Shown piece after piece: positions 1 to 64,000 of a stretch of 64,000 nucleotides of DNA (within the stretch, counting starts at the first letter, position 1; every line of letters starts with the position of its first letter). Source of the stretch: a virus. Lineage: Duplodnaviria; Heunggongvirae; Uroviricota; Caudoviricetes. The notes below the pieces were generated by a model. The model was not told where the DNA came from and made no database searches. It saw only the letters and a program-made list of their open reading frames with translations. The stretch is taken from the IMG/VR virus record IMGVR_UViG_3300050190_000017. One strand, 5' to 3'. Both the position numbers and the translations under genes were made by a program.

Positions 1-447
1 CTGTCGATTATCTCGGGTCAACTGACGCCGTATACGTTTGCCCAAGTTATGGTGAACGTGTCGCAGTGGGGCCTGAAAACGCCGCACGTGTTGATGGCAA
101 CCGATCTGTACATCGACATTATCGGTAACTCGGAATTCTACCACGCAATCGACCCGGTTGCTCGTCACGAGTTGCTGTTGACTGGTGAACTCGGTGTGAT
201 CTATGGGTGTACCGTTACGTCGGACGCATATCGTCACCCAGAACACAAGGTGCTAAACCAAGGTGAATTCTTCGTTATCTCGGATGCACTGAACCATGGT
301 GCTTACTCGGATCGCGGTGGTATTTCGTCGGAGCCGATTAGCGCAGGTGTTGAGAAGGTCAGCGGTCGTGGCTGGATCATCCAAGAGTCGATCGCTGTGG
401 CAGTTGCAAACAGTCGCTCGGTTGCTAAGGGCTACAGAATCGCCTGA
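1..447 (+). CDS. Probable major capsid protein, C-terminal part (5'-truncated by window)
   Basis: Frame is open from base 1. DPV...ELLxTGELGxIYG-type segment and terminal E-S-I-A-V-A-V-A-N-S-R-S-V-A-K-G strand resemble HK97-fold capsid C-termini; lies at the start of a structural cluster. Confidence 0.6.
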   Translation: MSIISGQLTPYTFAQVMVNVSQWGLKTPHVLMATDLYIDIIGNSEFYHAIDPVARHELLLTGELGVIYGCTVTSDAYRHPEHKVLNQGEFFVISDALNHGAYSDRGGISSEPISAGVEKVSGRGWIIQESIAVAVANSRSVAKGYRIA

Positions 448-470
448 GCGGTCTAACTGTTGAGTACGGT

Positions 471-490
471 GAGGCTAGTAAGTTAGCCTC
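471..490 (+). terminator. Stem-loop after the capsid gene (possible terminator or stabiliser)
   Basis: GAGGCTA-gtaagt-TAGCCTC inverted repeat; only a weak U-tract follows. Confidence 0.4.
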
Positions 491-526
491 CCTAATCAGA
501 ATTCATCTTGTAGAGGACATAGAAAA

Positions 527-967
527 GTGAAAACTTATAACAAAGCTTTGGACTGTTTGGCCTTGGCAGCCACGCAACTCCTGAAAGGTCGGCCAGTAAC
601 GGCTTCCAAGTTTCTGATGAAAGCAACGAAGATGCCGGACATTGTTGCAGCCATTAACATTATCGAAGCATCGAACCACCAAGCTTACACCCAAGCTAAG
701 GTGCAAGCTGCTAAGGCTAAACCGAAACAAGTTCGGGCTGCTGAAGACGAACTGGAAGATGAGTCGATTAAGAGTCTGGTCGGTGACGACGAAGACGAAA
801 TGGGTGGCGAAGAAGTGGATGCTGAAGCTGAAGGGTTTGAAGGCGAACCAGAAGAAGTGGAAGACGAAGCTATCGGCCACGAAGATGCAGAGATCGCAGC
901 ATCGTTGGCTAAGGTCCTGTCGTCTATGACGCAGCGTACCGCAGCTAAAGCAAAGCAGCGTAAGTAA
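527..967 (+). CDS. Acidic scaffold/head-core-like protein
   Basis: GAGG RBS; long D/E-rich tract; several V/I-x-A-[A/S] motifs; directly downstream of the capsid gene. Confidence 0.5.
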   Translation: MKTYNKALDCLALAATQLLKGRPVTASKFLMKATKMPDIVAAINIIEASNHQAYTQAKVQAAKAKPKQVRAAEDELEDESIKSLVGDDEDEMGGEEVDAEAEGFEGEPEEVEDEAIGHEDAEIAASLAKVLSSMTQRTAAKAKQRK

Positions 968-993
968 CAGCTAGGTAAGTAATCTACCTTAAT

Positions 994-1038
994 AGAGGGG
1001 TATGCGCCGGTTGCAAAAGCCGTCCCGCATACCCCTCT
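994..1038 (+). promoter_or_regulatory. Long intergenic hairpin (terminator or RNA processing site)
   Basis: 13-bp perfect stem AGAGGGGTATGCG / CGCATACCCCTCT enclosing a smaller CGGTT-GCAAA-AGCCG hairpin. Confidence 0.5.
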
Positions 1039-1069
1039 CTCCATTTCAACCCCTGAATCTGGAGGGCCC

Positions 1070-1744
1070 ATGGCTTCAGCAGGAGTAACACTGGTACCTA
1101 TAGACTCGATGACGCTGAGTGCCTTCCAGCAGAGGTGGCAGCAAGTCTTCAACTGTAGGTGCGTGTACACCAATAGCGTAGATAAGACGAAGGTATTAGA
1201 TAGAATATTTGGTGAGGGTAAGCCCCTTGAGTATCCTTATGCAACCTTTGAGATCCAGAGTGTTGCGGCTAATAAGGAGACCTACAGTACGCAGATGATG
1301 TTACGTAAGGGGCTGATCGTTAATGTTGATTCAGGTTCTACGGTGCAGCAGGTTCGGGTAATGCCTGCTAACTTCGAGTTGGCTATAACGTACACCACTA
1401 ACAAATTCGACTCAGTAGAACAGGGATCTGTACTGGCCTTTGCTAGACGATGGGTTCTAGCGTATCGAGGTGGGTATCTAAAATCTACTATCAACTATGG
1501 ACGTTTAGCATTCAACACCTGGTTGACGATGCCTGAGTCTGTGACAATCCCTACACTACCCAACATTGTCGAGTCTGAATCTGCGTACGTTATCACCGCA
1601 AATTTAACATTGCATGGGTATATAAGTGAGCCTATCCTAGCCTCGGGAGGCAAGGTCAATACGATCAACGTTCTATCGTCGGTCGGTGGCGTTAATCCCA
1701 AGCTGATAAGCTCACAAGTTTTCACTTTTCCAACAACAGATTAA
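1070..1744 (+). CDS. Putative tail completion/terminator-type structural protein
   Basis: GGAGG RBS; 224 aa beta-rich protein with YPYATF motif shortly upstream of the sheath gene; call is mostly positional. Confidence 0.45.
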   Translation: MASAGVTLVPIDSMTLSAFQQRWQQVFNCRCVYTNSVDKTKVLDRIFGEGKPLEYPYATFEIQSVAANKETYSTQMMLRKGLIVNVDSGSTVQQVRVMPANFELAITYTTNKFDSVEQGSVLAFARRWVLAYRGGYLKSTINYGRLAFNTWLTMPESVTIPTLPNIVESESAYVITANLTLHGYISEPILASGGKVNTINVLSSVGGVNPKLISSQVFTFPTTD

Positions 1745-1758
1745 TCTGGAGGTCTCGA

Positions 1759-2124
1759 ATGACGACCATTATCATGAACATCGGACGGGTGCCCTTACAA
1801 GTAGGGGTCATCAAACAGGTTAAAGGCAAACCTGTTAGTACGAGCGTACGGGTGCCAGGGCGAGGCCGCACACCAATGCCTACTGACTGTACAATCGATA
1901 ACAATTGGATGGCTCTGTACGGCAAGAACATCAAGTTAGTTGATAGTGCTACTGTGCAAGCCCCTGCTGTACCAGTAGCTAAAACGTCGAAGTCTAATGT
2001 GGCAGGTCGTATGGCTGCACAGAAGGTCATTGGTAGTCCTGTCAAACCTGCTACAGCAACACCGGCAGTTACTAAAGCTACACCCACGGCTCCGACCGTC
2101 AGTTCCCCAGCAGTTAAGACTTAA
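1759..2124 (+). CDS. Hypothetical protein with A/T/P/K-rich C-terminus
   Basis: GGAGG RBS; fills the gap before the sheath gene. Confidence 0.6.
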   Translation: MTTIIMNIGRVPLQVGVIKQVKGKPVSTSVRVPGRGRTPMPTDCTIDNNWMALYGKNIKLVDSATVQAPAVPVAKTSKSNVAGRMAAQKVIGSPVKPATATPAVTKATPTAPTVSSPAVKT

Positions 2125-2153
2125 CTGCTAACGACCATTAGGAGAAACACATT

Positions 2154-4091
2154 ATGACAATTAGTGCAGACCAAAGTTCAGCAGTGCTGGTCCAGGAAAT
2201 TAATTTGTCACAGGTAATCGTCTCTGCATCTACCTCTGTAGTTGCTCAGGTTATTGTGGCGAACCAAGGGCCTGTTGTACCAACCTTAATTACTAACACA
2301 CAGTCTTATCTAAACCAGTACGGTAATCCGAATGCGCAGGTGTCATTCGACGTTTATTGCGGACTGGATTACTTTAGTCAGGGTTCCCAACTATGGGGTC
2401 TTCGAGTAGTAGATCCCAGTGCGATGTACGCTGCGGTTCTTATGTGGACGGACGGTATGGAAACGTACCTAACCCAGATCACTGGAGGTGTAGCTGATCC
2501 TACCCAGCCTGATTGGATGGCGTTACTTCCTACTGGTACTGGTAACGAGGCAATTGCTTTGTTCTACCCAGCACTAGGCCCAGGACAGTACGGTGATAAC
2601 ACTGCGATTTCCATTACCTCTAACAATATTAACCCACCCACGGGACTAGCTGCTACTTCGTCTACTACTGGTGGTATGTTGGCGGCTTCAACGTATTCCT
2701 ACCAGGTGTCTGCTATTTCTGGTGCAGGTGGAACGCTGGCCACTAACATTGTTACTGTGGTTATTGCAGCAGGGACAACAACCAACGAGGTAACGTTGAC
2801 CTGGAACCCAGTTATTGGGGCTACTGGTTACAATGTGTACGGACGTGTTGCAGGTACCATTGGACTGTTGGCTACTGTAGGTGCGGCTACTACGACGTTC
2901 ACTGATACTGGTGCAGTAATGGCTAGTACCACCGTGTTCCCGATCACCAGTCCTGCTAAATTACCTCCAGCTAATCCTTTCTTCTCAGTTAATGTGTTTA
3001 ACACTGCACAGTCTAGCACGTATGCAGTTGAGAACTTCAATTGTTCTCTAACGGATATGACAGACCCGACTGGGATGGAAGCAGAGTTGGAGCAGCGAAT
3101 TAATCCGTTCTCCCAATGGATTCAGGTTACATCGAATGTACCGGCGTTGCTAACTGTTCCTACGGTAGAGACAGTGCCTATTATGAATATGGCAGGGGGT
3201 AACAACGGGTCACTCCCTACATCGTATGAGGTTGCAGCGGGTTGGGCTACGTTTAGTAACAAGCAGTTGTACCCAATCAATATCTTGTTGAACTCAGGTC
3301 ACAGTGATCCGACGGTCCAACGGGCTATGGATTCGTTGGCTCAGTCGCGTGGGGATTCCGTGTCCTTGCTCGATGTACCTAGTGCAAGTCAGGCTTTCCA
3401 ATCGGCTATTGATTACCGTAACCTGCAGTTGAATCTGAACTCCACGTATAGCGCGTTGTTTAGTCCCGATATGTTGGAGGCGGATACCATTAACGGTAAG
3501 CAACAATATGTACCGTTTAGTGGTTGGGCGGCTGCACTGTGTGCTCGTACCGATCGAGTGGCTAACCCTAGTTACAGTATCGCAGGTTTGAATCGTGGTA
3601 TTGTGAACGTGCTGGGTACACGCTATACGTATGACGCGGGTGAGATGAACTCGTTGTTCCAAGCGCAGGTTAACTATACTCAAACCTTCGTTGGTTCGGG
3701 TACTGCGCTGTGGGAACAACAGACGTTGAGTACTGAGTTCTCCGCATTGTCGTGGGTGTCGGTGCGGCGTATTGTGAACGTGTTGAAGACGTCACTGTAC
3801 TCGTTCTTGTTATACTCACTGCAAGAGCCCAATGACCAGTTCTTAGGGAACCAGATTGTAGGTAGCTGTAGCGCCTACCTTTTGGCACTTCAAAATGCGA
3901 GAGCAATCTCTAGTTTCGATGTGGTGTCGGATAGTAGTAATAATACGGCCCAGGATCTTAACAGCGGGATTAGGAACGTGACCGTAATTATTATCCCTAC
4001 CATACCGACGCATATTATCCAGTTGACGGTAGCCATCAGCCAGCAGGGTGTCAGTTTCGCAGAAACTTTAGCCCAGGTCGCCCCGTCCTGA
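2154..4091 (+). CDS. Contractile tail sheath protein with inserted FN3-like domain
   Basis: AGGAG RBS; sheath motifs (PSYSIAGLNRG, ALWEQQTL, SWVSVRRIVNVLK, EPND, VVSDSSNNT); VTLTWNPVIGATGYNVYGR FN3-like insert. Confidence 0.92.
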   Translation: MTISADQSSAVLVQEINLSQVIVSASTSVVAQVIVANQGPVVPTLITNTQSYLNQYGNPNAQVSFDVYCGLDYFSQGSQLWGLRVVDPSAMYAAVLMWTDGMETYLTQITGGVADPTQPDWMALLPTGTGNEAIALFYPALGPGQYGDNTAISITSNNINPPTGLAATSSTTGGMLAASTYSYQVSAISGAGGTLATNIVTVVIAAGTTTNEVTLTWNPVIGATGYNVYGRVAGTIGLLATVGAATTTFTDTGAVMASTTVFPITSPAKLPPANPFFSVNVFNTAQSSTYAVENFNCSLTDMTDPTGMEAELEQRINPFSQWIQVTSNVPALLTVPTVETVPIMNMAGGNNGSLPTSYEVAAGWATFSNKQLYPINILLNSGHSDPTVQRAMDSLAQSRGDSVSLLDVPSASQAFQSAIDYRNLQLNLNSTYSALFSPDMLEADTINGKQQYVPFSGWAAALCARTDRVANPSYSIAGLNRGIVNVLGTRYTYDAGEMNSLFQAQVNYTQTFVGSGTALWEQQTLSTEFSALSWVSVRRIVNVLKTSLYSFLLYSLQEPNDQFLGNQIVGSCSAYLLALQNARAISSFDVVSDSSNNTAQDLNSGIRNVTVIIIPTIPTHIIQLTVAISQQGVSFAETLAQVAPS

Positions 4092-4151
4092 CCTAGTAGT
4101 AAAGGCTACGCATAGCTAGTACAGTGTGCGTAGATCCCCCTAGGAGAACAA

Positions 4152-5012
4152 ATGTTCAAATTAAACGCAGCATCACGATTGTTAGCCTCCAGTGGGACTA
4201 GAGTTAAAGCCTCAGACATAGACGAGCACCAAGAGGAAGATGAGGTGGCAGTTAAAGACTTCCTTGAAACCAATCCAGTAACTGCTGCAGATACCCTAAG
4301 CTCTAGGGACGAGCGAGACACCTCAAGTGGTATGTTTGCCGCCGAAGAGTTAGGTGACGGCTATGCAAATCCTCCACGTACAAGCACTAGAGAATCAGGT
4401 ACTGCGTTCCCTATGGCTAAGCTGTTGGCTTCCCGGCTTCGGGCGGCAATTGAGAAGCACGGGGCTATGGGTGATAACTCGGTTTCCACGGATCCACTAC
4501 TCCAGGGTGTCGAGGATTCTAACCCCAGAGCAGTAGAGGCGGACTCCACTACGGACAATCCGTTCGATATGTTTGAGTCGAGCATACCCTCTATTGACAT
4601 TAACCTAGAGGACCAGCCGGATGTAGTGAGAGGTGCTAAGAGAAAGCCTGCTACTAAAAAGAAGCCAGCAGCTAAACGTAAGTCTAAGCCTAAAGCAATG
4701 CTAGACCGCTTGTTAGATGAGCAGTCTATCATGTATCAGAATGAGGCTTCGGTTGTGGAAGCAGACTCCACTGTGGACGTGGACTCCCCTCCTGGGTCGA
4801 CCTATGTTAAGTTCCCGGTCTCGCGTGATGAGGACGAGAACTACCTGGCGGCTACGTTCGATACGGGTTGTGAAAGTCATGAGATGCTAGGTGAACCTTC
4901 TGAAGAGGGCGAGGTTCAAATCCTTAGTGATGCAGACGAGGAACCTGAGGAGGTACTGGGTGATGCTGACGCCTTACATCTGTGGAACGTAGCCAATCAG
5001 CCTCTTAGCTAA
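4152..5012 (+). CDS. Acidic putative head-internal/core protein with MFKLNAASRL N-terminus
   Basis: AGGAG RBS; shared N-terminal peptide; acidic with a KRKPATKKKPAAKRK basic patch. Confidence 0.6.
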   Translation: MFKLNAASRLLASSGTRVKASDIDEHQEEDEVAVKDFLETNPVTAADTLSSRDERDTSSGMFAAEELGDGYANPPRTSTRESGTAFPMAKLLASRLRAAIEKHGAMGDNSVSTDPLLQGVEDSNPRAVEADSTTDNPFDMFESSIPSIDINLEDQPDVVRGAKRKPATKKKPAAKRKSKPKAMLDRLLDEQSIMYQNEASVVEADSTVDVDSPPGSTYVKFPVSRDEDENYLAATFDTGCESHEMLGEPSEEGEVQILSDADEEPEEVLGDADALHLWNVANQPLS

Positions 5013-5017
5013 CAATC

Positions 5018-5026
5018 AATTTCATA
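5018..5026 (+). promoter_or_regulatory. Candidate late promoter AATTTCATA
   Basis: Same 9-mer recurs about 20-40 nt upstream of several structural/lysis genes. Confidence 0.5.
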
Positions 5027-5047
5027 TTAAATAACTAGGAGTTAATT

Positions 5048-5554
5048 ATGGCTAGAACTTCTTTAGCTAACGTGCAGTCTATTGCTGATCCGGCGACAAG
5101 CTGGGAGTACGACCTCTTTTTGCCTGCCATCCCAGGCTCAGCTGATACTCGACAGCTTACCTATCGCTGCCAGTCTACTGCTTTGCCAGGTGCTGCTATG
5201 GACCCTGTGACTGTAGCCTTGCACGGTGTGGAACTTCGATACGCAGGTCGTGCTATTTATACGCACACCTTTGAATCAGTGTTCATGGAAGGTTCGGACT
5301 ACCTAACCCGTACCTCCTTCATTAACTGGCGTGAGAGTGCCCGTTCATGGGTGAACAATAGTGGAACGTTGGCTTCCGCTTATAAGGTGAACGGCCAGAT
5401 CGTGGTTTACAACTCGATCCCTAACGTAGTGAAGACTGTTAACGTCTATGGTATGTGGCCGGAAACAATTGCAGACTACGCAATGGACGGTACCGCATCG
5501 AATCTTGTTACCCTGTCTATTACGTGGAACTATGACTACCTTGTAGATGCATAG
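5048..5554 (+). CDS. Tail tube protein
   Basis: AGGAG RBS; 168 aa; CQSTALPG, YAGR, GMWP and LSITWNYDY segments typical of T4 gp19-like tubes; follows the sheath. Confidence 0.85.
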   Translation: MARTSLANVQSIADPATSWEYDLFLPAIPGSADTRQLTYRCQSTALPGAAMDPVTVALHGVELRYAGRAIYTHTFESVFMEGSDYLTRTSFINWRESARSWVNNSGTLASAYKVNGQIVVYNSIPNVVKTVNVYGMWPETIADYAMDGTASNLVTLSITWNYDYLVDA

Positions 5555-5570
5555 ACCCTAGGAGTTTAGA

Positions 5571-6179
5571 ATGATTAAGCTCCAAGCTGCCTCTAGGTTA
5601 TTGGCTAACTGGTGGGATGCCCTAGATGAGGACCAGAAAGAAGAATACATTGAGGAGCATCCCGATAGCAAATACGCTATGGGCTACGACGGAGAGGATG
5701 ACGATACATCCAAGCATAAGCCCAAGAAACTAAAGGATGGCCTTAAACCTCCGCCCAAGACTCTGAAAACTCCGAAGGCCCTTCTGGAAGGCCCGAGCGG
5801 TGAAGACGAGGACTCAGACGATACAACAAAGCCTAAACCAAAGAAGAATCCAGACGAGGAGAAGAGTCTAACTAAGTATCTCCTTCATAAGGGTGGGGAC
5901 GCAGCTAAGAAGAAGGCCAAGGAGCTGGTGAAGAAGGGAGGCCATGAAGTTATTCGTCGCCTACTTGATCCCCTGGAGCTTACTGACATAGGCAAGAAGG
6001 GCGAGCTACCAGAGCTACCCTTCAAATTTAAGTCTAAGGAAGGTAAGATTAAGGATCTCCAAGGAAAGCGTACTAAGCTGCGGAAGGAGATGAAGGGGTA
6101 CGGAAAGAATGTACCCCAGAAGCTCAAAGATCAGATGAAAGAATTGTCCGATAAGCTAGAAGGGCTTCAGGAGGACTAA
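5571..6179 (+). CDS. Lys/Asp/Glu-rich putative head-internal protein (MIKLQAASRL)
   Basis: Shared N-terminal peptide followed by WWDALDEDQKEEYIEEHPDSKY module. Confidence 0.6.
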   Translation: MIKLQAASRLLANWWDALDEDQKEEYIEEHPDSKYAMGYDGEDDDTSKHKPKKLKDGLKPPPKTLKTPKALLEGPSGEDEDSDDTTKPKPKKNPDEEKSLTKYLLHKGGDAAKKKAKELVKKGGHEVIRRLLDPLELTDIGKKGELPELPFKFKSKEGKIKDLQGKRTKLRKEMKGYGKNVPQKLKDQMKELSDKLEGLQED

Positions 6180-6261
6180 GGTACGATTCAGTACTGTAGT
6201 GATTCTAAACATTCATTAGCTGGCAGAACTGTACCATTACCAAAAAATTAAAGGATTAGAA

Positions 6262-6480
6262 ATGAAGATTCAACTTAACGCAGCAGCCCGACTTACAGAA
6301 GTTACTGCAGCGGAACATTCTGACACTGAGATAAAGCAGCTTCAGAACAAAATCGCCACTACTAAGCAACTGATCAGTATGGGTAGAGGTGGAGTAGCAG
6401 CTAGAGACGGACTACAGAAACTACAAGAAAAGATGAAAAAGATGCGAGAAGACAATCGTAAGGCCAAGAAGACTAAGTAA
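6262..6480 (+). CDS. Small basic putative head-internal protein (MKIQLNAAARL)
   Basis: AAGGA RBS; shared N-terminal peptide; Lys-rich helical body. Confidence 0.6.
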   Translation: MKIQLNAAARLTEVTAAEHSDTEIKQLQNKIATTKQLISMGRGGVAARDGLQKLQEKMKKMREDNRKAKKTK

Positions 6481-6563
6481 CCGCCGTACCGACCCGTAGA
6501 GGTTCACTACTGTTTCACACTTTCTTTCACAACAAAGTTGCTGCACAACTAAGGATATAAATC

Positions 6564-7322
6564 ATGAACAGCATTATGGACTACGCAAAGACTGTAAGCA
6601 TTACCGACTTCCGGATGAAGAGCGAGACGCTGGCTAAGGTGATGATCTCGTTCACTGGTAAGCAGACAAAGGAAGACATTCGTGCGGCTCTCCAACATAA
6701 GTTCAACAACCTGGCTGCTCCCGTTGAAGATAGCTTCCGTATCGTCAAAGCTGGTGTAGCTGTTGGGTTCGTTCGTTCTAACAAGGAAGTGCGGGTTGTC
6801 TCTGATAAAGAGTTGCGGGCATCCTATAAGGTAATGTCGTCCAACATTATGATGGATGATGCAGACAAGTCGCTGTGGGAAATTCGTGAGGGCAAGGCTG
6901 GTAAGTTCCTTGCACGTCATGGTCACGAGGACCTGTCGGAATTGGTTAATGCTTCGGTGCATCGCCGGTCGGACATTCCTGCATTGCGTAGCCTTCAGAT
7001 CGCTAAGGCTGCTTCAGGTGAGTTCGTCTCGTTTGTCTCGAAGTCGGGTGACATGGATCACGGTTTCGTAGTGGCTTCTAACGATAAGCAAGTTAAGGTG
7101 GTGTCGTCTACTACCCAAACTGCTGCCGTTGTTGATTATGATATGGTGACGGTTATCTCGCAGGTACCAATCCCCAAATCGTTTAGTCGTGCTATGGTGA
7201 AGGCTAACATTAGCCGTGCGGACCAGACCCAGGCCATTGAGTACTGGTCGAAGTTGTACAGCTATGCTCCGGATTATTTAGAAGAAATTCGGCGCCAGGT
7301 GGAAGAAGGCACGACTGCGTAA
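6564..7322 (+). CDS. Hypothetical protein, probably virion-associated
   Basis: AAGGA RBS; 252 aa ORF inside the structural cluster; no family recognised. Confidence 0.6.
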   Translation: MNSIMDYAKTVSITDFRMKSETLAKVMISFTGKQTKEDIRAALQHKFNNLAAPVEDSFRIVKAGVAVGFVRSNKEVRVVSDKELRASYKVMSSNIMMDDADKSLWEIREGKAGKFLARHGHEDLSELVNASVHRRSDIPALRSLQIAKAASGEFVSFVSKSGDMDHGFVVASNDKQVKVVSSTTQTAAVVDYDMVTVISQVPIPKSFSRAMVKANISRADQTQAIEYWSKLYSYAPDYLEEIRRQVEEGTTA

Positions 7323-7340
7323 TCAACTAGGGCTACTAAT

Positions 7341-7691
7341 ATGAAGATTCAACTTAACGCAGCAGCGCGGCTGATGGAAACTACGGAAGTAGTCGCAGCC
7401 CCATCCTGGTTCACTTCTCTCAATCCGGAGATGCAAAGAGAGTACCTTAAGCGTCATCCCGACTCGAAGCTTGCTAAGGACGCCGGAAAACCAGCACCTA
7501 AACCAAAAAACCCAGCAAAGCCGAAGGTATCTAAGGCCCCTGCTGATCGCAAGACTACAGTGCAGCAACGTATCAAGAAGATTCAAACACGGCTCAAGCA
7601 GCTGACACGGGATCCAGAAGCGGATGAAGTAGAAGTTTCTGAGCTTGAGCAGGATCTCCGCAAGTACAAAGAGGATCTCACAAAACTGTAA
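7341..7691 (+). CDS. Basic putative head-internal protein (MKIQLNAAARL)
   Basis: Shared N-terminal peptide plus WFTSLNPEMQREYLKRHPDSKL module and coiled-coil tail. Confidence 0.6.
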   Translation: MKIQLNAAARLMETTEVVAAPSWFTSLNPEMQREYLKRHPDSKLAKDAGKPAPKPKNPAKPKVSKAPADRKTTVQQRIKKIQTRLKQLTRDPEADEVEVSELEQDLRKYKEDLTKL

Positions 7692-7709
7692 CTAACCGGG
7701 TAACCAAAT

Positions 7710-7741
7710 AGCCCCATTGAAAATTATACTTCAATGGGGCT
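7710..7741 (+). terminator. 12-bp hairpin immediately upstream of the oxidoreductase operon
   Basis: AGCCCCATTGAA-aattatac-TTCAATGGGGCT followed by CTTCTATTT. Confidence 0.55.
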
Positions 7742-7753
7742 CTTCTATTTACT

Positions 7754-8236
7754 ATGAAAATTACACTGAATATAAACGAGCAACGGTACTCTGGTGATCT
7801 TGAACCCAGGGTAACGCTGCTCGATGCAATCCGTGAACGTGCCGGGTTGATGGGAACAAAGAAAGGCTGCGACAGAGGACAGTGTGGAGCATGTACTGTA
7901 CTGGTTGACGGTCGGCGTATCAACTCCTGTTTAACGTTAGCCGTTATGCACGACGGTCAAGAGATCACTACTGTAGAGGGACTTGCTGAAGGTGACAAAC
8001 TCAGCGATCTTCAACAAGCCTTCCTCGACTACGATGCTTTCCAATGCGGCTACTGTACCCCAGGTCAACTGTGTTCAGCTTCAGCATTGCTAAATGAATT
8101 AGACCGTGGGGAACTGAGTGCTGTCTCAGGTGCCTCACTGGATGACGAGATCAAAGAGCGTATGAGCGGCAACCTCTGTCGCTGTGGAGCATATCCCAAT
8201 ATCGTTAAGGCGATCAAAGCAGTATCGGAGACCTAG
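7754..8236 (+). CDS. yagT: Xanthine dehydrogenase family / aldehyde oxidoreductase 2x[2Fe-2S] subunit (PaoA/YagT-like, no Tat leader)
   Basis: GTKKGCDRGQCGACTV...SC and QCGYCTPG...GNLCRCG: both [2Fe-2S] cysteine sets intact. Confidence 0.95.
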   Translation: MKITLNINEQRYSGDLEPRVTLLDAIRERAGLMGTKKGCDRGQCGACTVLVDGRRINSCLTLAVMHDGQEITTVEGLAEGDKLSDLQQAFLDYDAFQCGYCTPGQLCSASALLNELDRGELSAVSGASLDDEIKERMSGNLCRCGAYPNIVKAIKAVSET

Positions 8237-9211
8237 ATGGAAAACTTCTCCTACATTCGAGCCACAGATATTCAAAGCGCACTGAGTGCTAACGGTACAT
8301 TCATTGCAGGAGGCACTAACCTCCTGGACTTGATGAAGGGCTGCGTAGAACATCCGTCCGGCCTTGTTGACATTACTCACGTACCAGGACTAGACAAGAT
8401 TGAGGAGCTCCCTAACGGTGGGTTCCGTATTGGGGCAACAGTTCGCAATAGCGATGCCGCCAACCATCCGGTAGTCCGTACTAAGTATTCCCTATTAAGC
8501 CAGGCTATTCTATCGGGTGCATCCGCTCAGTTGCGTAACATGGCAACCACTGGTGGTAACTTGATGCAGCGTACTCGTTGTGGTTACTTCTACGATACGA
8601 TGTTTAGCGAATGCAACAAGCGCGAACCCGGTAGTGGCTGTGCTGCTATTAATGGTGCTAGTCGCAACATGGCTATCTTTGGTTCTAGCCCTCAGTGTAT
8701 TGCCACCAACCCATCTGATATGAGTGTAGCATTAGCTGCGCTAGATGCAGTTGTGCAGGTGGTAGGGCCTAAAGGCAAACGCAGTATTCCAATCACTGAC
8801 TTCCATCGTCTCCCTGAGGATACCCCCGAGATTGATACCGTTCTACAGCAAGGAGAGCTCATAGTCTCCGTAGACCTCCCGCCCCATGAGTTCACACACG
8901 TTCACTATTTGAAAGTCCGAGATCGTCATAGCTTTGCATTCGCTGTGGTCTCTGTTGCAGTAGCGTTAAAGATGGAAGGTAATGTAGTGCAAGATATTAG
9001 GATCGCTTTAGGTGGTGTTGCGTTAAAGCCGTGGAGAGCGTCAATAGCAGAGAAGCTGTTGATTGGTAAGGAGCTAACTTCAGACGCGCTAAAGGAAGCA
9101 TCCGTAGCTGAACTACTGAAAGCAAAGCCTGCTAGGGATAACCGATTCAAAGTAAGGTTAGCACAACGTTCCATCGTGCGCGCCATTAACACAGCTAGAG
9201 GTGTACAGTGA
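8237..9211 (+). CDS. yagS: Aldehyde oxidoreductase FAD-binding subunit (PaoB/YagS-like) with [4Fe-4S] insert
   Basis: [53 protein letters not shown] (four Cys), [21 protein letters not shown]. Confidence 0.95.
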   Translation: [324 protein letters not shown]

Positions 9212-11400
9212 TTATCGGCCAACCAATAAATCGTACTGATGGGGTACTAAAGGTCACAGGTGCGGCTCCCTATGCTGCTGACTTCAAGGTCCCTGGCTTG
9301 GTACACGCGGTAATGGTAACCTCTACTATTGCTAGTGGTACAGTTAAGATTGATGCAGAAGAAGTCGAGAAGATGTTAGGCGTACTCCTCGTATTGACTC
9401 ACGCTAACGCACCTAAGCTACCGAAGATTGAGGAAGTAGTGTTACCTGCTACCCGTATGTTGTCCCTATGTCAGGACGATAAGGTGCACTACAGCAATCA
9501 ACCTATCGCAGTTGTGGTCGCCACTACCCTAGAGCGGGCAACTGAAGCTGCTAACAAACTTAGTATTACTTATACTGAGGAAGAAGCTGTACTCGAATTT
9601 GATAGTGCAGACGGGTACACTCCTCCACCCCAACTTGATGTGCCACCCGATACTAAACGTGGTGACTTCGAGGAAGGGTTTGAGGAAAGTGATGTACAGA
9701 TAGATGAAGTGTACACCACACCCATCGAGAATCACAATCCGATCGAGACGTTGGCTACCTTAGCCCAGTGGGACGGACAGAAGTTAGTTCTGCACGATAC
9801 CACTCAAGGGGTGCATGATGCGAAGAAGGCGATCGCTAAGGCCCTCGGTATAGAGGCCTCGGACGTGCGTGAACTATCTCCGTACCTTGGGGGTGGTTTC
9901 GGCTGCAAGGGTTCAACGTGGTCGCACGTTATTCTATGTGCTACAGTTGCGAAGATGTTGGACAAGCCTGTACGCTTAGTGGTGACTCGCCCTCAGATGT
10001 TTGGCCCTGTCGGATATAGACCGAATACTGAGCAGCACGTTAAGCTAGGGGCTACCAAAGACGGCGTGCTTACTGCAATGTCCCACACTAGCTACTCTAC
10101 CACCTCTATGCTAGAGGATTGGACTGAGACGTGCTGTGAGATCTCCCGCATTCTCTATGATGTACCCAATCAAGTAACTGCTCACCGATTAGTAAAGCTT
10201 AACATCGGCAATCCAACGTTCATGCGAGCACCTGGGGCAATCACGGGATCATTCGCACTGGAATCAGCTATGGATGAATTGTCGTATGCCCTAAAGATGT
10301 GTCCAGTAGAGCTTAGGCTTAAGAACTACGCAGAGAAGGATCCTGATAGTGGCAACCCTTGGTCTAGTAAGTTTCTCAATGAATGCTACTCCATAGGGGC
10401 ATCAAAGTTCGGATGGGATAAACGGCAGCCGAAGCCTAGGACTCTGCGTGAGGGCCGTAAGCTGATCGGTATGGGTATGGCAACAGCTACCTATCCTGGT
10501 AATCGAGGTGATGCCTCAGCTAAGGTGATCATACGTACAGACGGTACTGCAGTTGTGGGATCTGGTACTCATGACTTAGGAACCGGTACCTACACTGTTA
10601 TGACTCAGGTTGCTGCACAGGCGTTGGGCTTCACTGTGGACAACGTGACATTTTTATTAGGTGACTCTGCACTGCCTAAGTCTCCCGATGCTAGTGGATC
10701 TAAGTCTGCTGCCTCTATTAGCCCTGCTGTTTATTCTGCATGTGCGAAGGCCCGACAGAAGCTTATTGCCTTGGCAGTTAAGGATAAGAAGTCTCCTGTG
10801 TATGGCAAATCTGAGGTAGTAATCGAGAACGGGTGGATTATCAGTAAGGAGTCCCCAGTTCGACGTGACTCAGTTAAGGCCGTAATGGGGAGATCAGGCA
10901 CACCTATCGAAGCATCGGCCAATGCGAATACAGGTGATGAACGAGACGAGTATTCCTTCCATTCATTCGGTGCAGTCTTCGTAGAAGCTCATGTCGATGC
11001 AGATCTGGGGACCATCTGTATTCCACGGGTTGTAGCCGTCTATGATGTAGGTCGTATATTAAACCAGAAGACTGCTCACTCCCAGATGATGGGCGGCATA
11101 ACATGGGGCATTGGTGCCGCACTGGAAGAAGAGACTATATTCGATACCAACTGTGGGCACTTCGTTAATGCTAATCTAGCTGACTACCATGTGCCGGTTA
11201 ACTTGGATATAGGTGATCTCGATATAACGTTTCTAAACAAGCCCGATCCCCATATTAGTTCGATGGGTGTTCGTGGTGTCGGTGAGATCGGTATCACTGG
11301 CATAGTAGCAGCCATTGCTAACGCGGTTTACAATGCTACTGGTGTACGAGTTCGTGATCTTCCGATTACGATGGACAAAATTATACTCCCTAAGGAATAG
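9208..11400 (+). CDS. yagR: Aldehyde oxidoreductase molybdopterin-binding subunit (PaoC/YagR-like)
   Basis: DGVLKVTGAAPYAAD, HNPIE, GGGFGCKG, MRAPG, DLGTGTYT, GVGEIG (catalytic Glu), NAVYNATGVRVRDLPIT; GTGA overlap with the FAD subunit. Confidence 0.95.
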   Translation: MIIGQPINRTDGVLKVTGAAPYAADFKVPGLVHAVMVTSTIASGTVKIDAEEVEKMLGVLLVLTHANAPKLPKIEEVVLPATRMLSLCQDDKVHYSNQPIAVVVATTLERATEAANKLSITYTEEEAVLEFDSADGYTPPPQLDVPPDTKRGDFEEGFEESDVQIDEVYTTPIENHNPIETLATLAQWDGQKLVLHDTTQGVHDAKKAIAKALGIEASDVRELSPYLGGGFGCKGSTWSHVILCATVAKMLDKPVRLVVTRPQMFGPVGYRPNTEQHVKLGATKDGVLTAMSHTSYSTTSMLEDWTETCCEISRILYDVPNQVTAHRLVKLNIGNPTFMRAPGAITGSFALESAMDELSYALKMCPVELRLKNYAEKDPDSGNPWSSKFLNECYSIGASKFGWDKRQPKPRTLREGRKLIGMGMATATYPGNRGDASAKVIIRTDGTAVVGSGTHDLGTGTYTVMTQVAAQALGFTVDNVTFLLGDSALPKSPDASGSKSAASISPAVYSACAKARQKLIALAVKDKKSPVYGKSEVVIENGWIISKESPVRRDSVKAVMGRSGTPIEASANANTGDERDEYSFHSFGAVFVEAHVDADLGTICIPRVVAVYDVGRILNQKTAHSQMMGGITWGIGAALEEETIFDTNCGHFVNANLADYHVPVNLDIGDLDITFLNKPDPHISSMGVRGVGEIGITGIVAAIANAVYNATGVRVRDLPITMDKIILPKE

Positions 11401-11405
11401 CCCAA

Positions 11406-11897
11406 ATGAAAATTCAACTCAATGCCGCAGCCCGTTTGGTAGAGTCAGGCTTTGAAGACTGGCCTAAAGAACGTCAACAGAAGTACCTCAAAGAGCATCC
11501 TGGTAGTAAGTATGGTAAGGGTGGAGGTAAGGCTGCTCCGGTAAAGACAGTGCCTACAAAACCTGCACCAATAAAGCCTACGCCAGCCGCCAGCTTCAGT
11601 GGCGATTTAGGTAAGAAGCACAAGATCGACTTAGGGGAATACGTAGTCCGGGATGGTGAACGTTCTGGCGAGGGGTACACCGATCAGAAAGCCGTGGACT
11701 CAATGTCTAAAGATTTAATTAAACAAGGCTTTGAGCAAGAGGACTGGGGGTCCGACGGAACGCACTACAGCAAGGGAGATCATTCTGTAACGATCAAGAA
11801 AACGTCCGACGGAGACTATAGGGTTACGACGTTTGAACCTGCACCGAAGAAGCCTCTGAAGCGGTCGAAGGTCCGTCCGTCTAGCCTGTACGACTGA
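11406..11897 (+). CDS. Putative head-internal protein (MKIQLNAAARL)
   Basis: RBS AAGGA lies in the last codons of the Mo subunit gene; shared N-peptide plus FEDWPKERQQKYLKEHPGSKY module. Confidence 0.6.
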   Translation: MKIQLNAAARLVESGFEDWPKERQQKYLKEHPGSKYGKGGGKAAPVKTVPTKPAPIKPTPAASFSGDLGKKHKIDLGEYVVRDGERSGEGYTDQKAVDSMSKDLIKQGFEQEDWGSDGTHYSKGDHSVTIKKTSDGDYRVTTFEPAPKKPLKRSKVRPSSLYD

Positions 11898-11952
11898 TCT
11901 GTTATCCTTGACTACCTTGTAGTCCTAGCCTCATTGACCCCGTTAGAACTCA

Positions 11953-12687
11953 ATGAGGTTCCTAATGAACTACCTACCAGTTCCCGCTAGATACGCTCTG
12001 GGTATTACCCAGTCCTCCCTACCGTCTGTAGTAGACTTGAGGCCGAAGTGTAGCCCCATAGCCAATCAGGGTGATATGAGTAGCTGTGTTGCCTTTGCCG
12101 TTATCAGTGCAATGGAGTACCTAGAAAACGTACAGCACAACTCTACGATCTCTCTGTCTCAGCAGTTTGTGTACTACAATGAACGAGTCCTAAACGGCTC
12201 TGTAGCTTCAGATGACGGGGCCTTCGTAGAGGATGGAATAAACGTCCTTCTGACCTACGGGGCCTGTGAGCTATCCTTGTGGCCGTATTCAAAGGATGAC
12301 CTCTACACCAAGCCCTCAGATGCTGCCTACGCCGATGCAACTAAACGTAAGGCGTTAAAGTATTCGCGTGTAGCCCAGGATCAAACCTCTGTGATGACCC
12401 CCCTGTCTAATGGCTATCCAGTAGTATTAGGGTTCCTTGTGTACCCCGCGTTTGAATCGCAAGAGGTAGCGGCCTCTGGTATTGTGCCTATGCCGAACTC
12501 TACGGAGGAAATGCTAGGTGGCCATTGCGTGTGTATAGTAGGCTACGACTTGGCGAAGCAGATGTTTCTAATCCGTAACAGCTGGGGACCTGATTGGGGG
12601 ATCAATGGTTACTGCTGGATGCCGTTTGCCTACGTACTGAGTCCTAGCTTGGCTCATGGGATGTACGCCATTGAGAGCGTATCCTAA
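11953..12687 (+). CDS. Papain-like cysteine peptidase (C1 family)
   Basis: VDLR...NQGDMSSCVAFA (oxyanion Gln and catalytic Cys), GGHCVCIVGY (His), IRNSWG (Asn). Confidence 0.92.
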   Translation: MRFLMNYLPVPARYALGITQSSLPSVVDLRPKCSPIANQGDMSSCVAFAVISAMEYLENVQHNSTISLSQQFVYYNERVLNGSVASDDGAFVEDGINVLLTYGACELSLWPYSKDDLYTKPSDAAYADATKRKALKYSRVAQDQTSVMTPLSNGYPVVLGFLVYPAFESQEVAASGIVPMPNSTEEMLGGHCVCIVGYDLAKQMFLIRNSWGPDWGINGYCWMPFAYVLSPSLAHGMYAIESVS

Positions 12688-12694
12688 TTTCATA
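12686..12694 (+). promoter_or_regulatory. Candidate late promoter AATTTCATA
   Basis: Recurrent 9-mer, about 20 nt before the ATG at 12715. Confidence 0.5.
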
Positions 12695-12714
12695 ACATAT
12701 TTTAAGGATTTCTA

Positions 12715-13113
12715 ATGAAGGTCAAACTACACGCAGCATCACGACTTAGGGCAGCTGTTGATAGCCAAGCACTAGATGAGTTCACCGATCTCATTAAATG
12801 TTTGGATTCTGTGAAGTGGCAGAAGCTAGAAGACAAAGGCTTCTTCGATAACATGGAAGAGTGCTGCGTGCAGTTCGATCAGGATAGCTACGAAGCACTA
12901 TACAAGAGGTTGCAGGCAGAAGGCTACGTTGAAGTAGCAGAGGTGGATGTGTCGTCTATTGAATGTCTCAAGACCTGCCCTAGTGGTATTGTTCTAGGGT
13001 ATGGTTCAGGGCAGCGCTGTCCTCTTGTATGTTGTGTAGATGACGATCACTCGTATCTGTACATGCCGACTTCTACGGACGACGTACAACAGTTTATTCA
13101 AACCTTAGGATGA
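12715..13113 (+). CDS. Acidic Cys-rich putative head-internal protein (MKVKLHAASRL)
   Basis: AAGGA RBS; variant N-peptide; 8 Cys in 132 aa. Confidence 0.6.
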   Translation: MKVKLHAASRLRAAVDSQALDEFTDLIKCLDSVKWQKLEDKGFFDNMEECCVQFDQDSYEALYKRLQAEGYVEVAEVDVSSIECLKTCPSGIVLGYGSGQRCPLVCCVDDDHSYLYMPTSTDDVQQFIQTLG

Positions 13114-13118
13114 CTGAA

Positions 13119-13355
13119 ATGAAAATCAAGTTGAATGCAGCAGCACGGTTGTTAGCCGCCGAGGGTGAAGCACAGAAAGATCCCGCAGAGGAATCTTTGA
13201 AGAGGCGTTTGGAAATTCAGAAGGAGAAGCCAACTGAAGATCAAAGCTTTGGGGACAAGAAGTCTATCTTGGATACGCAGGAACAACTAGAACGTACCAA
13301 AGAGCAAGTGAAGCGTAAGAAGGAAGGCGGTAAACCAGAAGGCGGAAAAGAGTAA
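13119..13355 (+). CDS. Small charged putative head-internal protein (MKIKLNAAARL)
   Basis: Start moved to ATG 13119 to match the shared N-peptide; K/E-rich body. Confidence 0.6.
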   Translation: MKIKLNAAARLLAAEGEAQKDPAEESLKRRLEIQKEKPTEDQSFGDKKSILDTQEQLERTKEQVKRKKEGGKPEGGKE

Positions 13356-13358
13356 ATC

Positions 13359-13396
13359 GAGGGACACTGAGCAATTGGTGTCCCTCTTCTACTTTG
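13359..13396. terminator. Intrinsic terminator between convergent blocks
   Basis: GAGGGACAC-10 nt-GTGTCCCTC followed by TTCTACTTTG, exactly at the + / - strand junction. Confidence 0.75.
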
Positions 13397-13627
13397 TTAC
13401 TCGACTATAATCCATGCCTTCTCTACAGGCTCGTCGTTTTCCTTATAGTACTCCATGAGGATGTAGTCGGTGTTGTTTAACCCCATGTACCGCCACCGAT
13501 TTAGCATCTTAGGGCTGGGTACAATCTCCTTACCATTCTCAAAGACTTGAAGATCCTCTAGCTTGCAGTCATTGATCTTCCTAAGCTCTGCTTTCAGCTC
13601 CCTGACTCGTTCAATATCAACTCTCAT
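13397..13627 (-). CDS. Hypothetical protein
   Basis: Part of a tightly packed minus-strand run of small ORFs. Confidence 0.6.
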   Translation of the reverse strand: MRVDIERVRELKAELRKINDCKLEDLQVFENGKEIVPSPKMLNRWRYMGLNNTDYILMEYYKENDEPVEKAWIIVE

Positions 13628-13828
13628 TTAGAATCCCTCGTCGTAGTATACAGTCTTCTCTTGATCCAGAAAGATCGTTGCGATGCTTTCCTGTTCGGCG
13701 CCGTGGACAACAACCATATGGTTATCCTTAATTGCAATTAAGGCGTCATCGTCAAGCTTTCTCAATAGCTCTATGAGCTTGCCGCGGCCTATCATCTCGT
13801 GACTAACGCCGTCAATTTCAACTTTCAT
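13628..13828 (-). CDS. Hypothetical protein
   Basis: Abuts the downstream ORF; AAGGA RBS. Confidence 0.6.
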   Translation of the reverse strand: MKVEIDGVSHEMIGRGKLIELLRKLDDDALIAIKDNHMVVVHGAEQESIATIFLDQEKTVYYDEGF

Positions 13829-13837
13829 TTGTGTTCC

Positions 13838-14266
13838 TTAGCATCTAAGATTAATGTCCCCGAGGCCTGATACTATATCCTGCCGCTCATTCACTACCCT
13901 TGTAGCTGGAGCATAGAATTCCCTAAGCTCTTTAATCTCCGCAAACACACTAGGGAGTTCATCATTAGTAGCCCAATGCTTTGTGGTAACTCGGGTAACA
14001 CTATACCCGATGTTCTCAAAATGCCTATCAGGTTCAGCTAGCCACAACGAGCAGACACTGCGAACTACAATAACGTCTGCTCCCTTATTCTTTAGCACCA
14101 CCTGTACATCTATGACTTTATCGAAAGGCTGAGTTGATGTGGTGCCATGCTGCAGTACGTGCTCAACCCTAGTCATATCCCCACGACTAATGAACAACGA
14201 TAGATGCCCGCCGTGTAAGTAATCGATCCTCGGTGAATCGTACTCAGGTAGCTCTAGGATTCTCAT
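13838..14266 (-). CDS. Hypothetical protein
   Basis: ATGA overlap with the upstream ORF. Confidence 0.6.
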   Translation of the reverse strand: MRILELPEYDSPRIDYLHGGHLSLFISRGDMTRVEHVLQHGTTSTQPFDKVIDVQVVLKNKGADVIVVRSVCSLWLAEPDRHFENIGYSVTRVTTKHWATNDELPSVFAEIKELREFYAPATRVVNERQDIVSGLGDINLRC

Positions 14267-14517
14267 GTCTTCCTCCCTGGTAGCATGTCACAGGAGCCCC
14301 ACACGCCGTACCCTACCACGGTAACAACGAACATCAACTTCCCGGTAAAGATGTCCACGCCGTATGGAGTTACCCGTACATCCCTTGCGTTAATACCTCG
14401 ACCTGTAAACGCCGTGGTAGCTTGAACTGCACACGCTAAAGCTTCCATAGTAGGCTCACATTCTCGCTCAGTAGACATAGACTCAGCACGACTACCACGG
14501 TGTTCTCGAATTTTCAT
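14263..14517 (-). CDS. Hypothetical protein
   Basis: ATGA overlaps on both sides. Confidence 0.55.
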   Translation of the reverse strand: MKIREHRGSRAESMSTERECEPTMEALACAVQATTAFTGRGINARDVRVTPYGVDIFTGKLMFVVTVVGYGVWGSCDMLPGRKT

Positions 14518-14795
14518 TTCTTCCTTTTAGGCATTGGGGCCCACGCTTGAAAGTATTGCTTATCGTCTGAAGTCAACACTGAGAAGGTAGCGCATCCACT
14601 ATGATTGAGTACGATCAGCTTACCTCCTACGGGTGCGCTTTCCATATCGTAGTTATACTCACTAACCTGAGCAGTAACAGGGTTGCCTCCCATGTGCCCT
14701 GGATACTTCGGGACTTCCCTTAGTCGTTGATTCTCCGCTTCCAGGTGTTTAACTCGTTCAACTAATTGTGTAGCCAGGTGTAGTAGGTCAGACAT
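14514..14795 (-). CDS. Hypothetical protein
   Basis: GGAG RBS; short coiled-coil N-terminus; coupled to neighbours. Confidence 0.6.
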   Translation of the reverse strand: MSDLLHLATQLVERVKHLEAENQRLREVPKYPGHMGGNPVTAQVSEYNYDMESAPVGGKLIVLNHSGCATFSVLTSDDKQYFQAWAPMPKRKK

Positions 14796-15078
14796 TGAGG
14801 TACTCCGCCTTTAGGAAACGATGGGCAGAGCACAACCCTTCTCGAATAATGACTTCCAGATCTTCCGGTGTTTCCAACGGAGTCCTACGTACAGCTTCCC
14901 TAAGGAACTTCTTAATCTTTAACGGATCGAAGGGTTTAACGTTAGAGGTCTGCGATTCGTAGAACAAAGCAATTGCCTTCTTCCGATCTGTTGCTGGAAC
15001 CATTGACCTTAAGAGCGCGTTCTCCCGCTGCAATTCCTCTAGCTGACTAGATAGAGCTTCAATACTGCTAATTTGCAC
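14788..15078 (-). CDS. Hypothetical protein
   Basis: GAGGGAGG RBS before a GTG start. Confidence 0.6.
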   Translation of the reverse strand: MQISSIEALSSQLEELQRENALLRSMVPATDRKKAIALFYESQTSNVKPFDPLKIKKFLREAVRRTPLETPEDLEVIIREGLCSAHRFLKAEYLNV

Positions 15079-15193
15079 TTTTAGCCTCCCTCATGGGTAT
15101 TTGCCTACAAACCCGATTTTGACCCCGTAGGATAGGGGCTACAGCGTCGTAGCCTACCTGCAATGAACGGGTTTATCGGGTAACGTTTACACA

Positions 15194-15502
15194 CTATTTA
15201 GCCTGAGGCGCCAATTGATTACCTGCTCCCTGTGGCGCCTGTTGTTGCGGAAGTCCGTAACCCTGTTGACCGTAGCTTTGTTGTGGGACATCTTCATACC
15301 TAACTGTAGGGTACTTCTCAGGGAACGCCATGAGTGTGCGGCACACGTTACACACATGCCGTACTAATACTTTCTCACCCTCTTGAAAAAGAGCCTGGGC
15401 TCCGGAGAGCGCCATCATCTCCCCTTGCTTGCAAGCATCACAGATATAACGGACACCGAAGGGACGAACTTCAACACGTTGCTCTGGCATGATTAACCTC
15501 AT
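15194..15502 (-). CDS. Zinc-ribbon protein with Gln-rich tail
   Basis: CDAC and CNVC pairs; GAGG RBS. Confidence 0.6.
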   Translation of the reverse strand: MRLIMPEQRVEVRPFGVRYICDACKQGEMMALSGAQALFQEGEKVLVRHVCNVCRTLMAFPEKYPTVRYEDVPQQSYGQQGYGLPQQQAPQGAGNQLAPQAK

Positions 15503-15526
15503 TAAGTAGTTGGGTAATCAATACTG

Positions 15527-16867
15527 CTATATATCGCTCGCTAAATTGGGAATGTCTGTGCGCTTCTTCTTACCCTGCTCAGGCTTGACCTCACCTAGGC
15601 CGCTGTTGTCTTCTAGGGCAACATCCTCAGTACGCATGTGCTCGAAGTCAATCTTAATAGAGAAGGGGAAGGACAGAGAGTTTCGAGACTTAGGCTGCTC
15701 GATCTTAGTGATCCCGGTCTCTTTTGACTCTTTCGAGCTGATCCAGATCCAGCTATTACTAGAGTGCTCGGAGATCGCTCGGGCATAACGGATCTTCCCC
15801 TCATCAGACACCTGACAAAGTAAGATCGAAACCCGGTTCTCTACCTCGGCATTGATCTTTGCGTATCTGGCTACGGCACCAAGTGCTTGCCACATGTCAT
15901 CGCCGTCCACCCCCTTAAGTAGTGATATATAGTCGATGATAACTACATCGACCGTGTATGCACTTATTGAGGCCATGATCTCCTCAATAGTCATATCCTC
16001 TTTCGGCTTGAATATAGTGTATCGACCACCAGCGTCTTTAACTCGGGTCTTCCACCTTTTATAGCGTTTATATGCTAGATCCTTCTCTCCGCTGGCTAAC
16101 CGTCCAAGTAGGATCTTTGACAAATTCATCTTAGTGATGTTCGCCATGATGCGACCGGACATCTCTCGCTCTGACATTTCAAGAGGCACTAGCAGTACCT
16201 TATACCCTAAACTCGCCATCTTCACTGCCATGGCGGAGGCAACTGCTGATTTGCCTCCTCCTGAGTTAGCACCCAAGGTCACAAGTGATCCTCTGGCAAA
16301 TCCCCCACTTACAGTGTCGAATGCTTTAATACCCGTAGGTATGACGTTCTCAGAATTGTCATCATACAGTAACGACTTAATTACCGCGTCGGCATTGTTG
16401 TTACGACCAAAATGCAAGAATGCCTCAGAAGTAGTCTTCTTCGAGCGGATCACGTTGAACGCTGTTGCTGTTTCCTCTAGTAGCCCGTCAAGGTCAACTC
16501 GAGATCCCTGCATCTTCGAGTTGATATGTGCTGCTAAGTTATACATACCTCGGCGCTGACGATACTTGTTTAGTATGCGTGCTGCCTTGTCTGCATCGGC
16601 TGTGGTTTGTACTGTCGCGACGGAGGACCGGAAATGGGATCGTGCCTCCTCAGAAAGATCTGGGTCTTCAATTAATAATCTATATGTCGGGGACTCCCCC
16701 GACTCTTGCATGTGCTTCTTGATAGCCTCGTAGACCTCTATAGATTCTTCACTGTAGAAGTACGAACTATCTGTAGTGGAGAGAAGTGCTCCGGCTATCT
16801 TCTTGTTCTTGTGGGTCATCCCTCTCAATACGGCTAACTCGGCTGAGGGGCTTACAATCTTGAGCAT
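15527..16867 (-). CDS. dnaB: DnaB-like replicative helicase
   Basis: IPTGIKAFDTVSGGFARGSLVTLGANSGGGKS (Walker A), LEMS, VVIIDYISLL (Walker B), ILLCQ. Confidence 0.88.
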   Translation of the reverse strand: MLKIVSPSAELAVLRGMTHKNKKIAGALLSTTDSSYFYSEESIEVYEAIKKHMQESGESPTYRLLIEDPDLSEEARSHFRSSVATVQTTADADKAARILNKYRQRRGMYNLAAHINSKMQGSRVDLDGLLEETATAFNVIRSKKTTSEAFLHFGRNNNADAVIKSLLYDDNSENVIPTGIKAFDTVSGGFARGSLVTLGANSGGGKSAVASAMAVKMASLGYKVLLVPLEMSEREMSGRIMANITKMNLSKILLGRLASGEKDLAYKRYKRWKTRVKDAGGRYTIFKPKEDMTIEEIMASISAYTVDVVIIDYISLLKGVDGDDMWQALGAVARYAKINAEVENRVSILLCQVSDEGKIRYARAISEHSSNSWIWISSKESKETGITKIEQPKSRNSLSFPFSIKIDFEHMRTEDVALEDNSGLGEVKPEQGKKKRTDIPNLASDI

Positions 16868-16912
16868 CTCTTGGCTCCAATTATTCTATGAGTCTAATAC
16901 CTAATGTCTACT

Positions 16913-16920
16913 TATTTACA
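16913..16920 (-). promoter_or_regulatory. Candidate promoter TGTAAATA upstream of the helicase
   Basis: Same octamer recurs upstream of four other minus-strand non-structural genes. Confidence 0.5.
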
Positions 16921-17239
16921 GGTAAGGTGGAAATTTCCAGGAAGTCACACTACACCCAGAGGTCGATAGCTCAAAGTGGGCACCTAGATCCTCAGTAACC
17001 CTTATATACACTTCGGCTACTACGTCAGGTCGGTCAACAACATTAGGTGGGTTATTAGAAGCGTCACAGGTAACTGTAATCTCTAGAGCTTCCGGAATAG
17101 CCTGGCTTACCTGAAGGAGCTTGGCACGTAACTCGTCCCACAGTTGATTGTCGATTATCCTAAAGGAGGTCACTGTAGTAACGTAAGCCGCTATGAGTTT
17201 CGTTCCTATACTCCTGTACAACGCTAGATCATGTGCCAT
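16916..17239 (-). CDS. Small protein resembling the extreme C-terminal subdomain of T4-like tail sheath
   Basis: ITVTCDASNNPPNVVDRPDVVAEVYIRV resembles the gp18-type VVCDxTNNTPxVIDRNEFVAxFYIxP segment. Confidence 0.5.
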   Translation of the reverse strand: MAHDLALYRSIGTKLIAAYVTTVTSFRIIDNQLWDELRAKLLQVSQAIPEALEITVTCDASNNPPNVVDRPDVVAEVYIRVTEDLGAHFELSTSGCSVTSWKFPPYL

Positions 17240-17508
17240 TAAATAATCTCCTTAGGATCAGCTTTATCAAGTTTGGTACGCATCTCGTTAACGTGCATAC
17301 AGTTGGCTCGGATATACTGTGAACCTCTGTAGCCTATACTCAACGCTACCACTGAGGGGTACGTATCAGGGTATCCTACTATGTCATCGGCTCTAGCAAA
17401 ATCCGGATAGTCCGTACCCGCGTAATGGCGGAGTGCCTGTTTGAATCCTGCTTGGGTTCGACACACGTAGAACCCTTGTCCGAGGTAGGTGAAATTAGGG
17501 AGGTCCAT
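17239..17508 (-). CDS. Hypothetical protein
   Basis: TAATG coupling on both sides. Confidence 0.6.
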   Translation of the reverse strand: MDLPNFTYLGQGFYVCRTQAGFKQALRHYAGTDYPDFARADDIVGYPDTYPSVVALSIGYRGSQYIRANCMHVNEMRTKLDKADPKEII

Positions 17509-18299
17509 TAAATGATCTCGATACGGCGTTTAACCAGCTTCTCACTGAAGTAGGCCAGTGCATTTACGGGCGAAAACAATTTTGTTGTAAGAAAGCTCAT
17601 TGGGTCTTCACCTGCTGAGACAATAACAATTGGGATTGTCGCAAATCGTTCAATCAAGTCTCGAGTCTTATCCAACTTCAACCCCGTAGCGTTAGGTGTC
17701 AGGTTAGAGAGCACCAGCATAGTCGGATCAGTCTTACCGTCTACTGGGTCATACTCCTTGAGTAACGGATTATCGAAACCTCCGTACACCGTATGCCACA
17801 CAACGTTTGCCTTAAGCCCTAGTGCTTGCTGGTGAATGTTTACTAGATAGGCCGCAAACAACTTAGCTTTCTGGTCGTCAGGATTACCTGATACACCGTA
17901 CACCATAGGGGTATCAGGGTCTCGCATGAACCGTAGTAACGAATCGTTCTGTACACGAGGCTCAACTATATGCTCGTTCAACTTCTCCGACTCACAAGCG
18001 AACGTTAAGGGATCCCACTTGAATGCCGATTGCCTCCATACTGAACCCGGTACAACTTCCCGCAGACCCGAACTCTGCTTAACCTCAATACGCTTTGGGA
18101 GTTCACCAACCTTGGGTCCCCACTGGGTAGGCTTCTGTCCAGGGACTACTCGACGTTCACTGGTAGCTACCTTAGCCTTAGCCGATGCTGCCTGTAGGTC
18201 TTCTGCAGTTGCTTCCTGCGAAGGATCATACTTAGGAATACGTGGTGTTCTCTTATACGGCGCAGTCTTCTTTGCAGGTCCAGCTTTCATCTCGCGCAT
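17508..18299 (-). CDS. Possible DnaC-like helicase loader with degenerate P-loop
   Basis: VYGVSGNPDDQKAKLFAAYL looks like a decayed Walker A; MLVLSNL occupies a Walker B-like position; near DnaB. Confidence 0.35.
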   Translation of the reverse strand: MREMKAGPAKKTAPYKRTPRIPKYDPSQEATAEDLQAASAKAKVATSERRVVPGQKPTQWGPKVGELPKRIEVKQSSGLREVVPGSVWRQSAFKWDPLTFACESEKLNEHIVEPRVQNDSLLRFMRDPDTPMVYGVSGNPDDQKAKLFAAYLVNIHQQALGLKANVVWHTVYGGFDNPLLKEYDPVDGKTDPTMLVLSNLTPNATGLKLDKTRDLIERFATIPIVIVSAGEDPMSFLTTKLFSPVNALAYFSEKLVKRRIEII

Positions 18300-19033
18300 A
18301 GAATCTCCAGGTCACGAGGAGCACCACCTAGGAATAGAAGGTTCCACATCGCGTATGTCTCTTTACAATCGTTAGGCATGACGAACGCTACCTTACCAGT
18401 CTTCGTTTCATACCGAATGTCCAAAACAATTGGCTTAATCGCCATGAGAGGTAGTATAGGAACTTCTATGCGCCATCCCCAATCCTCTACTATCTTGTAG
18501 CAGTACGGATCATTAGGGTCTATGCTGTAGAGGTTCTGAAGTTCTTGGTGACCGCGTATAACATGGGAGACCTTAGCTGCTGTCATGTTAAGCTGCTGAC
18601 CCAGTTCAGGGAACAACTCGAACTGCTTCTTTGCTATCAAATAGTTAACAGCGGTACTTACATCCTCTACTACTTCGTGTCCTGACATAAGATCGGGAAG
18701 ACGCCAAGGGCTCCCTTGAACCTCATTGCCCCATACTACATTACCTACGTAGTGCATGTTGAAGATAGGATTGTATCCTAGGGCCTGCACTTGGTCACGC
18801 TCTATCCCAGGTAGGTACTCTAGGTTAGCCCACTCAGGGCCAAACGCCCTAACAGTCTTGAGACCTGCCATGCCCGGGGTTTCATTATACACCGCGTTAA
18901 GGAAAAAATCCCAGTCCCATACGTAGGAGTACGGAAGTTCCTTTATGGGTACATAGTAATTCAAACCCGGAGGAGCCTGCTCGGTAGGGAATACGTTGGT
19001 GACGTTTATCTGTCGGAGTACCTTATAGGTCAT
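18287..19033 (-). CDS. Truncated tail-sheath C-terminal domain paralog
   Basis: ERDQVQALGYNPIF...NVVWG, KQFEL, IRGHQELQNLYS and IEVPILPLMAIKPIVLDI align by eye with the T4 gp18-type C-terminal domain. Confidence 0.55.
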   Translation of the reverse strand: MTYKVLRQINVTNVFPTEQAPPGLNYYVPIKELPYSYVWDWDFFLNAVYNETPGMAGLKTVRAFGPEWANLEYLPGIERDQVQALGYNPIFNMHYVGNVVWGNEVQGSPWRLPDLMSGHEVVEDVSTAVNYLIAKKQFELFPELGQQLNMTAAKVSHVIRGHQELQNLYSIDPNDPYCYKIVEDWGWRIEVPILPLMAIKPIVLDIRYETKTGKVAFVMPNDCKETYAMWNLLFLGGAPRDLEILCAR

Positions 19034-19217
19034 TAGCGTCTCCCGGTAGTAGCCCTACGTTGTTTCTTACGCTTGTTGAACGCCATACGCTGCCTACGAC
19101 GTAGGAGAGCACTATCGTAAAACCAGTTAGCATTTGTATTGAACCTCCATCGCATCCGTAAATGAGTAGTCATTAGCGTCTCCCTGTAGTAGCCCTACGT
19201 TGTTTCTTACGCTTGTT
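19029..19217. repeat. 49-bp direct repeat (19029-19077 and 19169-19217, one mismatch)
   Basis: GTCATTAGCGTCTCCC(G/T)GTAGTAGCCCTACGTTGTTTCTTACGCTTGTT occurs twice, 140 nt apart. Confidence 0.95.
19033..19173 (-). CDS. Unlisted 46-aa Arg-rich ORF (MTTHLRMRWRFNTNANWFYDSALLRRRQRMAFNKRKKQRRATTGRR)
   Basis: Translated by hand; TAATG-coupled to genes on both sides; 141 nt. Confidence 0.55.
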   Translation of the reverse strand: MTTHLRMRWRFNTNANWFYDSALLRRRQRMAFNKRKKQRRATTGRR

Positions 19218-19436
19218 CATCTTCTTACGTGAAGCTGTAATGTAGGTCTTTATCTTAAAATGCAGCCGCTCATCCTCTTCTTCCTCAATGTCCATAACGA
19301 AGAGTTGTACATTTGCTTCATCCCCAGGGAACTTACAATAGGACTCCAGTCGTTGGCGATACTGCTCACGAGTTTCCCCTAAGTGCTGCTTCAACCACTC
19401 AGGACATTCCAAATCTTCTTTAGTAATCGTAACCAT
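19173..19436 (-). CDS. Hypothetical protein with basic NKRKKQRRATTGRR tail
   Basis: ORF track; same C-terminal 14 aa as the next small ORF. Confidence 0.65.
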   Translation of the reverse strand: MVTITKEDLECPEWLKQHLGETREQYRQRLESYCKFPGDEANVQLFVMDIEEEEDERLHFKIKTYITASRKKMNKRKKQRRATTGRR

Positions 19437-19438
19437 TA

Positions 19439-19585
19439 TTATAGCTCGTAGTGTTGAGTGTTAGCTGGCTTAGACTTCAGATATGACTTGAGGGCTTCAA
19501 AGTCCTTATCCTGAATGACTGGCCTAAACTTAGGGATCAGTACTCGATGGATCTCATTAGCAAGGCAGCGTTTACGCACCTGCAT
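19439..19585 (-). pseudogene. Remnant second copy of the SF2 helicase C-terminus (48 aa)
   Basis: MQVRKRCLANEIHRVLIPKFRPVIQDKDFEALKSYLKSK aligns with helicase VGVRRNCLRNEWYHCVLPKFRPVVSEVDTQVLKSYLSGK. Confidence 0.75.
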
Positions 19586-19586
19586 T

Positions 19587-20837
19587 TCATATAAGTCCGT
19601 GTGCCTGTAGAACAAACTTACGTTGTTTGCCACTCGCTATGTCACTAACAGTCTTTAAACTAACCCCGAAGCGTTCTGCAAACTTCTTTCTAACATTAAG
19701 GGTATCCTTATACTTTTGACATTTGAGAAATATTTCTACAACCTGTCTGTCCGTTATTTTTGTAACTTTGCTATTCGCGGCACCCGCCCTGAGCTTAGCT
19801 CTATAGTCAGCTTCATATTCAGCTGTACGAGAATCCCGAGTGGCTTGCCTCTTTTCCTCGTCAGCCTCTTTATCCTCGGATGTCTTCCGCGCGGCAGCAT
19901 TACGTAGATTTTCTCTGATTTCCAGCTTTTCTTTATCACTCTTTCTCGCCATTGTTTCGGCTCTTTTATTCTTTATTACTAATTTCTCCTCATCGCTTTT
20001 CTTAGCGTATGCCTCTGCTCTTTTCCTATTTGCTTCTTCGTAGTCTGTGTTGGCTACAGTGGCGGCAGTGCTTACGAGCACTTCTGCCGGGTCTCTACTA
20101 GCGTGCGTAAGAATTTTCTTTTGTCGAATTTCTTCCAGTTCTTCGTCACTCTTCTTCGACCAGGTTTCCTGTTTACGTTGCCGGGTATCTAGTTTCGCCC
20201 CATCTGGGCGAGTTAGCATGGACTGTACTCTTTTAGCAGTAATACGTTTCTTCTCTTTTGCTGGCTTACTATTCCAGGCGGATAGTGCATGCTCTCGTCG
20301 ATCTGCACTGCAGGTAAAGCCCCTGCCGTCTGATGCTATGTTAGTAAGTATTCCAGATTTGTCGTTTAATTGACCTAAGGCCTCTATAAGGATCTCTTCC
20401 TTACCTAAGGCGATAGGTTCTATAAGAGCATCGGAGAATTTATAAGTTATCACCTTTAATCCTGCCGCCTGAATAGCTAGTATAGTGTCTACCTTGGAAC
20501 TAGGATTATGTGGGTTCTTCTCCCTGTACTTATGAGCAGCGTTCTCGTGGTTGTACATACGATTGCCCTTCCCCTTCCCAACATAGAATGGTTCGTAGGA
20601 GAATGTTATTTGCTTAGTCGCAATCCAGTACGTATAGGGACCCGGCTTTCGAGGATCCAGTAGGGCATAGGCGTAGAACTCTTTCTTCAAAGAGAGTGTA
20701 TGCCCCCTGGTATTTGCGTCATCTAGTAGATTGTAAGCAATAGCTAGTACCTGCCCGTCTACCTCAGGGTACTTAGAGTGTCTCCACCGCTTCTCGTAAG
20801 GCTCTAGCGCCTTCTCTTGCGCCTTAGTTATTATCAT
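19587..20837 (-). mobile_element. Free-standing GIY-YIG (LEM-3-like) homing endonuclease
   Basis: FYAYALLDPRKPG...PFYVGKGKGNR...E...GILTN catalytic domain; long K/E/R-rich repetitive DNA-binding tail ending in an HTH-like segment. Confidence 0.8.
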
Positions 20838-22378
20838 AACTCTGTGTACTCCTGTCTAGACTCTTTACCGGAAAGATAGGATTTTAAAACTTGCGTATCT
20901 ACTTCTGAGACAACAGGTCTAAACTTTGGTAGTACGCAATGATACCATTCATTGCGTAAACAATTTCTACGTACGCCCACTGAGTCCAAAAAGTAGCGCA
21001 CTACCGGTAAGGGTTTATCAGCGTACGGCGTCAATATGCGCGACACTCGTTGCTCGCAGTTCTCCAAATTTGAACTCGGCGTCACATCGTATAGACACGA
21101 TGCTCTAGGGATGTTTATACCTGTGGATACCATCTTCGCATTACCCACGATCACCTTGATCTTGTACTCGCGAGCTTTCTGGATATAGACGTCACGGAGC
21201 TTGTTGCCATTCTTGTCCTTGCCCAAGCCGCCCCAGAAGGCTACTGCTATTGTCTTCCCTGCCAGTTTATTTATAGCCATAACCAATGCTTTGACTGGAA
21301 TGATCTGCGCCAGGGGTATGATAATCATGTGCCCGGCTTTAGCGTCCTTCACCGCCCACTGCGCTATCAACTTCAAACGCTTTGGGTCTTTCTCGATGGA
21401 GGATACCATGCGAACCCAAGGCACTTGCCCCTTACTCTTCTGCACATAGCCTGTGCGTACTAATCTAACGTGTGGGCGTAACCGCTCTACCTTAGCCTCA
21501 TATAGATTCGGACCCATGAGGGCACGCATCAACGAGAAGCGACCGTCCTTACGATTAGGTGTACCGGACAAACCAATCTTGTATTCGCAATTGATCGAGG
21601 CCAACACTCGTGCATACTTTGGAGCACCGCCTGTATGGATTTCATCGACCACGATAACCGGGAACCAATCCCTGATCTTGCGGAGTAGCTTCTGGCCTTT
21701 CTCACTCCAGAAGGTCTGTACCGTTACCAGACATACATCGTACTTCTTGAAATCCTCTAGCGTCTTAGCGAATCCAATCTGAGAGGGCTTGCAGTTGGTT
21801 AGCGGTGCTTGGGTACCTGAACCAATGAAGGTTTCTTGGAATCCTACAAGCCAGTCACGCTGTGAAGCCATGATGATTGTCTTCTTACCAATCTCACAAA
21901 TGGCAGCGGTGCTCAACACAGTCTTACCAGATCGCGGCGGTGCCTTAACAACACCTCGCTTCTTTTTCTTGATAGCATCCACCGCCTCTCGTTGGAAGTC
22001 CTTAAGAACACCAGTGAACTTGAACTTCCGTTTCATCTCGTGCTGAGGGTAGTGCTTCTTTACCTTGAACTCAATGTCATGTTTGTTCAACACCTTGACC
22101 AAGCCAGCTGAGTCTCCAATAGGCGTCTTAATGTAACGTGAATCGCCCAGCTTAACTTCCTGGGCTAACTGCGCTCCACCTTTATACGCTGCACATTCAT
22201 CGCACGTCTCGAGATGCCTACCAGGGGCTTCTAGCCGCTCCTGATAGAACTCACACTGGGCGCACGCCTTCTCCTCATAGAACCTAAAGGTGAACTTATC
22301 GATTAACTCCTCACGTAGCTCCCGAGGGATTGATTCTCTTTTGATGTATATGGCCTCGCGAGCCTGTAGGGTAATCAT
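20834..22378 (-). CDS. Superfamily 2 DNA helicase (UvsW/ResIII-like)
   Basis: LKDFQREAV, APPRSGKT (Walker A), VVDEIH (DExH), GLSGTP, STGINIP, QRVSRI. Confidence 0.9.
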   Translation of the reverse strand: MITLQAREAIYIKRESIPRELREELIDKFTFRFYEEKACAQCEFYQERLEAPGRHLETCDECAAYKGGAQLAQEVKLGDSRYIKTPIGDSAGLVKVLNKHDIEFKVKKHYPQHEMKRKFKFTGVLKDFQREAVDAIKKKKRGVVKAPPRSGKTVLSTAAICEIGKKTIIMASQRDWLVGFQETFIGSGTQAPLTNCKPSQIGFAKTLEDFKKYDVCLVTVQTFWSEKGQKLLRKIRDWFPVIVVDEIHTGGAPKYARVLASINCEYKIGLSGTPNRKDGRFSLMRALMGPNLYEAKVERLRPHVRLVRTGYVQKSKGQVPWVRMVSSIEKDPKRLKLIAQWAVKDAKAGHMIIIPLAQIIPVKALVMAINKLAGKTIAVAFWGGLGKDKNGNKLRDVYIQKAREYKIKVIVGNAKMVSTGINIPRASCLYDVTPSSNLENCEQRVSRILTPYADKPLPVVRYFLDSVGVRRNCLRNEWYHCVLPKFRPVVSEVDTQVLKSYLSGKESRQEYTEL

Positions 22379-22415
22379 AGTGTACTCGATGTAAGTCAGT
22401 GAAGCTAAGAAGCGA

Positions 22416-22838
22416 TCAGGGAGTGATCGTTAGTGTGAGGCTATTGGCATTAGCCAGGGAACTAATATCCAAGCTCTTCAGTGCTGCGTCACTTGCATTG
22501 TAGCTATTTACATTTGCATTCCCATTGTAACCATTGACCGAAGCCTTCAACGTGAAGTGCATTCCGGCAGGCACCGCGCTGTTAGTGTAGGTCTGTGCAA
22601 TCAATGGGAGTACAGATAGCGCCACCTGATTAGTAAGTACGATTGACTTCGCCAGGTTCTGGGTCTGCATGAAACTCAAGATCTGTAGAAAATCTGTGTA
22701 GGTAGCAGCAGAACTAACATAGGTAGTAGCTGCCCCACGGTTATCTGTTTGGGTAGCACACAGAATGTTCCAGTCGGTATCATCCACCAGCATAACTAAT
22801 GACTGGTTGGGCCGTGCGTCTACTGTGAGGTACGTCAT
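22416..22838 (-). CDS. Hypothetical protein, virion-like composition
   Basis: T/N/S/A-rich and Lys-poor 140 aa ORF; GTGA/ATGA coupling. Confidence 0.55.
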   Translation of the reverse strand: MTYLTVDARPNQSLVMLVDDTDWNILCATQTDNRGAATTYVSSAATYTDFLQILSFMQTQNLAKSIVLTNQVALSVLPLIAQTYTNSAVPAGMHFTLKASVNGYNGNANVNSYNASDAALKSLDISSLANANSLTLTITP

Positions 22839-23386
22839 AAGGTTTTTCCTTTTGCATTCATTACTAGTTCAAGCAAGTCTACCATGCGGCCCATGCTAAA
22901 GTTCGACTGGTCCACATCTTTTATCAACTGGTCCAGCATTTCCAGTAGGGACTTACCGTCCGTAATCAAGTCCATTGCCACACCCTGAACTCGTTCTACC
23001 AAAGCCTTTCGTTGTTGCTCGTTAGAGAAGCCTCGAAGTTCGTCGTAGTACTGAGTAAAGATATGCCGCTTGATCGCGTCACAGGCTTCATCTAACAGAT
23101 TCAAATGAATTGAAGCCTGCACCCGAATGTGTACCCAACGGCTCCGTGCTGCCATGTCGTTAGCTTCTGCTTCGAGTAGGGAACGTGCGCTATACTGCTT
23201 CTTGCCGTACAGTGTGCCTGAGGTTCTGGCCAAGTGTAGGGCTAGTGCCTCGTTGCGATCATTCTCAATCTTTAGACGTTCGCTTGCTCGCTGAACAACC
23301 AACTTGAACTTCTTATATTTTGGATCAGCGCGAATTGTCTTAAGCAGATTATCAACGCTAAATTCTTCCTTCGGTGCTCTAGCCAT
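22835..23386 (-). CDS. Helical hypothetical protein (possible recombination mediator)
   Basis: 183 aa, charged and helical; near the SF2 helicase; function inferred from position only. Confidence 0.5.
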   Translation of the reverse strand: MARAPKEEFSVDNLLKTIRADPKYKKFKLVVQRASERLKIENDRNEALALHLARTSGTLYGKKQYSARSLLEAEANDMAARSRWVHIRVQASIHLNLLDEACDAIKRHIFTQYYDELRGFSNEQQRKALVERVQGVAMDLITDGKSLLEMLDQLIKDVDQSNFSMGRMVDLLELVMNAKGKTL

Positions 23387-23838
23387 TATTGTTCGTCCAA
23401 GACACTTTTCATATCCTCTCCTATATGAGGACTCACGATTAAAGTCCCACGGTTCGGGAACGAGTAAATCACGAGCGTATCAGTCTTAACCAAGACCTCT
23501 ACAGTCGAAGCCTTACCAACACCCTTCTCGAGGTAGGCCATTATGTACCCACCCTTATTTGAGACTTGAAACTCGGAGTCGAATACGTAGCCTACCTTCT
23601 GCCCGTCAAGCATTAGCCAATGTGCTTTGAATAAGCAGAGGATCGGGATCCTAGGTCCCACCTGGAGAACTGTACCCTGCTTCACCTTCTGGAGATACAG
23701 GGTACAGCCTGCTTCGGTAGTATAGAAGAAGTGCGGATCACTGTCCAGCTTAACGATGAAATCCTCTACGTCGGGAACCGGAGGGGCTTTGGTAATAGCC
23801 CCTCCTTGCTTTTCTATTAGCTTGTCGAAGAGGCCCAT
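23386..23838 (-). CDS. Hypothetical protein
   Basis: GGAG RBS; TAATG coupling. Confidence 0.6.
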   Translation of the reverse strand: MGLFDKLIEKQGGAITKAPPVPDVEDFIVKLDSDPHFFYTTEAGCTLYLQKVKQGTVLQVGPRIPILCLFKAHWLMLDGQKVGYVFDSEFQVSNKGGYIMAYLEKGVGKASTVEVLVKTDTLVIYSFPNRGTLIVSPHIGEDMKSVLDEQ

Positions 23839-23847
23839 TACTTACTC

Positions 23848-24942
23848 CTAGCTCTGCTGATTAAGGGCAACCAAAACATGGGAAGTTTTAGTACTGAAAC
23901 ATGCGAACGCTTCCGATACCACCTTGAATACAACTGACTCAGGGCACTTCGATACGGCCTCACTCAAAAATTCATAATCAATAGCGAACGATTGTTTCGA
24001 CTTCACCGCTGCTTTGATAGTGGACTTGGCTGTACCGTTAGTCGTCTTGACTACCAGATTCAGTTTACCTGGTTCAGTAGTAATCAGAACTTCCGAACGT
24101 TCCTTGGTGGACACCGACCGTGCGTTTTCCAAGAAGGCGGTAACGTCAGACTTAGCAACTTCGATCTGCGTACCATCGGCCTTCAACGCTTCCTTAGCTT
24201 TACCCATAACGGCTGAGGTTCCAATCTGTGCATCGTCCTCAGTGGAAGGTAAGGAAAGCGTAACGTCCACGATTTTATTCTTTACCAAGAGCGACGACTG
24301 GGTGACCGTCATCTTGAAGGGCAGCTTATTGAACGTATCCAACACCGCATTTAGGGTCTCGATAGGGAGCGTGACGTCCAAGTCGCCTTTGACTTCCTTA
24401 TCATTGATGAATGCCATGTGCTGGTTATCGTAACAGGAAACGAATGCTCCCTTATCGCTGAGTTTAACAGAGACCGGCATGAATGCTGTGATGTTAGCTG
24501 TAGGCTTCAACTGTACTTGAGACACTGCGGTCTTCAACCATTGAGCTTGGTCAACAGTTAGTTTCCATACTTGACCCTTCTCCTCAGCCTGCTCTTCCAT
24601 AGCAATCGCGTCAACAGTGGTAAGAGATGCCGAGTAACGACCACTCTTAACATTCAACATCGTCTTATCATAGGTCATGGACAGTTCATCGTGACCCTTG
24701 GTTGCATCACGTAGGGCTTCGGTGCCGATGGCAAACAGTGCTTTACCTTTTACTTCACAGGGAAGGAGAATCGAACAACGGGAGAGCTCGCCGGCAGAGT
24801 GGAGGAACAACTTAGCGCCGTCGGCCATGATGGTGACGTTACCACTAACAGGCGGACTAAGACGGAGAGCAACTCGAAGTGCTTCCTGCAAAATTGGAGC
24901 GGAGATCGTAACGTTCATAGTAGTACTCGGGAAGGGTTTCAA
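23848..24942 (-). CDS. dnaN: Bacterial-type sliding clamp (DNA Pol III beta-like); start may be ATG 24918
   Basis: About 360 aa; VTISAPILQEAL...NVTIMADGAKLFL...LNVKSGRYSASL pattern matches the three-domain beta clamp; loader genes nearby. Confidence 0.72.
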   Translation of the reverse strand: MKPFPSTTMNVTISAPILQEALRVALRLSPPVSGNVTIMADGAKLFLHSAGELSRCSILLPCEVKGKALFAIGTEALRDATKGHDELSMTYDKTMLNVKSGRYSASLTTVDAIAMEEQAEEKGQVWKLTVDQAQWLKTAVSQVQLKPTANITAFMPVSVKLSDKGAFVSCYDNQHMAFINDKEVKGDLDVTLPIETLNAVLDTFNKLPFKMTVTQSSLLVKNKIVDVTLSLPSTEDDAQIGTSAVMGKAKEALKADGTQIEVAKSDVTAFLENARSVSTKERSEVLITTEPGKLNLVVKTTNGTAKSTIKAAVKSKQSFAIDYEFLSEAVSKCPESVVFKVVSEAFACFSTKTSHVLVALNQQS

Positions 24943-24948
24943 ATCTTA

Positions 24949-24956
24949 TATTTACA
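24949..24956 (-). promoter_or_regulatory. Candidate promoter TGTAAATA upstream of the clamp
   Basis: Recurrent octamer. Confidence 0.5.
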
Positions 24957-24964
24957 GTCTTATA

Positions 24965-25789
24965 TTAGACTACGGTAAGGGTAAGCGTCACCGGGGTTGT
25001 GTTGCCTAGGTTGTCCGACACCGCGAAGTCGAATAAGTAGGTTCCAGCAGTCGGATCGGCTAGGCGTAGAATACGCACCGTATCAAACATTGCAGCACCT
25101 CCTGGCACAATGATCTGAGCACCCTGAGCCTGAACAACTGAAGCCTTGAAGAAACCACCTGCTGGATTACTAACGGTAGAGATCGACAGAGGGATAACTT
25201 CTTGGCCAGGGGTGTATCCAGGAGTCTGCTGTAGAGTAGCATTGAAGAGCTGAAGCCAGTTGAAATCAATAAAAGATCCAGAGGAGAAAGCTGCGAGGTT
25301 GCTAGTAGTAGCCCACCGCATTGTTGCGTCAGTCACAGTAGGAGCTCCTTGACCGGCAGGTGCTGCATACACATACTTATCCATGTTGAACTTAAGGCTT
25401 TCAATGAACGTACCATACCCAAAGTGCTGCAGCCACCCAGAGGTAGGCATCGACCACCACGAGTAATAGCCAACACTCTGATTGGAATAGGCGTTAACGA
25501 ACTCCTTAAAGCCAAGCCACGGCTGCAAGGGAGTTTGCAATGGAGAGTACACCGCAGCCATATACTGGGACACTGGATTCATGTCGTAGCTGTTAGTGAC
25601 CTTAGGGGGCAACGTCACGGTAGTGATTGCCACTGTACCATCCGGGAGCTCGTAGGTAGTTTCCGACCCCTCGAAAGTAAAAGAGGCGATCGGGAAGAAC
25701 CCAAAGGCTTTACCGTAGGTGTCCAAGATAGGAATGATGGTCTGCGTGGAGGGCGCCGTTAAAGGCAACCCGAATTGGATCTTCGACAT
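24965..25789 (-). CDS. Putative virion structural protein (start reassigned to ATG 25789)
   Basis: AAGGA RBS before MSKIQFGLP; T/P/S-rich and Lys-poor; Ig-like C-terminal strand pattern. Confidence 0.55.
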   Translation of the reverse strand: MSKIQFGLPLTAPSTQTIIPILDTYGKAFGFFPIASFTFEGSETTYELPDGTVAITTVTLPPKVTNSYDMNPVSQYMAAVYSPLQTPLQPWLGFKEFVNAYSNQSVGYYSWWSMPTSGWLQHFGYGTFIESLKFNMDKYVYAAPAGQGAPTVTDATMRWATTSNLAAFSSGSFIDFNWLQLFNATLQQTPGYTPGQEVIPLSISTVSNPAGGFFKASVVQAQGAQIIVPGGAAMFDTVRILRLADPTAGTYLFDFAVSDNLGNTTPVTLTLTVV

Positions 25790-25820
25790 TGTGTGGTCCT
25801 TACGAAGTTGGAGCTTCAGC

Positions 25821-26195
25821 TCACGAAGTGGCAATAGTAACTGGGGCGAAGGTGATACGTGTTTCGTTCAACGTAATACCGTACACTCCCATACCGTTAG
25901 TAGGGTCGGGTTCAACTAATGCCGAGGTATCAGAGTACTCAGAGGTATCTACAGGTTGACGATAGATGATCTTCACTTCTTGGAGTTGTTGGTTGGTGAC
26001 AGCGACGGCCTGTTGCAGCGTATCGAACGGAGTGATAGCGTAGCTAACCGGAACACCCATCAACGTAATGGTAGGAGCAACCTGTACCGGTTGAAACTGA
26101 CCGTTCGAGAAAACGAAATCGGTGTCAAGAACGTCCATTAGGAGTTCTGGTTGGTTTGGGGTGATCGGTAAAAGGGTAAGTCTAATAAAAGCCAT
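25821..26195 (-). CDS. Putative virion structural protein
   Basis: GAGG RBS; beta-rich, one Lys; AATTTCATA motif upstream. Confidence 0.55.
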   Translation of the reverse strand: MAFIRLTLLPITPNQPELLMDVLDTDFVFSNGQFQPVQVAPTITLMGVPVSYAITPFDTLQQAVAVTNQQLQEVKIIYRQPVDTSEYSDTSALVEPDPTNGMGVYGITLNETRITFAPVTIATS

Positions 26196-26224
26196 TGAGA
26201 ACCTCGGTTAGTCTAAGGGGACTG

Positions 26225-26233
26225 TATGAAATT
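26225..26233 (-). promoter_or_regulatory. Candidate late promoter AATTTCATA
   Basis: TATGAAATT on the + strand, 30 nt upstream of ATG 26195. Confidence 0.5.
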
Positions 26234-26237
26234 GAAC

Positions 26238-26972
26238 TTATCGACCCTTAGACTTACCAGCAGCCCGAGCTTCATTAGCTGTCTTAGCGGAGCTCGCATG
26301 AATATAGCGAAGCTCAAAGGGAGCAAACCCTGTAGCCTTAGCCACCTCCTCTACATCCCCTACCATCAACACGGCCTCCCTCAAGTCCTTAGCCTTCTGT
26401 AGATGAAGCAGCTCGTACAGAGTTTGAAGTTTCAAGGAAGATTTAAGTTTACGGTGCATAACAGTGTACGACTCTATACCAGCTAGGTAGGCAATGATGA
26501 CCTGCTGTACTTCCTTCCGTAGGGCGTAGGGCGTCACACGATAAATTTGTGTCTGGATCAGGTTCAAGAAGCTTGGCTTGGTAGCGGAGTTCACAAACTC
26601 AAGTGTTGTTGGCTCCTTGGATACTAGAGACCAGTTGCTATTAACTCTATGGGCTGAAATCAATGCGCTCTTAATTGAAGCTTGCAAACAGTGGCCTCGG
26701 TGATCCGGCCATAGGAAGGTACTGAGGTTTGTCGTGGACAGCAAAGCTCTACAGTCGGTAACGAAGAGGACAAGACGTTCTCCATTTACCCTGTGTATGT
26801 TTTTAACTCGGTCAACTACAACCGGCCATACTGGTTGTTCCTTACATAGACCATCGTGAACTAGACGCCGAGTACCTCCCTCTAGGGTATGACTAAGGTT
26901 TAAACTCTTGAGGGCCTCAGAGATTTGGAGGGGTGAATAATCTATAATACCGTATGCTTGTAGGATTGGCAT
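26238..26972 (-). CDS. Possible clamp-loader delta-like subunit
   Basis: 244 aa, helical C-terminus, close to clamp and DnaX-like genes; weak recognition. Confidence 0.35.
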   Translation of the reverse strand: MPILQAYGIIDYSPLQISEALKSLNLSHTLEGGTRRLVHDGLCKEQPVWPVVVDRVKNIHRVNGERLVLFVTDCRALLSTTNLSTFLWPDHRGHCLQASIKSALISAHRVNSNWSLVSKEPTTLEFVNSATKPSFLNLIQTQIYRVTPYALRKEVQQVIIAYLAGIESYTVMHRKLKSSLKLQTLYELLHLQKAKDLREAVLMVGDVEEVAKATGFAPFELRYIHASSAKTANEARAAGKSKGR

Positions 26973-27056
26973 GGGGTTGCTCCGTCAGTGAGGCTAGGGG
27001 TGCTATGATACGTTGTACTACGTGTCATCAACGCTAGTTCTAGTTAGTGGGTTACT

Positions 27057-29303
27057 CTACTGCATGTGCGGCATACCTTCTTTAACTACGGATACACCGT
27101 TCGTCTTCACCACAGTGAAGCACTTTGCACCCTCCCAGAGTTCATCCGACTTCGGCGTTATTACTACAATACTTGGTATGAGGGTTAAAAGTACCGGCAC
27201 TAATGCTTGAAGGCTTTCGGTCATTTCTTTGGACAGATTGGCGGATGGTTCATCAAGTATCAGTACAGAGCATCTCTTGTGTGACGGTACAAAGGCTAAC
27301 AAGGCTAACACTAAGACGATGGTAAACAGCTTCGACTCAGCACCACTTAACTTTCGTACATCAGAGGTAAGGGTCTTCTTGCCATACTTACGATGGACTA
27401 GTAAGGAGATCTGTGTGCCCCACTGAAATTCAAATGTATAATCTTCTGGGAAGATGGCACGCGCGTATTTGTTTACTAATTGCATTAACCGTGCACTAAT
27501 AGAAGTGACAGCCATCTTCTTTAGGTTCTTGTCCTGGTATCCCTGCACCAGGTGCTTAAGCGCGGGTTCATCCTTCAACTGTTCTCGTAGTTCAACTAGA
27601 CGCTCTCGTGTTTCTAGTAGACGAGAGGCCACCGTGCGATGGACTTCCAGCTTGGCCTGTGCTTTGGACAGCAGCTCTTGTAATTGATTCATGCGGCCGT
27701 GCAGATCATCACCTGCCTTGGCCGCCTCTATGTCCTTAGAGGTTAGCTTGGTGAATGCTATAATCGAGTCAAGGTGCGGCTTACAGAACTCAAGCAACTG
27801 CTTACGCTCTAGGATCTCTTCTAGCATACGCTTTAGCACTACGACTTGAAGTTTCTTACCTTCGAAGGGTTTAGGTTTCCTAGGCAGATTCTGCAGCTCG
27901 TCATTGATCTTAGCCCAAGGCTTGAGCTTCACTAAGTCAGCAGAACGTGCATCGTAGTTGGTGTTAGCTTCGTCAATCTTGAGCTTCAACTCCTTCTGGA
28001 ACTTGCGAGCCTTTACGTATTCCCGGTAGTCCTTATGCTGTGCAATCAACAGGGTCAGTGCTTTCACTCGTTTACGTAGAACAGCAGGATTCTTAATCTG
28101 TACTACCTGACCACACGTCTCACACTTACCTTCTGAGAATTGTTCAGCGTGCTCCAGCTGATGTTTGTAGGCACGAAGACTAGTTGCGGCATCCTCCTCG
28201 TTACCTTCTGGTTTCTCTACTTTCTCCAGAGTCTGGATTTCAGATTCAAGACTCTCTGTCTCAGATTTCAACTCATCCATCTCCGTTTTAATTCCACGGA
28301 GCTCTTTAGCAGTAGTAGCTGCTACCTTGCGTACTTCCTTACCGTGTTCCTTCATGGCTTTACGAGTTGGCTCAGACAGAGCTTCGTAGGCTTCTACATA
28401 GTGTTGGTTATCACGCTTGTATTGTTCCCAGGCTTCCGCGTCTTCTAAGTCCTTGCGAGCTTTCTTGAGTTCCCACAGGTTCGTCTCTACTGCCTTGTTG
28501 AATTCATCCTCTGATATATCTGAATGACACGCTACGTTCAAGACCTTAATTTGCGAGGATGCCGACTGAGCGAAGTGAACTAGGCGAACTGTTTCCTGGA
28601 TCTCTCGGAACTGATCTTGAAGGGCTTCGAGTTTAGCCTTATATGACTGGGCCTTAGTCTTATACTTCGCTAAGTCTTCTGCGGAGAGTAGGTCTTCCTT
28701 CGACTTGTTATACTGGGAACGCAACTCCTGGAAGGCTACCTTCGTCTTTTGCAACTTGTTTAATTCTGAGACGAATAGCTTGCGCTCTGCATCAAGTTTG
28801 TCTAACCCAAAGAAGGAAGTGAAGAAGTTCTTACGCTGGGTGGTGGTTCCCATTACCAGAGGGTGGGGAATACGTGCATCCAGGTGGACAAACGTGTTAT
28901 ATTCCTCTTGAGTAATCGGCCAGGCTTTTCTTAGGTAGTTCTTAGCAATGGTAGGAGTACGGAGTTCTTTATCAACCCCGTCCTCCTTGATCTTCATCTT
29001 TTCGGACCGACCCTTCATATAACGAATGACCGTCACTTTCTTCTTGTTGACGGCAGAAGTGAAGGAGAAGGCTCGTGTCCCCTCCTTCACTCGGTCCTGC
29101 TTCGTACCTACGATTGGGTCTTCGTAGATAATTTCAGATAGCTGAGAGAAGAGGTACGACTTGCCCACCCCGTTGCTATTCTTCGACTGAGGACCACCCG
29201 CACGATTCAAGCCATAGATGGTAGTCAGACCTTTGGGGATTTTGAAGGAAACAGATTTGAAGGGGCCGCTATCTTGTAGCTGAATGCTGTGCAGGTGGTT
29301 CAT
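27057..29303 (-). CDS. sbcC: SbcC/Rad50-type SMC ATPase
   Basis: NGVGKS Walker A, long coiled coil with CETCG zinc hook, LSGAE signature, LILDEP Walker B. Confidence 0.9.
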   Translation of the reverse strand: MNHLHSIQLQDSGPFKSVSFKIPKGLTTIYGLNRAGGPQSKNSNGVGKSYLFSQLSEIIYEDPIVGTKQDRVKEGTRAFSFTSAVNKKKVTVIRYMKGRSEKMKIKEDGVDKELRTPTIAKNYLRKAWPITQEEYNTFVHLDARIPHPLVMGTTTQRKNFFTSFFGLDKLDAERKLFVSELNKLQKTKVAFQELRSQYNKSKEDLLSAEDLAKYKTKAQSYKAKLEALQDQFREIQETVRLVHFAQSASSQIKVLNVACHSDISEDEFNKAVETNLWELKKARKDLEDAEAWEQYKRDNQHYVEAYEALSEPTRKAMKEHGKEVRKVAATTAKELRGIKTEMDELKSETESLESEIQTLEKVEKPEGNEEDAATSLRAYKHQLEHAEQFSEGKCETCGQVVQIKNPAVLRKRVKALTLLIAQHKDYREYVKARKFQKELKLKIDEANTNYDARSADLVKLKPWAKINDELQNLPRKPKPFEGKKLQVVVLKRMLEEILERKQLLEFCKPHLDSIIAFTKLTSKDIEAAKAGDDLHGRMNQLQELLSKAQAKLEVHRTVASRLLETRERLVELREQLKDEPALKHLVQGYQDKNLKKMAVTSISARLMQLVNKYARAIFPEDYTFEFQWGTQISLLVHRKYGKKTLTSDVRKLSGAESKLFTIVLVLALLAFVPSHKRCSVLILDEPSANLSKEMTESLQALVPVLLTLIPSIVVITPKSDELWEGAKCFTVVKTNGVSVVKEGMPHMQ

Positions 29304-29308
29304 ATTAC

Positions 29309-29686
29309 TTAGAAGTGGCAGTCAAAAGAAGTCAGCAAAGTACCTGTAGGAAGATCTTTCAGCATCTTCAGGGCTTTCTTAATAGTTAAATTCTTGATCG
29401 GAGCGTAGCCCTCATCTGGCGTACCGTTGTCCTCTAGTTTATACCAACCCTTATCAGTAACGATACCTGCTAGAAACGAAAAGTCTAATTTCTCAGTGTC
29501 AAGGTCGTTGCTCAGAAGTGAGGCTCTAAGCTTCTTAGTTTTCTTGCTCGGGAGCCCTCTGAACAAGCCTGCACCATCACAGTTCTTTCCCTTGTACGTA
29601 CTCTCTGGCTGATCGTAATCAATAATGTGCTGCGCCATGAGGCTGAGCGGGTCCCTACTTACTACAAGTGCCATTCCGTGTGCCAT
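29309..29686 (-). CDS. Hypothetical protein
   Basis: ORF ending LLTSFDCHF; packed in the operon. Confidence 0.6.
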   Translation of the reverse strand: MAHGMALVVSRDPLSLMAQHIIDYDQPESTYKGKNCDGAGLFRGLPSKKTKKLRASLLSNDLDTEKLDFSFLAGIVTDKGWYKLEDNGTPDEGYAPIKNLTIKKALKMLKDLPTGTLLTSFDCHF

Positions 29687-29693
29687 AATTTTC

Positions 29694-30044
29694 TCATTTT
29701 GAGGTTAAAAGATTACTTAGTTCACTTAACGAAGTAGCATGTCCGTGCTCGAGAAGGAACTTCTCGCACAATTCGGGCACACACAGGAATTCGATAATAC
29801 AGGTGGAACCTTCACTAAGGTGTGCGGTCACAAACTCGTTAACACTACCGATCTCGTGTGTCCTGCCCCCGCACTCATTAATTACAGTCTGCGCGTAGAC
29901 AAGCACTGCTTCAACACTATCGAGTTTCCGAGAGTGTACCCGAATAGGGCTTAGGGAGTAGGTACGTACACCGTATTTACCATCCTTGATGAAGAACTCT
30001 AATTGTCTAAGCTTCTTAAGAATCTCAAGTTTTTCAGATGTCAT
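29694..30044 (-). CDS. Hypothetical protein
   Basis: ATGA overlap with the loader gene. Confidence 0.55.
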   Translation of the reverse strand: MTSEKLEILKKLRQLEFFIKDGKYGVRTYSLSPIRVHSRKLDSVEAVLVYAQTVINECGGRTHEIGSVNEFVTAHLSEGSTCIIEFLCVPELCEKFLLEHGHATSLSELSNLLTSK

Positions 30045-31168
30045 TTCGTTGATAGCTGCTTGATAAGAAAGTACAACTCTGCTGAGAGGAGTTCAGTCGC
30101 CGGTACTTGGAAAGATGCTGCCTGACCTTGCACGCGAACCAGGGTGGCATTCACTGCTGCTATAACCCCGAGGTTCAAGTTAAGGCTTTTCGTTCGGCTA
30201 ACCAACTCTTTGTTTGCTGGGGACCACCAAACCTTACTGTGTCTAGCTCCTTCTAGTACTGTGTTGTTCAGCAGGAAGGATGATAGGTATCCGATTTTTC
30301 TGAGGAAGCTAAAGGGATCGGCAACGTCAATCAAACAACGTTGAACCTGCGCGTACTTGAAGCTATACAAAGCAACCATCATATCTACAGCTAGCTTATC
30401 ATCACTAGATTCGGAGGATGATAGAACTTCTGTGATGTGATCCTTAGTCAACATCTTCGGCTTTTTCTCTAGCCCGTTATAGTAGTCGAATAGATTTTCC
30501 ATAACGTTAGCCAGTGTTCGCATCTCCCCACCCGATGCCCTAACTACTGACTTCAATAAGGCCCGCTCTTCGTCGAGAACATAAGTCATGCTCTCACCCT
30601 TAGAGATCCTCAGTGCTTGCTTCAATAGATCACTTGGGGTGTGTGGCTCAAGAGAAATAATTTTGCAGCGGTTGGAGATCGCTTTACCATTACCCGACGT
30701 AAACTTTGATGGGTCCATCGACGCCAAAATCCAGATGGTATCGCGGCTAGGTTCTTCCAGTGGCTTTAGCAAAACAGCGGCTGCCGCAGGGTTCGCTACT
30801 AGCGCCTGCGATTCGTCAATTACGATTATGCGTTTCTTGTTCATTGGCTTGAACTTGGACAGCTTCTCAAGCTCACGCATGTCGTCTATACCACGGGTCG
30901 ATGCCGCGTTGATCTCTTTGTAATCTTGCTGCGAGGACACAGGGCGGCCGTTTACTTCCGCTGCGAATGCCCGGGCCAAGGTGGTCTTACCTGCCGAGGT
31001 GGGCCCCACGATAAGAAGTGCTGCGGGTGGACGTTCGAGCATGCCCCGCAATCGAGTAACTGCAGTCTCATGCCCGATTATTTTTGATAGCGAGTCCGGC
31101 CTATATTTAACATGGAAACTACGATCATCGTCTTGTTGGGGAGTGGGTTTTGTAGTTGCCATGTTCAA
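30041..31168 (-). CDS. dnaX: Clamp loader AAA+ subunit (DnaX gamma/tau-like)
   Basis: HVKYRPDSLSKIIGHE, GPTSAGKTTLAR, EINAASTRGIDDMREL, IVIDES, LLKPLEEP, ISNRC. Confidence 0.88.
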   Translation of the reverse strand: MNMATTKPTPQQDDDRSFHVKYRPDSLSKIIGHETAVTRLRGMLERPPAALLIVGPTSAGKTTLARAFAAEVNGRPVSSQQDYKEINAASTRGIDDMRELEKLSKFKPMNKKRIIVIDESQALVANPAAAAVLLKPLEEPSRDTIWILASMDPSKFTSGNGKAISNRCKIISLEPHTPSDLLKQALRISKGESMTYVLDEERALLKSVVRASGGEMRTLANVMENLFDYYNGLEKKPKMLTKDHITEVLSSSESSDDKLAVDMMVALYSFKYAQVQRCLIDVADPFSFLRKIGYLSSFLLNNTVLEGARHSKVWWSPANKELVSRTKSLNLNLGVIAAVNATLVRVQGQAASFQVPATELLSAELYFLIKQLSTK

Positions 31169-31671
31169 TTAGACTTGTTAAGGAATTTACGTATGAAGCC
31201 GGTACGGTTAGCGGTGGCAAAGATATAGGAGGATATAGACTCCCCTAATTTATCCGCAGCTTCTTTTCTCAGCCTTTCCTGTTCTTCTATAGGGAGTGCC
31301 TTACGCCTTGCCCACTCTGCTTTGTACTCCTGCTCTCGTTCCCAGCTGTAGTACGTGTAGAGCTCACTGAAGGTACGGAGCTTCCAAATGCCAATCAGTT
31401 GACCGTCTAGGAACTGCGCGTAGTACTCTCCAAACGTTCCAGCAGCGTCTCCACAGAACTCAATCTTGCCGGTGTAATTAAGGTCCTCATAGACGTCTAC
31501 ATACGTATTTTCTTTAGTAGCCGCGAACCATTTCTGTCTGCTAGTTACAACCAGGCGACCGTCGCTCGTGATCTTCACCATATCAAGATCGCAATCTAGC
31601 TCCTTTGTCTGGAAAGCTTCCGGCTCTCCCGGAGCTAACCGATCACATTGAATATAATCAAACATTCCCAT
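31165..31671 (-). CDS. Hypothetical phage protein
   Basis: MGMFDYI...FQTKELDC N-terminus of a kind common in phage hypotheticals. Confidence 0.6.
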   Translation of the reverse strand: MGMFDYIQCDRLAPGEPEAFQTKELDCDLDMVKITSDGRLVVTSRQKWFAATKENTYVDVYEDLNYTGKIEFCGDAAGTFGEYYAQFLDGQLIGIWKLRTFSELYTYYSWEREQEYKAEWARRKALPIEEQERLRKEAADKLGESISSYIFATANRTGFIRKFLNKSN

Positions 31672-31673
31672 AA

Positions 31674-31898
31674 TCAGTCCTTAGAGTAGTTATCAACTTC
31701 ATGCTCTACGTAACGAACAACCGAAGCGCTTACTGAGTTGTACGCAGCGTTACGAACTTCACGGGTGCTCTCACCTTCCCGTACTTCGTGAGTTTCGGAT
31801 ACCGTAACAACAACAGGCTCATATTGTTTCAGCTGGACTGTGCGAGCCACAGTTACAGTAATCGTCTTTGCTTCATGTATTGGTTTCTTCGTTGCCAT
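31674..31898 (-). CDS. Hypothetical protein
   Basis: GGAG RBS; TGTAAATA motif upstream. Confidence 0.6.
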   Translation of the reverse strand: MATKKPIHEAKTITVTVARTVQLKQYEPVVVTVSETHEVREGESTREVRNAAYNSVSASVVRYVEHEVDNYSKD

Positions 31899-31928
31899 CT
31901 ATTGCTCCGTTAGTTATGCCATCTGTAC

Positions 31929-31936
31929 TATTTACA
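31929..31936 (-). promoter_or_regulatory. Candidate promoter TGTAAATA
   Basis: Recurrent octamer, 31 nt upstream of ATG 31898. Confidence 0.5.
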
Positions 31937-32900
31937 GTGCTCGACGTTTCTTCTCACGAGCAAGAGCACGCTCCGCCATTCCTCTAATCGGTGTATTCTT
32001 GGTAGCGTTACCAATTCTCACTGCCTCCTTCATCTTGTGTTCCACAGTAGCATCGGACGTCCAAGACGTACAGAACTCACAGTACTCATTAGCACACCGA
32101 CCGTACTGCAGGAGTGCCATAGCTTCTTTCAGTGTCGAAGCATCGAGTGTTTGTCTGTGCATCTTCTTGTACAGAGCTAACCGCTTCTTTACCTTCGCTC
32201 TAGTCTTGTCGGTGAATGGACGATACCACACGGCAGGGTCGGCACTAGGATTATCACGAATGATAAACGCATCCATGATACCCGAGATCTTCATGTCGTA
32301 TTGCAGCTCGAACAGATAAGCGTATGTTTCAATCTGCTCCCGGTAGGTTGCTCCAGGGTCTTTCTCTTTCTTGACTGCCAACTTCAAGCCAGTGGTCTTG
32401 AAGTCAAGGATGAAAAGTTTCCCTTTCCATTTGTAGATGGCATCTATGTGTCCGGAGATCCCACCAACGGAGATCTCAACCTCGTGGTACTCAGTAGGGA
32501 AGTCACAGCACTCCGTCTTGAACGAAAGTTTATGGAATGTCCCGCACTCATGGCACTTGTAGTTGCCGAGGATCTTCCCGCTCTTGGTCAAGTATTGCTG
32601 GAGGACAGTGTGGACTACGGTGCCCATGTTGACATACATAGCACCTGCCATGCCCATCGAGCGATACATACCCTTGCTTGCATGATTGATAAAAAACTCA
32701 ATCGGGCAGAAGGGCATCTGGGAGGGGCGAAGGTACAAGACACGTCCAGGACTAACTCTGCTGGAGTGCGTAACGTTCGCTATGGCATCCGCATACTCCT
32801 TAATTAGATCGGTGACTACCGTATCAGGCTTCTTCTTGGTGGCTACATCTTTTCGTTTCCCAAACCTGGAGCCAGTTTTTATAGCGTGTAGTTCAATCAT
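31932..32900 (-). CDS. Cas4-like PD-(D/E)xK exonuclease
   Basis: RPSQMPFCP, GTVVH, GHIDAIY, ILDFKT, QIETY; C-terminal CANEYCEFC plus an N-terminal Cys fit an Fe-S ligand set. Confidence 0.75.
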   Translation of the reverse strand: MIELHAIKTGSRFGKRKDVATKKKPDTVVTDLIKEYADAIANVTHSSRVSPGRVLYLRPSQMPFCPIEFFINHASKGMYRSMGMAGAMYVNMGTVVHTVLQQYLTKSGKILGNYKCHECGTFHKLSFKTECCDFPTEYHEVEISVGGISGHIDAIYKWKGKLFILDFKTTGLKLAVKKEKDPGATYREQIETYAYLFELQYDMKISGIMDAFIIRDNPSADPAVWYRPFTDKTRAKVKKRLALYKKMHRQTLDASTLKEAMALLQYGRCANEYCEFCTSWTSDATVEHKMKEAVRIGNATKNTPIRGMAERALAREKKRRAL

Positions 32901-32934
32901 TTTCAGTTCTCAGTAGGAGCTAGGTCCATCTGTC

Positions 32935-32961
32935 TATTTACACAAGACAGGCAATTTCATG
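32935..32961. promoter_or_regulatory. Divergent promoter region: TGTAAATA (-) and AATTTCATG (+), 10 nt apart
   Basis: Sits at the strand switch; the same arrangement occurs at 39774-39800. Confidence 0.5.
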
Positions 32962-32999
32962 ACGTGTACAAAATGAAATTCGCATAAGGAGAACGGTTC

Positions 33000-35900
33000 G
33001 TGCTCATACAACTTACGACAGCCGGGGCGATGCTTTTACAGAATGCTACCGGCCCAATTACACTCACCTCATTCGAGTTGGGTTCTGATTATAACTACAC
33101 TCCAGAGCCTACCGACACGATGCTGCACGGTACGGAAGTGTATGCTGGAACTCCTAGCCTACCCCTAGCCGTTAACGCTAACATCGTAAAGTGGTCGTGC
33201 TTCATCGACTACCCAGTTGGTCCTTTCCAATTCGGTGAGATCGGATTATATGTAGGGACTACTCTGTTTGCTCTGGGTACTTCATCCGAGCTTATCGAGA
33301 AGCTAGCTTTGACCTCGGTTGACCCAGGTAACTCTATCGTTATAGATGTTTATGTCTCGGTAGTAGGAACGAACTATAACATCTGGTTGAATTTGAACCA
33401 GAGTAGCAATAGCTTCCGCATGGGGGTGTTGCAAACCGCAGATCAATTACCCCCGTCTGCCGGTGCTGTTCCTAACGCCTACATTGTACAGGGTGCATCT
33501 AGCTATCAGTCCGCATTCTTTGCTTATACAGATACGAATGGGCTATGGAACTTTGATGCCTACGACTTTGCCCAGCAGACCACCGCCACCATCACTGCGG
33601 TGGACAGTCAATCCGTAACGATTGCAATGTCGCAGTACGTAATGGGTATGAGTCCTGCGTACTTCGGTGAAGTGCTGTTGCAGTTTAGTACTGGTGCTCT
33701 GTACGGTATTGTCCGCTACGTGGAGACGGCAGTCATCAGCGGAGACACAGTTACCCTAGGTTTCGCTACTCCCTTAGCAATGTTGCCTGCGGTAGGTGAT
33801 GAATTCCTGGTCTTCGGTCGTCAGATTCTGTCAACCCAGGTGATGAATCTGCCCCCGGCTACCACGACGAAGCTGGGCGCTATAATGGTGGGCTACGGTC
33901 TTCTGGTAGATTCAACCGGATTACTTAGTGTAGACGAAACCAAAGCACCTGTGCAGATGGTTAATGGGCAGATGGGCGATGTGATGCTGACGGCCTCAGA
34001 CATCTACGATATCGCTAAGGTTGCCATTACCGGTAACTATTACGACCTACTGAATTACCCGGCACCATACACGCTAATGCCTGCTACTACCACTACGTTG
34101 GGTGGAGTAAAAGCACCAGCTACGTCGGAAATGCACCTTACCATTGCGACGGATGGTACGATTGATCTAGCGTTCAATCCGGTTAAGTCGGTGAACATGC
34201 AATATCCGGATCCTAGCACAGGTGACGTGGAAGTTTATATCCCTACGTACACAGGTTTAGTTAATCCGGTGGCCTTGTCTGCTAATACAGACTTGAACAC
34301 GATGATGACAACTGGGTTGTACTACATAACCAGTTCGACGGTGGGGACTATCCTGAATTTGCCTTTGGGTGTGGCAACGGAAGCCACGTTAGAAGTTGTA
34401 CCCCTGACTATGGTGGGACCTGGAGATGTTATTCAGCGGGTGTCCACTTCCTCGACTATGTACTTCCGGGGATTAACAGGGAACACCTGGAGCCTTTGGA
34501 ACGAAGTAGCTACCACGATGACTCACATGGAGCAGTCGATTACGGCTACCATGATGAATCAGACTACGTTCCTTACTACTGGCTATACTCCTGGTTACAT
34601 AGAGGTGTTCATTGCGGGATTGAGATTAGTCCCGAACGTAGACTATACGGCTACTGACAGCTTGAACATTACGCTTATTAATGCAGCGTTAATTGCTCAG
34701 GTGCAGATCGGTGCAGTGCTAACCATTTCGTCGTTTACGATCTTCAGTATTAGTAATGCTGTGCCGAAGTCTATGTTGGCTTCATCAACAGGGGCTACCC
34801 TAGTTGGGTATAATTCAATGGACTTAGGGCTCACCACGGTAGGATACTTCCTCAGTCAGCTAGAGGCCGGGTTCCTAGCTGGAAAGTTTACCACGTTGAA
34901 CGTTAGCAATAACACTCCATCTACCTCGACTACCACTGGAGCAGTAACAGTAGTAGGTGGACTTGGTGTTGAAGGCGAACTGAATGTAGGATCGCTATCT
35001 TCAGTGAATCTTAACTTCACCCAAGCGTCTATGCTACCTGTACCTACTACGGGTACTGTGTTTCGGCTGGTCAATGCAGACGGCGTAGAAACGAAGATAG
35101 ATGTGGACGCCTATGTGAGCACGGGTAATCCTATGGCCGGTGTTTCTTTACGTGGAGCACGGGGCACTGCGGCAGCGCCTATGGCAATCCAGAACACGGA
35201 TATTATTGGGCTGGTAGCCGGACATGGTTATGGTACTACTATGTTCCAGATGGGTAGCACTGCTGTTATGCAGTTTGTGGCTGAGGAGAACTTCACCGAT
35301 ACCTCTATGGCTACTGCTATAGCCTGGCAGGTAACTCCTACAGGCTCCATAGTAAGAACCGAGAAGATGCGGTTAAATTCTATGGGTGTCTTGATGTTAG
35401 AGGCTAATCTTCCTTCTACTTCGGTTCTCACTGGTAGTGGTGTTGTAACAGGAGGTCTTGGTGTCAGTGGGGCAGTTAATGCTGGTATGACTTCTTCTGT
35501 TAGTGCTAACGTTACCCCGATCGGCAGCCAGATGCCAGCACCAGTAGGGACAATGCTTAGAGCTACCGAAGCTGATGACACAAATACTAAGATGGTGTTG
35601 GACTCGTATAATACGATGAACCCTACGTCTGGTTATATAGGTCGAGGAGCTAGAGGAACAGCTGCTATACCTACTGCAGTACAGAGCACAGATGTGATCG
35701 CGGCTTTCGGGGGTATTGGGTTTGGTACTACTGAGTATCAACCGCTAGTAACTGGTAGCGTGCATATAGTAGCGGAGGGTGCATTCACCGATACCTCTAA
35801 CCCAACTGCTGTGGCATTCATGGTGACGCCTAGTGGGTCGGTGACGAAGACGGAGGCAGGGCGCTTTAATAGCATGGGTGTGTTAATGCTTGAAGCTAAC

Positions 35901-36701
35901 GTCCCTTCAACGTCTATGACGACTGGTAGTGAGGTTATTACAGGCGGCTTAGGTGTTAGTGGTGCTATATACGCCGGATCATTTAATGGTCCGGTAATGG
36001 CTACAACGTTAACCGCTACTGATATAACTACGTTCGGTATGCAGAGCAGTATAACGGCGATGCCTGTGTCTGCCATTGCGGAGACGATGGTTCCTTCTAC
36101 AGCAACAACAAGTGCTACGTACTATAAAACGATGGGCGCTACTGCAGCATCAACGTTTACGTTACCTACACTGTATCACTACTCGGCCACCCAGGGAACG
36201 TTTGGTACAGGTTCAACAGTAACTAGCCAATACGGGTACTACGCAGATGCAACGCTGATAGGTGCTGTTCATAACATGGGGTTCGTCGGGAATTTGCCAT
36301 CTGTACCGGGTAACTGGAATTTGTACATGATGGGTACGGCTGCTAACTATGCTGCGGGTATTATGCAGTTAGGTAATGCGGTCCCTATGATTACAGCAGA
36401 ACAGCTGCAGGTCACTGGAAGTGCTAGAGCAACTATGTACAGTGCAGCCCAGATGGGGTTCAGGGCGTCGGAGGTTACTAACGGCAAGCAGGGTGTGGTG
36501 ACTCTAGTAGCTGGCACTATTACGGTGTCCAATACGTCAGTTACTGCTAACAGTCGTATATTCTTGACTGGGCAGATGGATGGAGGTACACCAGGGTGGG
36601 TACGAGTATCAGGCAGAACGATCGGTTCGTCATTCACCATAACTAGTTCTAGCGCAACCGATACCTCGATGATTGCTTATGAAATCTTTGAACCAGCGTA
36701 G
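33000..36701 (+). CDS. Long tail fibre protein with internal repeats
   Basis: AAGGAG RBS; N-terminal fibre-attachment domain (GPFQFGEIGLY), PVQxVNGQxGDV and DLN...TGLYY fibre motifs; two about 190-aa repeats. Confidence 0.8.
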   Translation: MLIQLTTAGAMLLQNATGPITLTSFELGSDYNYTPEPTDTMLHGTEVYAGTPSLPLAVNANIVKWSCFIDYPVGPFQFGEIGLYVGTTLFALGTSSELIEKLALTSVDPGNSIVIDVYVSVVGTNYNIWLNLNQSSNSFRMGVLQTADQLPPSAGAVPNAYIVQGASSYQSAFFAYTDTNGLWNFDAYDFAQQTTATITAVDSQSVTIAMSQYVMGMSPAYFGEVLLQFSTGALYGIVRYVETAVISGDTVTLGFATPLAMLPAVGDEFLVFGRQILSTQVMNLPPATTTKLGAIMVGYGLLVDSTGLLSVDETKAPVQMVNGQMGDVMLTASDIYDIAKVAITGNYYDLLNYPAPYTLMPATTTTLGGVKAPATSEMHLTIATDGTIDLAFNPVKSVNMQYPDPSTGDVEVYIPTYTGLVNPVALSANTDLNTMMTTGLYYITSSTVGTILNLPLGVATEATLEVVPLTMVGPGDVIQRVSTSSTMYFRGLTGNTWSLWNEVATTMTHMEQSITATMMNQTTFLTTGYTPGYIEVFIAGLRLVPNVDYTATDSLNITLINAALIAQVQIGAVLTISSFTIFSISNAVPKSMLASSTGATLVGYNSMDLGLTTVGYFLSQLEAGFLAGKFTTLNVSNNTPSTSTTTGAVTVVGGLGVEGELNVGSLSSVNLNFTQASMLPVPTTGTVFRLVNADGVETKIDVDAYVSTGNPMAGVSLRGARGTAAAPMAIQNTDIIGLVAGHGYGTTMFQMGSTAVMQFVAEENFTDTSMATAIAWQVTPTGSIVRTEKMRLNSMGVLMLEANLPSTSVLTGSGVVTGGLGVSGAVNAGMTSSVSANVTPIGSQMPAPVGTMLRATEADDTNTKMVLDSYNTMNPTSGYIGRGARGTAAIPTAVQSTDVIAAFGGIGFGTTEYQPLVTGSVHIVAEGAFTDTSNPTAVAFMVTPSGSVTKTEAGRFNSMGVLMLEANVPSTSMTTGSEVITGGLGVSGAIYAGSFNGPVMATTLTATDITTFGMQSSITAMPVSAIAETMVPSTATTSATYYKTMGATAASTFTLPTLYHYSATQGTFGTGSTVTSQYGYYADATLIGAVHNMGFVGNLPSVPGNWNLYMMGTAANYAAGIMQLGNAVPMITAEQLQVTGSARATMYSAAQMGFRASEVTNGKQGVVTLVAGTITVSNTSVTANSRIFLTGQMDGGTPGWVRVSGRTIGSSFTITSSSATDTSMIAYEIFEPA

Positions 36702-36726
36702 CGAACTACGTTTAGCGAACTACGTT
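36699..36726. repeat. 14-bp tandem duplication TAGCGAACTACGTT x2
   Basis: Directly visible at the stop codon of the fibre gene. Confidence 0.85.
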
Positions 36727-36742
36727 TAAGTAAGGAGTACAA

Positions 36743-37828
36743 ATGTCAGCGACAAATAACATTGCAAATTTAACACCGGAACTTGTAACTCAGCAATGGG
36801 CCTTCCGCAATCGGATTATCAATGGGAGTTGTAATATAGCCCAACGACCAGCGTTTGCAGCCACTACAGCCACTTCAGGGTATGGTGGACCTGATCGATT
36901 TATTGCAGTTAACGGCGAGACCGCAGGTGGGGAGTTCACACAGTCCCAGGGTACAATAATGTACAACGGGATCGTGCACAACGCAGTAGTCCAAACAGTC
37001 AACGCCCCTATAGTTAGCACAACTACTACTAACTATTGGTCAGGCATCGAGCAACGAGTAGAAGGGCTCAACTGCTATGACTTATTGGGACAACCAGTAA
37101 CTGTATCTTTTATATTTGAGACCAACGTTAGTGGTACGTATAGTGTCGCGCTGATAGATGGCACTGGTACAAATTCTTTTGTTACTACATTCCTAGCGGT
37201 TGCAAGTACTCCAGTGAAAGTGCTAATACCAATATCAATGTTACCACTAACGTTAGGGACACCAAATAGTCCCGCTACAGGTTTACAGTGCACTATTGGA
37301 TTCCTTAACACGGGTACGTACCAGACTTCGACTCTTGGTATGTGGCAAACTGGAGCGTATATCACGGCTATGGGTGCTACTAACTGGGGAGCAGTTACCG
37401 GTAACTATATAGCACTGACCAATCTCCAGCTAGAAGCAGGGACCTCCGCCACTACGTTTGAGACCCGACATTCCGGTATAGAGTTTGCACTATGCCAACG
37501 CTATTGCTATCGTATTAGTAACGTGTTGACTCCAACACTCTCTGCTAGTGTAGCCTCCGGTTTTGTGGTTACTACTACCCAAATGTACGTTCCCGTAATG
37601 TTTCCAGTGTTAATGCGGACAATACCTACACTAACATACTTTAATATCTGGGGAGCTACCTATACCGAGCTGGCGCCAGCTACAAGCACGTCCACAGTGT
37701 GGATGTCCCTTCAAGGGGTAACTGTAGTATTAAACGCTAGCGGAGCCACATGGACGGGTGGTCAAGGAGGGGAGATATATGTTGGATCTTCTACACTAGG
37801 CTGGATTAACTTTGACGCAGAACTTTAA
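36743..37828 (+). CDS. Tail fibre/receptor-binding protein (paralog of 44559-45641)
   Basis: FRNRIING-CN-AQR, GPDR, QRVEG, QLEAGTSAT-FE, E-ALCQRY motifs. Confidence 0.7.
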   Translation: MSATNNIANLTPELVTQQWAFRNRIINGSCNIAQRPAFAATTATSGYGGPDRFIAVNGETAGGEFTQSQGTIMYNGIVHNAVVQTVNAPIVSTTTTNYWSGIEQRVEGLNCYDLLGQPVTVSFIFETNVSGTYSVALIDGTGTNSFVTTFLAVASTPVKVLIPISMLPLTLGTPNSPATGLQCTIGFLNTGTYQTSTLGMWQTGAYITAMGATNWGAVTGNYIALTNLQLEAGTSATTFETRHSGIEFALCQRYCYRISNVLTPTLSASVASGFVVTTTQMYVPVMFPVLMRTIPTLTYFNIWGATYTELAPATSTSTVWMSLQGVTVVLNASGATWTGGQGGEIYVGSSTLGWINFDAEL

Positions 37829-37844
37829 TTAACAAAGGAACACC

Positions 37845-38543
37845 ATGTACACTTACACACTCGTGGCAAACTCGACTTCTATTCTTCGTTCGGATGGAGC
37901 AACTATTCCGAATTGCCCGGGCAATTCGGATTACGCAGCTTATCTTAAATGGGTAGCTGCGGGTAACGTAGTTACCCCGGTACCGGGACCTACTCTGGCT
38001 CAGGCGCAGGCTACCCAGGCAGGTATCCTTAATGCAGCTACCTCGAATGAAATCTACAAAGGATTCACTTCGTCAGCCTTAGGGACAGTCCATACTTACC
38101 CAGCCCAGCAGTTAGACCAGCTTAACATGAATAGCCGAGCTTCCGCAGCTACCATTGCTTTGACTAGCCCTGCTTGGGCTGCCGGTGCAGTAGTTCCTGA
38201 AGGGCAGATTATAACTATGGACGGGCAAGGCTTCATTTGTACTACTCCGGGAACCTCCAGCACTAGCCCTCAGAACTGGAGTGTAGCGCCGGTCGATGAT
38301 GGTTCAGTGATTTGGAATGTGTGGACTGTCTCTTTCTGGTGCCAGGATAGTACCGGAGCCTGGACATGGGCAGCGCATACTGCATCCCAGATGCGGCAGG
38401 TAGGCATAGACGGTAACAACAAGATCGGAGCTATACTTCAGCAGAATAGCAACCTACAACAGCAGGTGCAGGCTGTAACAGTGACTACTACAGAAGCAGA
38501 TGCAGTAGCCGCTGTTCAAGCTATTGTGTGGCCTTCAGCCTAG
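37845..38543 (+). CDS. Tail fibre assembly/chaperone-like protein
   Basis: ILRSDGATIP...NSDYAAYLKWVAAGN, GFTSSALG-HTYP, DQLN, FWCQD...W...HTA motifs; follows a fibre gene. Confidence 0.65.
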   Translation: MYTYTLVANSTSILRSDGATIPNCPGNSDYAAYLKWVAAGNVVTPVPGPTLAQAQATQAGILNAATSNEIYKGFTSSALGTVHTYPAQQLDQLNMNSRASAATIALTSPAWAAGAVVPEGQIITMDGQGFICTTPGTSSTSPQNWSVAPVDDGSVIWNVWTVSFWCQDSTGAWTWAAHTASQMRQVGIDGNNKIGAILQQNSNLQQQVQAVTVTTTEADAVAAVQAIVWPSA

Positions 38544-38563
38544 TACTAAGTACGGCCTTCAGC

Positions 38564-39502
38564 CTAACCCCAGAGACCTTTTGACTTTGGGTACAACCAG
38601 TTAAGATACTCATGGAAGCTCCGGCTCAGGGATTTGTCTACCGACTGATTCTTCCGGAGCTTCCACTCTTTTAACTCGTTAGGTGGGAGTACATCTTCCA
38701 CTAGCTTGACCAACTTGCGGTTACGTCTAATGTTATCAGCTTCAGCAGTAATGAACTCTCGGTCTTCTTTACACTGCTTATGCCAGTTCTTGATTGATCC
38801 ATAAGTCTCCAGTATCTTCTTGGCTTTAGCTGGGCCGATACCTTTGATAGGTGGCACTGAGTCGCCCGAGTCACCTATCAAAGTTTGGTAGTCCACCATC
38901 TGTGAAACCTTAACTCCCTTTTTCTTTTCAGCGTAAGCGACATCTATATAGCGAGGTTTAGATTTACCGTCTTTACCCTTTGCAGAGGAATCGTAGAGCC
39001 GTACCTTAGGCGTTAGATATTGATAGGCATCCTTATCAACTGTACCACAGATCACTTTGTAGTCGTTACCGTATGCTTTAGCAACAGAGCACAGAACATC
39101 GTCTGCCTCATGCGTCTTAGGCTGGAAGAAGATAATCCCTAGCTTATGAAGCAGCGCATAGACGTCAGGGAGATATTGGTACAGATCATTTACTGGTTCT
39201 GCATTCTCTGCGTCAACTGGTGCGCCCTTACTCTCACGTCTAGCTGACTTGTACTGAGGATATACTTTATATCGGAATACGTCAGGGCCGTCGAAGGCAA
39301 CCAGAGTATAGTCAGCCTTAACTGCTAATGCGTCCTTCATGACCAACGCAAGGAACTTATACGGCAGCACTTCACCTATAGGGCGCGAGGTCCTCAAAGT
39401 AAACGCCACTCGATGAAGTAGCCAGTTACCATCTGCTACGTAAATCCTCTCCATATTAATGAACTCCTGTAGACGGAACATCGTAAGGGCTACAGACTTC
39501 AA
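38564..39502 (-). CDS. 5'-3' exonuclease / flap endonuclease (T4 RNase H-like)
   Basis: YVADGN, VAFDG, FRYKVYPQYKSAR, EADDVL, DKDAYQ, LIGDSGDSVPPIKGIGPAKA. Confidence 0.92.
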   Translation of the reverse strand: MKSVALTMFRLQEFINMERIYVADGNWLLHRVAFTLRTSRPIGEVLPYKFLALVMKDALAVKADYTLVAFDGPDVFRYKVYPQYKSARRESKGAPVDAENAEPVNDLYQYLPDVYALLHKLGIIFFQPKTHEADDVLCSVAKAYGNDYKVICGTVDKDAYQYLTPKVRLYDSSAKGKDGKSKPRYIDVAYAEKKKGVKVSQMVDYQTLIGDSGDSVPPIKGIGPAKAKKILETYGSIKNWHKQCKEDREFITAEADNIRRNRKLVKLVEDVLPPNELKEWKLRKNQSVDKSLSRSFHEYLNWLYPKSKGLWG

Positions 39503-39752
39503 GCATAGCCAGTACCGATAGATCGTCTACAGGCTCTCCTGTATCTGCGTCTAAACGATTGACTAGAAACTTAGTGTTGAAGGCAGAGTCCAGATTCTTA
39601 CACAAGTCAGTGGCAATGAAGTTCACATCGATCTCGGCAGGATCTAAGCCTTCGATGTTGAGAGCTACATAGTTCTTGATGAATGAGGTAAGCTCACGAC
39701 TGTTGGTAAGCAGGTGGACCTTCCTCTCGATTAGTATTCCGGCGATAAGCAT
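39456..39752 (-). CDS. Hypothetical protein
   Basis: GGAG RBS; TGTAAATA motif upstream. Confidence 0.55.
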   Translation of the reverse strand: MLIAGILIERKVHLLTNSRELTSFIKNYVALNIEGLDPAEIDVNFIATDLCKNLDSAFNTKFLVNRLDADTGEPVDDLSVLAMLEVCSPYDVPSTGVH

Positions 39753-39773
39753 AATTACTCCTGGGTTAACCCA

Positions 39774-39800
39774 TATTTACATGCGTTGTTCAATTTCATA
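39774..39800. promoter_or_regulatory. Divergent promoter region: TGTAAATA (-) and AATTTCATA (+), 10 nt apart
   Basis: Sits at the strand switch between exonuclease and lysis genes. Confidence 0.55.
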
Positions 39801-39837
39801 ATAACAATAATACTTTTAGACTTAATGAGAGGGAACG

Positions 39838-40203
39838 ATGGAATTAAACGACAAGACCAACCCCTTTGGTGGCTACCCTTGGGTGACCTACGCGTGGGTA
39901 GTAGGGCTGGCCTGCGCTGGAGGTGCAGTGAAGTATCTTAATAAGTCACCTGCGGCTTTTAGCTTTGTCATCCTGATTAGGGATGTCGTGACTGCAGGGT
40001 TCATGGGCCTCATTACCTTCTGGTTGTGCCAATGGACTAATATAAGTGGCCCGCTCTCTGCTGTGTTGATCGCTACCTCAGGGCTTATGGGCAATCACAT
40101 GACACGCGAGTTAGAGATCCTCTGGAAACTAAAATTTGGTGTTCAGTACGAACCAACTGTTGACGGTCTCAAAGTTGGTGAGCCCGAGGACCGCGCAAAA
40201 TGA
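39838..40203 (+). CDS. Holin
   Basis: 121 aa with about three hydrophobic segments and a charged C-tail; ATGA overlap with the endolysin. Confidence 0.75.
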   Translation: MELNDKTNPFGGYPWVTYAWVVGLACAGGAVKYLNKSPAAFSFVILIRDVVTAGFMGLITFWLCQWTNISGPLSAVLIATSGLMGNHMTRELEILWKLKFGVQYEPTVDGLKVGEPEDRAK

Positions 40204-40859
40204 AATTCAACATCAGTAATTCTCAACTAGCAGCGTTTGCTACCCACCTCAATCTTGCTGATCGAGCACAGCTAGTGGTTGCGATTAACCAGACGCTAGA
40301 TCGTTTTCAAATTAGCGATTCAGCAATTCGAGTTCGATACTTCATGGCGCAGTCGTCGTTCGAGACAGGGGGATTCACTGTTTGGGAAGAGGATCTAGTT
40401 TACTCTACCCCAGAGCGATTAGTAGAAGTGTGGCCGTCACGGTTTTCTTTAGCTGAGGATGCACCCGGTAAAGAGTATGCACCAGACTTCGTGGAAGCCC
40501 CTGAGAAGCTAGCTAATCTCGTGTATGCTAGTCGAGATGGTAATGGCAATGCTACATCGGGTGACGGCTATGCTTATCGTGGTCGCGGAGGATTCGATCT
40601 AACGTTTCTCGATAACTACAAGGCAGCCTCGGCCTACCTATATAACGATGCTACAGTTTACCTGAATAACCCAGATAAGGTAAGTCAGTACACAGACGGA
40701 ATGCTAACCGCTGGGTGGTTCTGGATGACTAATAAGCTGAATGCTCTGGCGGATTCTGATTCGTTTACTCGGGTAACTGAGATTATCAATGGGTCAACCG
40801 ATACCGTGAGCTCTAGACTTCCAGTCCTGAACTTGGCTAATAAAATTTTTACTTGGTGA
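40200..40859 (+). CDS. Endolysin, glycoside hydrolase family 19
   Basis: FMAQSSFETGGF...EDL-YS, YRGRGGFDLTFLDNY, AGWFW, TEIING. Confidence 0.88.
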   Translation: MKFNISNSQLAAFATHLNLADRAQLVVAINQTLDRFQISDSAIRVRYFMAQSSFETGGFTVWEEDLVYSTPERLVEVWPSRFSLAEDAPGKEYAPDFVEAPEKLANLVYASRDGNGNATSGDGYAYRGRGGFDLTFLDNYKAASAYLYNDATVYLNNPDKVSQYTDGMLTAGWFWMTNKLNALADSDSFTRVTEIINGSTDTVSSRLPVLNLANKIFTW

Positions 40860-40874
40860 ACTAAGGAGTAATTC

Positions 40875-43800
40875 ATGACAGGGCTCTTATCTCCTGCCGA
40901 TATACTTGGTATTGCTAACGAAACGGACCCTACTCGTGGTGCTGCCGATGTAGGGTACAACGGAAACACCGTTAAGTATTTTCTAGATGAGATTGCTAAC
41001 GGTACAGCGCCCCCTGTAGTAGGCCCATTGTCGGGTATGGAAACTGTACCGTCTAGCCTAGGGATGGGTCTTCGACAAGTTACCACAGGGAACATAGCGC
41101 AGCTAGCTTTGAATCTCAAAAATAGCGAAGAGACAGTACCCATTACCACGATCTCTACTGTACTCACGCCTACCCAGTACAACTCAGGCATCATTAACTT
41201 TACTGGTACGCTTATGGGGAATAGTACGGTGCAGCTACCGTACACCTCAGGTATATGGGTATTCGCCAATAATACAAGTGGTGCGTATTCCTTAACATTG
41301 CAGACAGGTGTGGCGGGGGCGGTCTACACCGTTGAGACCTCAATGGTCTATCTCAACAACTGGGATGGTAATCAGCTACTGTATAAAACGCCCAGGACCA
41401 ACATGCTGTTCGAGTCTCAGGCGTTATCCACAGCACCATGGATGCTAACCGGATCCACGACCATCACGGGGGGATTCACTGCACCAGATGGAACTGCTAC
41501 CGCATGGATGGTTACAGATAACGATACTACGAATCCTTCGTACATATCGAACTCCAGCTTTAACGGAGTTGCCGGTACTACATACACTGCATCCATCTAT
41601 GTTAAAGAGGGGACGTCTACTACGGGTACGTTTGAATGTTATGATACCGGGGATACGATTACTAGTTCTCAGATAACATGGACTGCTGGAGTACCCACGG
41701 TTTCTATGGGGCAGGTCTACCCGTTGATGAATGGCTGGTACCGTATTGCGTTGCAGGTAACTCCGTTGGTGTCCGGCGCATTCAACTTCGTGTACTATCC
41801 CTGCATGAGTACTAACCCAGCTTTGACAGGGAGCACGTACCTGTGGGGAGGTCAAGTCGAGACCGGGATGGCTGCAACCTCATACATTGAGACATTTGCG
41901 ACTGCAGTAACGATCACTGACTACATGATAACTACAGGAGGGTTGGTAACGTTAGCACTGCCACCAACTACTGGTAATACGTTGACCTGGACGGGCACCT
42001 ACCTAGATGCAGAAGGCAGGTTAGGTACTGTAACTGCAATGCTGTTTGGTACAGGTAACGGTGTGTTGACTATGTTCCAGTTGACACCTATATCTGGTGG
42101 AGGTATGACCGCGGTGGCTCCGCAAGGTAAGTCGATCATTGCGTACTCAGATGGTACAAACGTTATTCTGGCGTCATCTGCGGGTGCTAACACGCTAACG
42201 AAGTATGACTTTATCGCTACCACGCAAGGCCAGACACAGATTGATGTGAGTTACACTCCTGGCAACATCATCGTCACGCGAATGGGTCTAGAGTTACCTG
42301 CTACGGACTATGTAGCGACCACAGGTGCGTACATCACCTTTCCGTTTGGTTTGAATTTGAACGATGAAATATCAGTGATAGCGTTTAGCGCATTCTCTGC
42401 TATTGGTGCAATCTCGATTTATGAATTCATCGCAACTGCGGGGCAGACAACGTTCAACGTAGGGTACACTCCGGGTGCTGTACAGGTGTTTGAGAATGGA
42501 ACATTATTACTGAGTACTGACTACACGGCAAGTAATGGCACCTCGGTGATGCTGAATGTTCCAGCGATGCTAGGAGCTGAGATTAAGATCATTAGTCAGC
42601 AGTCTTCTACTGTTGCTAATATGGTACCTATAACTGGCGGTACCTTTACTGGGCCAGTGATGGGTCCGGTAGCTACCTCCTCTAATCAGCTAGTTCCATT
42701 AGCCCAAGCACAAGCTCTAGGCTACACAAGACAGACCGTGCAGATGGGGGTGACTAATAGTTTAGGTTATGCCTCGATGTTGACCCCGGGTACAGGGATG
42801 ACGGTGAATCTTTCGGCCACTATGCAGCCTATGGTGATTTCATTTGCTGCAGGGGCTACTAACTATGGGGCAACTATTAGTGCGGATATGCCTAACATAG
42901 TTACACTACCTATGAGCAACACATCGTTCATTAGTGCTGACTACACAAGCCCTACTTCGGTTACGTGGACCTCTACGTTAGCTCCCGTGCAGTACGGGTA
43001 CTCCTACAATCAAAGTGCTCAATCAGTGTTGCAGTTTAATGGTACCTCTGGCTCTACGATGATCCTGGATGACTTCGGGAACATGTGGACTGCGATGGGT
43101 GGTGCAACTATTCAGAATACCCAGTATAAGTTTGGTACAGGGGCACTAGGAGGTACTGGTACTAACTTTGCTTTGAATGGTACATCTAACTATATACTGA
43201 GCTCAGGTTTCAAGAGTTTGGGGAACGGTAGTTGGTCTTTAAGATGTTGGATTTGGCCCACTAACGCCGCGACTACTACTGTTCAGGATATTTTTGATGC
43301 TAGCTCAAGTACGACTACAAACTATGGGGCTCAAATCGTAGTGTACGAGAGTAAGATTCAATACTATTTATCATCTACAGGGACTACCTGGGATATAGTG
43401 AATGGTACGCCGGGAACTAACACCATTAACAGCGGAATGTGGCAATTTACAGAGCTCGTATACGACTCAGTAGACGGTAAGTACTATGGATACGTTAACG
43501 GGCTGCTCGATTTTACATTCGCCAGTACTATAAAGGTATGTCCAGTCTCATACATAGCAGTCGGCGCGGGAGCTAACAATACCCAGTGGTTTGCAGGCTA
43601 CATCGACAAGTTTGAATTCCTACCGTATTGCCAGCATCCGAATGGTATGACCTACGCGGTTCCTACTGTCGCTCCCAACATAGCAACCGTCGGTTACTCG
43701 TCTGACTTCTTCTCAGTTCCTAACATGACGATGACTCAGGTGAGTGGACCATCTACAACAGCCTTAGCTAATCCTATGTTTACTCAGAAGAACAGGGTGT

Positions 43801-44159
43801 ATGTAGGGGAGGCAATGACTAGCACCACGCTAGTTACTAGTGCTATTAGCTATGCGTTGAAGGGCCAGTACGATAGTGGGTTGTTTATGGTAGCGACTAA
43901 TACTATGTACAACAAAAATCATAACTTAGGGTACACTGCATTTGCTACGGAAGTTCGCATAGCGGATGACGCAGTAGGTACTAACGAACGCTATGCTATT
44001 GACTACTGGTATGCGCTCACAGGCTGGCAGGCAGGTATTACCACCAGAAATAGTGCAGCTATATGGACAGATGCTGATTACGTAGGGCTAACTGTTGCAG
44101 GTACTGGTACAGTAATTACCACTGGATATTACCGTGTACTAACTCGCAGGAGGTGGTAA
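40875..44159 (+). CDS. Large tail fibre/spike with carbohydrate-binding and LamG-like domains
   Basis: AAGGAG RBS; RTNML...YSISVYVK-like block, NGWYRI, WGGQVE motifs; LamG-like segment (WSLRCWIWP...WQFTELVYD...YVNG...GYIDKF). Confidence 0.75.
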   Translation: MTGLLSPADILGIANETDPTRGAADVGYNGNTVKYFLDEIANGTAPPVVGPLSGMETVPSSLGMGLRQVTTGNIAQLALNLKNSEETVPITTISTVLTPTQYNSGIINFTGTLMGNSTVQLPYTSGIWVFANNTSGAYSLTLQTGVAGAVYTVETSMVYLNNWDGNQLLYKTPRTNMLFESQALSTAPWMLTGSTTITGGFTAPDGTATAWMVTDNDTTNPSYISNSSFNGVAGTTYTASIYVKEGTSTTGTFECYDTGDTITSSQITWTAGVPTVSMGQVYPLMNGWYRIALQVTPLVSGAFNFVYYPCMSTNPALTGSTYLWGGQVETGMAATSYIETFATAVTITDYMITTGGLVTLALPPTTGNTLTWTGTYLDAEGRLGTVTAMLFGTGNGVLTMFQLTPISGGGMTAVAPQGKSIIAYSDGTNVILASSAGANTLTKYDFIATTQGQTQIDVSYTPGNIIVTRMGLELPATDYVATTGAYITFPFGLNLNDEISVIAFSAFSAIGAISIYEFIATAGQTTFNVGYTPGAVQVFENGTLLLSTDYTASNGTSVMLNVPAMLGAEIKIISQQSSTVANMVPITGGTFTGPVMGPVATSSNQLVPLAQAQALGYTRQTVQMGVTNSLGYASMLTPGTGMTVNLSATMQPMVISFAAGATNYGATISADMPNIVTLPMSNTSFISADYTSPTSVTWTSTLAPVQYGYSYNQSAQSVLQFNGTSGSTMILDDFGNMWTAMGGATIQNTQYKFGTGALGGTGTNFALNGTSNYILSSGFKSLGNGSWSLRCWIWPTNAATTTVQDIFDASSSTTTNYGAQIVVYESKIQYYLSSTGTTWDIVNGTPGTNTINSGMWQFTELVYDSVDGKYYGYVNGLLDFTFASTIKVCPVSYIAVGAGANNTQWFAGYIDKFEFLPYCQHPNGMTYAVPTVAPNIATVGYSSDFFSVPNMTMTQVSGPSTTALANPMFTQKNRVYVGEAMTSTTLVTSAISYALKGQYDSGLFMVATNTMYNKNHNLGYTAFATEVRIADDAVGTNERYAIDYWYALTGWQAGITTRNSAAIWTDADYVGLTVAGTGTVITTGYYRVLTRRRW

Positions 44160-44549
44160 ATGACACAATGGATAAACACACAAGGGCAAATATACGAAGG
44201 TGATTGTGTTCCAGGAGATGTAGCGGCTACGGAAGCTCAGATAGCTGCAGCGGCTCAAGCTCTCCTGGAGCCCTCGATTATATCAGCAGTACAAAACTTA
44301 TTGGATACAACTGCTCAGTCGAAGGGTTACAACGATATTATCTCGGCCTGCAGTTACGCAGCCCAAGCAGTAGGACAGCCATTCCAAGCAGAGGGTATGG
44401 CGTTCCTAACCTGGAGATCAACGGTGTGGAATACTGCGTACACAATGCTGGCTCAGATCAAGGCAGGGACGATAGCAATGCCAACAGTAGCCCAGGCTTT
44501 AGCATTGATCCCGGCCTTCGTTGATCCTAACGCTACCCCTGCAACATAA
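44160..44549 (+). CDS. Tail fibre assembly-like protein
   Basis: VQNLLDTTAQSKGYNDIISACSYA...EG-AF-TWRSTVW motif; follows a fibre gene. Confidence 0.7.
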   Translation: MTQWINTQGQIYEGDCVPGDVAATEAQIAAAAQALLEPSIISAVQNLLDTTAQSKGYNDIISACSYAAQAVGQPFQAEGMAFLTWRSTVWNTAYTMLAQIKAGTIAMPTVAQALALIPAFVDPNATPAT

Positions 44550-44558
44550 GGATTACTC

Positions 44559-45641
44559 ATGGGAATTTCAGCTAATATAGCGCAGGACGCGCAAGCACTA
44601 TCAAACTTGGCTACCACTCAGGTAGCGTTCCGTAATCGTATTATAAATGGGGCATGTAACGTAGCTCAACGTCCTAGCATGACCTTTAATCAAACGATGA
44701 CGCAAGGGTACGCAGGTCCTGATAGATACCTCGCAGTTGATGGCCTAGCCACTGGTGCGTTCACACAGAGCCAGGGTGCCATTACCTACAATGGAGTGCT
44801 GAGGAATGCAGTAGTCCAAACAGTAACTACACCGTTTACCCTAGGTACTGCTTACTACACGTATGGTGTATATCAGCGGATAGAAGGGCTTAACTGTTAT
44901 GACCTACTCGGTCAGCCTGTAGCAATATCCTTTATATTTGAGACCGATGTTAGTGGTATGTATAGCGTTACTATACAGGATAGTAACGCTACTAACTCTT
45001 ACGTTTCAACCTTTATGGCAGTTGCCAGTGTACCCGTAAAAGTAGTAATACCTATCAGTGTGCTACCTCTAACGCTTAACGTCCCTAATTCTAATATGAT
45101 GGGATTAAGCGTGCTTATAGGAGCATTGAATGCCGGGAACTATACGACGTCAACTTTGAACACGTGGCAGGCAGGAAATTGGTTCTCAGCTACGAGTTCT
45201 ACTAACTGGGGAATGACGATAGGTAACTACATAGCGGTTACTGATCTCCAGCTAGAAGCAGGGACCGTAGCAACCCTTTTTGAGAACAGACTGTATACAA
45301 CGGAGTTAGGGTTATGCCAGAGGTACTACCAACTAGCAGGTAATGGACTTTTTGGTTCTGTAGAAGCTGCCACGGTAGTCGGTGTAGCAGAGAAATTTAT
45401 AGTTCCTATGAGAGCTATACCGACTGTATCTTTGATACCGGGTTTGCCTGCCTGGATACGATCAGGTGCTGCCAATTGGGAAGCAAATCCTCCCGTCTTG
45501 GCTAACGGGGCAGCTACTACCTATGGTTTATGGACTCAGGTAACCGGGTTTACTGGACTCTCTCCGTATTACCCAGTAACGTCTAGAAATAGTGCACCCA
45601 ATGAAGGCTATCTCTTTATAGGCTGTTCTGCGGAGCTCTAG
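44559..45641 (+). CDS. Tail fibre/receptor-binding protein (paralog of 36743-37828)
   Basis: FRNRIINGACNVAQRP, GPDR, QRIEG, QLEAGTVAT-FE, ELGLCQRYY. Confidence 0.7.
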   Translation: MGISANIAQDAQALSNLATTQVAFRNRIINGACNVAQRPSMTFNQTMTQGYAGPDRYLAVDGLATGAFTQSQGAITYNGVLRNAVVQTVTTPFTLGTAYYTYGVYQRIEGLNCYDLLGQPVAISFIFETDVSGMYSVTIQDSNATNSYVSTFMAVASVPVKVVIPISVLPLTLNVPNSNMMGLSVLIGALNAGNYTTSTLNTWQAGNWFSATSSTNWGMTIGNYIAVTDLQLEAGTVATLFENRLYTTELGLCQRYYQLAGNGLFGSVEAATVVGVAEKFIVPMRAIPTVSLIPGLPAWIRSGAANWEANPPVLANGAATTYGLWTQVTGFTGLSPYYPVTSRNSAPNEGYLFIGCSAEL

Positions 45642-45642
45642 T

Positions 45643-45930
45643 ATGAAAAAGATACGAAGTACACTAAAGATAACAGCAGAAGATTATTCGTTCAATACGG
45701 TAGCACCTAATCACAACCTAGATGAACCTTACTTGCCAACTGGTGTAGACTTGGAGCCCGAAGTGCATCCTAAATCAGAGATCCTATTGAATGCTACCAA
45801 TTTCAAGTTAAATGCAGCACACCGATTGGTAGTTACGTTGAAGAAGGAGGCTTCTATAATGCCCTCGAATCAAGCCGGAGATCACGACACCCATATCTCC
45901 AGTGTAGAACAAGAAGATGAAGAAGAATAA
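45643..45930 (+). CDS. Hypothetical protein with internal FKLNAAHRL motif
   Basis: ORF track; acidic C-terminus. Confidence 0.5.
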   Translation: MKKIRSTLKITAEDYSFNTVAPNHNLDEPYLPTGVDLEPEVHPKSEILLNATNFKLNAAHRLVVTLKKEASIMPSNQAGDHDTHISSVEQEDEEE

Positions 45931-46186
45931 CTTAGCCATACTGAGGAGAAACATCATGGGATTTTCAGACAGCATAGATCATTCAGCTGAGACCGAGGAC
46001 TTGCTCAGAGAGTATGAGATACAACGTATTAGGAGGGAAGCAAAGAAGCCAAGCCTACCATTCACAGGAGCCTGCTACTATTGTGGGTCGGATGTACATT
46101 CACCAAAAGCTTTCTGCGATTCTGAGTGCGCCAAAGATTACGCGAACGAGAGGAGGCTCCTAACCATTGCAGGGAGGATTAGATGA
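45917..46186 (+). CDS. TraR/DksA-like C4 zinc-finger protein (likely start ATG 45956)
   Basis: GAGGAG RBS before MGFSDSID; acidic N-helix followed by CYYC and CDSEC. Confidence 0.6.
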   Translation: MKKNNLAILRRNIMGFSDSIDHSAETEDLLREYEIQRIRREAKKPSLPFTGACYYCGSDVHSPKAFCDSECAKDYANERRLLTIAGRIR

Positions 46187-46608
46187 GTTCAGTATTCAGC
46201 ACCACGGGTAATATCATTAGCCTACCCGCTACTCCGACTAACACTCTGAACTTCGCTGTCAAGGGGAGCTTAGGGCAAGGTCAGATCATGCGGAACATAG
46301 GTAACTTCTACACGTCATTCGATGCTACAGAGGGGGCTGTACTCCAGCAGTTTAGTGTTACTACTAGCCTAGTATTGCCTACGGGCAGTGCCGGGCTGCT
46401 AATTACATCCAACGGAGGACCGCTAGTTCTCAACTTGACTAAGACTACGGGAACACTAGAGTCCCCTGTGGTTGCAATGTACACCGTGTACATGACTCAG
46501 CTATATTTAACGGATGACATGCTATCAGGTGTCACCATTGTTAATCCTACTGCGGGTTCAACGGTATCAGGCTTTCTGGCCTACATACCGTACACCTTCA
46601 GTGGTTAA
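46183..46608 (+). CDS. Putative virion protein
   Basis: GGAGG RBS; T/S/V-rich, beta-rich and Lys-poor. Confidence 0.55.
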   Translation: MSSVFSTTGNIISLPATPTNTLNFAVKGSLGQGQIMRNIGNFYTSFDATEGAVLQQFSVTTSLVLPTGSAGLLITSNGGPLVLNLTKTTGTLESPVVAMYTVYMTQLYLTDDMLSGVTIVNPTAGSTVSGFLAYIPYTFSG

Positions 46609-46634
46609 GCTCTGCAACAGCAGGTTGAATGCAG

Positions 46635-46675
46635 AAGAGCCACACTACCTAATCAAAAGTAGTGTGGCTCTTTGT
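46635..46675. terminator. Intrinsic terminator at convergent junction
   Basis: 14-bp stem AAGAGCCACACTAC / GTAGTGTGGCTCTT followed by TGT. Confidence 0.78.
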
Positions 46676-46688
46676 ACGTCTGGTTAGA

Positions 46689-47201
46689 CTACACGATCGA
46701 ACTACCCTTCAAGCAAGCATCAAAATCAATAACGATTGGCAGCCCATCTAGCAGTTCATTCTTCTCTTGAATCCAGGCTAAGGTCTGCTCATCTTTCTGT
46801 AAATCCTTACCTAGTGAAATATGAGCAGTATAGTCCTCGAAAGAATGCTTTAATCCCTGCCCTTCTAATTCCTGGTGGAGCTCCTGTAGGTCTTCGGAGT
46901 GCAAAACACCCACCAGTATCGACTCTCCGTTAGGTTCATCCCAGATCACCAACTCCCTTAGTAATCCTGTCATCTCCCGGTCTTCAGGTACATCAACTGA
47001 TTCAGGAAGTACATCATGGTGGTACATAATCGTACAATGCAGCTGTGTAGTATTCCGAGTTTTAAAAGGAGCACCTGCCATAAGCTTCTGCAGTTTCAGC
47101 GTTGATCTAGAGTCAGGCGTGCACCACACATAGAGACCACCTTCTGGGTTAGCATTCTTAACTTCATCATAGAGAATGCGTGCGTACACAGGTTTGTTCA
47201 T
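46689..47201 (-). CDS. acb1: 2H phosphoesterase, T4 gp57B/Acb1-like
   Basis: GLYVW...LHCTIMY (HxT)...LVIW...ILVGVLHSEDL...GLKHSFEDYTAHISL (HxS). Confidence 0.75.
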   Translation of the reverse strand: MNKPVYARILYDEVKNANPEGGLYVWCTPDSRSTLKLQKLMAGAPFKTRNTTQLHCTIMYHHDVLPESVDVPEDREMTGLLRELVIWDEPNGESILVGVLHSEDLQELHQELEGQGLKHSFEDYTAHISLGKDLQKDEQTLAWIQEKNELLDGLPIVIDFDACLKGSSIV

Positions 47202-47203
47202 GA

Positions 47204-47698
47204 CTACCCCTTCTTTGGTAATACGTTGAAGGCCTCGGGAGTAAGCCCCTTTGGTAGTGGTGGCATTTTCGGAACCTCTATATTAGCATCTCCTTCGAGG
47301 ATATTAAGTATTGCTTTCAACTTCATGCGCCACTGCACGAACGCCACTACATCTGGGCTATCAAAGGTGTTCAGTCCTAGAATCACTGCATCCAAGATAC
47401 CTGTCATTACTGCGTCACTATGAGATAGTACCTTGACCACGTTCATCTGGTACTGCTGCCAAGAAGTCATCTCACTCTCAGCTGAACCTGGCTCTGGGGT
47501 GCTGAGAGCTACTACGTTCCAACGTTCACCATTCCATACAGCATGAGCAACTTGTGGAGTATACTCGGGTACTGCAACAGTGGTTGAGTTAGCTGGATAG
47601 TGGTAGACCCCCTCCTCCAGCGGGGATTCAAAGGCAGTACCCTCCCCGAGATAGCGAAAGGACTTAGAGTCATAGTTATAAACGGTTTTGGTAGTCAT
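47204..47698 (-). CDS. Tail fibre assembly protein (Tfa-like)
   Basis: VYNYD...YLG...SPLEEGVYHYPANSTTVAVP...AVWNGERW; follows the collar fibre. Confidence 0.8.
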   Translation of the reverse strand: MTTKTVYNYDSKSFRYLGEGTAFESPLEEGVYHYPANSTTVAVPEYTPQVAHAVWNGERWNVVALSTPEPGSAESEMTSWQQYQMNVVKVLSHSDAVMTGILDAVILGLNTFDSPDVVAFVQWRMKLKAILNILEGDANIEVPKMPPLPKGLTPEAFNVLPKKG

Positions 47699-47720
47699 TG
47701 TTTATTATCCTTATATTCGT

Positions 47721-49505
47721 TTAGAACTTCACACAGGCTAGCAGTGAAAAATTCTTTCCTCGGGTCTCATTACCGCCCGAATATTGAATACTAATACCAG
47801 TGTAAGCAGCACTAAGGTAGATACCCGTAGCAGCAGGGCTAGTAGTTTCTGTGTGGGGATTAGGAAACCCATACAGACTACTGGGTACATAGCAGTAGGT
47901 AGAGCTACCCGACTGAGCAAGACTGCCCATCGTCATAGTATGCGTATGTTCTGGGTCATTAACATAGTGATTGTGCGTCGGGTCATTAACTCCGTGATTG
48001 TGAGACATGTACATGTCAGCTTGGTACGTACCAAAGACCCGTCCAGTGTCTAGTCCTCGACCGTCATCCCATCCTCGGGGGACGACACCGCGTAAGTCAG
48101 GAAGGTTAAACGTCGTTGCTCCGTCACCAGTACCGTAGTAGGTACCGATAGTAGCAAATAAATTAGCGTAAGCAGTACGCGACACGGCAGACCCGTTGGC
48201 AACGAGAAACCCGGTAGGGGGCGTAGACGCAGCCATATATATGATCTGCCCTGGAGGAGATAACGCCTGCGCTTGCCCTAGGGTAACTGCTTGCTGACTA
48301 TACAGTGCATTGGGAATCTGTAGGGGACCCATACTACTGTTAATTAGAATCCAGTTACTAGTAGCCGAGAACTCTACCCAAACTCGACCATTCATTTCTT
48401 CACCCTGTAACGGCGTATTGTTCATACCGTAAACCGGGTAGGGTGCCCCTCCGTCTAGTGCAAAAGTAGAGGCACCTGTATTAGGATTGGCTACTAGGAA
48501 AGAACGAATCATCCCGACTTGTGGTACCGGAGTCTTCTGCTTATACGTAGCTGCGTACGCATTAGTTGTACCCGTGTCTGCGGCATAGTTAGTGATGTCG
48601 TAGTTCAGTGGATCAAGAATCTGTGAGTAGTACGAAGTACCCTTTGCCAGGTCATCACGATAAACCGTTATGTTGGAACCGGCCATAGGTACAGTTTGCA
48701 ATGGGGCTCCGTTCAAGTTAAACCGGTAGTTCATACCCGACGCTACTACACTATTTACAGAACGGAAGTACCCACTGGAAGTTTCAATAACAAACCGTTC
48801 ACTAACACTTGTTATATCCTGTGGGTGTAACTCAGTTGCTAGTACTTCAATCCAAGTGGTCGAGGCATTAGCTACTTGAAAGTACGGCGTATCGTTGTAC
48901 TGAGAATATCGACCATACGTGCTGTCAATCGTCCACGTCCCAGCACTAGAGTTAGAGAGTAGTGTTGAATCACCGTACTCCGAGAGCTCCATAACCTGTA
49001 GTAAGGGTACCGTGGGATTAGCACTCAAGCTTGGTGGGTAAATATCCGACCAGTTGAACACCTGTAACAGGGTAGTAGGACTAGACGTAGTGACCTGGAA
49101 GATCGCTGTTCCCTGAGCCAACGTCAGCAAGCAGTGGAGCTCATACGAGGAAACAACGTTAGAGCCTAGGGCACTGAATTTGGTCTGCGGTGTGGGGAAC
49201 ACCGCCTTGGCGAACATTACGTTACCAGGAAGATACAGTGCAATCTCCCCGAACTGGAAAGGCCCGGCATTAGGAGGTATCGAGCACAGAATGTCGATTG
49301 TATCCCCACCTACGTTCTGGTAGGAGGTGGGAGTTCCGGAGAATAGCGTAGTACCACTCAGCCCGGTATCAGTAGGTAAGGGGGTATAACCATACCCACT
49401 CCCGATGGCAAAGCTTGTGATATTTATATAGGGGCCTGTAGGTAGAGCTATTGAAGCAGTAGCTAAACCAATTGAGGTGATCTGGAAGACGGGCGTGCCA
49501 CTCAT
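47721..49505 (-). CDS. Tail fibre with tail-collar domain
   Basis: PPGQIIYMAASTPPTGFLVANGSAVSRTAYANLFATIGT-YG-GDG-TTFNLPDLRG collar motif; N-terminus paralogous to the 33000 fibre. Confidence 0.88.
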   Translation of the reverse strand: MSGTPVFQITSIGLATASIALPTGPYINITSFAIGSGYGYTPLPTDTGLSGTTLFSGTPTSYQNVGGDTIDILCSIPPNAGPFQFGEIALYLPGNVMFAKAVFPTPQTKFSALGSNVVSSYELHCLLTLAQGTAIFQVTTSSPTTLLQVFNWSDIYPPSLSANPTVPLLQVMELSEYGDSTLLSNSSAGTWTIDSTYGRYSQYNDTPYFQVANASTTWIEVLATELHPQDITSVSERFVIETSSGYFRSVNSVVASGMNYRFNLNGAPLQTVPMAGSNITVYRDDLAKGTSYYSQILDPLNYDITNYAADTGTTNAYAATYKQKTPVPQVGMIRSFLVANPNTGASTFALDGGAPYPVYGMNNTPLQGEEMNGRVWVEFSATSNWILINSSMGPLQIPNALYSQQAVTLGQAQALSPPGQIIYMAASTPPTGFLVANGSAVSRTAYANLFATIGTYYGTGDGATTFNLPDLRGVVPRGWDDGRGLDTGRVFGTYQADMYMSHNHGVNDPTHNHYVNDPEHTHTMTMGSLAQSGSSTYCYVPSSLYGFPNPHTETTSPAATGIYLSAAYTGISIQYSGGNETRGKNFSLLACVKF

Positions 49506-49521
49506 GAAAGAACCTCAAAGG

Positions 49522-50637
49522 TTAGATTGTTCGACTGGGGATTACGTTCACTGGACGCATTAGTGAATCATACGTAATTCCATAAAAATAATTGCGGAGG
49601 CCGTACACTAGATCATAAGCAATTGGGAAGGACATGAGGTTAGTCTTAGTGCTCTCAATTGTATAGCTCTGTGTATCCGCCCACAAAACTTTAAGCAGAC
49701 CTGAGGCAGACGTTGCCGTAATTGCTGTATCATACAGAACACCCTGCTGCTGATTGCTACCAATAAAGTCCGGGTAGAACTTAATGAAGTACGGACGCGC
49801 CATCAGCTCAGGACTGGTCGACATATTAGCCAAGTCGATAAGCATCCCTGCTACCTGAAATTGCGATGCGTATTGAATCAAGGAGAATGAGGTAGACCTA
49901 GCGTGGACGCCTAGAACTCCCCAGAAGGCAGTTGGATCCTGCTGGTTTACTATAGCCCCTTGCAAATCTAGGTACCCAGGCGTTGCATAGTTCATTGAAC
50001 GTACAAAGTCTGCTGCATCTGAGTACAACGAGATAGAAGGACCAGAGGGTGCCATAGGTAGCTCAAGCTCTACACCTAACAGTGAGATATTACCTCCGTA
50101 CAGATTAACCCCAGACATGTGCCAAAGGTTAGTGCTCGTCAGAGACACCGCAGGGACAAGGACCGGGCGCATGAGATCAGTCATTATCGCAGGGATAGCA
50201 CCCGTACCTACTGGCGGACTAGAGTAGGCACCGTAGTTCATATCACCGTAGAACGCAAACGTTAAGGTTCCTCCATACAGATTAATGTCGTTTACTATAG
50301 GGAAGGTCTGCCCTGCCTGCAATGCCAATACGGTGGAGGTCGATAACTGGTGATTGACCGAAGCCATTGTCAACTGAGACACAGCGTAGTCGATTGTAGC
50401 GTATGGCATAGCCATAGTGCCGTTACCGGGAGCGTCTACACCAGTTACATTGTTGATGTACACCACAGAAGGGAGTGCTAAGGTTGACCCCACGTATAGG
50501 CCATCACTAAGGATCTGTAGAATGTTTCCCATGGTGGCACTAAGGGGCACCTGCATAGGGGGAATCTGATCTCCAGTATCCATAGATCGGATTACTTGGG
50601 CCATTGAATCATAGAAGGTGGGAAGTTCGTATGCCAT
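49522..50637 (-). CDS. Baseplate/fibre-associated structural protein
   Basis: LSATMGNILQILSDGLYV and GVDAPGNGTxxxPYATI motifs; within the baseplate operon. Confidence 0.6.
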   Translation of the reverse strand: MAYELPTFYDSMAQVIRSMDTGDQIPPMQVPLSATMGNILQILSDGLYVGSTLALPSVVYINNVTGVDAPGNGTMAMPYATIDYAVSQLTMASVNHQLSTSTVLALQAGQTFPIVNDINLYGGTLTFAFYGDMNYGAYSSPPVGTGAIPAIMTDLMRPVLVPAVSLTSTNLWHMSGVNLYGGNISLLGVELELPMAPSGPSISLYSDAADFVRSMNYATPGYLDLQGAIVNQQDPTAFWGVLGVHARSTSFSLIQYASQFQVAGMLIDLANMSTSPELMARPYFIKFYPDFIGSNQQQGVLYDTAITATSASGLLKVLWADTQSYTIESTKTNLMSFPIAYDLVYGLRNYFYGITYDSLMRPVNVIPSRTI

Positions 50638-50649
50638 CTGATTTCTCTT

Positions 50650-51921
50650 TTAGAGTACTGGGGAACCTGTCCAATACGGACTGTATAAACCGGAGCCTAG
50701 CACAAACTCAGCAAAGCCTGTAGGATTAACTAATAGGCATGTGGGGAACCCTACTAGATTAGTAGGGGCCTCTCCTAGGTCTGCGGTCTTTGCTACAGGC
50801 ATTGTGCTGAACACCGGAAGGCGTCCGCCGCTATACGTGCCGGTCGGAATAGCCTGCCACATAACAGGGCCATATATAACAGAGGTTGCTCCAGCTACTA
50901 CGGGCCCACATAGGGTAGTAGGGAGTTCTGTCTCTAGTACAGGTACTTGCTGTGGGCCGTCATACAGCGGAAAGACGCGCCCCATAGTATCTTGAATCCA
51001 TGACGTAGGGGCTGCCAGCATATACACACCAGTAAGGTCAATATTACCTGGATTGGTCGTCCACGCTGCGGTGGGGACTTCGTCTGTTATGGTAAGCTCT
51101 GGAGAGTTCGCACCGTAGCTGTACAAGTTAGAGATCGGCACCGCTTGAACCATATTCAATCCTAACGCTACTACAGGGGCATTGGTACCCGTAGGTGTGG
51201 TAGTGATTGGAATATCAAACGTTAGTGCTATGTCATGCAACACTATATTGTAATTCGCAATCTCGTAGAAGAATGTGGTCAACGTCTGCACATCTAGTGA
51301 TTGTAGACCACCCGAAGCCGTGATTGCTACATTAGGAGTAGGATACCAAGTGCCTCCCTCCCATATTGGAGTTCCTATGCGGGAATCTCCTGTAGGGTAA
51401 AACGTAATGTAGTCTGCGGTCCACAGCTGTTCTATAGCTAGGCTAGAACTCAGGCAATAATTTATAAAATTAATGAATGCTGAGGTCCCCTTACCAAACC
51501 AGTATTGACCAACCCACCTAGCTATAGACTGATAGTTATCGTTGGTCAATACCGAAGCTGACTGCAACTTCATGCCCAACATATTGACCTGCTTAACCAA
51601 AATCTCCCACTCAGGTTGCGACCATGCCTCGAAGGGGATCAACTCTGAGTTAGCAATCTGATTGTTTTCCAACATCGGATTAGTGACCCACATCTTACGT
51701 AGGTCACCTAAAACTTCTGTTGGAATATCGACGGTGGTCTCGAACACATAGTCTACCGCATCCAGCAGGGCTACAAAATAAGGATTTTGGTAGATGTACG
51801 GAGGAGCCAACAGGGATCTTGGGGTCCTGTAGCCTAGCCTAATATTCTCCTTGCTATCAGTAGTGGGAGGTGAGAGTGTGTACTCGTATAATGATGGTGG
51901 AAGTGGTGTCGTCATCTTCAA
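50650..51921 (-). CDS. Baseplate wedge subunit (P2 gpI / T4 gp7-like)
   Basis: Follows the J-like gene; YWFGKGTSAFINFI motif. Confidence 0.6.
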   Translation of the reverse strand: MKMTTPLPPSLYEYTLSPPTTDSKENIRLGYRTPRSLLAPPYIYQNPYFVALLDAVDYVFETTVDIPTEVLGDLRKMWVTNPMLENNQIANSELIPFEAWSQPEWEILVKQVNMLGMKLQSASVLTNDNYQSIARWVGQYWFGKGTSAFINFINYCLSSSLAIEQLWTADYITFYPTGDSRIGTPIWEGGTWYPTPNVAITASGGLQSLDVQTLTTFFYEIANYNIVLHDIALTFDIPITTTPTGTNAPVVALGLNMVQAVPISNLYSYGANSPELTITDEVPTAAWTTNPGNIDLTGVYMLAAPTSWIQDTMGRVFPLYDGPQQVPVLETELPTTLCGPVVAGATSVIYGPVMWQAIPTGTYSGGRLPVFSTMPVAKTADLGEAPTNLVGFPTCLLVNPTGFAEFVLGSGLYSPYWTGSPVL

Positions 51922-53726
51922 GTCCCAAACAATGTATTACCGAGTTTAGCTTGCCTCGTCGACGGATACACGTTCACCGTTAAACTTGCCAGTGAATTAA
52001 ATTGTATGGGCACATCCGCCACGCCGTTCGGTGGGCTACCAGTAGGCATAACCATCCCTGTATCCGTAAAGGTTAAGGGCATATTAGCCTCTACTGTTCC
52101 AAGTAGTCCTACCATAGCAGCAGAGCGCCCCCAGATCTGATACGAAGCTGCATTCACTACTGGGGGCCAGGTCAGGGTAACTGCGTAGTTATCTGCCATA
52201 GATGTAACCTGCGGAAATACCCAATTCACGGGAGTCCCAACTTGACCGTTCATCAGAGTGGTCGATATGGCATAGGCGTATACCAGAGGTCCCAATGTTC
52301 CTCCGTCCATAACCAGTGTGTAAGTAGGCATTGGAGATTGAGGAGCAGTTACAATCATCGGCCCTGTAGGTTCATTCACCACTACGTAGGATACCAAACC
52401 AGGAGCAGCAGCGAACACCGCGTTCTCAATGTCCGACAGGAAGAAGTCAGTGGCTAAGATACCTGGCTTGATAGCGAATAGGTTCACCATCGCTGTCTGC
52501 ACTGCTGATTGCACCTGTGACGGTACTGCAGTGTTAAATACGTACACCGAAACATTAACAGTCTGCGGAACTGCTGTCGGTGCAACCCAAATGAAGTACG
52601 GTGCGTATTGCGTTACTGATTGTGCGTACGTCAGGAACTCCTGAATCTGTGTTTGCGACCACGGGCTGTTGGTCAGTGCAGAGATGCGGATAACGTTCAT
52701 CCACTGCACCGCCATCGGGTTAATCTCCCGCTGCGCCTGCGTCACAATATCAACAATACCTGGATAAGTAGCGAGTATGCTCAGGTACTGTGACTTGGTA
52801 ACACCTGAGCTATATGTTCCGAATCCACCCGAAGCCACGTTCTTGTAGACTAGAGTTGGTTTAGCGTTAGAACCGCCACTAGGATTATCGAGGAATGTTC
52901 CGGCTACCATAGGGAACCCGACTACAGTAACAGGGTTACCCATTGAGACGATACCGTTACCTGTTGCGCCCTGAGTTACAGGATAACTAACCACTACGGT
53001 ATCGGTAGCTTTAGGAATAGTACCGAACTGTCCGATAGTGGATAGGCCACCTAAGTTACCGAACTGCAGGAGGAGACGACCGTCACTCATTGTTAAATCT
53101 GCGTAGCCAGGAAGACCGTCGAAGTTCCATAAGCCACCATAAGCTTTAGGAATGGTAACTCCGTTCAGCTGGACTAGCACATCCTGATCTGATACAACGA
53201 ACCCAGGCTGAACCCCTACATAGGTTTGTCTCTCTGTGCCCAAACCATTCATGGAATAGGCATAGATCTGACCTTCGCACAAAGTAACAGTGAGGGGAGT
53301 GTTAGCGTACAGCGTTATCTGCTGCTGATTGAAGAAGTAAGAGCCTGCCCCCTGGAACTGAGTTAGAGGGTTGAATGAAATCTCAGTAGGCGAGGTCAGT
53401 GTAACTGATACTTGTGCAGGAAGGTACCGCGTAATACGGAGGCCCTGCATCTGTGTGATAGATAGAATAGCATCGTCTGATTGAGCAGTCTCCGCAAACG
53501 CATCCTCGTACTTACGGGTGATACGTGCTTGGGCGTATGTACCAATCGTAGACAACAGCTCAACTAGGGTCTCAGAAGTCTGCGTCGTAAGGTTGCCCAC
53601 CCACGTCGGGTTGTTCTGCAGGTACGTATGGAACTGTCCGGTAAAGTCCGTCACTTCCGCGGTTAGTGGACTTAACGAAAGTACTTGGGCAGGAGTGGTT
53701 ACACTAGTTGTGGTCGATGTCGCCAT
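51918..53726 (-). CDS. Baseplate wedge subunit (P2 gpJ / T4 gp6-like) with FN3-like C-terminal insert
   Basis: EDAFAETAQSDDAI, YPVTQGATGN, SGGSN, VTKSQY...YPGI; follows the gp25-like gene. Confidence 0.82.
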   Translation of the reverse strand: MATSTTTSVTTPAQVLSLSPLTAEVTDFTGQFHTYLQNNPTWVGNLTTQTSETLVELLSTIGTYAQARITRKYEDAFAETAQSDDAILSITQMQGLRITRYLPAQVSVTLTSPTEISFNPLTQFQGAGSYFFNQQQITLYANTPLTVTLCEGQIYAYSMNGLGTERQTYVGVQPGFVVSDQDVLVQLNGVTIPKAYGGLWNFDGLPGYADLTMSDGRLLLQFGNLGGLSTIGQFGTIPKATDTVVVSYPVTQGATGNGIVSMGNPVTVVGFPMVAGTFLDNPSGGSNAKPTLVYKNVASGGFGTYSSGVTKSQYLSILATYPGIVDIVTQAQREINPMAVQWMNVIRISALTNSPWSQTQIQEFLTYAQSVTQYAPYFIWVAPTAVPQTVNVSVYVFNTAVPSQVQSAVQTAMVNLFAIKPGILATDFFLSDIENAVFAAAPGLVSYVVVNEPTGPMIVTAPQSPMPTYTLVMDGGTLGPLVYAYAISTTLMNGQVGTPVNWVFPQVTSMADNYAVTLTWPPVVNAASYQIWGRSAAMVGLLGTVEANMPLTFTDTGMVMPTGSPPNGVADVPIQFNSLASLTVNVYPSTRQAKLGNTLFGT

Positions 53727-53756
53727 AATAGAATCTCAGTGGACTATATTGTTCTG

Positions 53757-54173
53757 CTAAGTAGTGACTGCAAACGAAACTGCTTGGCGCTGTGAGGTGA
53801 GGTTCAACATGAAGGCAACCTGCACTTGATAGCCTGGTAGTGAAAGGTCAGGAGTCACGTAGGAGTTAGCGACGTCCACGGTGATCCGAGGCTCCCATCT
53901 AGCTAGTGCTTGTATCATACCGATCTGCATCTTGGTGGCCGTGATGTTATCTATTGGCTCCTGAAGTGCTTCTTTCCAATACATACCGTACTGGGGCTGG
54001 AACGTCCTACTCCTTTCCCCGATGCTACAGTTGAACAAATTATATAAACTTCCGTACTGTAGACTCAAGGCATCGGGTAACCTATCAGGTAAGGTGTTCA
54101 TCGTAAACAATGAGTTTACATCAATCCAGGTCGCACCTTGGAGAGAGATTTGAAAATTTGTTAGGGCTGCCAC
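53757..54173 (-). CDS. Baseplate wedge gp25/gpW-like protein
   Basis: LYNLFNCSIGERSRTFQPQYG...ALARWEPRI motif. Confidence 0.85.
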   Translation of the reverse strand: MAALTNFQISLQGATWIDVNSLFTMNTLPDRLPDALSLQYGSLYNLFNCSIGERSRTFQPQYGMYWKEALQEPIDNITATKMQIGMIQALARWEPRITVDVANSYVTPDLSLPGYQVQVAFMLNLTSQRQAVSFAVTT

Positions 54174-54197
54174 TATATACTCCTAGTGTTTTGTTAC

Positions 54198-54206
54198 TAT
54201 GAAATT
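54198..54206 (-). promoter_or_regulatory. Candidate late promoter AATTTCATA
   Basis: TATGAAATT on the + strand, 25 nt upstream of the gp25-like start. Confidence 0.5.
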
Positions 54207-54212
54207 TGCGAA

Positions 54213-54995
54213 CTACACATTAGGAATCTGAGGGGTAGGCGTAGTTGTGGTCAGTGTACTGTTGCCAGGCATGACATTATCCACGTCGTGCATATGTTCG
54301 TCGAAGAATGTACGCATATCCATAACGGTAGCTGTATTACCAGACCCCGTCATGTCTGTAATGCTAGAGGCCACCATCAGTGTTTCGCTCATAGTAACAG
54401 GACCCATGAACTGGTGCTCTGCAGCAGTGTACGTAGCGGTGCCGGTGACATCGAAGGAGGCATTACCCTGCACTGTGATGTTTAGGTTCCCTGTAATGTT
54501 CTCCGTGGCATTACCCTTCACCACCACTACTCGGTCACCAGCTGCATCATAGCTAATGGTATCCCCAGAGCTATGAGTCCACATCCATAACCCGGTCTCC
54601 ATGTTGACCACGAGGATGTTACCCGAGGGATCTTGAAAGCCCCAGGTCAACGGATTAGCGAACGCCGGGTTAGCAGAAGGGGCAGTTGGTATAGGGGAGT
54701 ACAGGGCGTTGTTCTCGTCACCTTTCTGCAACTCCACCATGAGTTGGGAACCTACGTAAGGGCTGCCGTACACACCGTAGGGGCCTTTAGGTCCTGTTCC
54801 GAAACCAAATGGGGAATCCTTAATAGGGCCAACCCAAGGCACAGGCCCCTTGGCCGGATTGTACAAGCCGGGTACACTAGCCTGCACTCGACCGATACCT
54901 AGAGGATCTACATTGTTAGTAACGGTTCCTAAGTAGTAGCCGTCACCATAATCCTCGCCATGCTTTACTGCATCGTTGGTACTATTCAATCCCAT
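54213..54995 (-). CDS. Baseplate central spike (gpV/gp5 OB-fold type), start reassigned to ATG 54995
   Basis: GTVTNNVDPLGIGRVQASVPG OB-fold start, beta-helix repeats, terminal EHMHD (HxH) metal-tip motif; GGAG RBS. Confidence 0.85.
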   Translation of the reverse strand: MGLNSTNDAVKHGEDYGDGYYLGTVTNNVDPLGIGRVQASVPGLYNPAKGPVPWVGPIKDSPFGFGTGPKGPYGVYGSPYVGSQLMVELQKGDENNALYSPIPTAPSANPAFANPLTWGFQDPSGNILVVNMETGLWMWTHSSGDTISYDAAGDRVVVVKGNATENITGNLNITVQGNASFDVTGTATYTAAEHQFMGPVTMSETLMVASSITDMTGSGNTATVMDMRTFFDEHMHDVDNVMPGNSTLTTTTPTPQIPNV

Positions 54996-55006
54996 GAAGT
55001 TCTCCG

Positions 55007-56128
55007 TTATCCGTTGGTATAGGGGACGTCCACGCCAGATCTGCACGCGCTGATCTTCTGCGCATATGTGGTGCCCTGTACAAACATAGCATACCCTGAT
55101 ACCGTGTATACGCCGGAGTATGCAGGATCTTGCTTGTGATTCTCCGTCTCCAAGCTGAACGTAAACTTGTCGAACAACGTTAGCGGGGTCGGAGTGTACA
55201 CCAGGAAGTCCACGTCCATTGAAAGTAGGTTAGCATACCGCATGTTCTGGTAGGCAGCACGTTCGTACTTTGAATGAACGTTACCTACATCGATCGGGCC
55301 GTAGCTCTGATAACCACGAGCAGCCTGCGTCTTCACTGTGGTGTTGAACGCCGGTGAAGTAGTGTCCGGCGTGAATGCTAGCTGGTCGTTAGCCGTCGAG
55401 AGCACCCCTGTCTGACTCTGTGTGTACCTAGCGTTATTGTAACCCGTTAGGTTATTGTTCAATCCAGACTTAGTAGTTGCCTTGTAATCCGCTACGGTGT
55501 ACATGCCCTCGATGTTCTGATACGCTACTAATGTAGTCGTAGGCTTAGGCAGATTGTTAGCATCTACATAGATTAGGGTTCCGGTTAAATCCACTCCGGC
55601 TACGGTGTATGAGCTATCAGAGATGTACCCGTGTTGATAAACGGTTTTAACGAAGTCACCATAGCTACGATTACGCTGCATCCATAGCTGTGGATCATTA
55701 GTGGTAATCCCCCTGTACTGTAGGCCGCTCAGTGTTGCAATGGTCTGCAACACCGTACTGGAGGTTCCCTGCATCCCTGCTTCGGAAGTACCTGCCCAGT
55801 AGATAGGGGAGTCCCAATAGCCGTCTATCTCATACCTAAAGGAAGAACCATCGAACGTCTTCCTCTTATGGAACAGGCGGAAGGTATAAGTGTGGGTCGG
55901 GAACTTATACGCCTTAGTAGTTATTGTGAGGGGTATACCATCCTGCAGGAACACCTTGTCCAAGGCTTTCGTATTGTCTGTCACCATGAAGTGACAGGTG
56001 GGAAGCTTCTGACGCGCTGAACACCCCATCTGCAAAAAGTTTAACGTGTTTGTGCCAGGGCTTATAGGGTAGTCAGTACCGTTGATGCTAATGCTGATCT
56101 CTATGCGATCCTTAATAATATAGGACAT
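55007..56128 (-). CDS. Baseplate hub (gp27/gpD-like)
   Basis: 373 aa, immediately upstream of the spike; AAGG RBS; call is mainly positional. Confidence 0.6.
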   Translation of the reverse strand: MSYIIKDRIEISISINGTDYPISPGTNTLNFLQMGCSARQKLPTCHFMVTDNTKALDKVFLQDGIPLTITTKAYKFPTHTYTFRLFHKRKTFDGSSFRYEIDGYWDSPIYWAGTSEAGMQGTSSTVLQTIATLSGLQYRGITTNDPQLWMQRNRSYGDFVKTVYQHGYISDSSYTVAGVDLTGTLIYVDANNLPKPTTTLVAYQNIEGMYTVADYKATTKSGLNNNLTGYNNARYTQSQTGVLSTANDQLAFTPDTTSPAFNTTVKTQAARGYQSYGPIDVGNVHSKYERAAYQNMRYANLLSMDVDFLVYTPTPLTLFDKFTFSLETENHKQDPAYSGVYTVSGYAMFVQGTTYAQKISACRSGVDVPYTNG

Positions 56129-56136
56129 ACTATACC

Positions 56137-56481
56137 TTAGATCGTAATTGTCACAGGGACGTTAGTAGCCTTCTGTGAAGACAGGTATTGCAGGAGTGCT
56201 GCCTTTGTAGGAATGTTCATTACTACTCCCGGCGCAACCTCCGAGAGCGGATCAGACCAGCCGTTGTACGCCAAGAGGGCACGCCACAAGGACGTATCCC
56301 CGTAGTACAGATAAGCAAGCCCTGGAAGGTTAGCTGCTGTCGAGGCAGTGAGCTGTACCTGCTGGTTGGTTGGTACGTTGAACCTCAAATTCTTGTAAGC
56401 TGAACTGAACACATCCCAGTCGGTACCTGTGTTATCTACTACTGTGTAGTTAGTCCAGTCGTAATCGGTATCAATAGCCAT
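56137..56481 (-). CDS. LysM-like baseplate protein (gpX/gp53-like)
   Basis: LPGLAYLYYGDTSLWRALLAYNG-DPL-E-PG-V-NIP motif. Confidence 0.8.
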   Translation of the reverse strand: MAIDTDYDWTNYTVVDNTGTDWDVFSSAYKNLRFNVPTNQQVQLTASTAANLPGLAYLYYGDTSLWRALLAYNGWSDPLSEVAPGVVMNIPTKAALLQYLSSQKATNVPVTITI

Positions 56482-56490
56482 CTCGTACCC

Positions 56491-57387
56491 CTATCGAATA
56501 GTAGTCTGTGCTAGTAGTGCAGCTTGGGACAAGGAGACAGGAGGGCCCATAATGCCACTACCTATGTTACTAGTAGTTGGTAGGCCCGCCTTCGACTGAT
56601 TGTTAATGAACACGGAGGACAGGTCTTCTTGAGTCAGCATGAAGAACGGCTTGAACGTTATGTTCACCGTAGCATGATGCGGCAATCCGGTTGCAGCATC
56701 TATGTTTGACATGAACGTCTGCTGGACGTTTGTTATAACAACCGAGTCAAAGAACATATAGTTACCAATCCGAATTGAAATCTGATTGGCTACCTGTGAC
56801 TTCCAATACTGAGAGCTACCCAACTGCGGGTTCTGTGTGTTCGACTGAGTAACCGGAGTGTTAGAACCTTGGTTAGCACTAACAGAGGTGTTTGTCATCG
56901 ACGCTGCGGTAGGTTGCACCTGCCCGTTACCTACGGCCGTTGCGGTGTTAACTAACTGCGTACCGGCATTCTTAACCAGTGTAGTTATCTGCGACACATT
57001 CAAGGAAGGCCCCGGAGACTGCAACATCCCTGTACTAGAACTAACAGAGGGCATGGTCAACCTATTCAAGTTGAGAATAGGTGTTTGTACGTCTGCTACT
57101 GGATCACTCTCTGTATGAAATTCAAGAGCAAGGGTTAAGGTAGTCTCTGAGGCACCCTGCCACAACTGGGCTGTCATTGCTGGTACTGCTAATCGAATAC
57201 CAAAGGCCGAGGCTACCTGAGCAACTGCACCAGAGGTAGGACCCTGAGGTAGTGATTGAGCGTAACTAGCATTGGAGTCGAAGGCAAAGGTCTCAGGTAA
57301 GGGTGCCTGTACTATAATTGGTGTCTGCCCTGCTGGAACATGGCTTTGCATAATTGTGACTTGATACGCAGGGTTAATATTGCTCAT
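56491..57387 (-). CDS. Baseplate tube-initiator-like protein (gp48/gp54-like)
   Basis: QLWQG, IRIGNYMFFDSVVITNVQQTF, HATVNITFKP segments; positional support. Confidence 0.6.
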   Translation of the reverse strand: MSNINPAYQVTIMQSHVPAGQTPIIVQAPLPETFAFDSNASYAQSLPQGPTSGAVAQVASAFGIRLAVPAMTAQLWQGASETTLTLALEFHTESDPVADVQTPILNLNRLTMPSVSSSTGMLQSPGPSLNVSQITTLVKNAGTQLVNTATAVGNGQVQPTAASMTNTSVSANQGSNTPVTQSNTQNPQLGSSQYWKSQVANQISIRIGNYMFFDSVVITNVQQTFMSNIDAATGLPHHATVNITFKPFFMLTQEDLSSVFINNQSKAGLPTTSNIGSGIMGPPVSLSQAALLAQTTIR

Positions 57388-57389
57388 AA

Positions 57390-58451
57390 CTAATCCTTCT
57401 TAAACTTACAGTTGTCACCATGCCATCTAGTAAAGGCAGTACCTTTACTTTCTGTGCCACAGTGCTCACAAATTTTTATAGGCTGAGCAGCTTTAGCTGC
57501 GCGCATCTTAGCTTTAGTTTCCTCAGTATGAGTAGTACCCTTATTGAGCGCCGGTCGACCTTTCTTTGCAGCGCTCTGCTTTGCCCGTGTTTCTACTGAG
57601 GTCTCATGCCCCATCTTAGAAGCACTAATTTTAGTACCTACTTCCGTCGGGCGGGTGGTACCACGTAATTGTGCTACTCGCTTCTCAAGTGTTTCAACAC
57701 TCTGTTTCTTACCACGATGCGCTAGGCTATTCTTCTCGTTGATAGCGTCTAACTCTTCTTGACTCTTGCCCGCATAGGTAGCTTTTCTTTTGGCTACGAT
57801 CTGATCTAGCTTAGCAGCTATTTTAGCTTTAGTTTCCTCAGTGGGCTTGTAGCCGCTTAGGCCCTCCCCGGCGTCACTAAGATTAGTAAGTGGTCCATTC
57901 CTACCACGACCAACAGCTTTCACTAACCCCACTTCCTTCATTAGTGCTACGGCCTCTATAGAGAATCCACTGACTCGTTTCTCTATAGGTTCTAGGCCAA
58001 GGCGATGAAGACTACGAATAGTGTTAGCTTTATGCTCACCTGCTACAGGAGTGGGCTTAGCTCTGGCGTGTCGGGCGTGTGCCTTCATTCTACCACCGTA
58101 CCCTTTTCCTACGTAGAAAGGTAGGAAAGGAAGCTCAATAATTTTCCCACCTGGGAGATCTATAATCCACTGGCCTGGCTTACGGGGATCCATAAGAACG
58201 TACACGTAGAAGATTTTATCTAACTTAAGTCTACGTCCTTTACCTTTGTTACCAGTAACGGCTAACTCTGCGGTTAAGTTCCAGGCAGCTATTGCGATCT
58301 GAGCTTCTAGCTCTGGGAATTCCGAGGTTATTATAGCGGCTGCTAATTCTTTAAAGACTTTGCGCCGCTTCTTTTCATACGGGTCTTCAAGGGAATTTTG
58401 GTCGTACTCGTGGAAGTAGAGCTCAGCGAGCTCCTGGTAGTTCGTGGACAT
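57390..58451 (-). mobile_element. Free-standing GIY-YIG homing endonuclease with NUMOD3 repeats
   Basis: FYVYVLMDPRKPG...PFYVGKG...GPLTNLSDAGEG; GKKQSVET, GHETSVETRAK and GTTHTEETKAKM repeats; CEHCG...HGDNCK tail. Confidence 0.85.
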
Positions 58452-58574
58452 TTGACAACCCCATATCGATTTAAGAAGTGAAACATAAAGCTAGTCAGAT
58501 GATATGGATCTGACGGAGGCTGGCCGGCCCTTTCGCTCTATGCTCACTATTAAATTGACAGGGTAGCAAGTTGT

Positions 58575-58619
58575 CTAAGGGGCGATAGTCACCATGTAGT
58601 TCGGATTTATATTCGACAT
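58575..58619 (-). pseudogene. 14-codon remnant N-terminus MSNINPNYMVTIAP of the downstream baseplate gene
   Basis: AAGGAG RBS; matches MSNINPAYQVTI at 57387. Confidence 0.75.
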
Positions 58620-58629
58620 TAGGTACTCC

Positions 58630-60090
58630 TTAACTTACTGCTATCAGAGTGCCTTTAGCACCCTGGATGTAATTCTTATCTGCTGGTGGTGGATTAACAA
58701 TACCACCTGAAGCACCGGAGGACTGCTGGGTACTCTGTGCGCTAGGCACATTAGTCGATGCCACGGTAACTGCGGTGGTCTGCTTCACTGGATAACTAGG
58801 AGCTGAGCGTGTACTACTAGCAATCTGTGTAGTAGGTGCGGTGGCCGGAGGCGCACCACTAAGCTTATTAGCCGAGGCTGCTACTGTACTTCCGCTGTTA
58901 ATCGTACTGGACTTCAACAGTGCCACCACTTCCTGAGCACGTGCGCCAACCTGTGTGTACCACTTACTGCTTTCCAGACTTGCAGCTGCGTCTGCTATGT
59001 CCAGATCTTGCATGAACTTAGTAAAGGTCGGCCAGCCATGCCACCAAGTCGGACCCATATTGTACGTCATATCAATAAGGGCTGCCTGCCCGCCGGAACT
59101 TAGGCGTGCAAAGTTTGGAATGTTCATAGCAGCTTTCTTATGCTTGAGGTAGTCCTGGGCAAACAAGGCCTGGATCTCATCCATAGTGAACGTGCGGTTC
59201 CACTCAGGGGGTAAGCTATGCCCATCTCCAATTAAGTGACCTACACCGACTGTCCATAATCCTAATGAGTCTTTGTAGGGCGTCAGCTTTACTCCCTCAT
59301 GGCGCATAATCATTGCCATGATAGCTTTATCGTCACCCGTTGGGGGTACTGCCACAGACCCTGCTGCAATAGGAGGTGCAGCAACCATACCCTGACCCTG
59401 AGCTGCTACAGTAGTTTCTCCTGTAGGCTCTCCGGCGGTCTCCCCCTTCTGCACATCACGTAGAGCACCTGACAGGAACTCATCAGTAGTGGGATCTATA
59501 GAGTCCGTCTTGTCAGAGGCTGGCTTATCGAAAAACATCTTCCAACTAGCGAGACCGATACCAGCAACACCCCCTGCTATTGCGATGAACGGCCACAGTT
59601 CAGGGTTGACTCCGATGAATCCTAAGGCTTCCGTAAGAATGGGGCGTACAACCCATTCCACTAGAGCCTTTAGACCCTGCACGATTACCTTTTTAACTAT
59701 CCAGCGTACAAACTTGAGCGTTAGCTTTAATGCTAGTTTGAACACGTACTTAACGATCTTATGTATTCCCCACTTAGCTACACGCTTCAGTAGGTGAATG
59801 CCCTCACCCTCTACGTTTGAGAACTTCTCCTCTAAGTCCTGCATCTCCCTGAAGGTTTCAACAACCCCTAGAGTAATGGCAGCAAGGGGTGGGCTTTGCT
59901 TCTTCTGATACTTGTTCACCAACCCCTGAACACCTTCAGTCAAGTGTTCTTCCACTGCTGGAGTTTCCAAGGCTGCTAATAGTGTAGAGAGATCTGCGTT
60001 ATCAATCTGGTCTTCTAGGTCCTTAGTAGAATCGCTAGTGCGCTCTCTAGGCGTAGGTACTAGTGCTGCTGCGTCTGTTAGAGAGTTCAT
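58630..60090 (-). CDS. Tail-associated lysozyme (GH24) with tape-measure-like N-terminus
   Basis: RHEGVKLTPYKDSLGLWTVGVGHL gives T4-lysozyme E-x8-D-x5-T spacing; ALIDMTYNMG; SKWYTQVGARA. Confidence 0.85.
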   Translation of the reverse strand: MNSLTDAAALVPTPRERTSDSTKDLEDQIDNADLSTLLAALETPAVEEHLTEGVQGLVNKYQKKQSPPLAAITLGVVETFREMQDLEEKFSNVEGEGIHLLKRVAKWGIHKIVKYVFKLALKLTLKFVRWIVKKVIVQGLKALVEWVVRPILTEALGFIGVNPELWPFIAIAGGVAGIGLASWKMFFDKPASDKTDSIDPTTDEFLSGALRDVQKGETAGEPTGETTVAAQGQGMVAAPPIAAGSVAVPPTGDDKAIMAMIMRHEGVKLTPYKDSLGLWTVGVGHLIGDGHSLPPEWNRTFTMDEIQALFAQDYLKHKKAAMNIPNFARLSSGGQAALIDMTYNMGPTWWHGWPTFTKFMQDLDIADAAASLESSKWYTQVGARAQEVVALLKSSTINSGSTVAASANKLSGAPPATAPTTQIASSTRSAPSYPVKQTTAVTVASTNVPSAQSTQQSSGASGGIVNPPPADKNYIQGAKGTLIAVS

Positions 60091-60093
60091 AGG

Positions 60094-62184
60094 TTAGCCT
60101 GTGATAACACTCATATTCATTAAGGCTAATGAATCATCTACTCCAGAGCTAATCTTGAATGAATCAAGGCCGACCGTGCTAGTGCTATTAGTTTTAGGAG
60201 CACCTGAGGCCCCGCCTACAGTACTAGTAGTACCCGCCCCGGCAACTGGATGAGTAACAGCTGGGGTAGTTCTTACGGCAGTACCTGGGACACTAGTGGT
60301 TTTAGTAATACCTGAGGTACCAAAGCTGGTAGCAGGAGCACTCGAGGTGGGCAAAGTAGGAACAGGTTGGCTGACTACTGGAGGGCGTGCCCCGCCCTGT
60401 CGGGAGACGAAGCCTGTGCTACTCTTAGCGTTTACTAAGGCGCTAGCTCCCGAGGCAACAGAGGAACCCGCAGACTTTAATCCAGGAGCCAGAGCTGTAC
60501 CCAGTGCCCCTATGTCCCCTCCGCCTATTGAGGATTCAGGCACGTTACTACCCACCAGGGCCTTACCAACTGTGGCTGCACCACGACCTACTGCGGATAC
60601 CCCTTTCCCTATGGCGCTACCTACCAGTTTTGCTCCGCTAGCAACAGATGACTCACCTTTAGCAAGAGTTGCAGCATTACTCTTGTTAACTGAGGCTTGC
60701 TGTGCCTGTGTGAGTGGTTGTACTGCTTGTCGACCCCCACCACCCCCTCCGGCAGTCGTTCCCTTACCTCCGGTGGCCTGCCGAGAGTTAAACTTCGTAG
60801 GTTCTTTCTTACTGCTGAACCCTAACTTACTGGCGACCCAACCTACGGCATCCGATATATCTTTAAATACGTCTTTTGCTTTATCGATAGCCGGTCCTAG
60901 TCCGAGTTTATCAGTGACCCATTTTATAAGCTCACTGCCCTTGTCGTACATTAAGTTCCACGCACCTTCGGCACTCTTCTTAATGTTATCCCAGGTCAAT
61001 AGTTCCTTGGCCTTCTTCGCTATTGTTTCGTATAACTGAGGAGCTAATAGTATGCTCATCAAGCCAGTACCCAAAGCGGCTAGCCAACCCTTAGCAGTAT
61101 CCGCTTTAGAGGCTACAGACTCATACTTATCACCAATCCACGTACCAAACGATCTCCACCATACATCTGCGGTCTTTTCATCGTCCTCAGCAGCTGCACC
61201 GGCTGCTGCAGGTGCTCCTGTGGTAGCTGCTGTAGCTGCCGTAGCCGGGCCAGCTAGGGCTAGGGTGCCTAAGCTTTGCGCTATAGAGGTTAGTGCCGTA
61301 CTCTGGCCACCGCCAGGAGCACCAGACTTCACCAGCGCATTCCCTACGTCATGCACAGTGGTTAGCCCGGTATTATATTTGGTCTGAGCTCTAGGTTCAT
61401 CGTCCGTCAATTCCCAAGGAGAACTAGCTGTGTCCCTAGTATGTGCCCCACTCAGCATAGACGAACCACGACGACCTACTGTAGGTTCATCGTCTAAGTC
61501 CCAATCTTGAGAAGCTGCCCTACTTGAGGATGCCTGAGGTGCTCCTAGTAACGGTGTGCTGTACCTAGCTGCAGCTGCAGGACTAACACTAGCCATAGCC
61601 GCACTAAGGATGGTGGCTTTGATAACAGCTGCCACACTATCAGTAATGGAGTCAACTAGCTTACGTTGGCGACTGTCCCACTTACGATCATCGGTAGTAC
61701 CTTGCTGCTCTAGCGAAGCCTCGTGGATAGCCATCACATCGTCTGTGGTGGGAATATCCTTAGGAGGCAGGAACGAAGCAAAGGAATTCAACTGAGAGCT
61801 AAGAGTCTTCTCGAAACGGGTGTCTTGATCCAGAGACTCAATCTCAATAATGTCTTTGATCTTAGCAAGGATCTCAGGCATCTGCTCCTTAAGAACTTCC
61901 CCTACTGCTTTGGAGAACTCTGCCTGATCTTCTTTAGTCTTCTTAAGGTTAGCCTTTTGTACTATGTTAACCTGTGCTTCAGCTGCCTTCACTGCATCGG
62001 AGAATACGCGCTTGGCTAACTTACTTAGGCCCTCAAGAGTCTTCTCAATTTTCTGGAAGTCTTGAGGTTGGCCCTTACCCTCGGCAATCTTAGATATAGA
62101 GTGGCCAGCGTTGTGCTGCAGCGCGTCCCATTTCTTCCGTTCTGCGTCACTTCTAAACTTAGGGGTTTTTGGTTTGTCAGCCAT
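60094..62184 (-). CDS. Tape-measure-like tail protein
   Basis: 696 aa; charged helical N-terminus, Trp-spaced A/G/K-rich middle, low-complexity C-terminus; downstream of chaperone-like genes. Confidence 0.55.
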   Translation of the reverse strand: MADKPKTPKFRSDAERKKWDALQHNAGHSISKIAEGKGQPQDFQKIEKTLEGLSKLAKRVFSDAVKAAEAQVNIVQKANLKKTKEDQAEFSKAVGEVLKEQMPEILAKIKDIIEIESLDQDTRFEKTLSSQLNSFASFLPPKDIPTTDDVMAIHEASLEQQGTTDDRKWDSRQRKLVDSITDSVAAVIKATILSAAMASVSPAAAARYSTPLLGAPQASSSRAASQDWDLDDEPTVGRRGSSMLSGAHTRDTASSPWELTDDEPRAQTKYNTGLTTVHDVGNALVKSGAPGGGQSTALTSIAQSLGTLALAGPATAATAATTGAPAAAGAAAEDDEKTADVWWRSFGTWIGDKYESVASKADTAKGWLAALGTGLMSILLAPQLYETIAKKAKELLTWDNIKKSAEGAWNLMYDKGSELIKWVTDKLGLGPAIDKAKDVFKDISDAVGWVASKLGFSSKKEPTKFNSRQATGGKGTTAGGGGGGRQAVQPLTQAQQASVNKSNAATLAKGESSVASGAKLVGSAIGKGVSAVGRGAATVGKALVGSNVPESSIGGGDIGALGTALAPGLKSAGSSVASGASALVNAKSSTGFVSRQGGARPPVVSQPVPTLPTSSAPATSFGTSGITKTTSVPGTAVRTTPAVTHPVAGAGTTSTVGGASGAPKTNSTSTVGLDSFKISSGVDDSLALMNMSVITG

Positions 62185-62203
62185 GACACGTATCCTTACT
62201 TAG

Positions 62204-62398
62204 TCAGCCTATGTACTGTTGGCCATTCCTTGCTGCTTCTTTCCGTGCTTCAGCCCTAGAGTACGCAATCTCCGAGAGCTGCATGAACCTGTAGATAGGC
62301 ATTTCGTCATCCACAGCAAAGTGAAACTCCTGAGCTATGAGCGTGTGCCTATCCAGTATCTCTTTAGGGTCAGTTAGCGGAAAGAAATGAATGCGCAT
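62204..62398 (-). CDS. Tail assembly chaperone, downstream (T-like) segment
   Basis: Overlaps the 3' end of the 62370 ORF in the +1 frame; precedes the tape measure. Confidence 0.5.
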   Translation of the reverse strand: MRIHFFPLTDPKEILDRHTLIAQEFHFAVDDEMPIYRFMQLSEIAYSRAEARKEAARNGQQYIG

Positions 62399-63473
62399 CG
62401 AGAACGACTTTCGTCATCCTGGATGCGCCACACACCTTGCAAGTTACGTTAATCTTCTCTTCCACGCCGTAGCCTTTCAGAGCCTCTTCAAATTCTTTAA
62501 TCAGTTGAATCTCTCCGCCTTCTGCTTCCTCCATAGCCTGCGCCCGTTGATCTACTGTCCAGTAAGTTTGTGGATCGGTTAGGAAGGATGTACGCTGAAT
62601 GAAGGAACCAAGCTGGGCTAAGTACTCAAACTCCTCATGATCTTCCGCCTGCATCCTCGGGCTTTCTGCGAACTCAATAGCAGTACGCATTGTAGGCGGA
62701 GTGAAGTAGAAGGGGACGTCAGCAGGGAACTTGAAGTAATCAGGGTCTGGCAGTTGATCCAATTCCACAACAGTAAGATCACCCTTACGAATGATCTCAG
62801 CAATCTGGAGTGTTTCAGGAGCTAGCTTACCTTCTCGAACCTGTGCGATGTGTGCAGGGTTATTACACTGAGTCTTATGAATGAAGGACGATTTAGTGTA
62901 TGAGTTCTGACGCAACCAGTACAACACATAGGTGAAGTCAGGAAGCGTTAATTCAAAACCTAATGGACCTACACCAGGAGTCGTGGTGCTCAACACCGAG
63001 GACACGGCTTCGACTAGTTGCTGCAGTGAGCCCTCTGCGTGTGCGCGACTCAGCTTGGAAAGGTGCTTACCCTTAAACGGTTTAACGTACACATCCTTAA
63101 ATGCGTAGTAAGCAAACTTCGACGGTAAGGTTAACGAAACACCTTCTGGATCAGCAACAGGTGCAGTGAACCCGGGCATTACGTTAGGCACCGAAGGGAA
63201 TTCTTTCGACACAGGCATAGTAATACCAGGACGTGCTACAGGGGACTGATGTACTACTGGCTGTTGTGCAACCTGCTGACCTAAATAAGGATGCTGGTAC
63301 GGTTGCTGTGGCTGTGGCTGTTGATTAGACTGTTGGGCTGCCTGCTGACGCGGGTCTTGCCGTTGAAACGGTTGAGACTGGGCTTGCCGTGCTTTAGTTA
63401 AGGCTTCAATCTGAGCTTGTCGCTCAGGAGGAAACGCAAAGTTCTGCGTTGTAGTTGTTGTTTCGTTATTCAT
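62370..63473 (-). CDS. Tail assembly chaperone / T4 gp26-51-like hub assembly protein
   Basis: LTLPSKF-YY-F-DVYVKPF, LTLPDF-YVLYWLR, C and CKVCG Zn ligands; Gln-rich N-terminus. Confidence 0.65.
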   Translation of the reverse strand: MNNETTTTTQNFAFPPERQAQIEALTKARQAQSQPFQRQDPRQQAAQQSNQQPQPQQPYQHPYLGQQVAQQPVVHQSPVARPGITMPVSKEFPSVPNVMPGFTAPVADPEGVSLTLPSKFAYYAFKDVYVKPFKGKHLSKLSRAHAEGSLQQLVEAVSSVLSTTTPGVGPLGFELTLPDFTYVLYWLRQNSYTKSSFIHKTQCNNPAHIAQVREGKLAPETLQIAEIIRKGDLTVVELDQLPDPDYFKFPADVPFYFTPPTMRTAIEFAESPRMQAEDHEEFEYLAQLGSFIQRTSFLTDPQTYWTVDQRAQAMEEAEGGEIQLIKEFEEALKGYGVEEKINVTCKVCGASRMTKVVLDAHSFLSAN

Positions 63474-63496
63474 TTAGTACTCCTACGGCGGAAGGG

Positions 63497-64000
63497 TTAG
63501 ATCATGGACCCGATGGAACTGCTAACTGAGGAAGCTGCATTCCCCATTACCTTTGATCCTGCTGCACTTAACAGGTTTTTGAATTGTGAGGGGTTGGCTA
63601 GAACCCCATTAACTAGCGATTGGGCTACACCTACTATGTTTACAAACACGTCACCAACTGAGAAAGGGACTTGCGCTATCAATCTGTTAGAGGCACCGGA
63701 GTCTAACTGTAAGGCACTAAGATTAGTAGGCCAACATTCGGTGTACTCAACAATAGCCATCTGGCTTTTCGTAACGTCTAAAATGTAAATGTAAATCGGC
63801 TGCTTGTACTGCGAGGGTCTACCGAATCCGCCACCCGATGTAGCTGCTGAGTTAGCCGCAAAGGGGGAGATCATTGCGTTCTGCCATGCTTGCAAATACT
63901 GTAGTACTGTGTTCGACGAGTCCAGATAGAAGTGGAGTGTTAGGTTATCTACACTGTACTTATCTACGTAGTGTCTATCACGACCTTCCCTAAAGATGGG
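63497..64000 (-). CDS. Tail tube-like baseplate protein (5'-truncated by window)
   Basis: Frame is open to base 64000 (PIFREGRDRHYVDKYSVDNLTLHFYLD...); YTECWPTNLSALQLD matches a tube-fold motif. Confidence 0.65.
   Translation of the reverse strand, partial: PIFREGRDRHYVDKYSVDNLTLHFYLDSSNTVLQYLQAWQNAMISPFAANSAATSGGGFGRPSQYKQPIYIYILDVTKSQMAIVEYTECWPTNLSALQLDSGASNRLIAQVPFSVGDVFVNIVGVAQSLVNGVLANPSQFKNLLSAAGSKVMGNAASSVSSSIGSMI

Follow-up and report, generated by a model that had tools for sequence, protein, structure and literature searches.

The DNA analysed here (the window, 64,000 nucleotides) belongs to a jumbo myophage that is related to Ralstonia phage phiRSL1 and Burkholderia phage BcepSauron. 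As context, it begins with the 3' end of the major capsid protein gene (1..447, + strand). Further downstream lie the genes for the tail sheath (2154..4091, + strand), with amino acid identities of 66% (phiRSL1 sheath) and 63% (BcepSauron sheath), and for the tail tube (5048..5554, + strand, PF23849 Phage_TTP_2). The IMG/VR locus L007 is 100% identical to the window across their overlap; it is the same contig and extends upstream of the window. The prohead protease gene, a gene for a scaffold-like protein and one further gene of interest all lie in this upstream part. Motif scans of the phage's own genome covered 73.5 kb, namely the window and the upstream part of the contig. Megablast of the region described below against phage records gave zero matches.

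Tagged genes

Seven ORFs on the + strand, at 4152, 5571, 6262, 7341, 11406, 12715 and 13119, share the protein start M-x(1-2)-[KQ]-L-[NQH]-A-A-[AS]-R-L, in the following called the tag. This confirms the coordinates and start peptides given in a first-pass annotation of the sequence. ORF 1 (4152..5012, + strand, 286 aa) separates the tail sheath gene from the tail tube gene. Its tag, MFKLNAASRLLA, is encoded at 4152-4187, and the protein is acidic, with a pI of 4.4, but contains a basic patch, KRK. The positional counterparts in BcepSauron (gp077), BCSR5 and the IMG/VR genome G001 are also tagged. ORF141 of phiRSL1 has the C-terminal LWN[MV]ANQP motif of ORF 1, and carries two internal copies of the tag motif instead of an N-terminal one. 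ORF 2 (5571..6179, + strand, 202 aa) is highly charged, and its tag, MIKLQAASRLLA, is followed by a W..L...Q+.Y...HP.SKY module; residues 1-39 are 49% identical to the N-terminus of BcepSauron gp075. ORF 3 (6262..6480, + strand, 72 aa, pI 10.3), ORF 4 (7341..7691, + strand, 116 aa) and ORF 5 (11406..11897, + strand, 163 aa) encode basic proteins with the same peptide MKIQLNAAARL, continued by TE, ME and VE, respectively. After the tag, ORF 4 continues with the HP.SK module, and ORF 5 with the HP.SKY module, past which it has a C-terminal body of its own. A database query with residues 1-40 of ORF 5 found four metagenomic relatives in all, which keep the tag and the module and differ in their linkers and C-terminal bodies. 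ORF 6 (12715..13113, + strand, 132 aa) is acidic and cysteine-rich, starts with MKVKLHAASRL and has no family match. ORF 7 (13119..13355, + strand, 78 aa) is rich in K and E and carries the tag MKIKLNAAARLLAAE; because of the spacing to the ribosome-binding site, its start at 13119 is preferred over a second in-frame ATG upstream, at 13110.

Pfam and PHROGs searches with the seven tagged window proteins gave nothing above noise, and an ESM Atlas search for look-alikes of two of them was likewise uninformative. The count of seven holds for the window, but is too low for the phage. An eighth tagged gene (tag98, 98 aa, MRIQLNAAARLVEV) is found 5.9 kb upstream of the window start (L007:3580-3873), directly before the prohead protease gene. 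Moreover, a 95-aa ORF past the tail-fibre genes (45643..45930, + strand), which has no family match, contains an internal degenerate tag-like segment, NFKLNAAHRLVVT, at about residues 53-65; the latter assignment is of low confidence.

Conservation of the peptide

In the six-frame translation of the 64-kb window, AA[AS]RL occurs 7 times, each time at a tagged N-terminus, compared to 0.64 times on average, and never more than 2 times, in mononucleotide shuffles. For the longer motif L-x-A-A-[AS]-R-L, the 7 observed matches compare to a shuffle mean of 0.02. The three copies of MKIQLNAAARL (6262, 7341, 11406) are encoded with 3 to 7 nucleotide differences, all of them synonymous, and the DNA upstream of the tagged starts has an AGGA-type ribosome-binding site in common and nothing else. 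Conservation therefore acts at the protein level, and a repeated DNA cassette, consisting of a promoter or ribosome-binding site plus the start region, is ruled out.

The earlier claim that the bodies mostly differ holds as well. By BLASTP (E 1e-3), likeness between the tagged proteins is confined to residues 1-17 or absent altogether, and ORF 3 and tag98, for example, have the first 17 residues in common and nothing more. The exception are the proteins at 5571, 7341 and 11406, which share a second module, W..L...Q+.YL+.HP.SKY, to about residue 45-60. A single paralogous family was also considered, and is disfavoured since BLASTP did not detect homology of the bodies and the carriers in related phages span unrelated Pfam families. 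The tag is real, selected at the protein level, and portable between unrelated bodies.

Distribution in related phages

A motif scan of the genome and its relatives showed that the tag is a property of the phiRSL1/BcepSauron clade, where about 80 mostly unrelated proteins begin with it. The set used for the counts out of 79 below comprises 79 unique N-terminal tags, from 43 IMG/VR loci plus the contig of the window. All five cultured relatives examined have the tag (phiRSL1, BcepSauron, BCSR5, Motura and BcepSaruman, with identical matches), and there are about 10-15 carriers per genome. Dickeya phage AD1, with a protease that is about 36% identical, lacks the tag in its head and tail module, which limits the tag to the phiRSL1/Sauron clade.

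The clade consensus reads K-L-[NQE]-A-[AK]-x-R-L-x-A. R-L and A at -3 are fixed in 79/79 tags, although the search pattern demanded R and L and limited position -3 to A or S. At positions that were free in the pattern, Leu or Ile is found at -5 in 70/79, Lys at -6 in 43/79, and Ala at +3 in 58/79 tags. The Arg has index 7-9, counted from the Met, in 74/79 cases. The length of about 11 aa that had been noted for the peptide is appropriate for the conserved core, which runs from M to R-L, plus the preferred Ala at +3. After removal of duplicates, 87 N-terminal motif matches are on the strand of the head genes, versus 19 on the opposite strand. Tagged genes cluster at three places around the protease gene: one is 7-10 kb upstream of it, one follows it directly, and one is 6-10 kb downstream, where the sheath and tube genes are located.

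Most carriers do not belong to a Pfam family; those that do include NUDIX, homospermidine synthase, SprT-like, GNAT, RNase T (exonuclease) and DUF3175 proteins, in every case encoded on the strand that holds the head and tail genes. Homospermidine synthase is tagged in the IMG/VR genome G001 and untagged in phiRSL1. Tagged genes are hypervariable between relatives, whereas the head genes are conserved: tag98 and a tagged gene for a 540-aa SprT-like protein, which flank the phage's own protease gene, have a homologue in 0/3 complete relatives.

The motif is also found at C-termini (BcepSauron gp093 and gp276, and IMG/VR G001, L051 and L087) and in internal positions (phiRSL1 ORF125 and ORF141). 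A free N-terminus is therefore not strictly required. With respect to the N-terminal zip code that the first-pass annotation had suggested, a portable tag at the protein level stands, and the motif may be a position-tolerant docking helix that is not strictly tied to the N-terminus. The C-terminal propeptide of T4 Alt weakens the objection that could be raised from the C-terminal copies.

Head protease, capsid and scaffold-like proteins

The protease matches phrog_18299 'head maturation protease' with an E-value of 6e-90. A sequence search against PDB chains gave zero matches, and the likeness to T4 gp21 emerged from the fold search alone. The AlphaFold model (pLDDT 73) superimposes on T4 gp21 (5jbl) with a Z-score of 9.8 and an rmsd of 3.0 A over 139 aligned residues, compared to a Z-score of about 6 for the next family, the herpesvirus proteases. 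The head protease thus models as a T4 gp21-like fold. The gp21-type proteases of T4, phiKZ and SPN3US all cleave after Glu (PMC9026906, PMC3012670). In the phage's own tags, R-L-x-E is found at residues 10-13 (L-x-E at 11-13) in 5/8 cases, and all eight tagged proteins have [LIA]-x-E within 25 residues. Clade-wide, [LIAGS]-x-E is present within 9 residues past the tag in 26/78 cases, a 2-fold enrichment, and [AGS]-x-E just past the tag is 2.4-fold enriched. In 18/79 cases, the following ~20 residues lack a Glu.

The N-terminus of the capsid protein, K-V-x-V-R-A-[AS]-K-T-P..A-S-E, is phi-x-A-A-like. It was tried as another instance of the tag and rejected: it shares phi-x-A-A-K with the tag, and the invariant R-L is missing, which makes this a resemblance only. 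The scaffold-like protein contains RRMNAAVDEE, and T-V-H-A-A-L-x-R-P in its C-tail. In its model, the first 230 residues are disordered, followed by a small sheet and long helices. Foldseek and VIA-align returned only long-helix or noise matches for this protein, and the Foldseek rows include very weak ones, with a probability under 0.1, for RiPP leader-peptide-binding domains. It is a putative scaffold, and we call it scaffold-like on the basis of gene position, composition and shape only. Complex prediction of 30-residue tags, supplied as an alignment, with the core of the scaffold-like protein (residues 240-523), with the capsid protein and with the protease gave a score of 0.00, which was obtained without control runs and speaks neither for nor against binding.

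Comparison with known targeting systems

The capsid targeting sequence (CTS) of T4 was reportedly described by Mullaney and Black in 1996. Its sequence is MKTYQEFIAE, and in IPIII it ends with I-A-E. In T4, gp21 removes the CTS of the internal proteins IPI, IPII and IPIII as well as the N-terminal propeptides of gp24 and Alt; the propeptides of the internal proteins are 10-19 residues long and direct them to the core (PMC3012670, PMC9026906). Both systems have diverse proteins, often charged and fast-evolving, with nothing in common except a short peptide at the N-terminus, which measures 10-19 aa in T4 and about 11-13 here. The phage's own tags mostly end with hydrophobic-x-Glu, similar to the I-A-E of IPIII, and a gene for a gp21-fold protease is present in the same head module. 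The T4-like interpretation of the first-pass annotation is partly supported, with tagged genes in the late structural module and L-x-E ends in 5/8 tags. There is no sequence likeness to MKTYQEFIAE beyond the Met-Lys start, and so the tag is an analogue and not a member by descent. This agrees with the independence that was originally claimed and makes the peptide an independent invention. Unlike the T4 CTS, the tag has a basic, Ala-rich core with the invariant R-L, the cleavage motif is not universal, and relatives add C-terminal and internal copies. There are also about 10-15 carriers per genome, enzymes included, compared to a handful in T4. The likeness to T4 in packaging and cleavage is a predicted one.

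In phiKZ, 201phi2-1 and SPN3US, propeptides of head and inner-body proteins are cut by gp175/gp245 at S/A/G-x-E (PMC9026906, PMC5694885, PMC10052503). These are also jumbo myophages with a gp21-related protease, which acts after Glu on many proteins of the head interior or of ejection, and A-x-E follows many of the tags described here. According to the cited papers, the propeptides are long and heterogeneous, in contrast to the tag, and a single short shared tag is not described; a relationship to the clade is detected in the protease fold only. Encapsulins, with their cargo-loading peptides, and phage P1, with the N-terminal capsid-targeting region of DarB, likewise use a short terminal peptide to send unrelated cargo into an HK97-fold shell, as is predicted here (PMC9024508, PMC12810830). 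Encapsulin peptides differ in being usually C-terminal, in binding the shell protein directly, and in staying uncleaved, and P1 uses the adaptor proteins DarA and Hdf. Because of the position of the window genes beside the sheath and tube genes, PVC/eCIS payloads were also considered; in these contractile injection systems, a disordered leader that makes up about 50 aa of the payload N-terminus loads the tail tube lumen. The tag is much shorter than this leader, and is carried by further genes, which adjoin the protease gene or the gene annotated as portal or connector.

Possible function of the tag

By analogy with T4, the tag could be a capsid-targeting propeptide of independent evolutionary origin, which serves phiRSL1/BcepSauron-like jumbo phages as a portable docking signal. 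We assign a probability of about one half to this interpretation. For the shape and the binding partner of the tag, and for the fate of the tagged proteins (encapsidation, cleavage and ejection), we infer the following. The tag, at a free N-terminus, would probably form a short basic amphipathic helix and bind a component of the head core while the prohead assembles. Enzymes and small charged proteins, in an assortment that varies between phages, would thereby become enclosed in the capsid. Next, the gp21-type protease would cleave behind a nearby Glu, in the own phage mostly that of L-x-E at residues 11-13, and the freed cargo would be ejected along with the DNA. In a wider version, which we consider slightly less probable than an even chance, the cultured members of the clade and dozens of uncultivated relatives share one 11-residue docking tag, N-terminal and apparently also C-terminal, by which exchangeable proteins would enter the virion and be delivered together with the DNA. 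This arsenal would comprise small DNA-binding-like proteins as well as enzymes, among them NUDIX hydrolase, homospermidine synthase, SprT protease, GNAT and an exonuclease. In this version, the tag may imitate phi-x-A-A helices in the N-arm of the capsid protein or in the C-tail of the scaffold, and thus ride on the scaffold-capsid contact.

Several observations were counted against encapsidation: the seven window genes flank tail genes and not head genes; a polyamine-synthesis enzyme, with a puzzling purpose in the capsid, is among the carriers; copies of the motif exist at C-termini and internally; and the cleavage motif follows only roughly a third of the tags clade-wide. In the searchable literature, virion proteomics, mass spectrometry or N-terminal data for members of the phiRSL1-like clade were not found.

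Alternatively, the tag may dock to a shared partner other than the capsid interior. This could be an assembly site of the tail or baseplate, or else a hub inside the cell, for example a chaperone, a protease adaptor or part of the phage factory. In favour of it, the sheath and tube genes are neighbours of all seven window genes, the motif is accepted in internal and C-terminal positions, some carriers are metabolic enzymes (homospermidine synthase, NUDIX), and a cleavage site is not universal. We nevertheless regard such a destination as unlikely, since most loci that span the site have a tagged gene immediately after the prohead protease gene, and other tagged genes adjoin a gene annotated as portal or connector. 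For the tail in particular, folded enzymes of 50 kDa would be too large for the tube lumen, which in myophages is normally occupied by the tape measure protein.

It is less likely still that the motif mainly serves the prohead protease as a site to recognise or cleave, trimmed for activation or release, with targeting by other parts of the proteins. The predicted gp21 fold of the protease, the frequent L-x-E or A-x-E after the tag, and the phi-x-A-A segments in the capsid and scaffold-like proteins, both of which are expected to be processed, would be in line with this role. However, these segments lack the invariant R-L of the tags, and the C-terminal copies, 3 to 5 residues before the stop codon, are implausible cleavage sites. 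In T4, targeting and cleavage determinants reside in one 10-residue peptide (PMC9026906), and the role in cleavage therefore overlaps with capsid targeting. Finally, the shared start could be a functionless remnant of duplication in one paralogous family, with bodies that diverge faster than the first 11 residues. Three window proteins do share a longer N-terminal module of 40-60 residues, and many small tagged proteins of related phages are alike past the tag, with a helix-then-G-[FW] pattern. This origin is very improbable in view of the unrelated Pfam families among the bodies, the orthologous homospermidine synthases with and without tag, and the constancy of the tag despite synonymous drift, across phages with proteases that are only 50-70% identical.

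If the capsid-targeting interpretation is correct, the tag is a second, independently evolved targeting code with simple conserved rules. The injected arsenal of the clade, about 10-15 genes per genome, would become legible from the genome sequence, and the odd N-terminal extension on NUDIX hydrolases and homospermidine synthase would be accounted for. Like the T4 CTS, the tag would then also provide a short handle to package reporter proteins in these phages. If docking takes place elsewhere, the tag marks an undescribed protein-interaction hub, in a clade with genes almost all of unknown function. Among the phages that carry the tag are laboratory-cultivable ones of Ralstonia, Burkholderia and Achromobacter.

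Tagged genes in the window

Seven plus-strand ORFs of the window begin with a shared peptide of about 11 residues (the tag; consensus K-L-[NQE]-A-[AK]-x-R-L-x-A). The first-pass annotation had claimed as much, and both the ORF listing and direct reading bear it out. The N-termini read MFKLNAASRL in the ORF starting at 4152, MIKLQAASRL at 5571, MKIQLNAAARL, three times identically, at 6262, 7341 and 11406, MKVKLHAASRL at 12715, and MKIKLNAAARL at 13119. In a six-frame scan of the whole 64 kb, the core AA[AS]RL has seven matches, each of them one of these N-termini; shuffled sequence averages 0.64 matches and never exceeds 2. For L-x-A-A-[AS]-R-L, the seven observed matches compare with 0.02 in shuffled sequence. 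The codons for the three identical peptides vary (Leu CTT/CTC/CTG/TTG, Arg CGA/CGG/CGT, Ala GCA/GCC/GCG), and an AGGA-like ribosome-binding site is the sole common element of the DNA upstream of the tagged starts, which argues that selection is on the peptide, and not on a DNA cassette.

Genomic setting

The window begins inside the major capsid protein gene. The tail sheath (2154-4091) is 66% identical at the amino acid level to that of Ralstonia phage phiRSL1 and 63% to those of Burkholderia phages BcepSauron and BcepSaruman, and less so to those of BCSR5 and Achromobacter phage Motura. Next comes the tail tube gene (5048-5554), followed by minus-strand replication genes and by genes for tail fibres and lysis. 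No near-identical record exists among phage records. A Logan contig (L007), which shows no difference from the window where the two overlap, adds 9.5 kb upstream. Its gene order is SNF2 helicase, two small conserved genes, the eighth gene with a tag (98 aa, MRIQLNAAARLVEV) directly before the prohead protease (phrog_18299, E 6e-90), then a 540-aa SprT-like protein, a 523-aa acidic scaffold-like protein, a 225-aa virion protein and the capsid protein. The genes upstream of the protease include ones for proteins of 130 and 135 aa.

The SprT-like protein (L007:4713-6335) has a PF10263 metalloprotease domain and a weakly tag-like start, SLGASKRLQEAL. In Motura, the SprT-like gene is located a few kb upstream of the protease (L094:3504-4883); both proteins begin MQC..C..., without a clean tag. 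Gene position, acidity and long helices make the 523-aa protein (L007:6470-8038) a putative scaffold. Its N-terminal half is disordered and very acidic, with repeated G-G-S-T-H-F-x-N-E-E motifs; S-T-H-F-P also occurs in phiRSL1 ORF125, with a tag-like segment after it. A conserved T-V-[HQT]-A-A-L motif in the C-tail forms a short helix in the model. PHROGs and RefSeq label the family "ATPase", probably wrongly.

In the late operon, a complete three-gene molybdoenzyme set (7754-11400, plus strand) lies between tagged genes. According to Pfam, its subunits are a 2Fe-2S protein of 160 aa (Fer2/Fer2_2), a FAD-binding protein of 324 aa (FAD_binding_5/CO_deh_flav_C) and a molybdopterin protein of 730 aa (Ald_Xan_dh_C/MoCoBD). 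None of the three is tagged, and the corresponding region of phiRSL1 and BcepSauron lacks genes of this kind. A papain-family cysteine peptidase (11953-12687, plus strand; PF00112, E 1e-20; phrog_16701) is likewise untagged among tagged genes.

The tag across the clade

We compared three complete genomes (phiRSL1, BcepSauron and a 230-kb IMG/VR relative, G001) and collected 79 unique N-terminal tags from the contig of the window and from 43 IMG/VR loci that a protease alignment retrieved. The scan of this genome and its relatives that had been proposed, covering 73.5 kb of this genome, yielded eight own copies and about 80 across the clade, with the tag in every cultured relative checked, BCSR5 and Motura included. 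Among the tagged proteins are phiRSL1 ORF109, 111, 112, 120, 124, 126, 127 and 133, and BcepSauron gp075, gp077, gp091, gp093, gp099 and gp276. The head and tail module of the more distant Dickeya phage AD1, which has a related protease, is without the tag.

Counting from the Arg, the 79 tags have Met or a hydrophobic residue at -7, Lys at -6 (43), Leu/Ile at -5 (70), Asn/Gln/Glu at -4 (56), Ala at -3 (all), Ala (44) or Lys (21) at -2, Arg and Leu at 0 and +1 (all), Ala at +3 (58) and Thr/Ala/Ser/Asp at +4. Since the search pattern demanded the Arg and Leu and, at -3, permitted no residue but Ala or Ser, it is at -6, -5, -4 and +3 that conservation counts as independent signal. In 74 of 79 tags, the Arg has index 7-9 counted from the Met. 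After de-duplication, the head-gene strand has 87 N-terminal matches and the opposite strand 19. With the protease gene as the reference, tagged genes occupy three zones: 28 are 7-10 kb upstream of it, 14 are immediately downstream, and 29 are 6-10 kb downstream, around the sheath and tube genes. In the phiRSL1 annotation (NC_010811), several gene starts appear mis-set; the tag, which carries one extra residue in phiRSL1 (A-A-V-x-R-L), indicates likelier starts for ORF111 (MKYSVKGAVERL), ORF126 (MYDIKAAVNRL) and ORF133 (MYEIKAAVDRL).

Only 6 of 70 tagged proteins have a Pfam family, and no family recurs among the six: homospermidine synthase (saccharopine dehydrogenase domains), NUDIX, SprT-like, GNAT, RNase T exonuclease and DUF3175. 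Tagged NUDIX hydrolases are encoded by phiRSL1 (ORF109), G001 and BcepSauron (gp099). Of the homospermidine synthases, that of G001 bears the tag (L019:14163-15608, minus strand; MKVQIHAAQRLLED...), but not that of phiRSL1, where ORF110 is a functional enzyme (PMC9992855); the two form a natural with/without pair for tag function. Neither of the two tagged genes flanking the protease of the own phage has a homologue in any of the three complete relatives, to whose counterparts the protease, scaffold-like and capsid proteins are 38-75% identical.

Possible roles of the tag

Modelled from a 27-sequence alignment (mean pLDDT 73), the protease is closest in fold to the T4 prohead protease gp21 (Foldseek probability 0.98; VIA-align Z 9.8, rmsd 3.0 Å, 139/165 residues), with herpesvirus proteases next in VIA-align (Z about 6). 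Cleavage by T4 gp21, phiKZ gp175 and SPN3US gp245 takes place after Glu in each case, and T4 internal proteins are directed to the core by N-terminal propeptides of 10-19 residues; in IPIII, residues 4 and 7 serve targeting, and residues 8 and 10 processing (PMC9026906).

As the most likely reading, with a probability of roughly 0.5, we take the tag for a capsid-targeting propeptide, analogous to the capsid targeting sequence of T4 but unrelated to it in sequence. The variability of the tagged proteins resembles that described for T4 internal proteins, whose bodies are diverse and whose targeting sequence alone is conserved (PMC3012670). In the own phage, five of eight tags have R-L-x-E at residues 10-13, and each of the remaining three is accompanied by I-D-E, L-D-E or A-A-E within 25 residues. 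Across the clade the cleavage-motif picture is weaker: over the nine residues that follow the tag, [AGS]-x-E is enriched 2.4-fold and [LIAGS]-x-E 2-fold, the latter occurring in only 26 of 78 proteins. It is rather unlikely that the tag docks a different partner, for instance the tail or some intracellular hub. That it is mainly a protease recognition element appears quite improbable.

Mere paralogy is a very improbable source of the shared start. The bodies had been described as mostly different and highly charged, and they are: BLASTP among the tagged proteins finds nothing or the first 17 residues only, pI values are 4.4 or 8.8-10.3, and 25-46% of residues are charged. Pfam and PHROGs assign no family to any of the seven window proteins. 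As an exception, ORFs 5571, 7341 and 11406 share a second module up to about residue 45-60, W(F)..L...Q+.YL+.HP.SKY, after the tag (within 5571-5700, 7341-7500 and 11406-11530). This module has no Pfam match; it is repeated several times within BcepSauron gp075 (L002:16998-18728), and many relatives have it in the large protein encoded behind the tail tube gene.

The literature search turned up neither a virion proteome nor N-terminal data from members of the clade. The motif is sharply defined and the clade has several cultured members, and capsid targeting is therefore directly testable.

The motif away from N-termini

BcepSauron gp093, beside an annotated portal or connector gene, ends with the motif (TITAAQRLAAGA), and gp276 has the tag at both ends. 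One G001 protein ends MQLKAALRLTESAG, with similar cases in L051 and L087, and phiRSL1 ORF125 and ORF141 contain internal copies. Such positions do not contradict T4 logic, because T4 Alt is processed at both ends (PMC9026906), and they suggest that the tag may be a docking helix of flexible position.

Tag-like phi-x-A-A segments occur in the capsid protein N-terminus, which the clade conserves as K-V-x-V-R-A-[AS]-K-T-P-x-V-A-[AS]-[ST]-[ED]-[YF] (L007:8833-8900; capsid genes of L049-L089). The C-tail of the scaffold-like protein has another, T-V-[HQT]-A-A-L-x-R-P. The invariant R-L of the tags is missing from both, and the likeness may be a lead to the partner of the tag, not evidence. In the capsid protein, the first half of this N-terminus is tag-like, and its end is an A-x-E-type motif, with a conserved A-S-E at residues 17-19, that could be a maturation cut site. 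A further, degenerate internal copy (NFKLNAAHRLVVT) is found in a small ORF (45643-45930, plus strand) after the tail-fibre genes of the window.

Follow-up and report, generated by a model that had tools for sequence, protein, structure and literature searches.

A complete PaoABC/YagTSR-type molybdoenzyme operon in a variable cargo slot of a jumbo myophage genome

Among the closest described systems to the operon reported here is that of the E. coli enzyme PaoABC (YagTSR; PDB 5G5G/5G5H), which binds the cytosine dinucleotide cofactor, accepts a wide variety of aldehydes for oxidation and confers protection against cinnamaldehyde on E. coli (PMC3958847). Its PaoB and PaoC subunits reach the periplasm only via the Tat signal of PaoA (PMC4273604). 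The E. coli genes encode the FeS, FAD and Mo subunits in that order, with a 4-nt overlap between the second and third genes, and specify a small subunit with two [2Fe-2S] clusters and a FAD subunit with an unusual [4Fe-4S] cluster; a Tat leader and paoD also belong to this system. A further bacterial enzyme of known structure is 5Y6Q, which we take to be the three-subunit aldehyde oxidase of Methylobacillus sp. KY4400, and whose small subunit, as deposited, comprises 162 aa and is leaderless. As a rule, the auxiliary genes carried by phages each specify one simple enzyme.

The DNA analysed, here called the window, is a 64-kb stretch of a phage genome. ORF calling in this window identified three intact ORFs on the + strand at 7754-11400, which encode a xanthine-oxidase-family enzyme in the order 2x[2Fe-2S] subunit, FAD/[4Fe-4S] subunit and molybdopterin subunit:

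7754..8236, + strand: PaoA/YagT-like small subunit with 2x[2Fe-2S], 160 aa (Pfam Fer2, Fer2_2)
8237..9211, + strand: FAD-binding medium subunit with the PaoB-typical four-Cys [4Fe-4S] insert, 324 aa (Pfam FAD_binding_5, CO_deh_flav_C)
9208..11400, + strand: molybdopterin-binding large subunit with a GTG start, 730 aa (Pfam Ald_Xan_dh_C, MoCoBD_1, MoCoBD_2)

Pfam E-values for the three subunits range from 1e-7 to 1e-56 (in the medium subunit, 1.7e-40 for FAD_binding_5 and 1.7e-16 for CO_deh_flav_C), and the ~3.6-kb operon is free of disrupting stop codons and frameshifts. At the A/B junction the TAG stop (8234-8236) is followed immediately by the start codon of the second gene (ATG, 8237), and a GGAG motif lies at 8227-8230; at the B/C junction the third gene begins with GTG at 9208, giving a 4-nt overlap that takes in the TGA stop (9209-9211), and GAGG lies at 9198-9201. 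This 4-nt overlap is common to the phage operon and its bacterial orthologues and, judging by the junctions, translational coupling is kept and tightened in the phage. The initial sequence-only reading had proposed three intact, coupled xanthine-oxidase-family genes, a proposal confirmed by the ORFs, the Pfam domains, the junctions and the Cys ligands and catalytic Glu described below.

All three phage subunits match PDB entries 5Y6Q and 5G5G, with E-values of 1e-54 to 1e-156; 5Y6Q provides the best solved match to the Mo subunit (5Y6Q_C, E = 1e-156) and a strong match to the other two, and its small subunit resembles that of the phage in being leaderless. The phage enzyme shares with PaoABC the gene order, the B/C overlap and the cluster complement, at 57% (A), 52% (B) and 37% (C) identity and with E-values of 2e-56, 1.5e-86 (5G5G_B) and 3e-134 (PaoC), respectively, but differs in having no leader and no paoD beside the operon. 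The NCBIfam models for PaoA and PaoC were the best-scoring named models, although both scores (233 bits against a cut-off of 322 for PaoA, and 635 bits against 1180 for PaoC) lie below the equivalog cut-offs. Higher identities were found with YagTSR-type operons of Burkholderia s.l. (e.g., loci L004, L005 and L007-L031), i.e., 63-71% for the FeS, 62-69% for the FAD and 56-63% for the Mo subunit. These operons have the same gene order and B/C coupling as that of the phage, yet differ from it in their Tat leader, in a mocA-like gene located 3' of the operon at 27 of 29 loci, and in a higher GC3 (L004, L005).

All 12 cluster cysteines of the two Fe-S subunits are retained. The small subunit keeps the eight [2Fe-2S] residues C39, C44, C47, C59, C98, C101, C142 and C144, the corresponding columns being 100% Cys in an alignment of 80 bacterial homologues, and the medium subunit keeps C115, C126, C135 and C154 for the [4Fe-4S] cluster, which correspond in the alignment to the four PaoB cysteines and show 100% conservation. 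The Mo subunit retains GGGFGxK at 228-234 as well as the catalytic Glu693 (GxGE693), which is equivalent to PaoC Glu692 and invariant in 83 of 83 relatives. Furthermore, among near-invariant columns, as defined from alignments of 80-83 bacterial homologues, 235 of 239 are kept in the phage overall (74/74 in the medium and 110/113 in the Mo subunit). We consider it probable that these genes represent a phage-borne auxiliary metabolic operon, i.e., a captured PaoABC/YagTSR-type aldehyde oxidase which has been trimmed, is cytoplasmic and host-cofactor-dependent, and is under purifying selection. The heterotrimer would pass electrons from Mo-pterin via the 2x[2Fe-2S] clusters to [4Fe-4S]/FAD, and its likeliest predicted activity is the conversion of aldehydes to carboxylic acids.

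Seven substitutions, i.e., P181T, H182L, R253K, E344A, D365C, R604C and R651H, fall at near-universal positions of the Mo subunit that are conserved in 71-83 of the 83 relatives; P181T and H182L are located in the conserved HNPMEPH segment, while D365C replaces a fully invariant Asp. Given these changes and a phage branch that is 3-4 times the median length in phylogenetic trees, the substrate or activity may have changed, or constraint may have been partly relaxed. Both observations, together with the move to the cytoplasm, where the substrates on offer differ, would fit a new function in which the fold and electron chain were kept and the substrate pocket was altered to accept something other than ordinary aldehydes, for example an N-heterocycle, a derivative of a purine or pyrimidine, or a metabolite peculiar to the phage. 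We nevertheless regard this as rather unlikely, as the remaining active-site framework matches that of aldehyde-oxidising relatives, including Tyr429, which is also Tyr in 82 of the 83 relatives and in 5Y6Q. PaoC has Arg440 in place of this Tyr, presumably a functionally important active-site residue. A bolder and unlikely variant holds that a periplasmic detoxifying molybdoenzyme was re-engineered as a cytoplasmic one with an altered pocket and with a metabolite restricted to infected cells as its substrate, such as an aldehyde or heterocycle from phage nucleotide, polyamine or DNA-modification chemistry; if true, this would be the first virus-encoded molybdoenzyme with a physiological role of its own and full dependence on the host Moco pathway.

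The sequence-only reading overlooked two differences from the bacterial operon, namely that the Tat leader and the linked mocA-like gene have both been lost. The phage small subunit starts at the mature domain, its match to PaoA covering residues 61-221 of the latter, and no in-frame start was found upstream of its ATG. Small subunits of the Burkholderia s.l. orthologues carry the Tat leader SRRRFLQSAAA. A twin-arginine leader was recognised in every one of the 29 relatives from Burkholderia s.l., in 28 of them by pattern and in L023 by eye, and across all 81 relatives in at least 62. Within the 64-kb window of the ~219-kb phage genome no MocA homologue was found, nor were any cofactor-maturation genes, and tblastn and phmmer searches of the same window returned no homologue of PaoD, an XdhC-family chaperone; paoD is likewise missing from the neighbourhood of the operon at all 29 Burkholderia s.l. 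loci. The phage copy is reduced to the three catalytic subunits, with a Tat leader of ~60-85 residues and a mocA-like cytidylyltransferase gene gone. In view of these two losses the enzyme should be cytoplasmic and reliant on host cofactors: it would assemble in the cytoplasm during infection and stay there, with the host supplying the molybdenum cofactor (probably in its cytosine dinucleotide form), sulfuration, insertion, Fe-S clusters and FAD. As a complete three-subunit enzyme of this type needs the molybdenum cofactor, FAD and three iron-sulfur clusters, the phage would depend, late in infection, on several of the host's cofactor pathways. The clean loss of both the export leader and the linked cofactor gene constitutes a natural experiment in the re-targeting of a Tat-exported complex and, if active, the product would offer a compact, leaderless PaoABC-type enzyme for biocatalysis.

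The contig belongs to an uncultured soil-type jumbo myophage of ~219 kb, a relative of Ralstonia phiRSL1 and Burkholderia BcepSauron; its sheath protein is 62-66% identical to theirs and synteny with both is conserved; the Mo-subunit protein was found on two contigs, the longest of which measures 218,861 bp. Genes for the major head, sheath and tube proteins lie upstream of the operon, and those for DnaB, a helicase, SbcC and tail fibres lie downstream. Downstream of both sheath and tube genes, the operon sits at the far end of the head-tail late block, in a hypervariable cargo slot bounded on one side by the last conserved gene of the structural block and on the other by a convergent DnaB module. 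The placement originally proposed, inside a phage head-gene cluster, therefore holds in so far as the operon is phage-borne and adjacent to late genes, but its position is a variable slot past the sheath and tube genes rather than the head-gene cluster itself. The features of this slot and its edges are as follows:

6564..7322, + strand: last conserved structural-block gene and left edge of the slot (phrog_17573; homologue of phiRSL1 ORF145/146 and BcepSauron gp074)
7341..7691, + strand: upstream flank gene, 116 aa, with the N-terminal tag MKIQLNAAARL in its translation
11406..11897, + strand: downstream flank gene, 163 aa, with the same MKIQLNAAARL tag in its translation
11953..12687, + strand: papain-family (C1) peptidase gene in the slot (Pfam Peptidase_C1, 1e-20)
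13359..13386, + strand: strong terminator-like hairpin from a terminator scan, at the end of the + strand late block and right edge of the slot
15527-16867, - strand: convergent replication gene, DnaB

The product of 6564..7322 is, by tblastn, 52-59% identical to its counterparts in phiRSL1 and BcepSauron; it is 52-66% identical to those of 21 related IMG/VR phage loci. In these 21 loci the core gene and the convergent DnaB are kept, while the slot holds 0.4-4.6 kb of other cargo and XDH genes in none (0/21). This absence indicates that the operon, unique to the present phage among the loci compared, was acquired in this particular lineage and is no part of the core. Homologues of the C1 peptidase (45-51%) are situated directly after the core gene in related phage loci L090-L093 and L096.

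The two flank genes encode a 61-aa N-terminal module that is 51% identical between them, and the AAGGA ribosome-binding site of the downstream one (11392-11396) lies within the last codons of the Mo-subunit gene. Pfam and PHROGs searches of the predicted genes of 4152-7691 and 11406-15502 detected no transposase, integrase or homing-endonuclease domains. The original description of the flanks, i.e., two MKIQLNAAARL genes, a ribosome-binding site inside the Mo-subunit 3' end and no transposase or integrase alongside, was accordingly accurate. The location of the operon within an array of genes sharing this tag, together with the resemblance of the small-subunit start, MKITLN, to MKIQLN, raises the idea that the enzyme is packaged and injected as virion cargo like the tagged proteins encoded nearby. 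This is highly improbable, since the tag core NAAxRL is absent from all three subunits, TLN is native to bacterial orthologues (VTLNVNG), and a cofactor-loaded heterotrimer of ~130 kDa is an unlikely cargo.

With regard to origin, the best protein matches are from Paraburkholderia, at 63% identity in the Mo subunit, and no bacterial protein exceeding this value was present among 5.8 billion clustered proteins; the nearest homologues belong to YagTSR-type operons of Paraburkholderia, Burkholderia, Caballeronia and Trinickia. Phylogenies inferred from the concatenated subunits place the phage copy as sister to the Burkholderia s.l. clade, with an SH-aLRT value of 100 for the joint clade under both LG+G4 and LG+C20 PMSF, and by this grouping the operon is of cellular origin. 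An ancestor of the phiRSL1/BcepSauron-like jumbo phage would have taken it from a bacterium in or beside the Burkholderia/Paraburkholderia/Caballeronia/Trinickia group, and it would since have been maintained under purifying selection. The phage has a G+C content of 48%, much lower than in Burkholderia s.l., and the composition of the operon has ameliorated towards that of the phage: GC3 is 0.45-0.47, as compared with 0.68-0.83 in the two bacterial orthologous operons measured (L004, L005), and the codon-usage z-scores of the three genes (-1.9, +1.2 and +0.85) fall within the phage-gene distribution, whereas Paraburkholderia orthologues score about -6.5 against phage genes. Phage-like codon usage had been noted by eye in the sequence-only reading and is borne out by these values, which also support the long residence in the phage that it suggested; a near-identical host copy with host-like codon usage, named there as evidence that would count against it, was not found. 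Since GC3 and codon usage match the phage and not bacteria, a recent capture is very unlikely, as is chimerism with host DNA. An assembly chimera, or host DNA wrongly joined to phage, comes to mind because the contig is metagenomic, and is almost certainly not the explanation: composition and codon usage are very unlike those of every bacterial homologue found, identity to any bacterial protein stops at 63%, paralogous phage genes stand on both flanks, and the ribosome-binding site of the next gene is embedded in the Mo-subunit gene.

No verified phage xanthine-oxidase-family enzyme was found among 50,697 phage records, Mo-subunit pattern scans of IMG/VR found nothing, and full-text literature searches returned no report of a phage-borne enzyme of this kind, so that, with the 21 related loci included, the earlier remark that no such complete operon was known in a lytic phage met no verified counterpart. 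An XDH annotated in Ab105-3phi was rejected as a phage gene, as it belongs to the host flank of the prophage, and records labelled UNVERIFIED were likewise rejected, the one checked (MT835675) having bacterial-type genes around its XDH genes. The operon resembles the auxiliary metabolic genes of large phages in being a host-derived set of phage-like composition, with phage genes on either side, that resides in a variable part of the genome of a putatively lytic jumbo phage. If the captured aldehyde oxidase is active, aldehyde or redox stress would be a selective force on soil phages; most speculatively, the enzyme might remove reactive aldehydes, or draw electrons from aldehydes, during the production of phage DNA and virions.

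Expression of the operon may be influenced by an element found in the terminator scan, 12 nt before the first ATG:

7710..7741, + strand: perfect 12-bp hairpin followed by CTTCTATTTA

The RNA fold of this hairpin has an energy of -23.7 kcal/mol (z = -3.95 versus shuffles), and it probably separates the upstream late genes from the operon as an intrinsic terminator or attenuator. Furthermore, no Shine-Dalgarno was found in the sequence upstream of the small-subunit ATG and, given both features, the operon may be expressed weakly or under some other control; its transcription would be shared with the late structural block, or would arise by read-through from it, at an attenuated level. The hairpin and the missing ribosome-binding site would also suit a benefit-free passenger, acquired by illegitimate recombination, poorly expressed or silent and in slow decay, as would the singleton status of the operon among the 21 related phage loci, the lack of cofactor-maturation genes in the 64-kb window and the long branch. 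Such a passenger is decidedly unlikely: the ~3.6 kb are still open although GC3 has dropped by about 0.3, the near-invariant residues are retained almost in full along with all cofactor ligands, the translational coupling was tightened rather than lost, and the leader and mocA were cleanly removed.

The sequence-only reading had described a complete three-gene molybdoenzyme operon in this phage, and the open reading frames, Pfam domains, junctions and flanking gene starts all bear out that description. The operon and its adjoining signals are as follows.

7710-7741: hairpin with a perfect 12-bp stem followed by a T-rich run, 12 nt 5' of the first operon ATG
7754-8236, + strand: FeS subunit gene (160 aa; Pfam Fer2 and Fer2_2)
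8237-9211, + strand: FAD subunit gene (324 aa; Pfam FAD_binding_5 and CO_deh_flav_C)
9208-11400, + strand: Mo subunit gene (730 aa; Pfam Ald_Xan_dh_C, MoCoBD_1 and MoCoBD_2)
13359-13386: second strong, terminator-like hairpin, closing the + strand block

At the FeS/FAD gene junction the TAG stop (8234-8236) directly abuts the next ATG, while at the FAD/Mo gene junction the GTG start of the Mo gene overlaps the TGA stop of the FAD gene, and a properly spaced GGAG or GAGG motif is present at both internal junctions. The two genes flanking the operon share an MKIQLNAAARL start (hereafter the tag), as both translated starts confirm, and the AAGGA of the downstream one occupies 11392-11396, within the final codons of the Mo subunit gene, as had likewise been proposed.

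All three subunits match solved heterotrimers, namely 5Y6Q and E. coli PaoABC (5G5G), with E values of 1e-54 to 1e-156, and these matches are decisive for the predicted fold. In the xanthine oxidase family, the substrate is hydroxylated at the Mo centre and electrons pass via two [2Fe-2S] clusters to the FAD subunit, which in the phage enzyme, as in PaoB, has an extra [4Fe-4S] cluster. Each subunit was aligned with 80-83 bacterial homologues taken from species genomes, and a column was regarded as near-invariant where the bacterial sequences carried the same residue with at most one exception; the phage retains 235 of the 239 such columns across the three subunits. The eight Cys residues of the two [2Fe-2S] clusters are kept in the small subunit, as are the four Cys residues of the PaoB-type [4Fe-4S] cluster in the FAD subunit, and the GGGFGxK motif and the catalytic Glu693 (aligning with PaoC Glu692) in the Mo subunit. 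The Mo subunit also carries substitutions at near-universal positions (P181T, H182L, R253K, E344A, D365C, R604C and R651H), which, speculatively, might leave room for a changed substrate. Arg440 of E. coli PaoC is replaced by Tyr in the phage Mo subunit, as it is in 82 of 83 relatives and in 5Y6Q, and the PaoA and PaoC models of NCBIfam rank first with scores well under their equivalog cut-offs. Based on this Tyr residue and these scores, the phage enzyme is classified by sequence as PaoABC-like within the xanthine oxidase family and not as an E. coli PaoABC equivalog; its nearest kin form a YagTSR-type clade that is uncharacterised.

The window is phage DNA. Upstream of the operon lie a major head protein fragment, the tail sheath and the tail tube, and downstream of it a DnaB-like helicase, other helicases, an SbcC-like protein, baseplate or tail proteins, and tail fibres. 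Ralstonia phage phiRSL1 and Burkholderia phages BcepSauron and BcepSaruman have tail sheaths with 62-66% identity to that of the window, and they arrange the genes from the major head protein through to the tube in the same order. The Mo-subunit protein is on record in two contigs, the longer of which (218,861 bp; JGI sample 3300050133) exhibits the same gene layout around the Mo subunit and is of a size typical for phiRSL1/BcepSauron-type phages. The conserved part of the structural block ends ahead of the operon with a single core gene:

6564-7322: core gene, final conserved member of the structural block (homologous to phiRSL1 ORF145/146 and BcepSauron gp074)

Beyond this gene, the relatives continue into the convergent replication block. 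The single core protein used as a query returned no match in IMG/VR or metagenome contigs; an alignment of it used as a query led to 21 related IMG/VR loci. The core gene and the convergent DnaB gene lie 0.4-4.6 kb apart in these 21 loci versus 8.2 kb in the window, and the three subunits are absent from all 21 (tblastn, E <= 1e-5). The slot after the core gene is a cargo site, which in relatives holds tagged small proteins, a papain-like peptidase (also present in the window phage) or unrelated genes. The operon had been assigned to a late head-gene cluster; the phage late-block context of that assignment stands, while a position among the head genes does not, since the slot follows the last gene of the structural block. 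The papain-family (C1) peptidase gene of the window (11953-12687) lacks the tag, and its homologues, with 45-51% identity, lie directly 3' of the core gene in the related phage loci L090-L093 (~10930-11589) and L096 (5788-6531), a shared position that marks the peptidase as recurrent cargo of the slot.

A search of 5.8 billion clustered proteins gave the Mo subunit a top match, itself excluded, of 63% identity; the best 120 matches came from Paraburkholderia, Burkholderia or Trinickia, or were unnamed proteins from metagenomes. In the main tree, built from a concatenation of all three subunits (81 rows and 1246 columns), the phage sequence is sister to a Burkholderia/Paraburkholderia/Caballeronia/Trinickia clade, with an SH-aLRT support of 100 for the joint clade, and sits on a long branch (0.54 versus a median of 0.13). 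This placement was unchanged, with a support of 100, in a 44-row tree obtained under a site-heterogeneous model by a quick PMSF search. The GC3 of the three operon genes is 0.45-0.47, the phage gene mean being 0.495 (sd 0.048) and the values in the two nearest Paraburkholderia operons 0.68-0.83. Furthermore, on a leave-one-out synonymous-codon score against the phage's own genes, the operon genes fall within the phage genes (z = -1.9, +1.2 and +0.85), substantiating the earlier impression that their codon usage is like that of the surrounding phage genes, and the Paraburkholderia orthologues lie ~6.5 sd below. Composition thus argues strongly against recent capture and against an assembly with host DNA. 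A mis-join is also argued against by the presence of paralogous phage genes on both sides, which are 51% identical to each other over an N-terminal module of 61 aa, and by the downstream RBS embedded in the Mo gene; the evidence for contiguity of the operon with the phage comes from composition and gene context. A recombination event with a tag gene was considered as the route of capture, as MKITLN of the small subunit and MKIQLN of the tag gene match at 14 of 18 nt, and was rejected given that TLN is an ancestral feature and that the stretches upstream show no relationship to each other.

In the bacterial relatives, the small subunit has 60-85 extra N-terminal residues that include a twin-arginine motif (SRRRFLQSAAA); this extension was found in 29 of 29 Burkholderia sensu lato loci (28 by pattern, and locus L023 by eye) and in at least 62 of the 81 loci overall. 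The phage small subunit begins exactly at the mature domain, equivalent to PaoA residue 61, with no in-frame start upstream of 7754 and no hydrophobic stretch at its N-terminus. In E. coli, PaoB and PaoC are periplasmic only by riding the Tat signal of PaoA and are cytoplasmic without it (PMC4273604), so that, with the Tat leader lost, the phage enzyme should be cytoplasmic. A twin-arginine leader on the small subunit seems to be missing from a few bacterial relatives as well, whose N-terminal extensions are only 20-30 aa long or contain no RR motif (loci L041, L049 (Telluria), L047 and L059 (Cupriavidus), L051, L070 and L079), and export may therefore have been lost several times over in this enzyme clade.

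The gene directly 3' of the Mo gene encodes a MocA-like nucleotidyltransferase in 27 of the 29 Burkholderia sensu lato loci, a position occupied in the phage by a tagged phage gene, and no MocA or PaoD/XdhC homologue was found within the 64-kb window. PaoABC binds the molybdopterin cytosine dinucleotide form of the cofactor and requires PaoD for maturation (PMC3958847); with three catalytic subunits only and neither MocA nor PaoD in the window, the cofactor would have to come from the host.

The first operon ATG (7754) lacks a Shine-Dalgarno sequence, which places it in a minority class among starts in the window, and no sigma-70-like promoter was called upstream of it. The octamer TGTAAATA was considered as a promoter box driving the operon and was rejected, since the + strand of the window contains 0 copies. 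We infer that the operon would be expressed, at an attenuated level, from the late strand, and that its product, loaded with host cofactors, would act as a cytoplasmic aldehyde:acceptor oxidoreductase. Aromatic aldehydes are the preferred substrates of PaoABC, which makes no use of NAD+, is slow with O2, and guards E. coli against cinnamaldehyde (PMC3958847). More speculatively, the phage enzyme could clear reactive aldehydes from the infected cell or use them as an electron source.

Packaging of the enzyme into the virion appears unlikely, because the subunits lack the tag core carried by seven neighbouring proteins, the MKITLN start of the small subunit being tag-like only in residues that are partly ancestral. 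The N-terminal tag M-x-[IKV]-[QK]-L-[NQH]-A-A-[AS]-R-L is present on seven + strand genes within 4152-13355, which start at the following positions:

4152, 5571, 6262, 7341, 11406, 12715 and 13110, + strand: tagged gene starts (at 13110, tag from an internal Met)

A second motif, (Q)xxYLKxHPxSK, is common to several tagged genes, and the same tag (MELNAATRLLA...) is found on small-protein arrays in the same slot of related phages (locus L095, 10795-14008).

The enzyme family and phage auxiliary metabolic genes are already known, and two PHROG families match the subunit proteins. In a tblastn search of 50,697 phage records, the Mo subunit obtained 15 matches, all with <40% identity, and no near-identical DNA was found in phage records. 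Single-protein and alignment-based pattern scans found no relative of the Mo subunit in IMG/VR, and full-text literature searches returned no report of a xanthine oxidase family enzyme encoded by a phage. The phage-database matches that were inspected as precedents turned out to be either host flank, or records that are unverified and look bacterial. The XDH genes of Ab105-3phi (KT588073.1, 1-13633) are preceded by GTP cyclohydrolase I and followed by trp genes and aminopeptidase N, which identifies them as the host flank of a prophage. The best match, MT835675 (MT835675.1, 34715-58990), is labelled UNVERIFIED and has bacterial-type genes beside its XDH-family genes, i.e., a full-length bacterial DnaB, a xanthine/uracil permease and DUF485, while OR846590 is a partial record labelled UNVERIFIED_ORG in which 51% of the query is covered. 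Within the reach of these searches, no earlier description was found of a phage with a complete molybdoenzyme that is predicted to be re-targeted to the cytoplasm.

Elsewhere in the window, the octamer TGTAAATA occurs in seven copies, all on the - strand (16913-48759), compared to 2.07 expected, a number reached in none of 100 shuffles, and several of them sit a short way upstream of gene starts (16916, 24942 and 31932). A 416-aa protein of the replication block (19587-20837, - strand) carries a LEM-3-type GIY-YIG nuclease domain (PF22945) according to the contig's precomputed Pfam matches. The last ~110 residues of a 1233-aa fibre-like protein (33000-36701) match a polysaccharide deacetylase family (phrog_24355, 5e-24), and this protein may be a receptor-modifying tail fibre.
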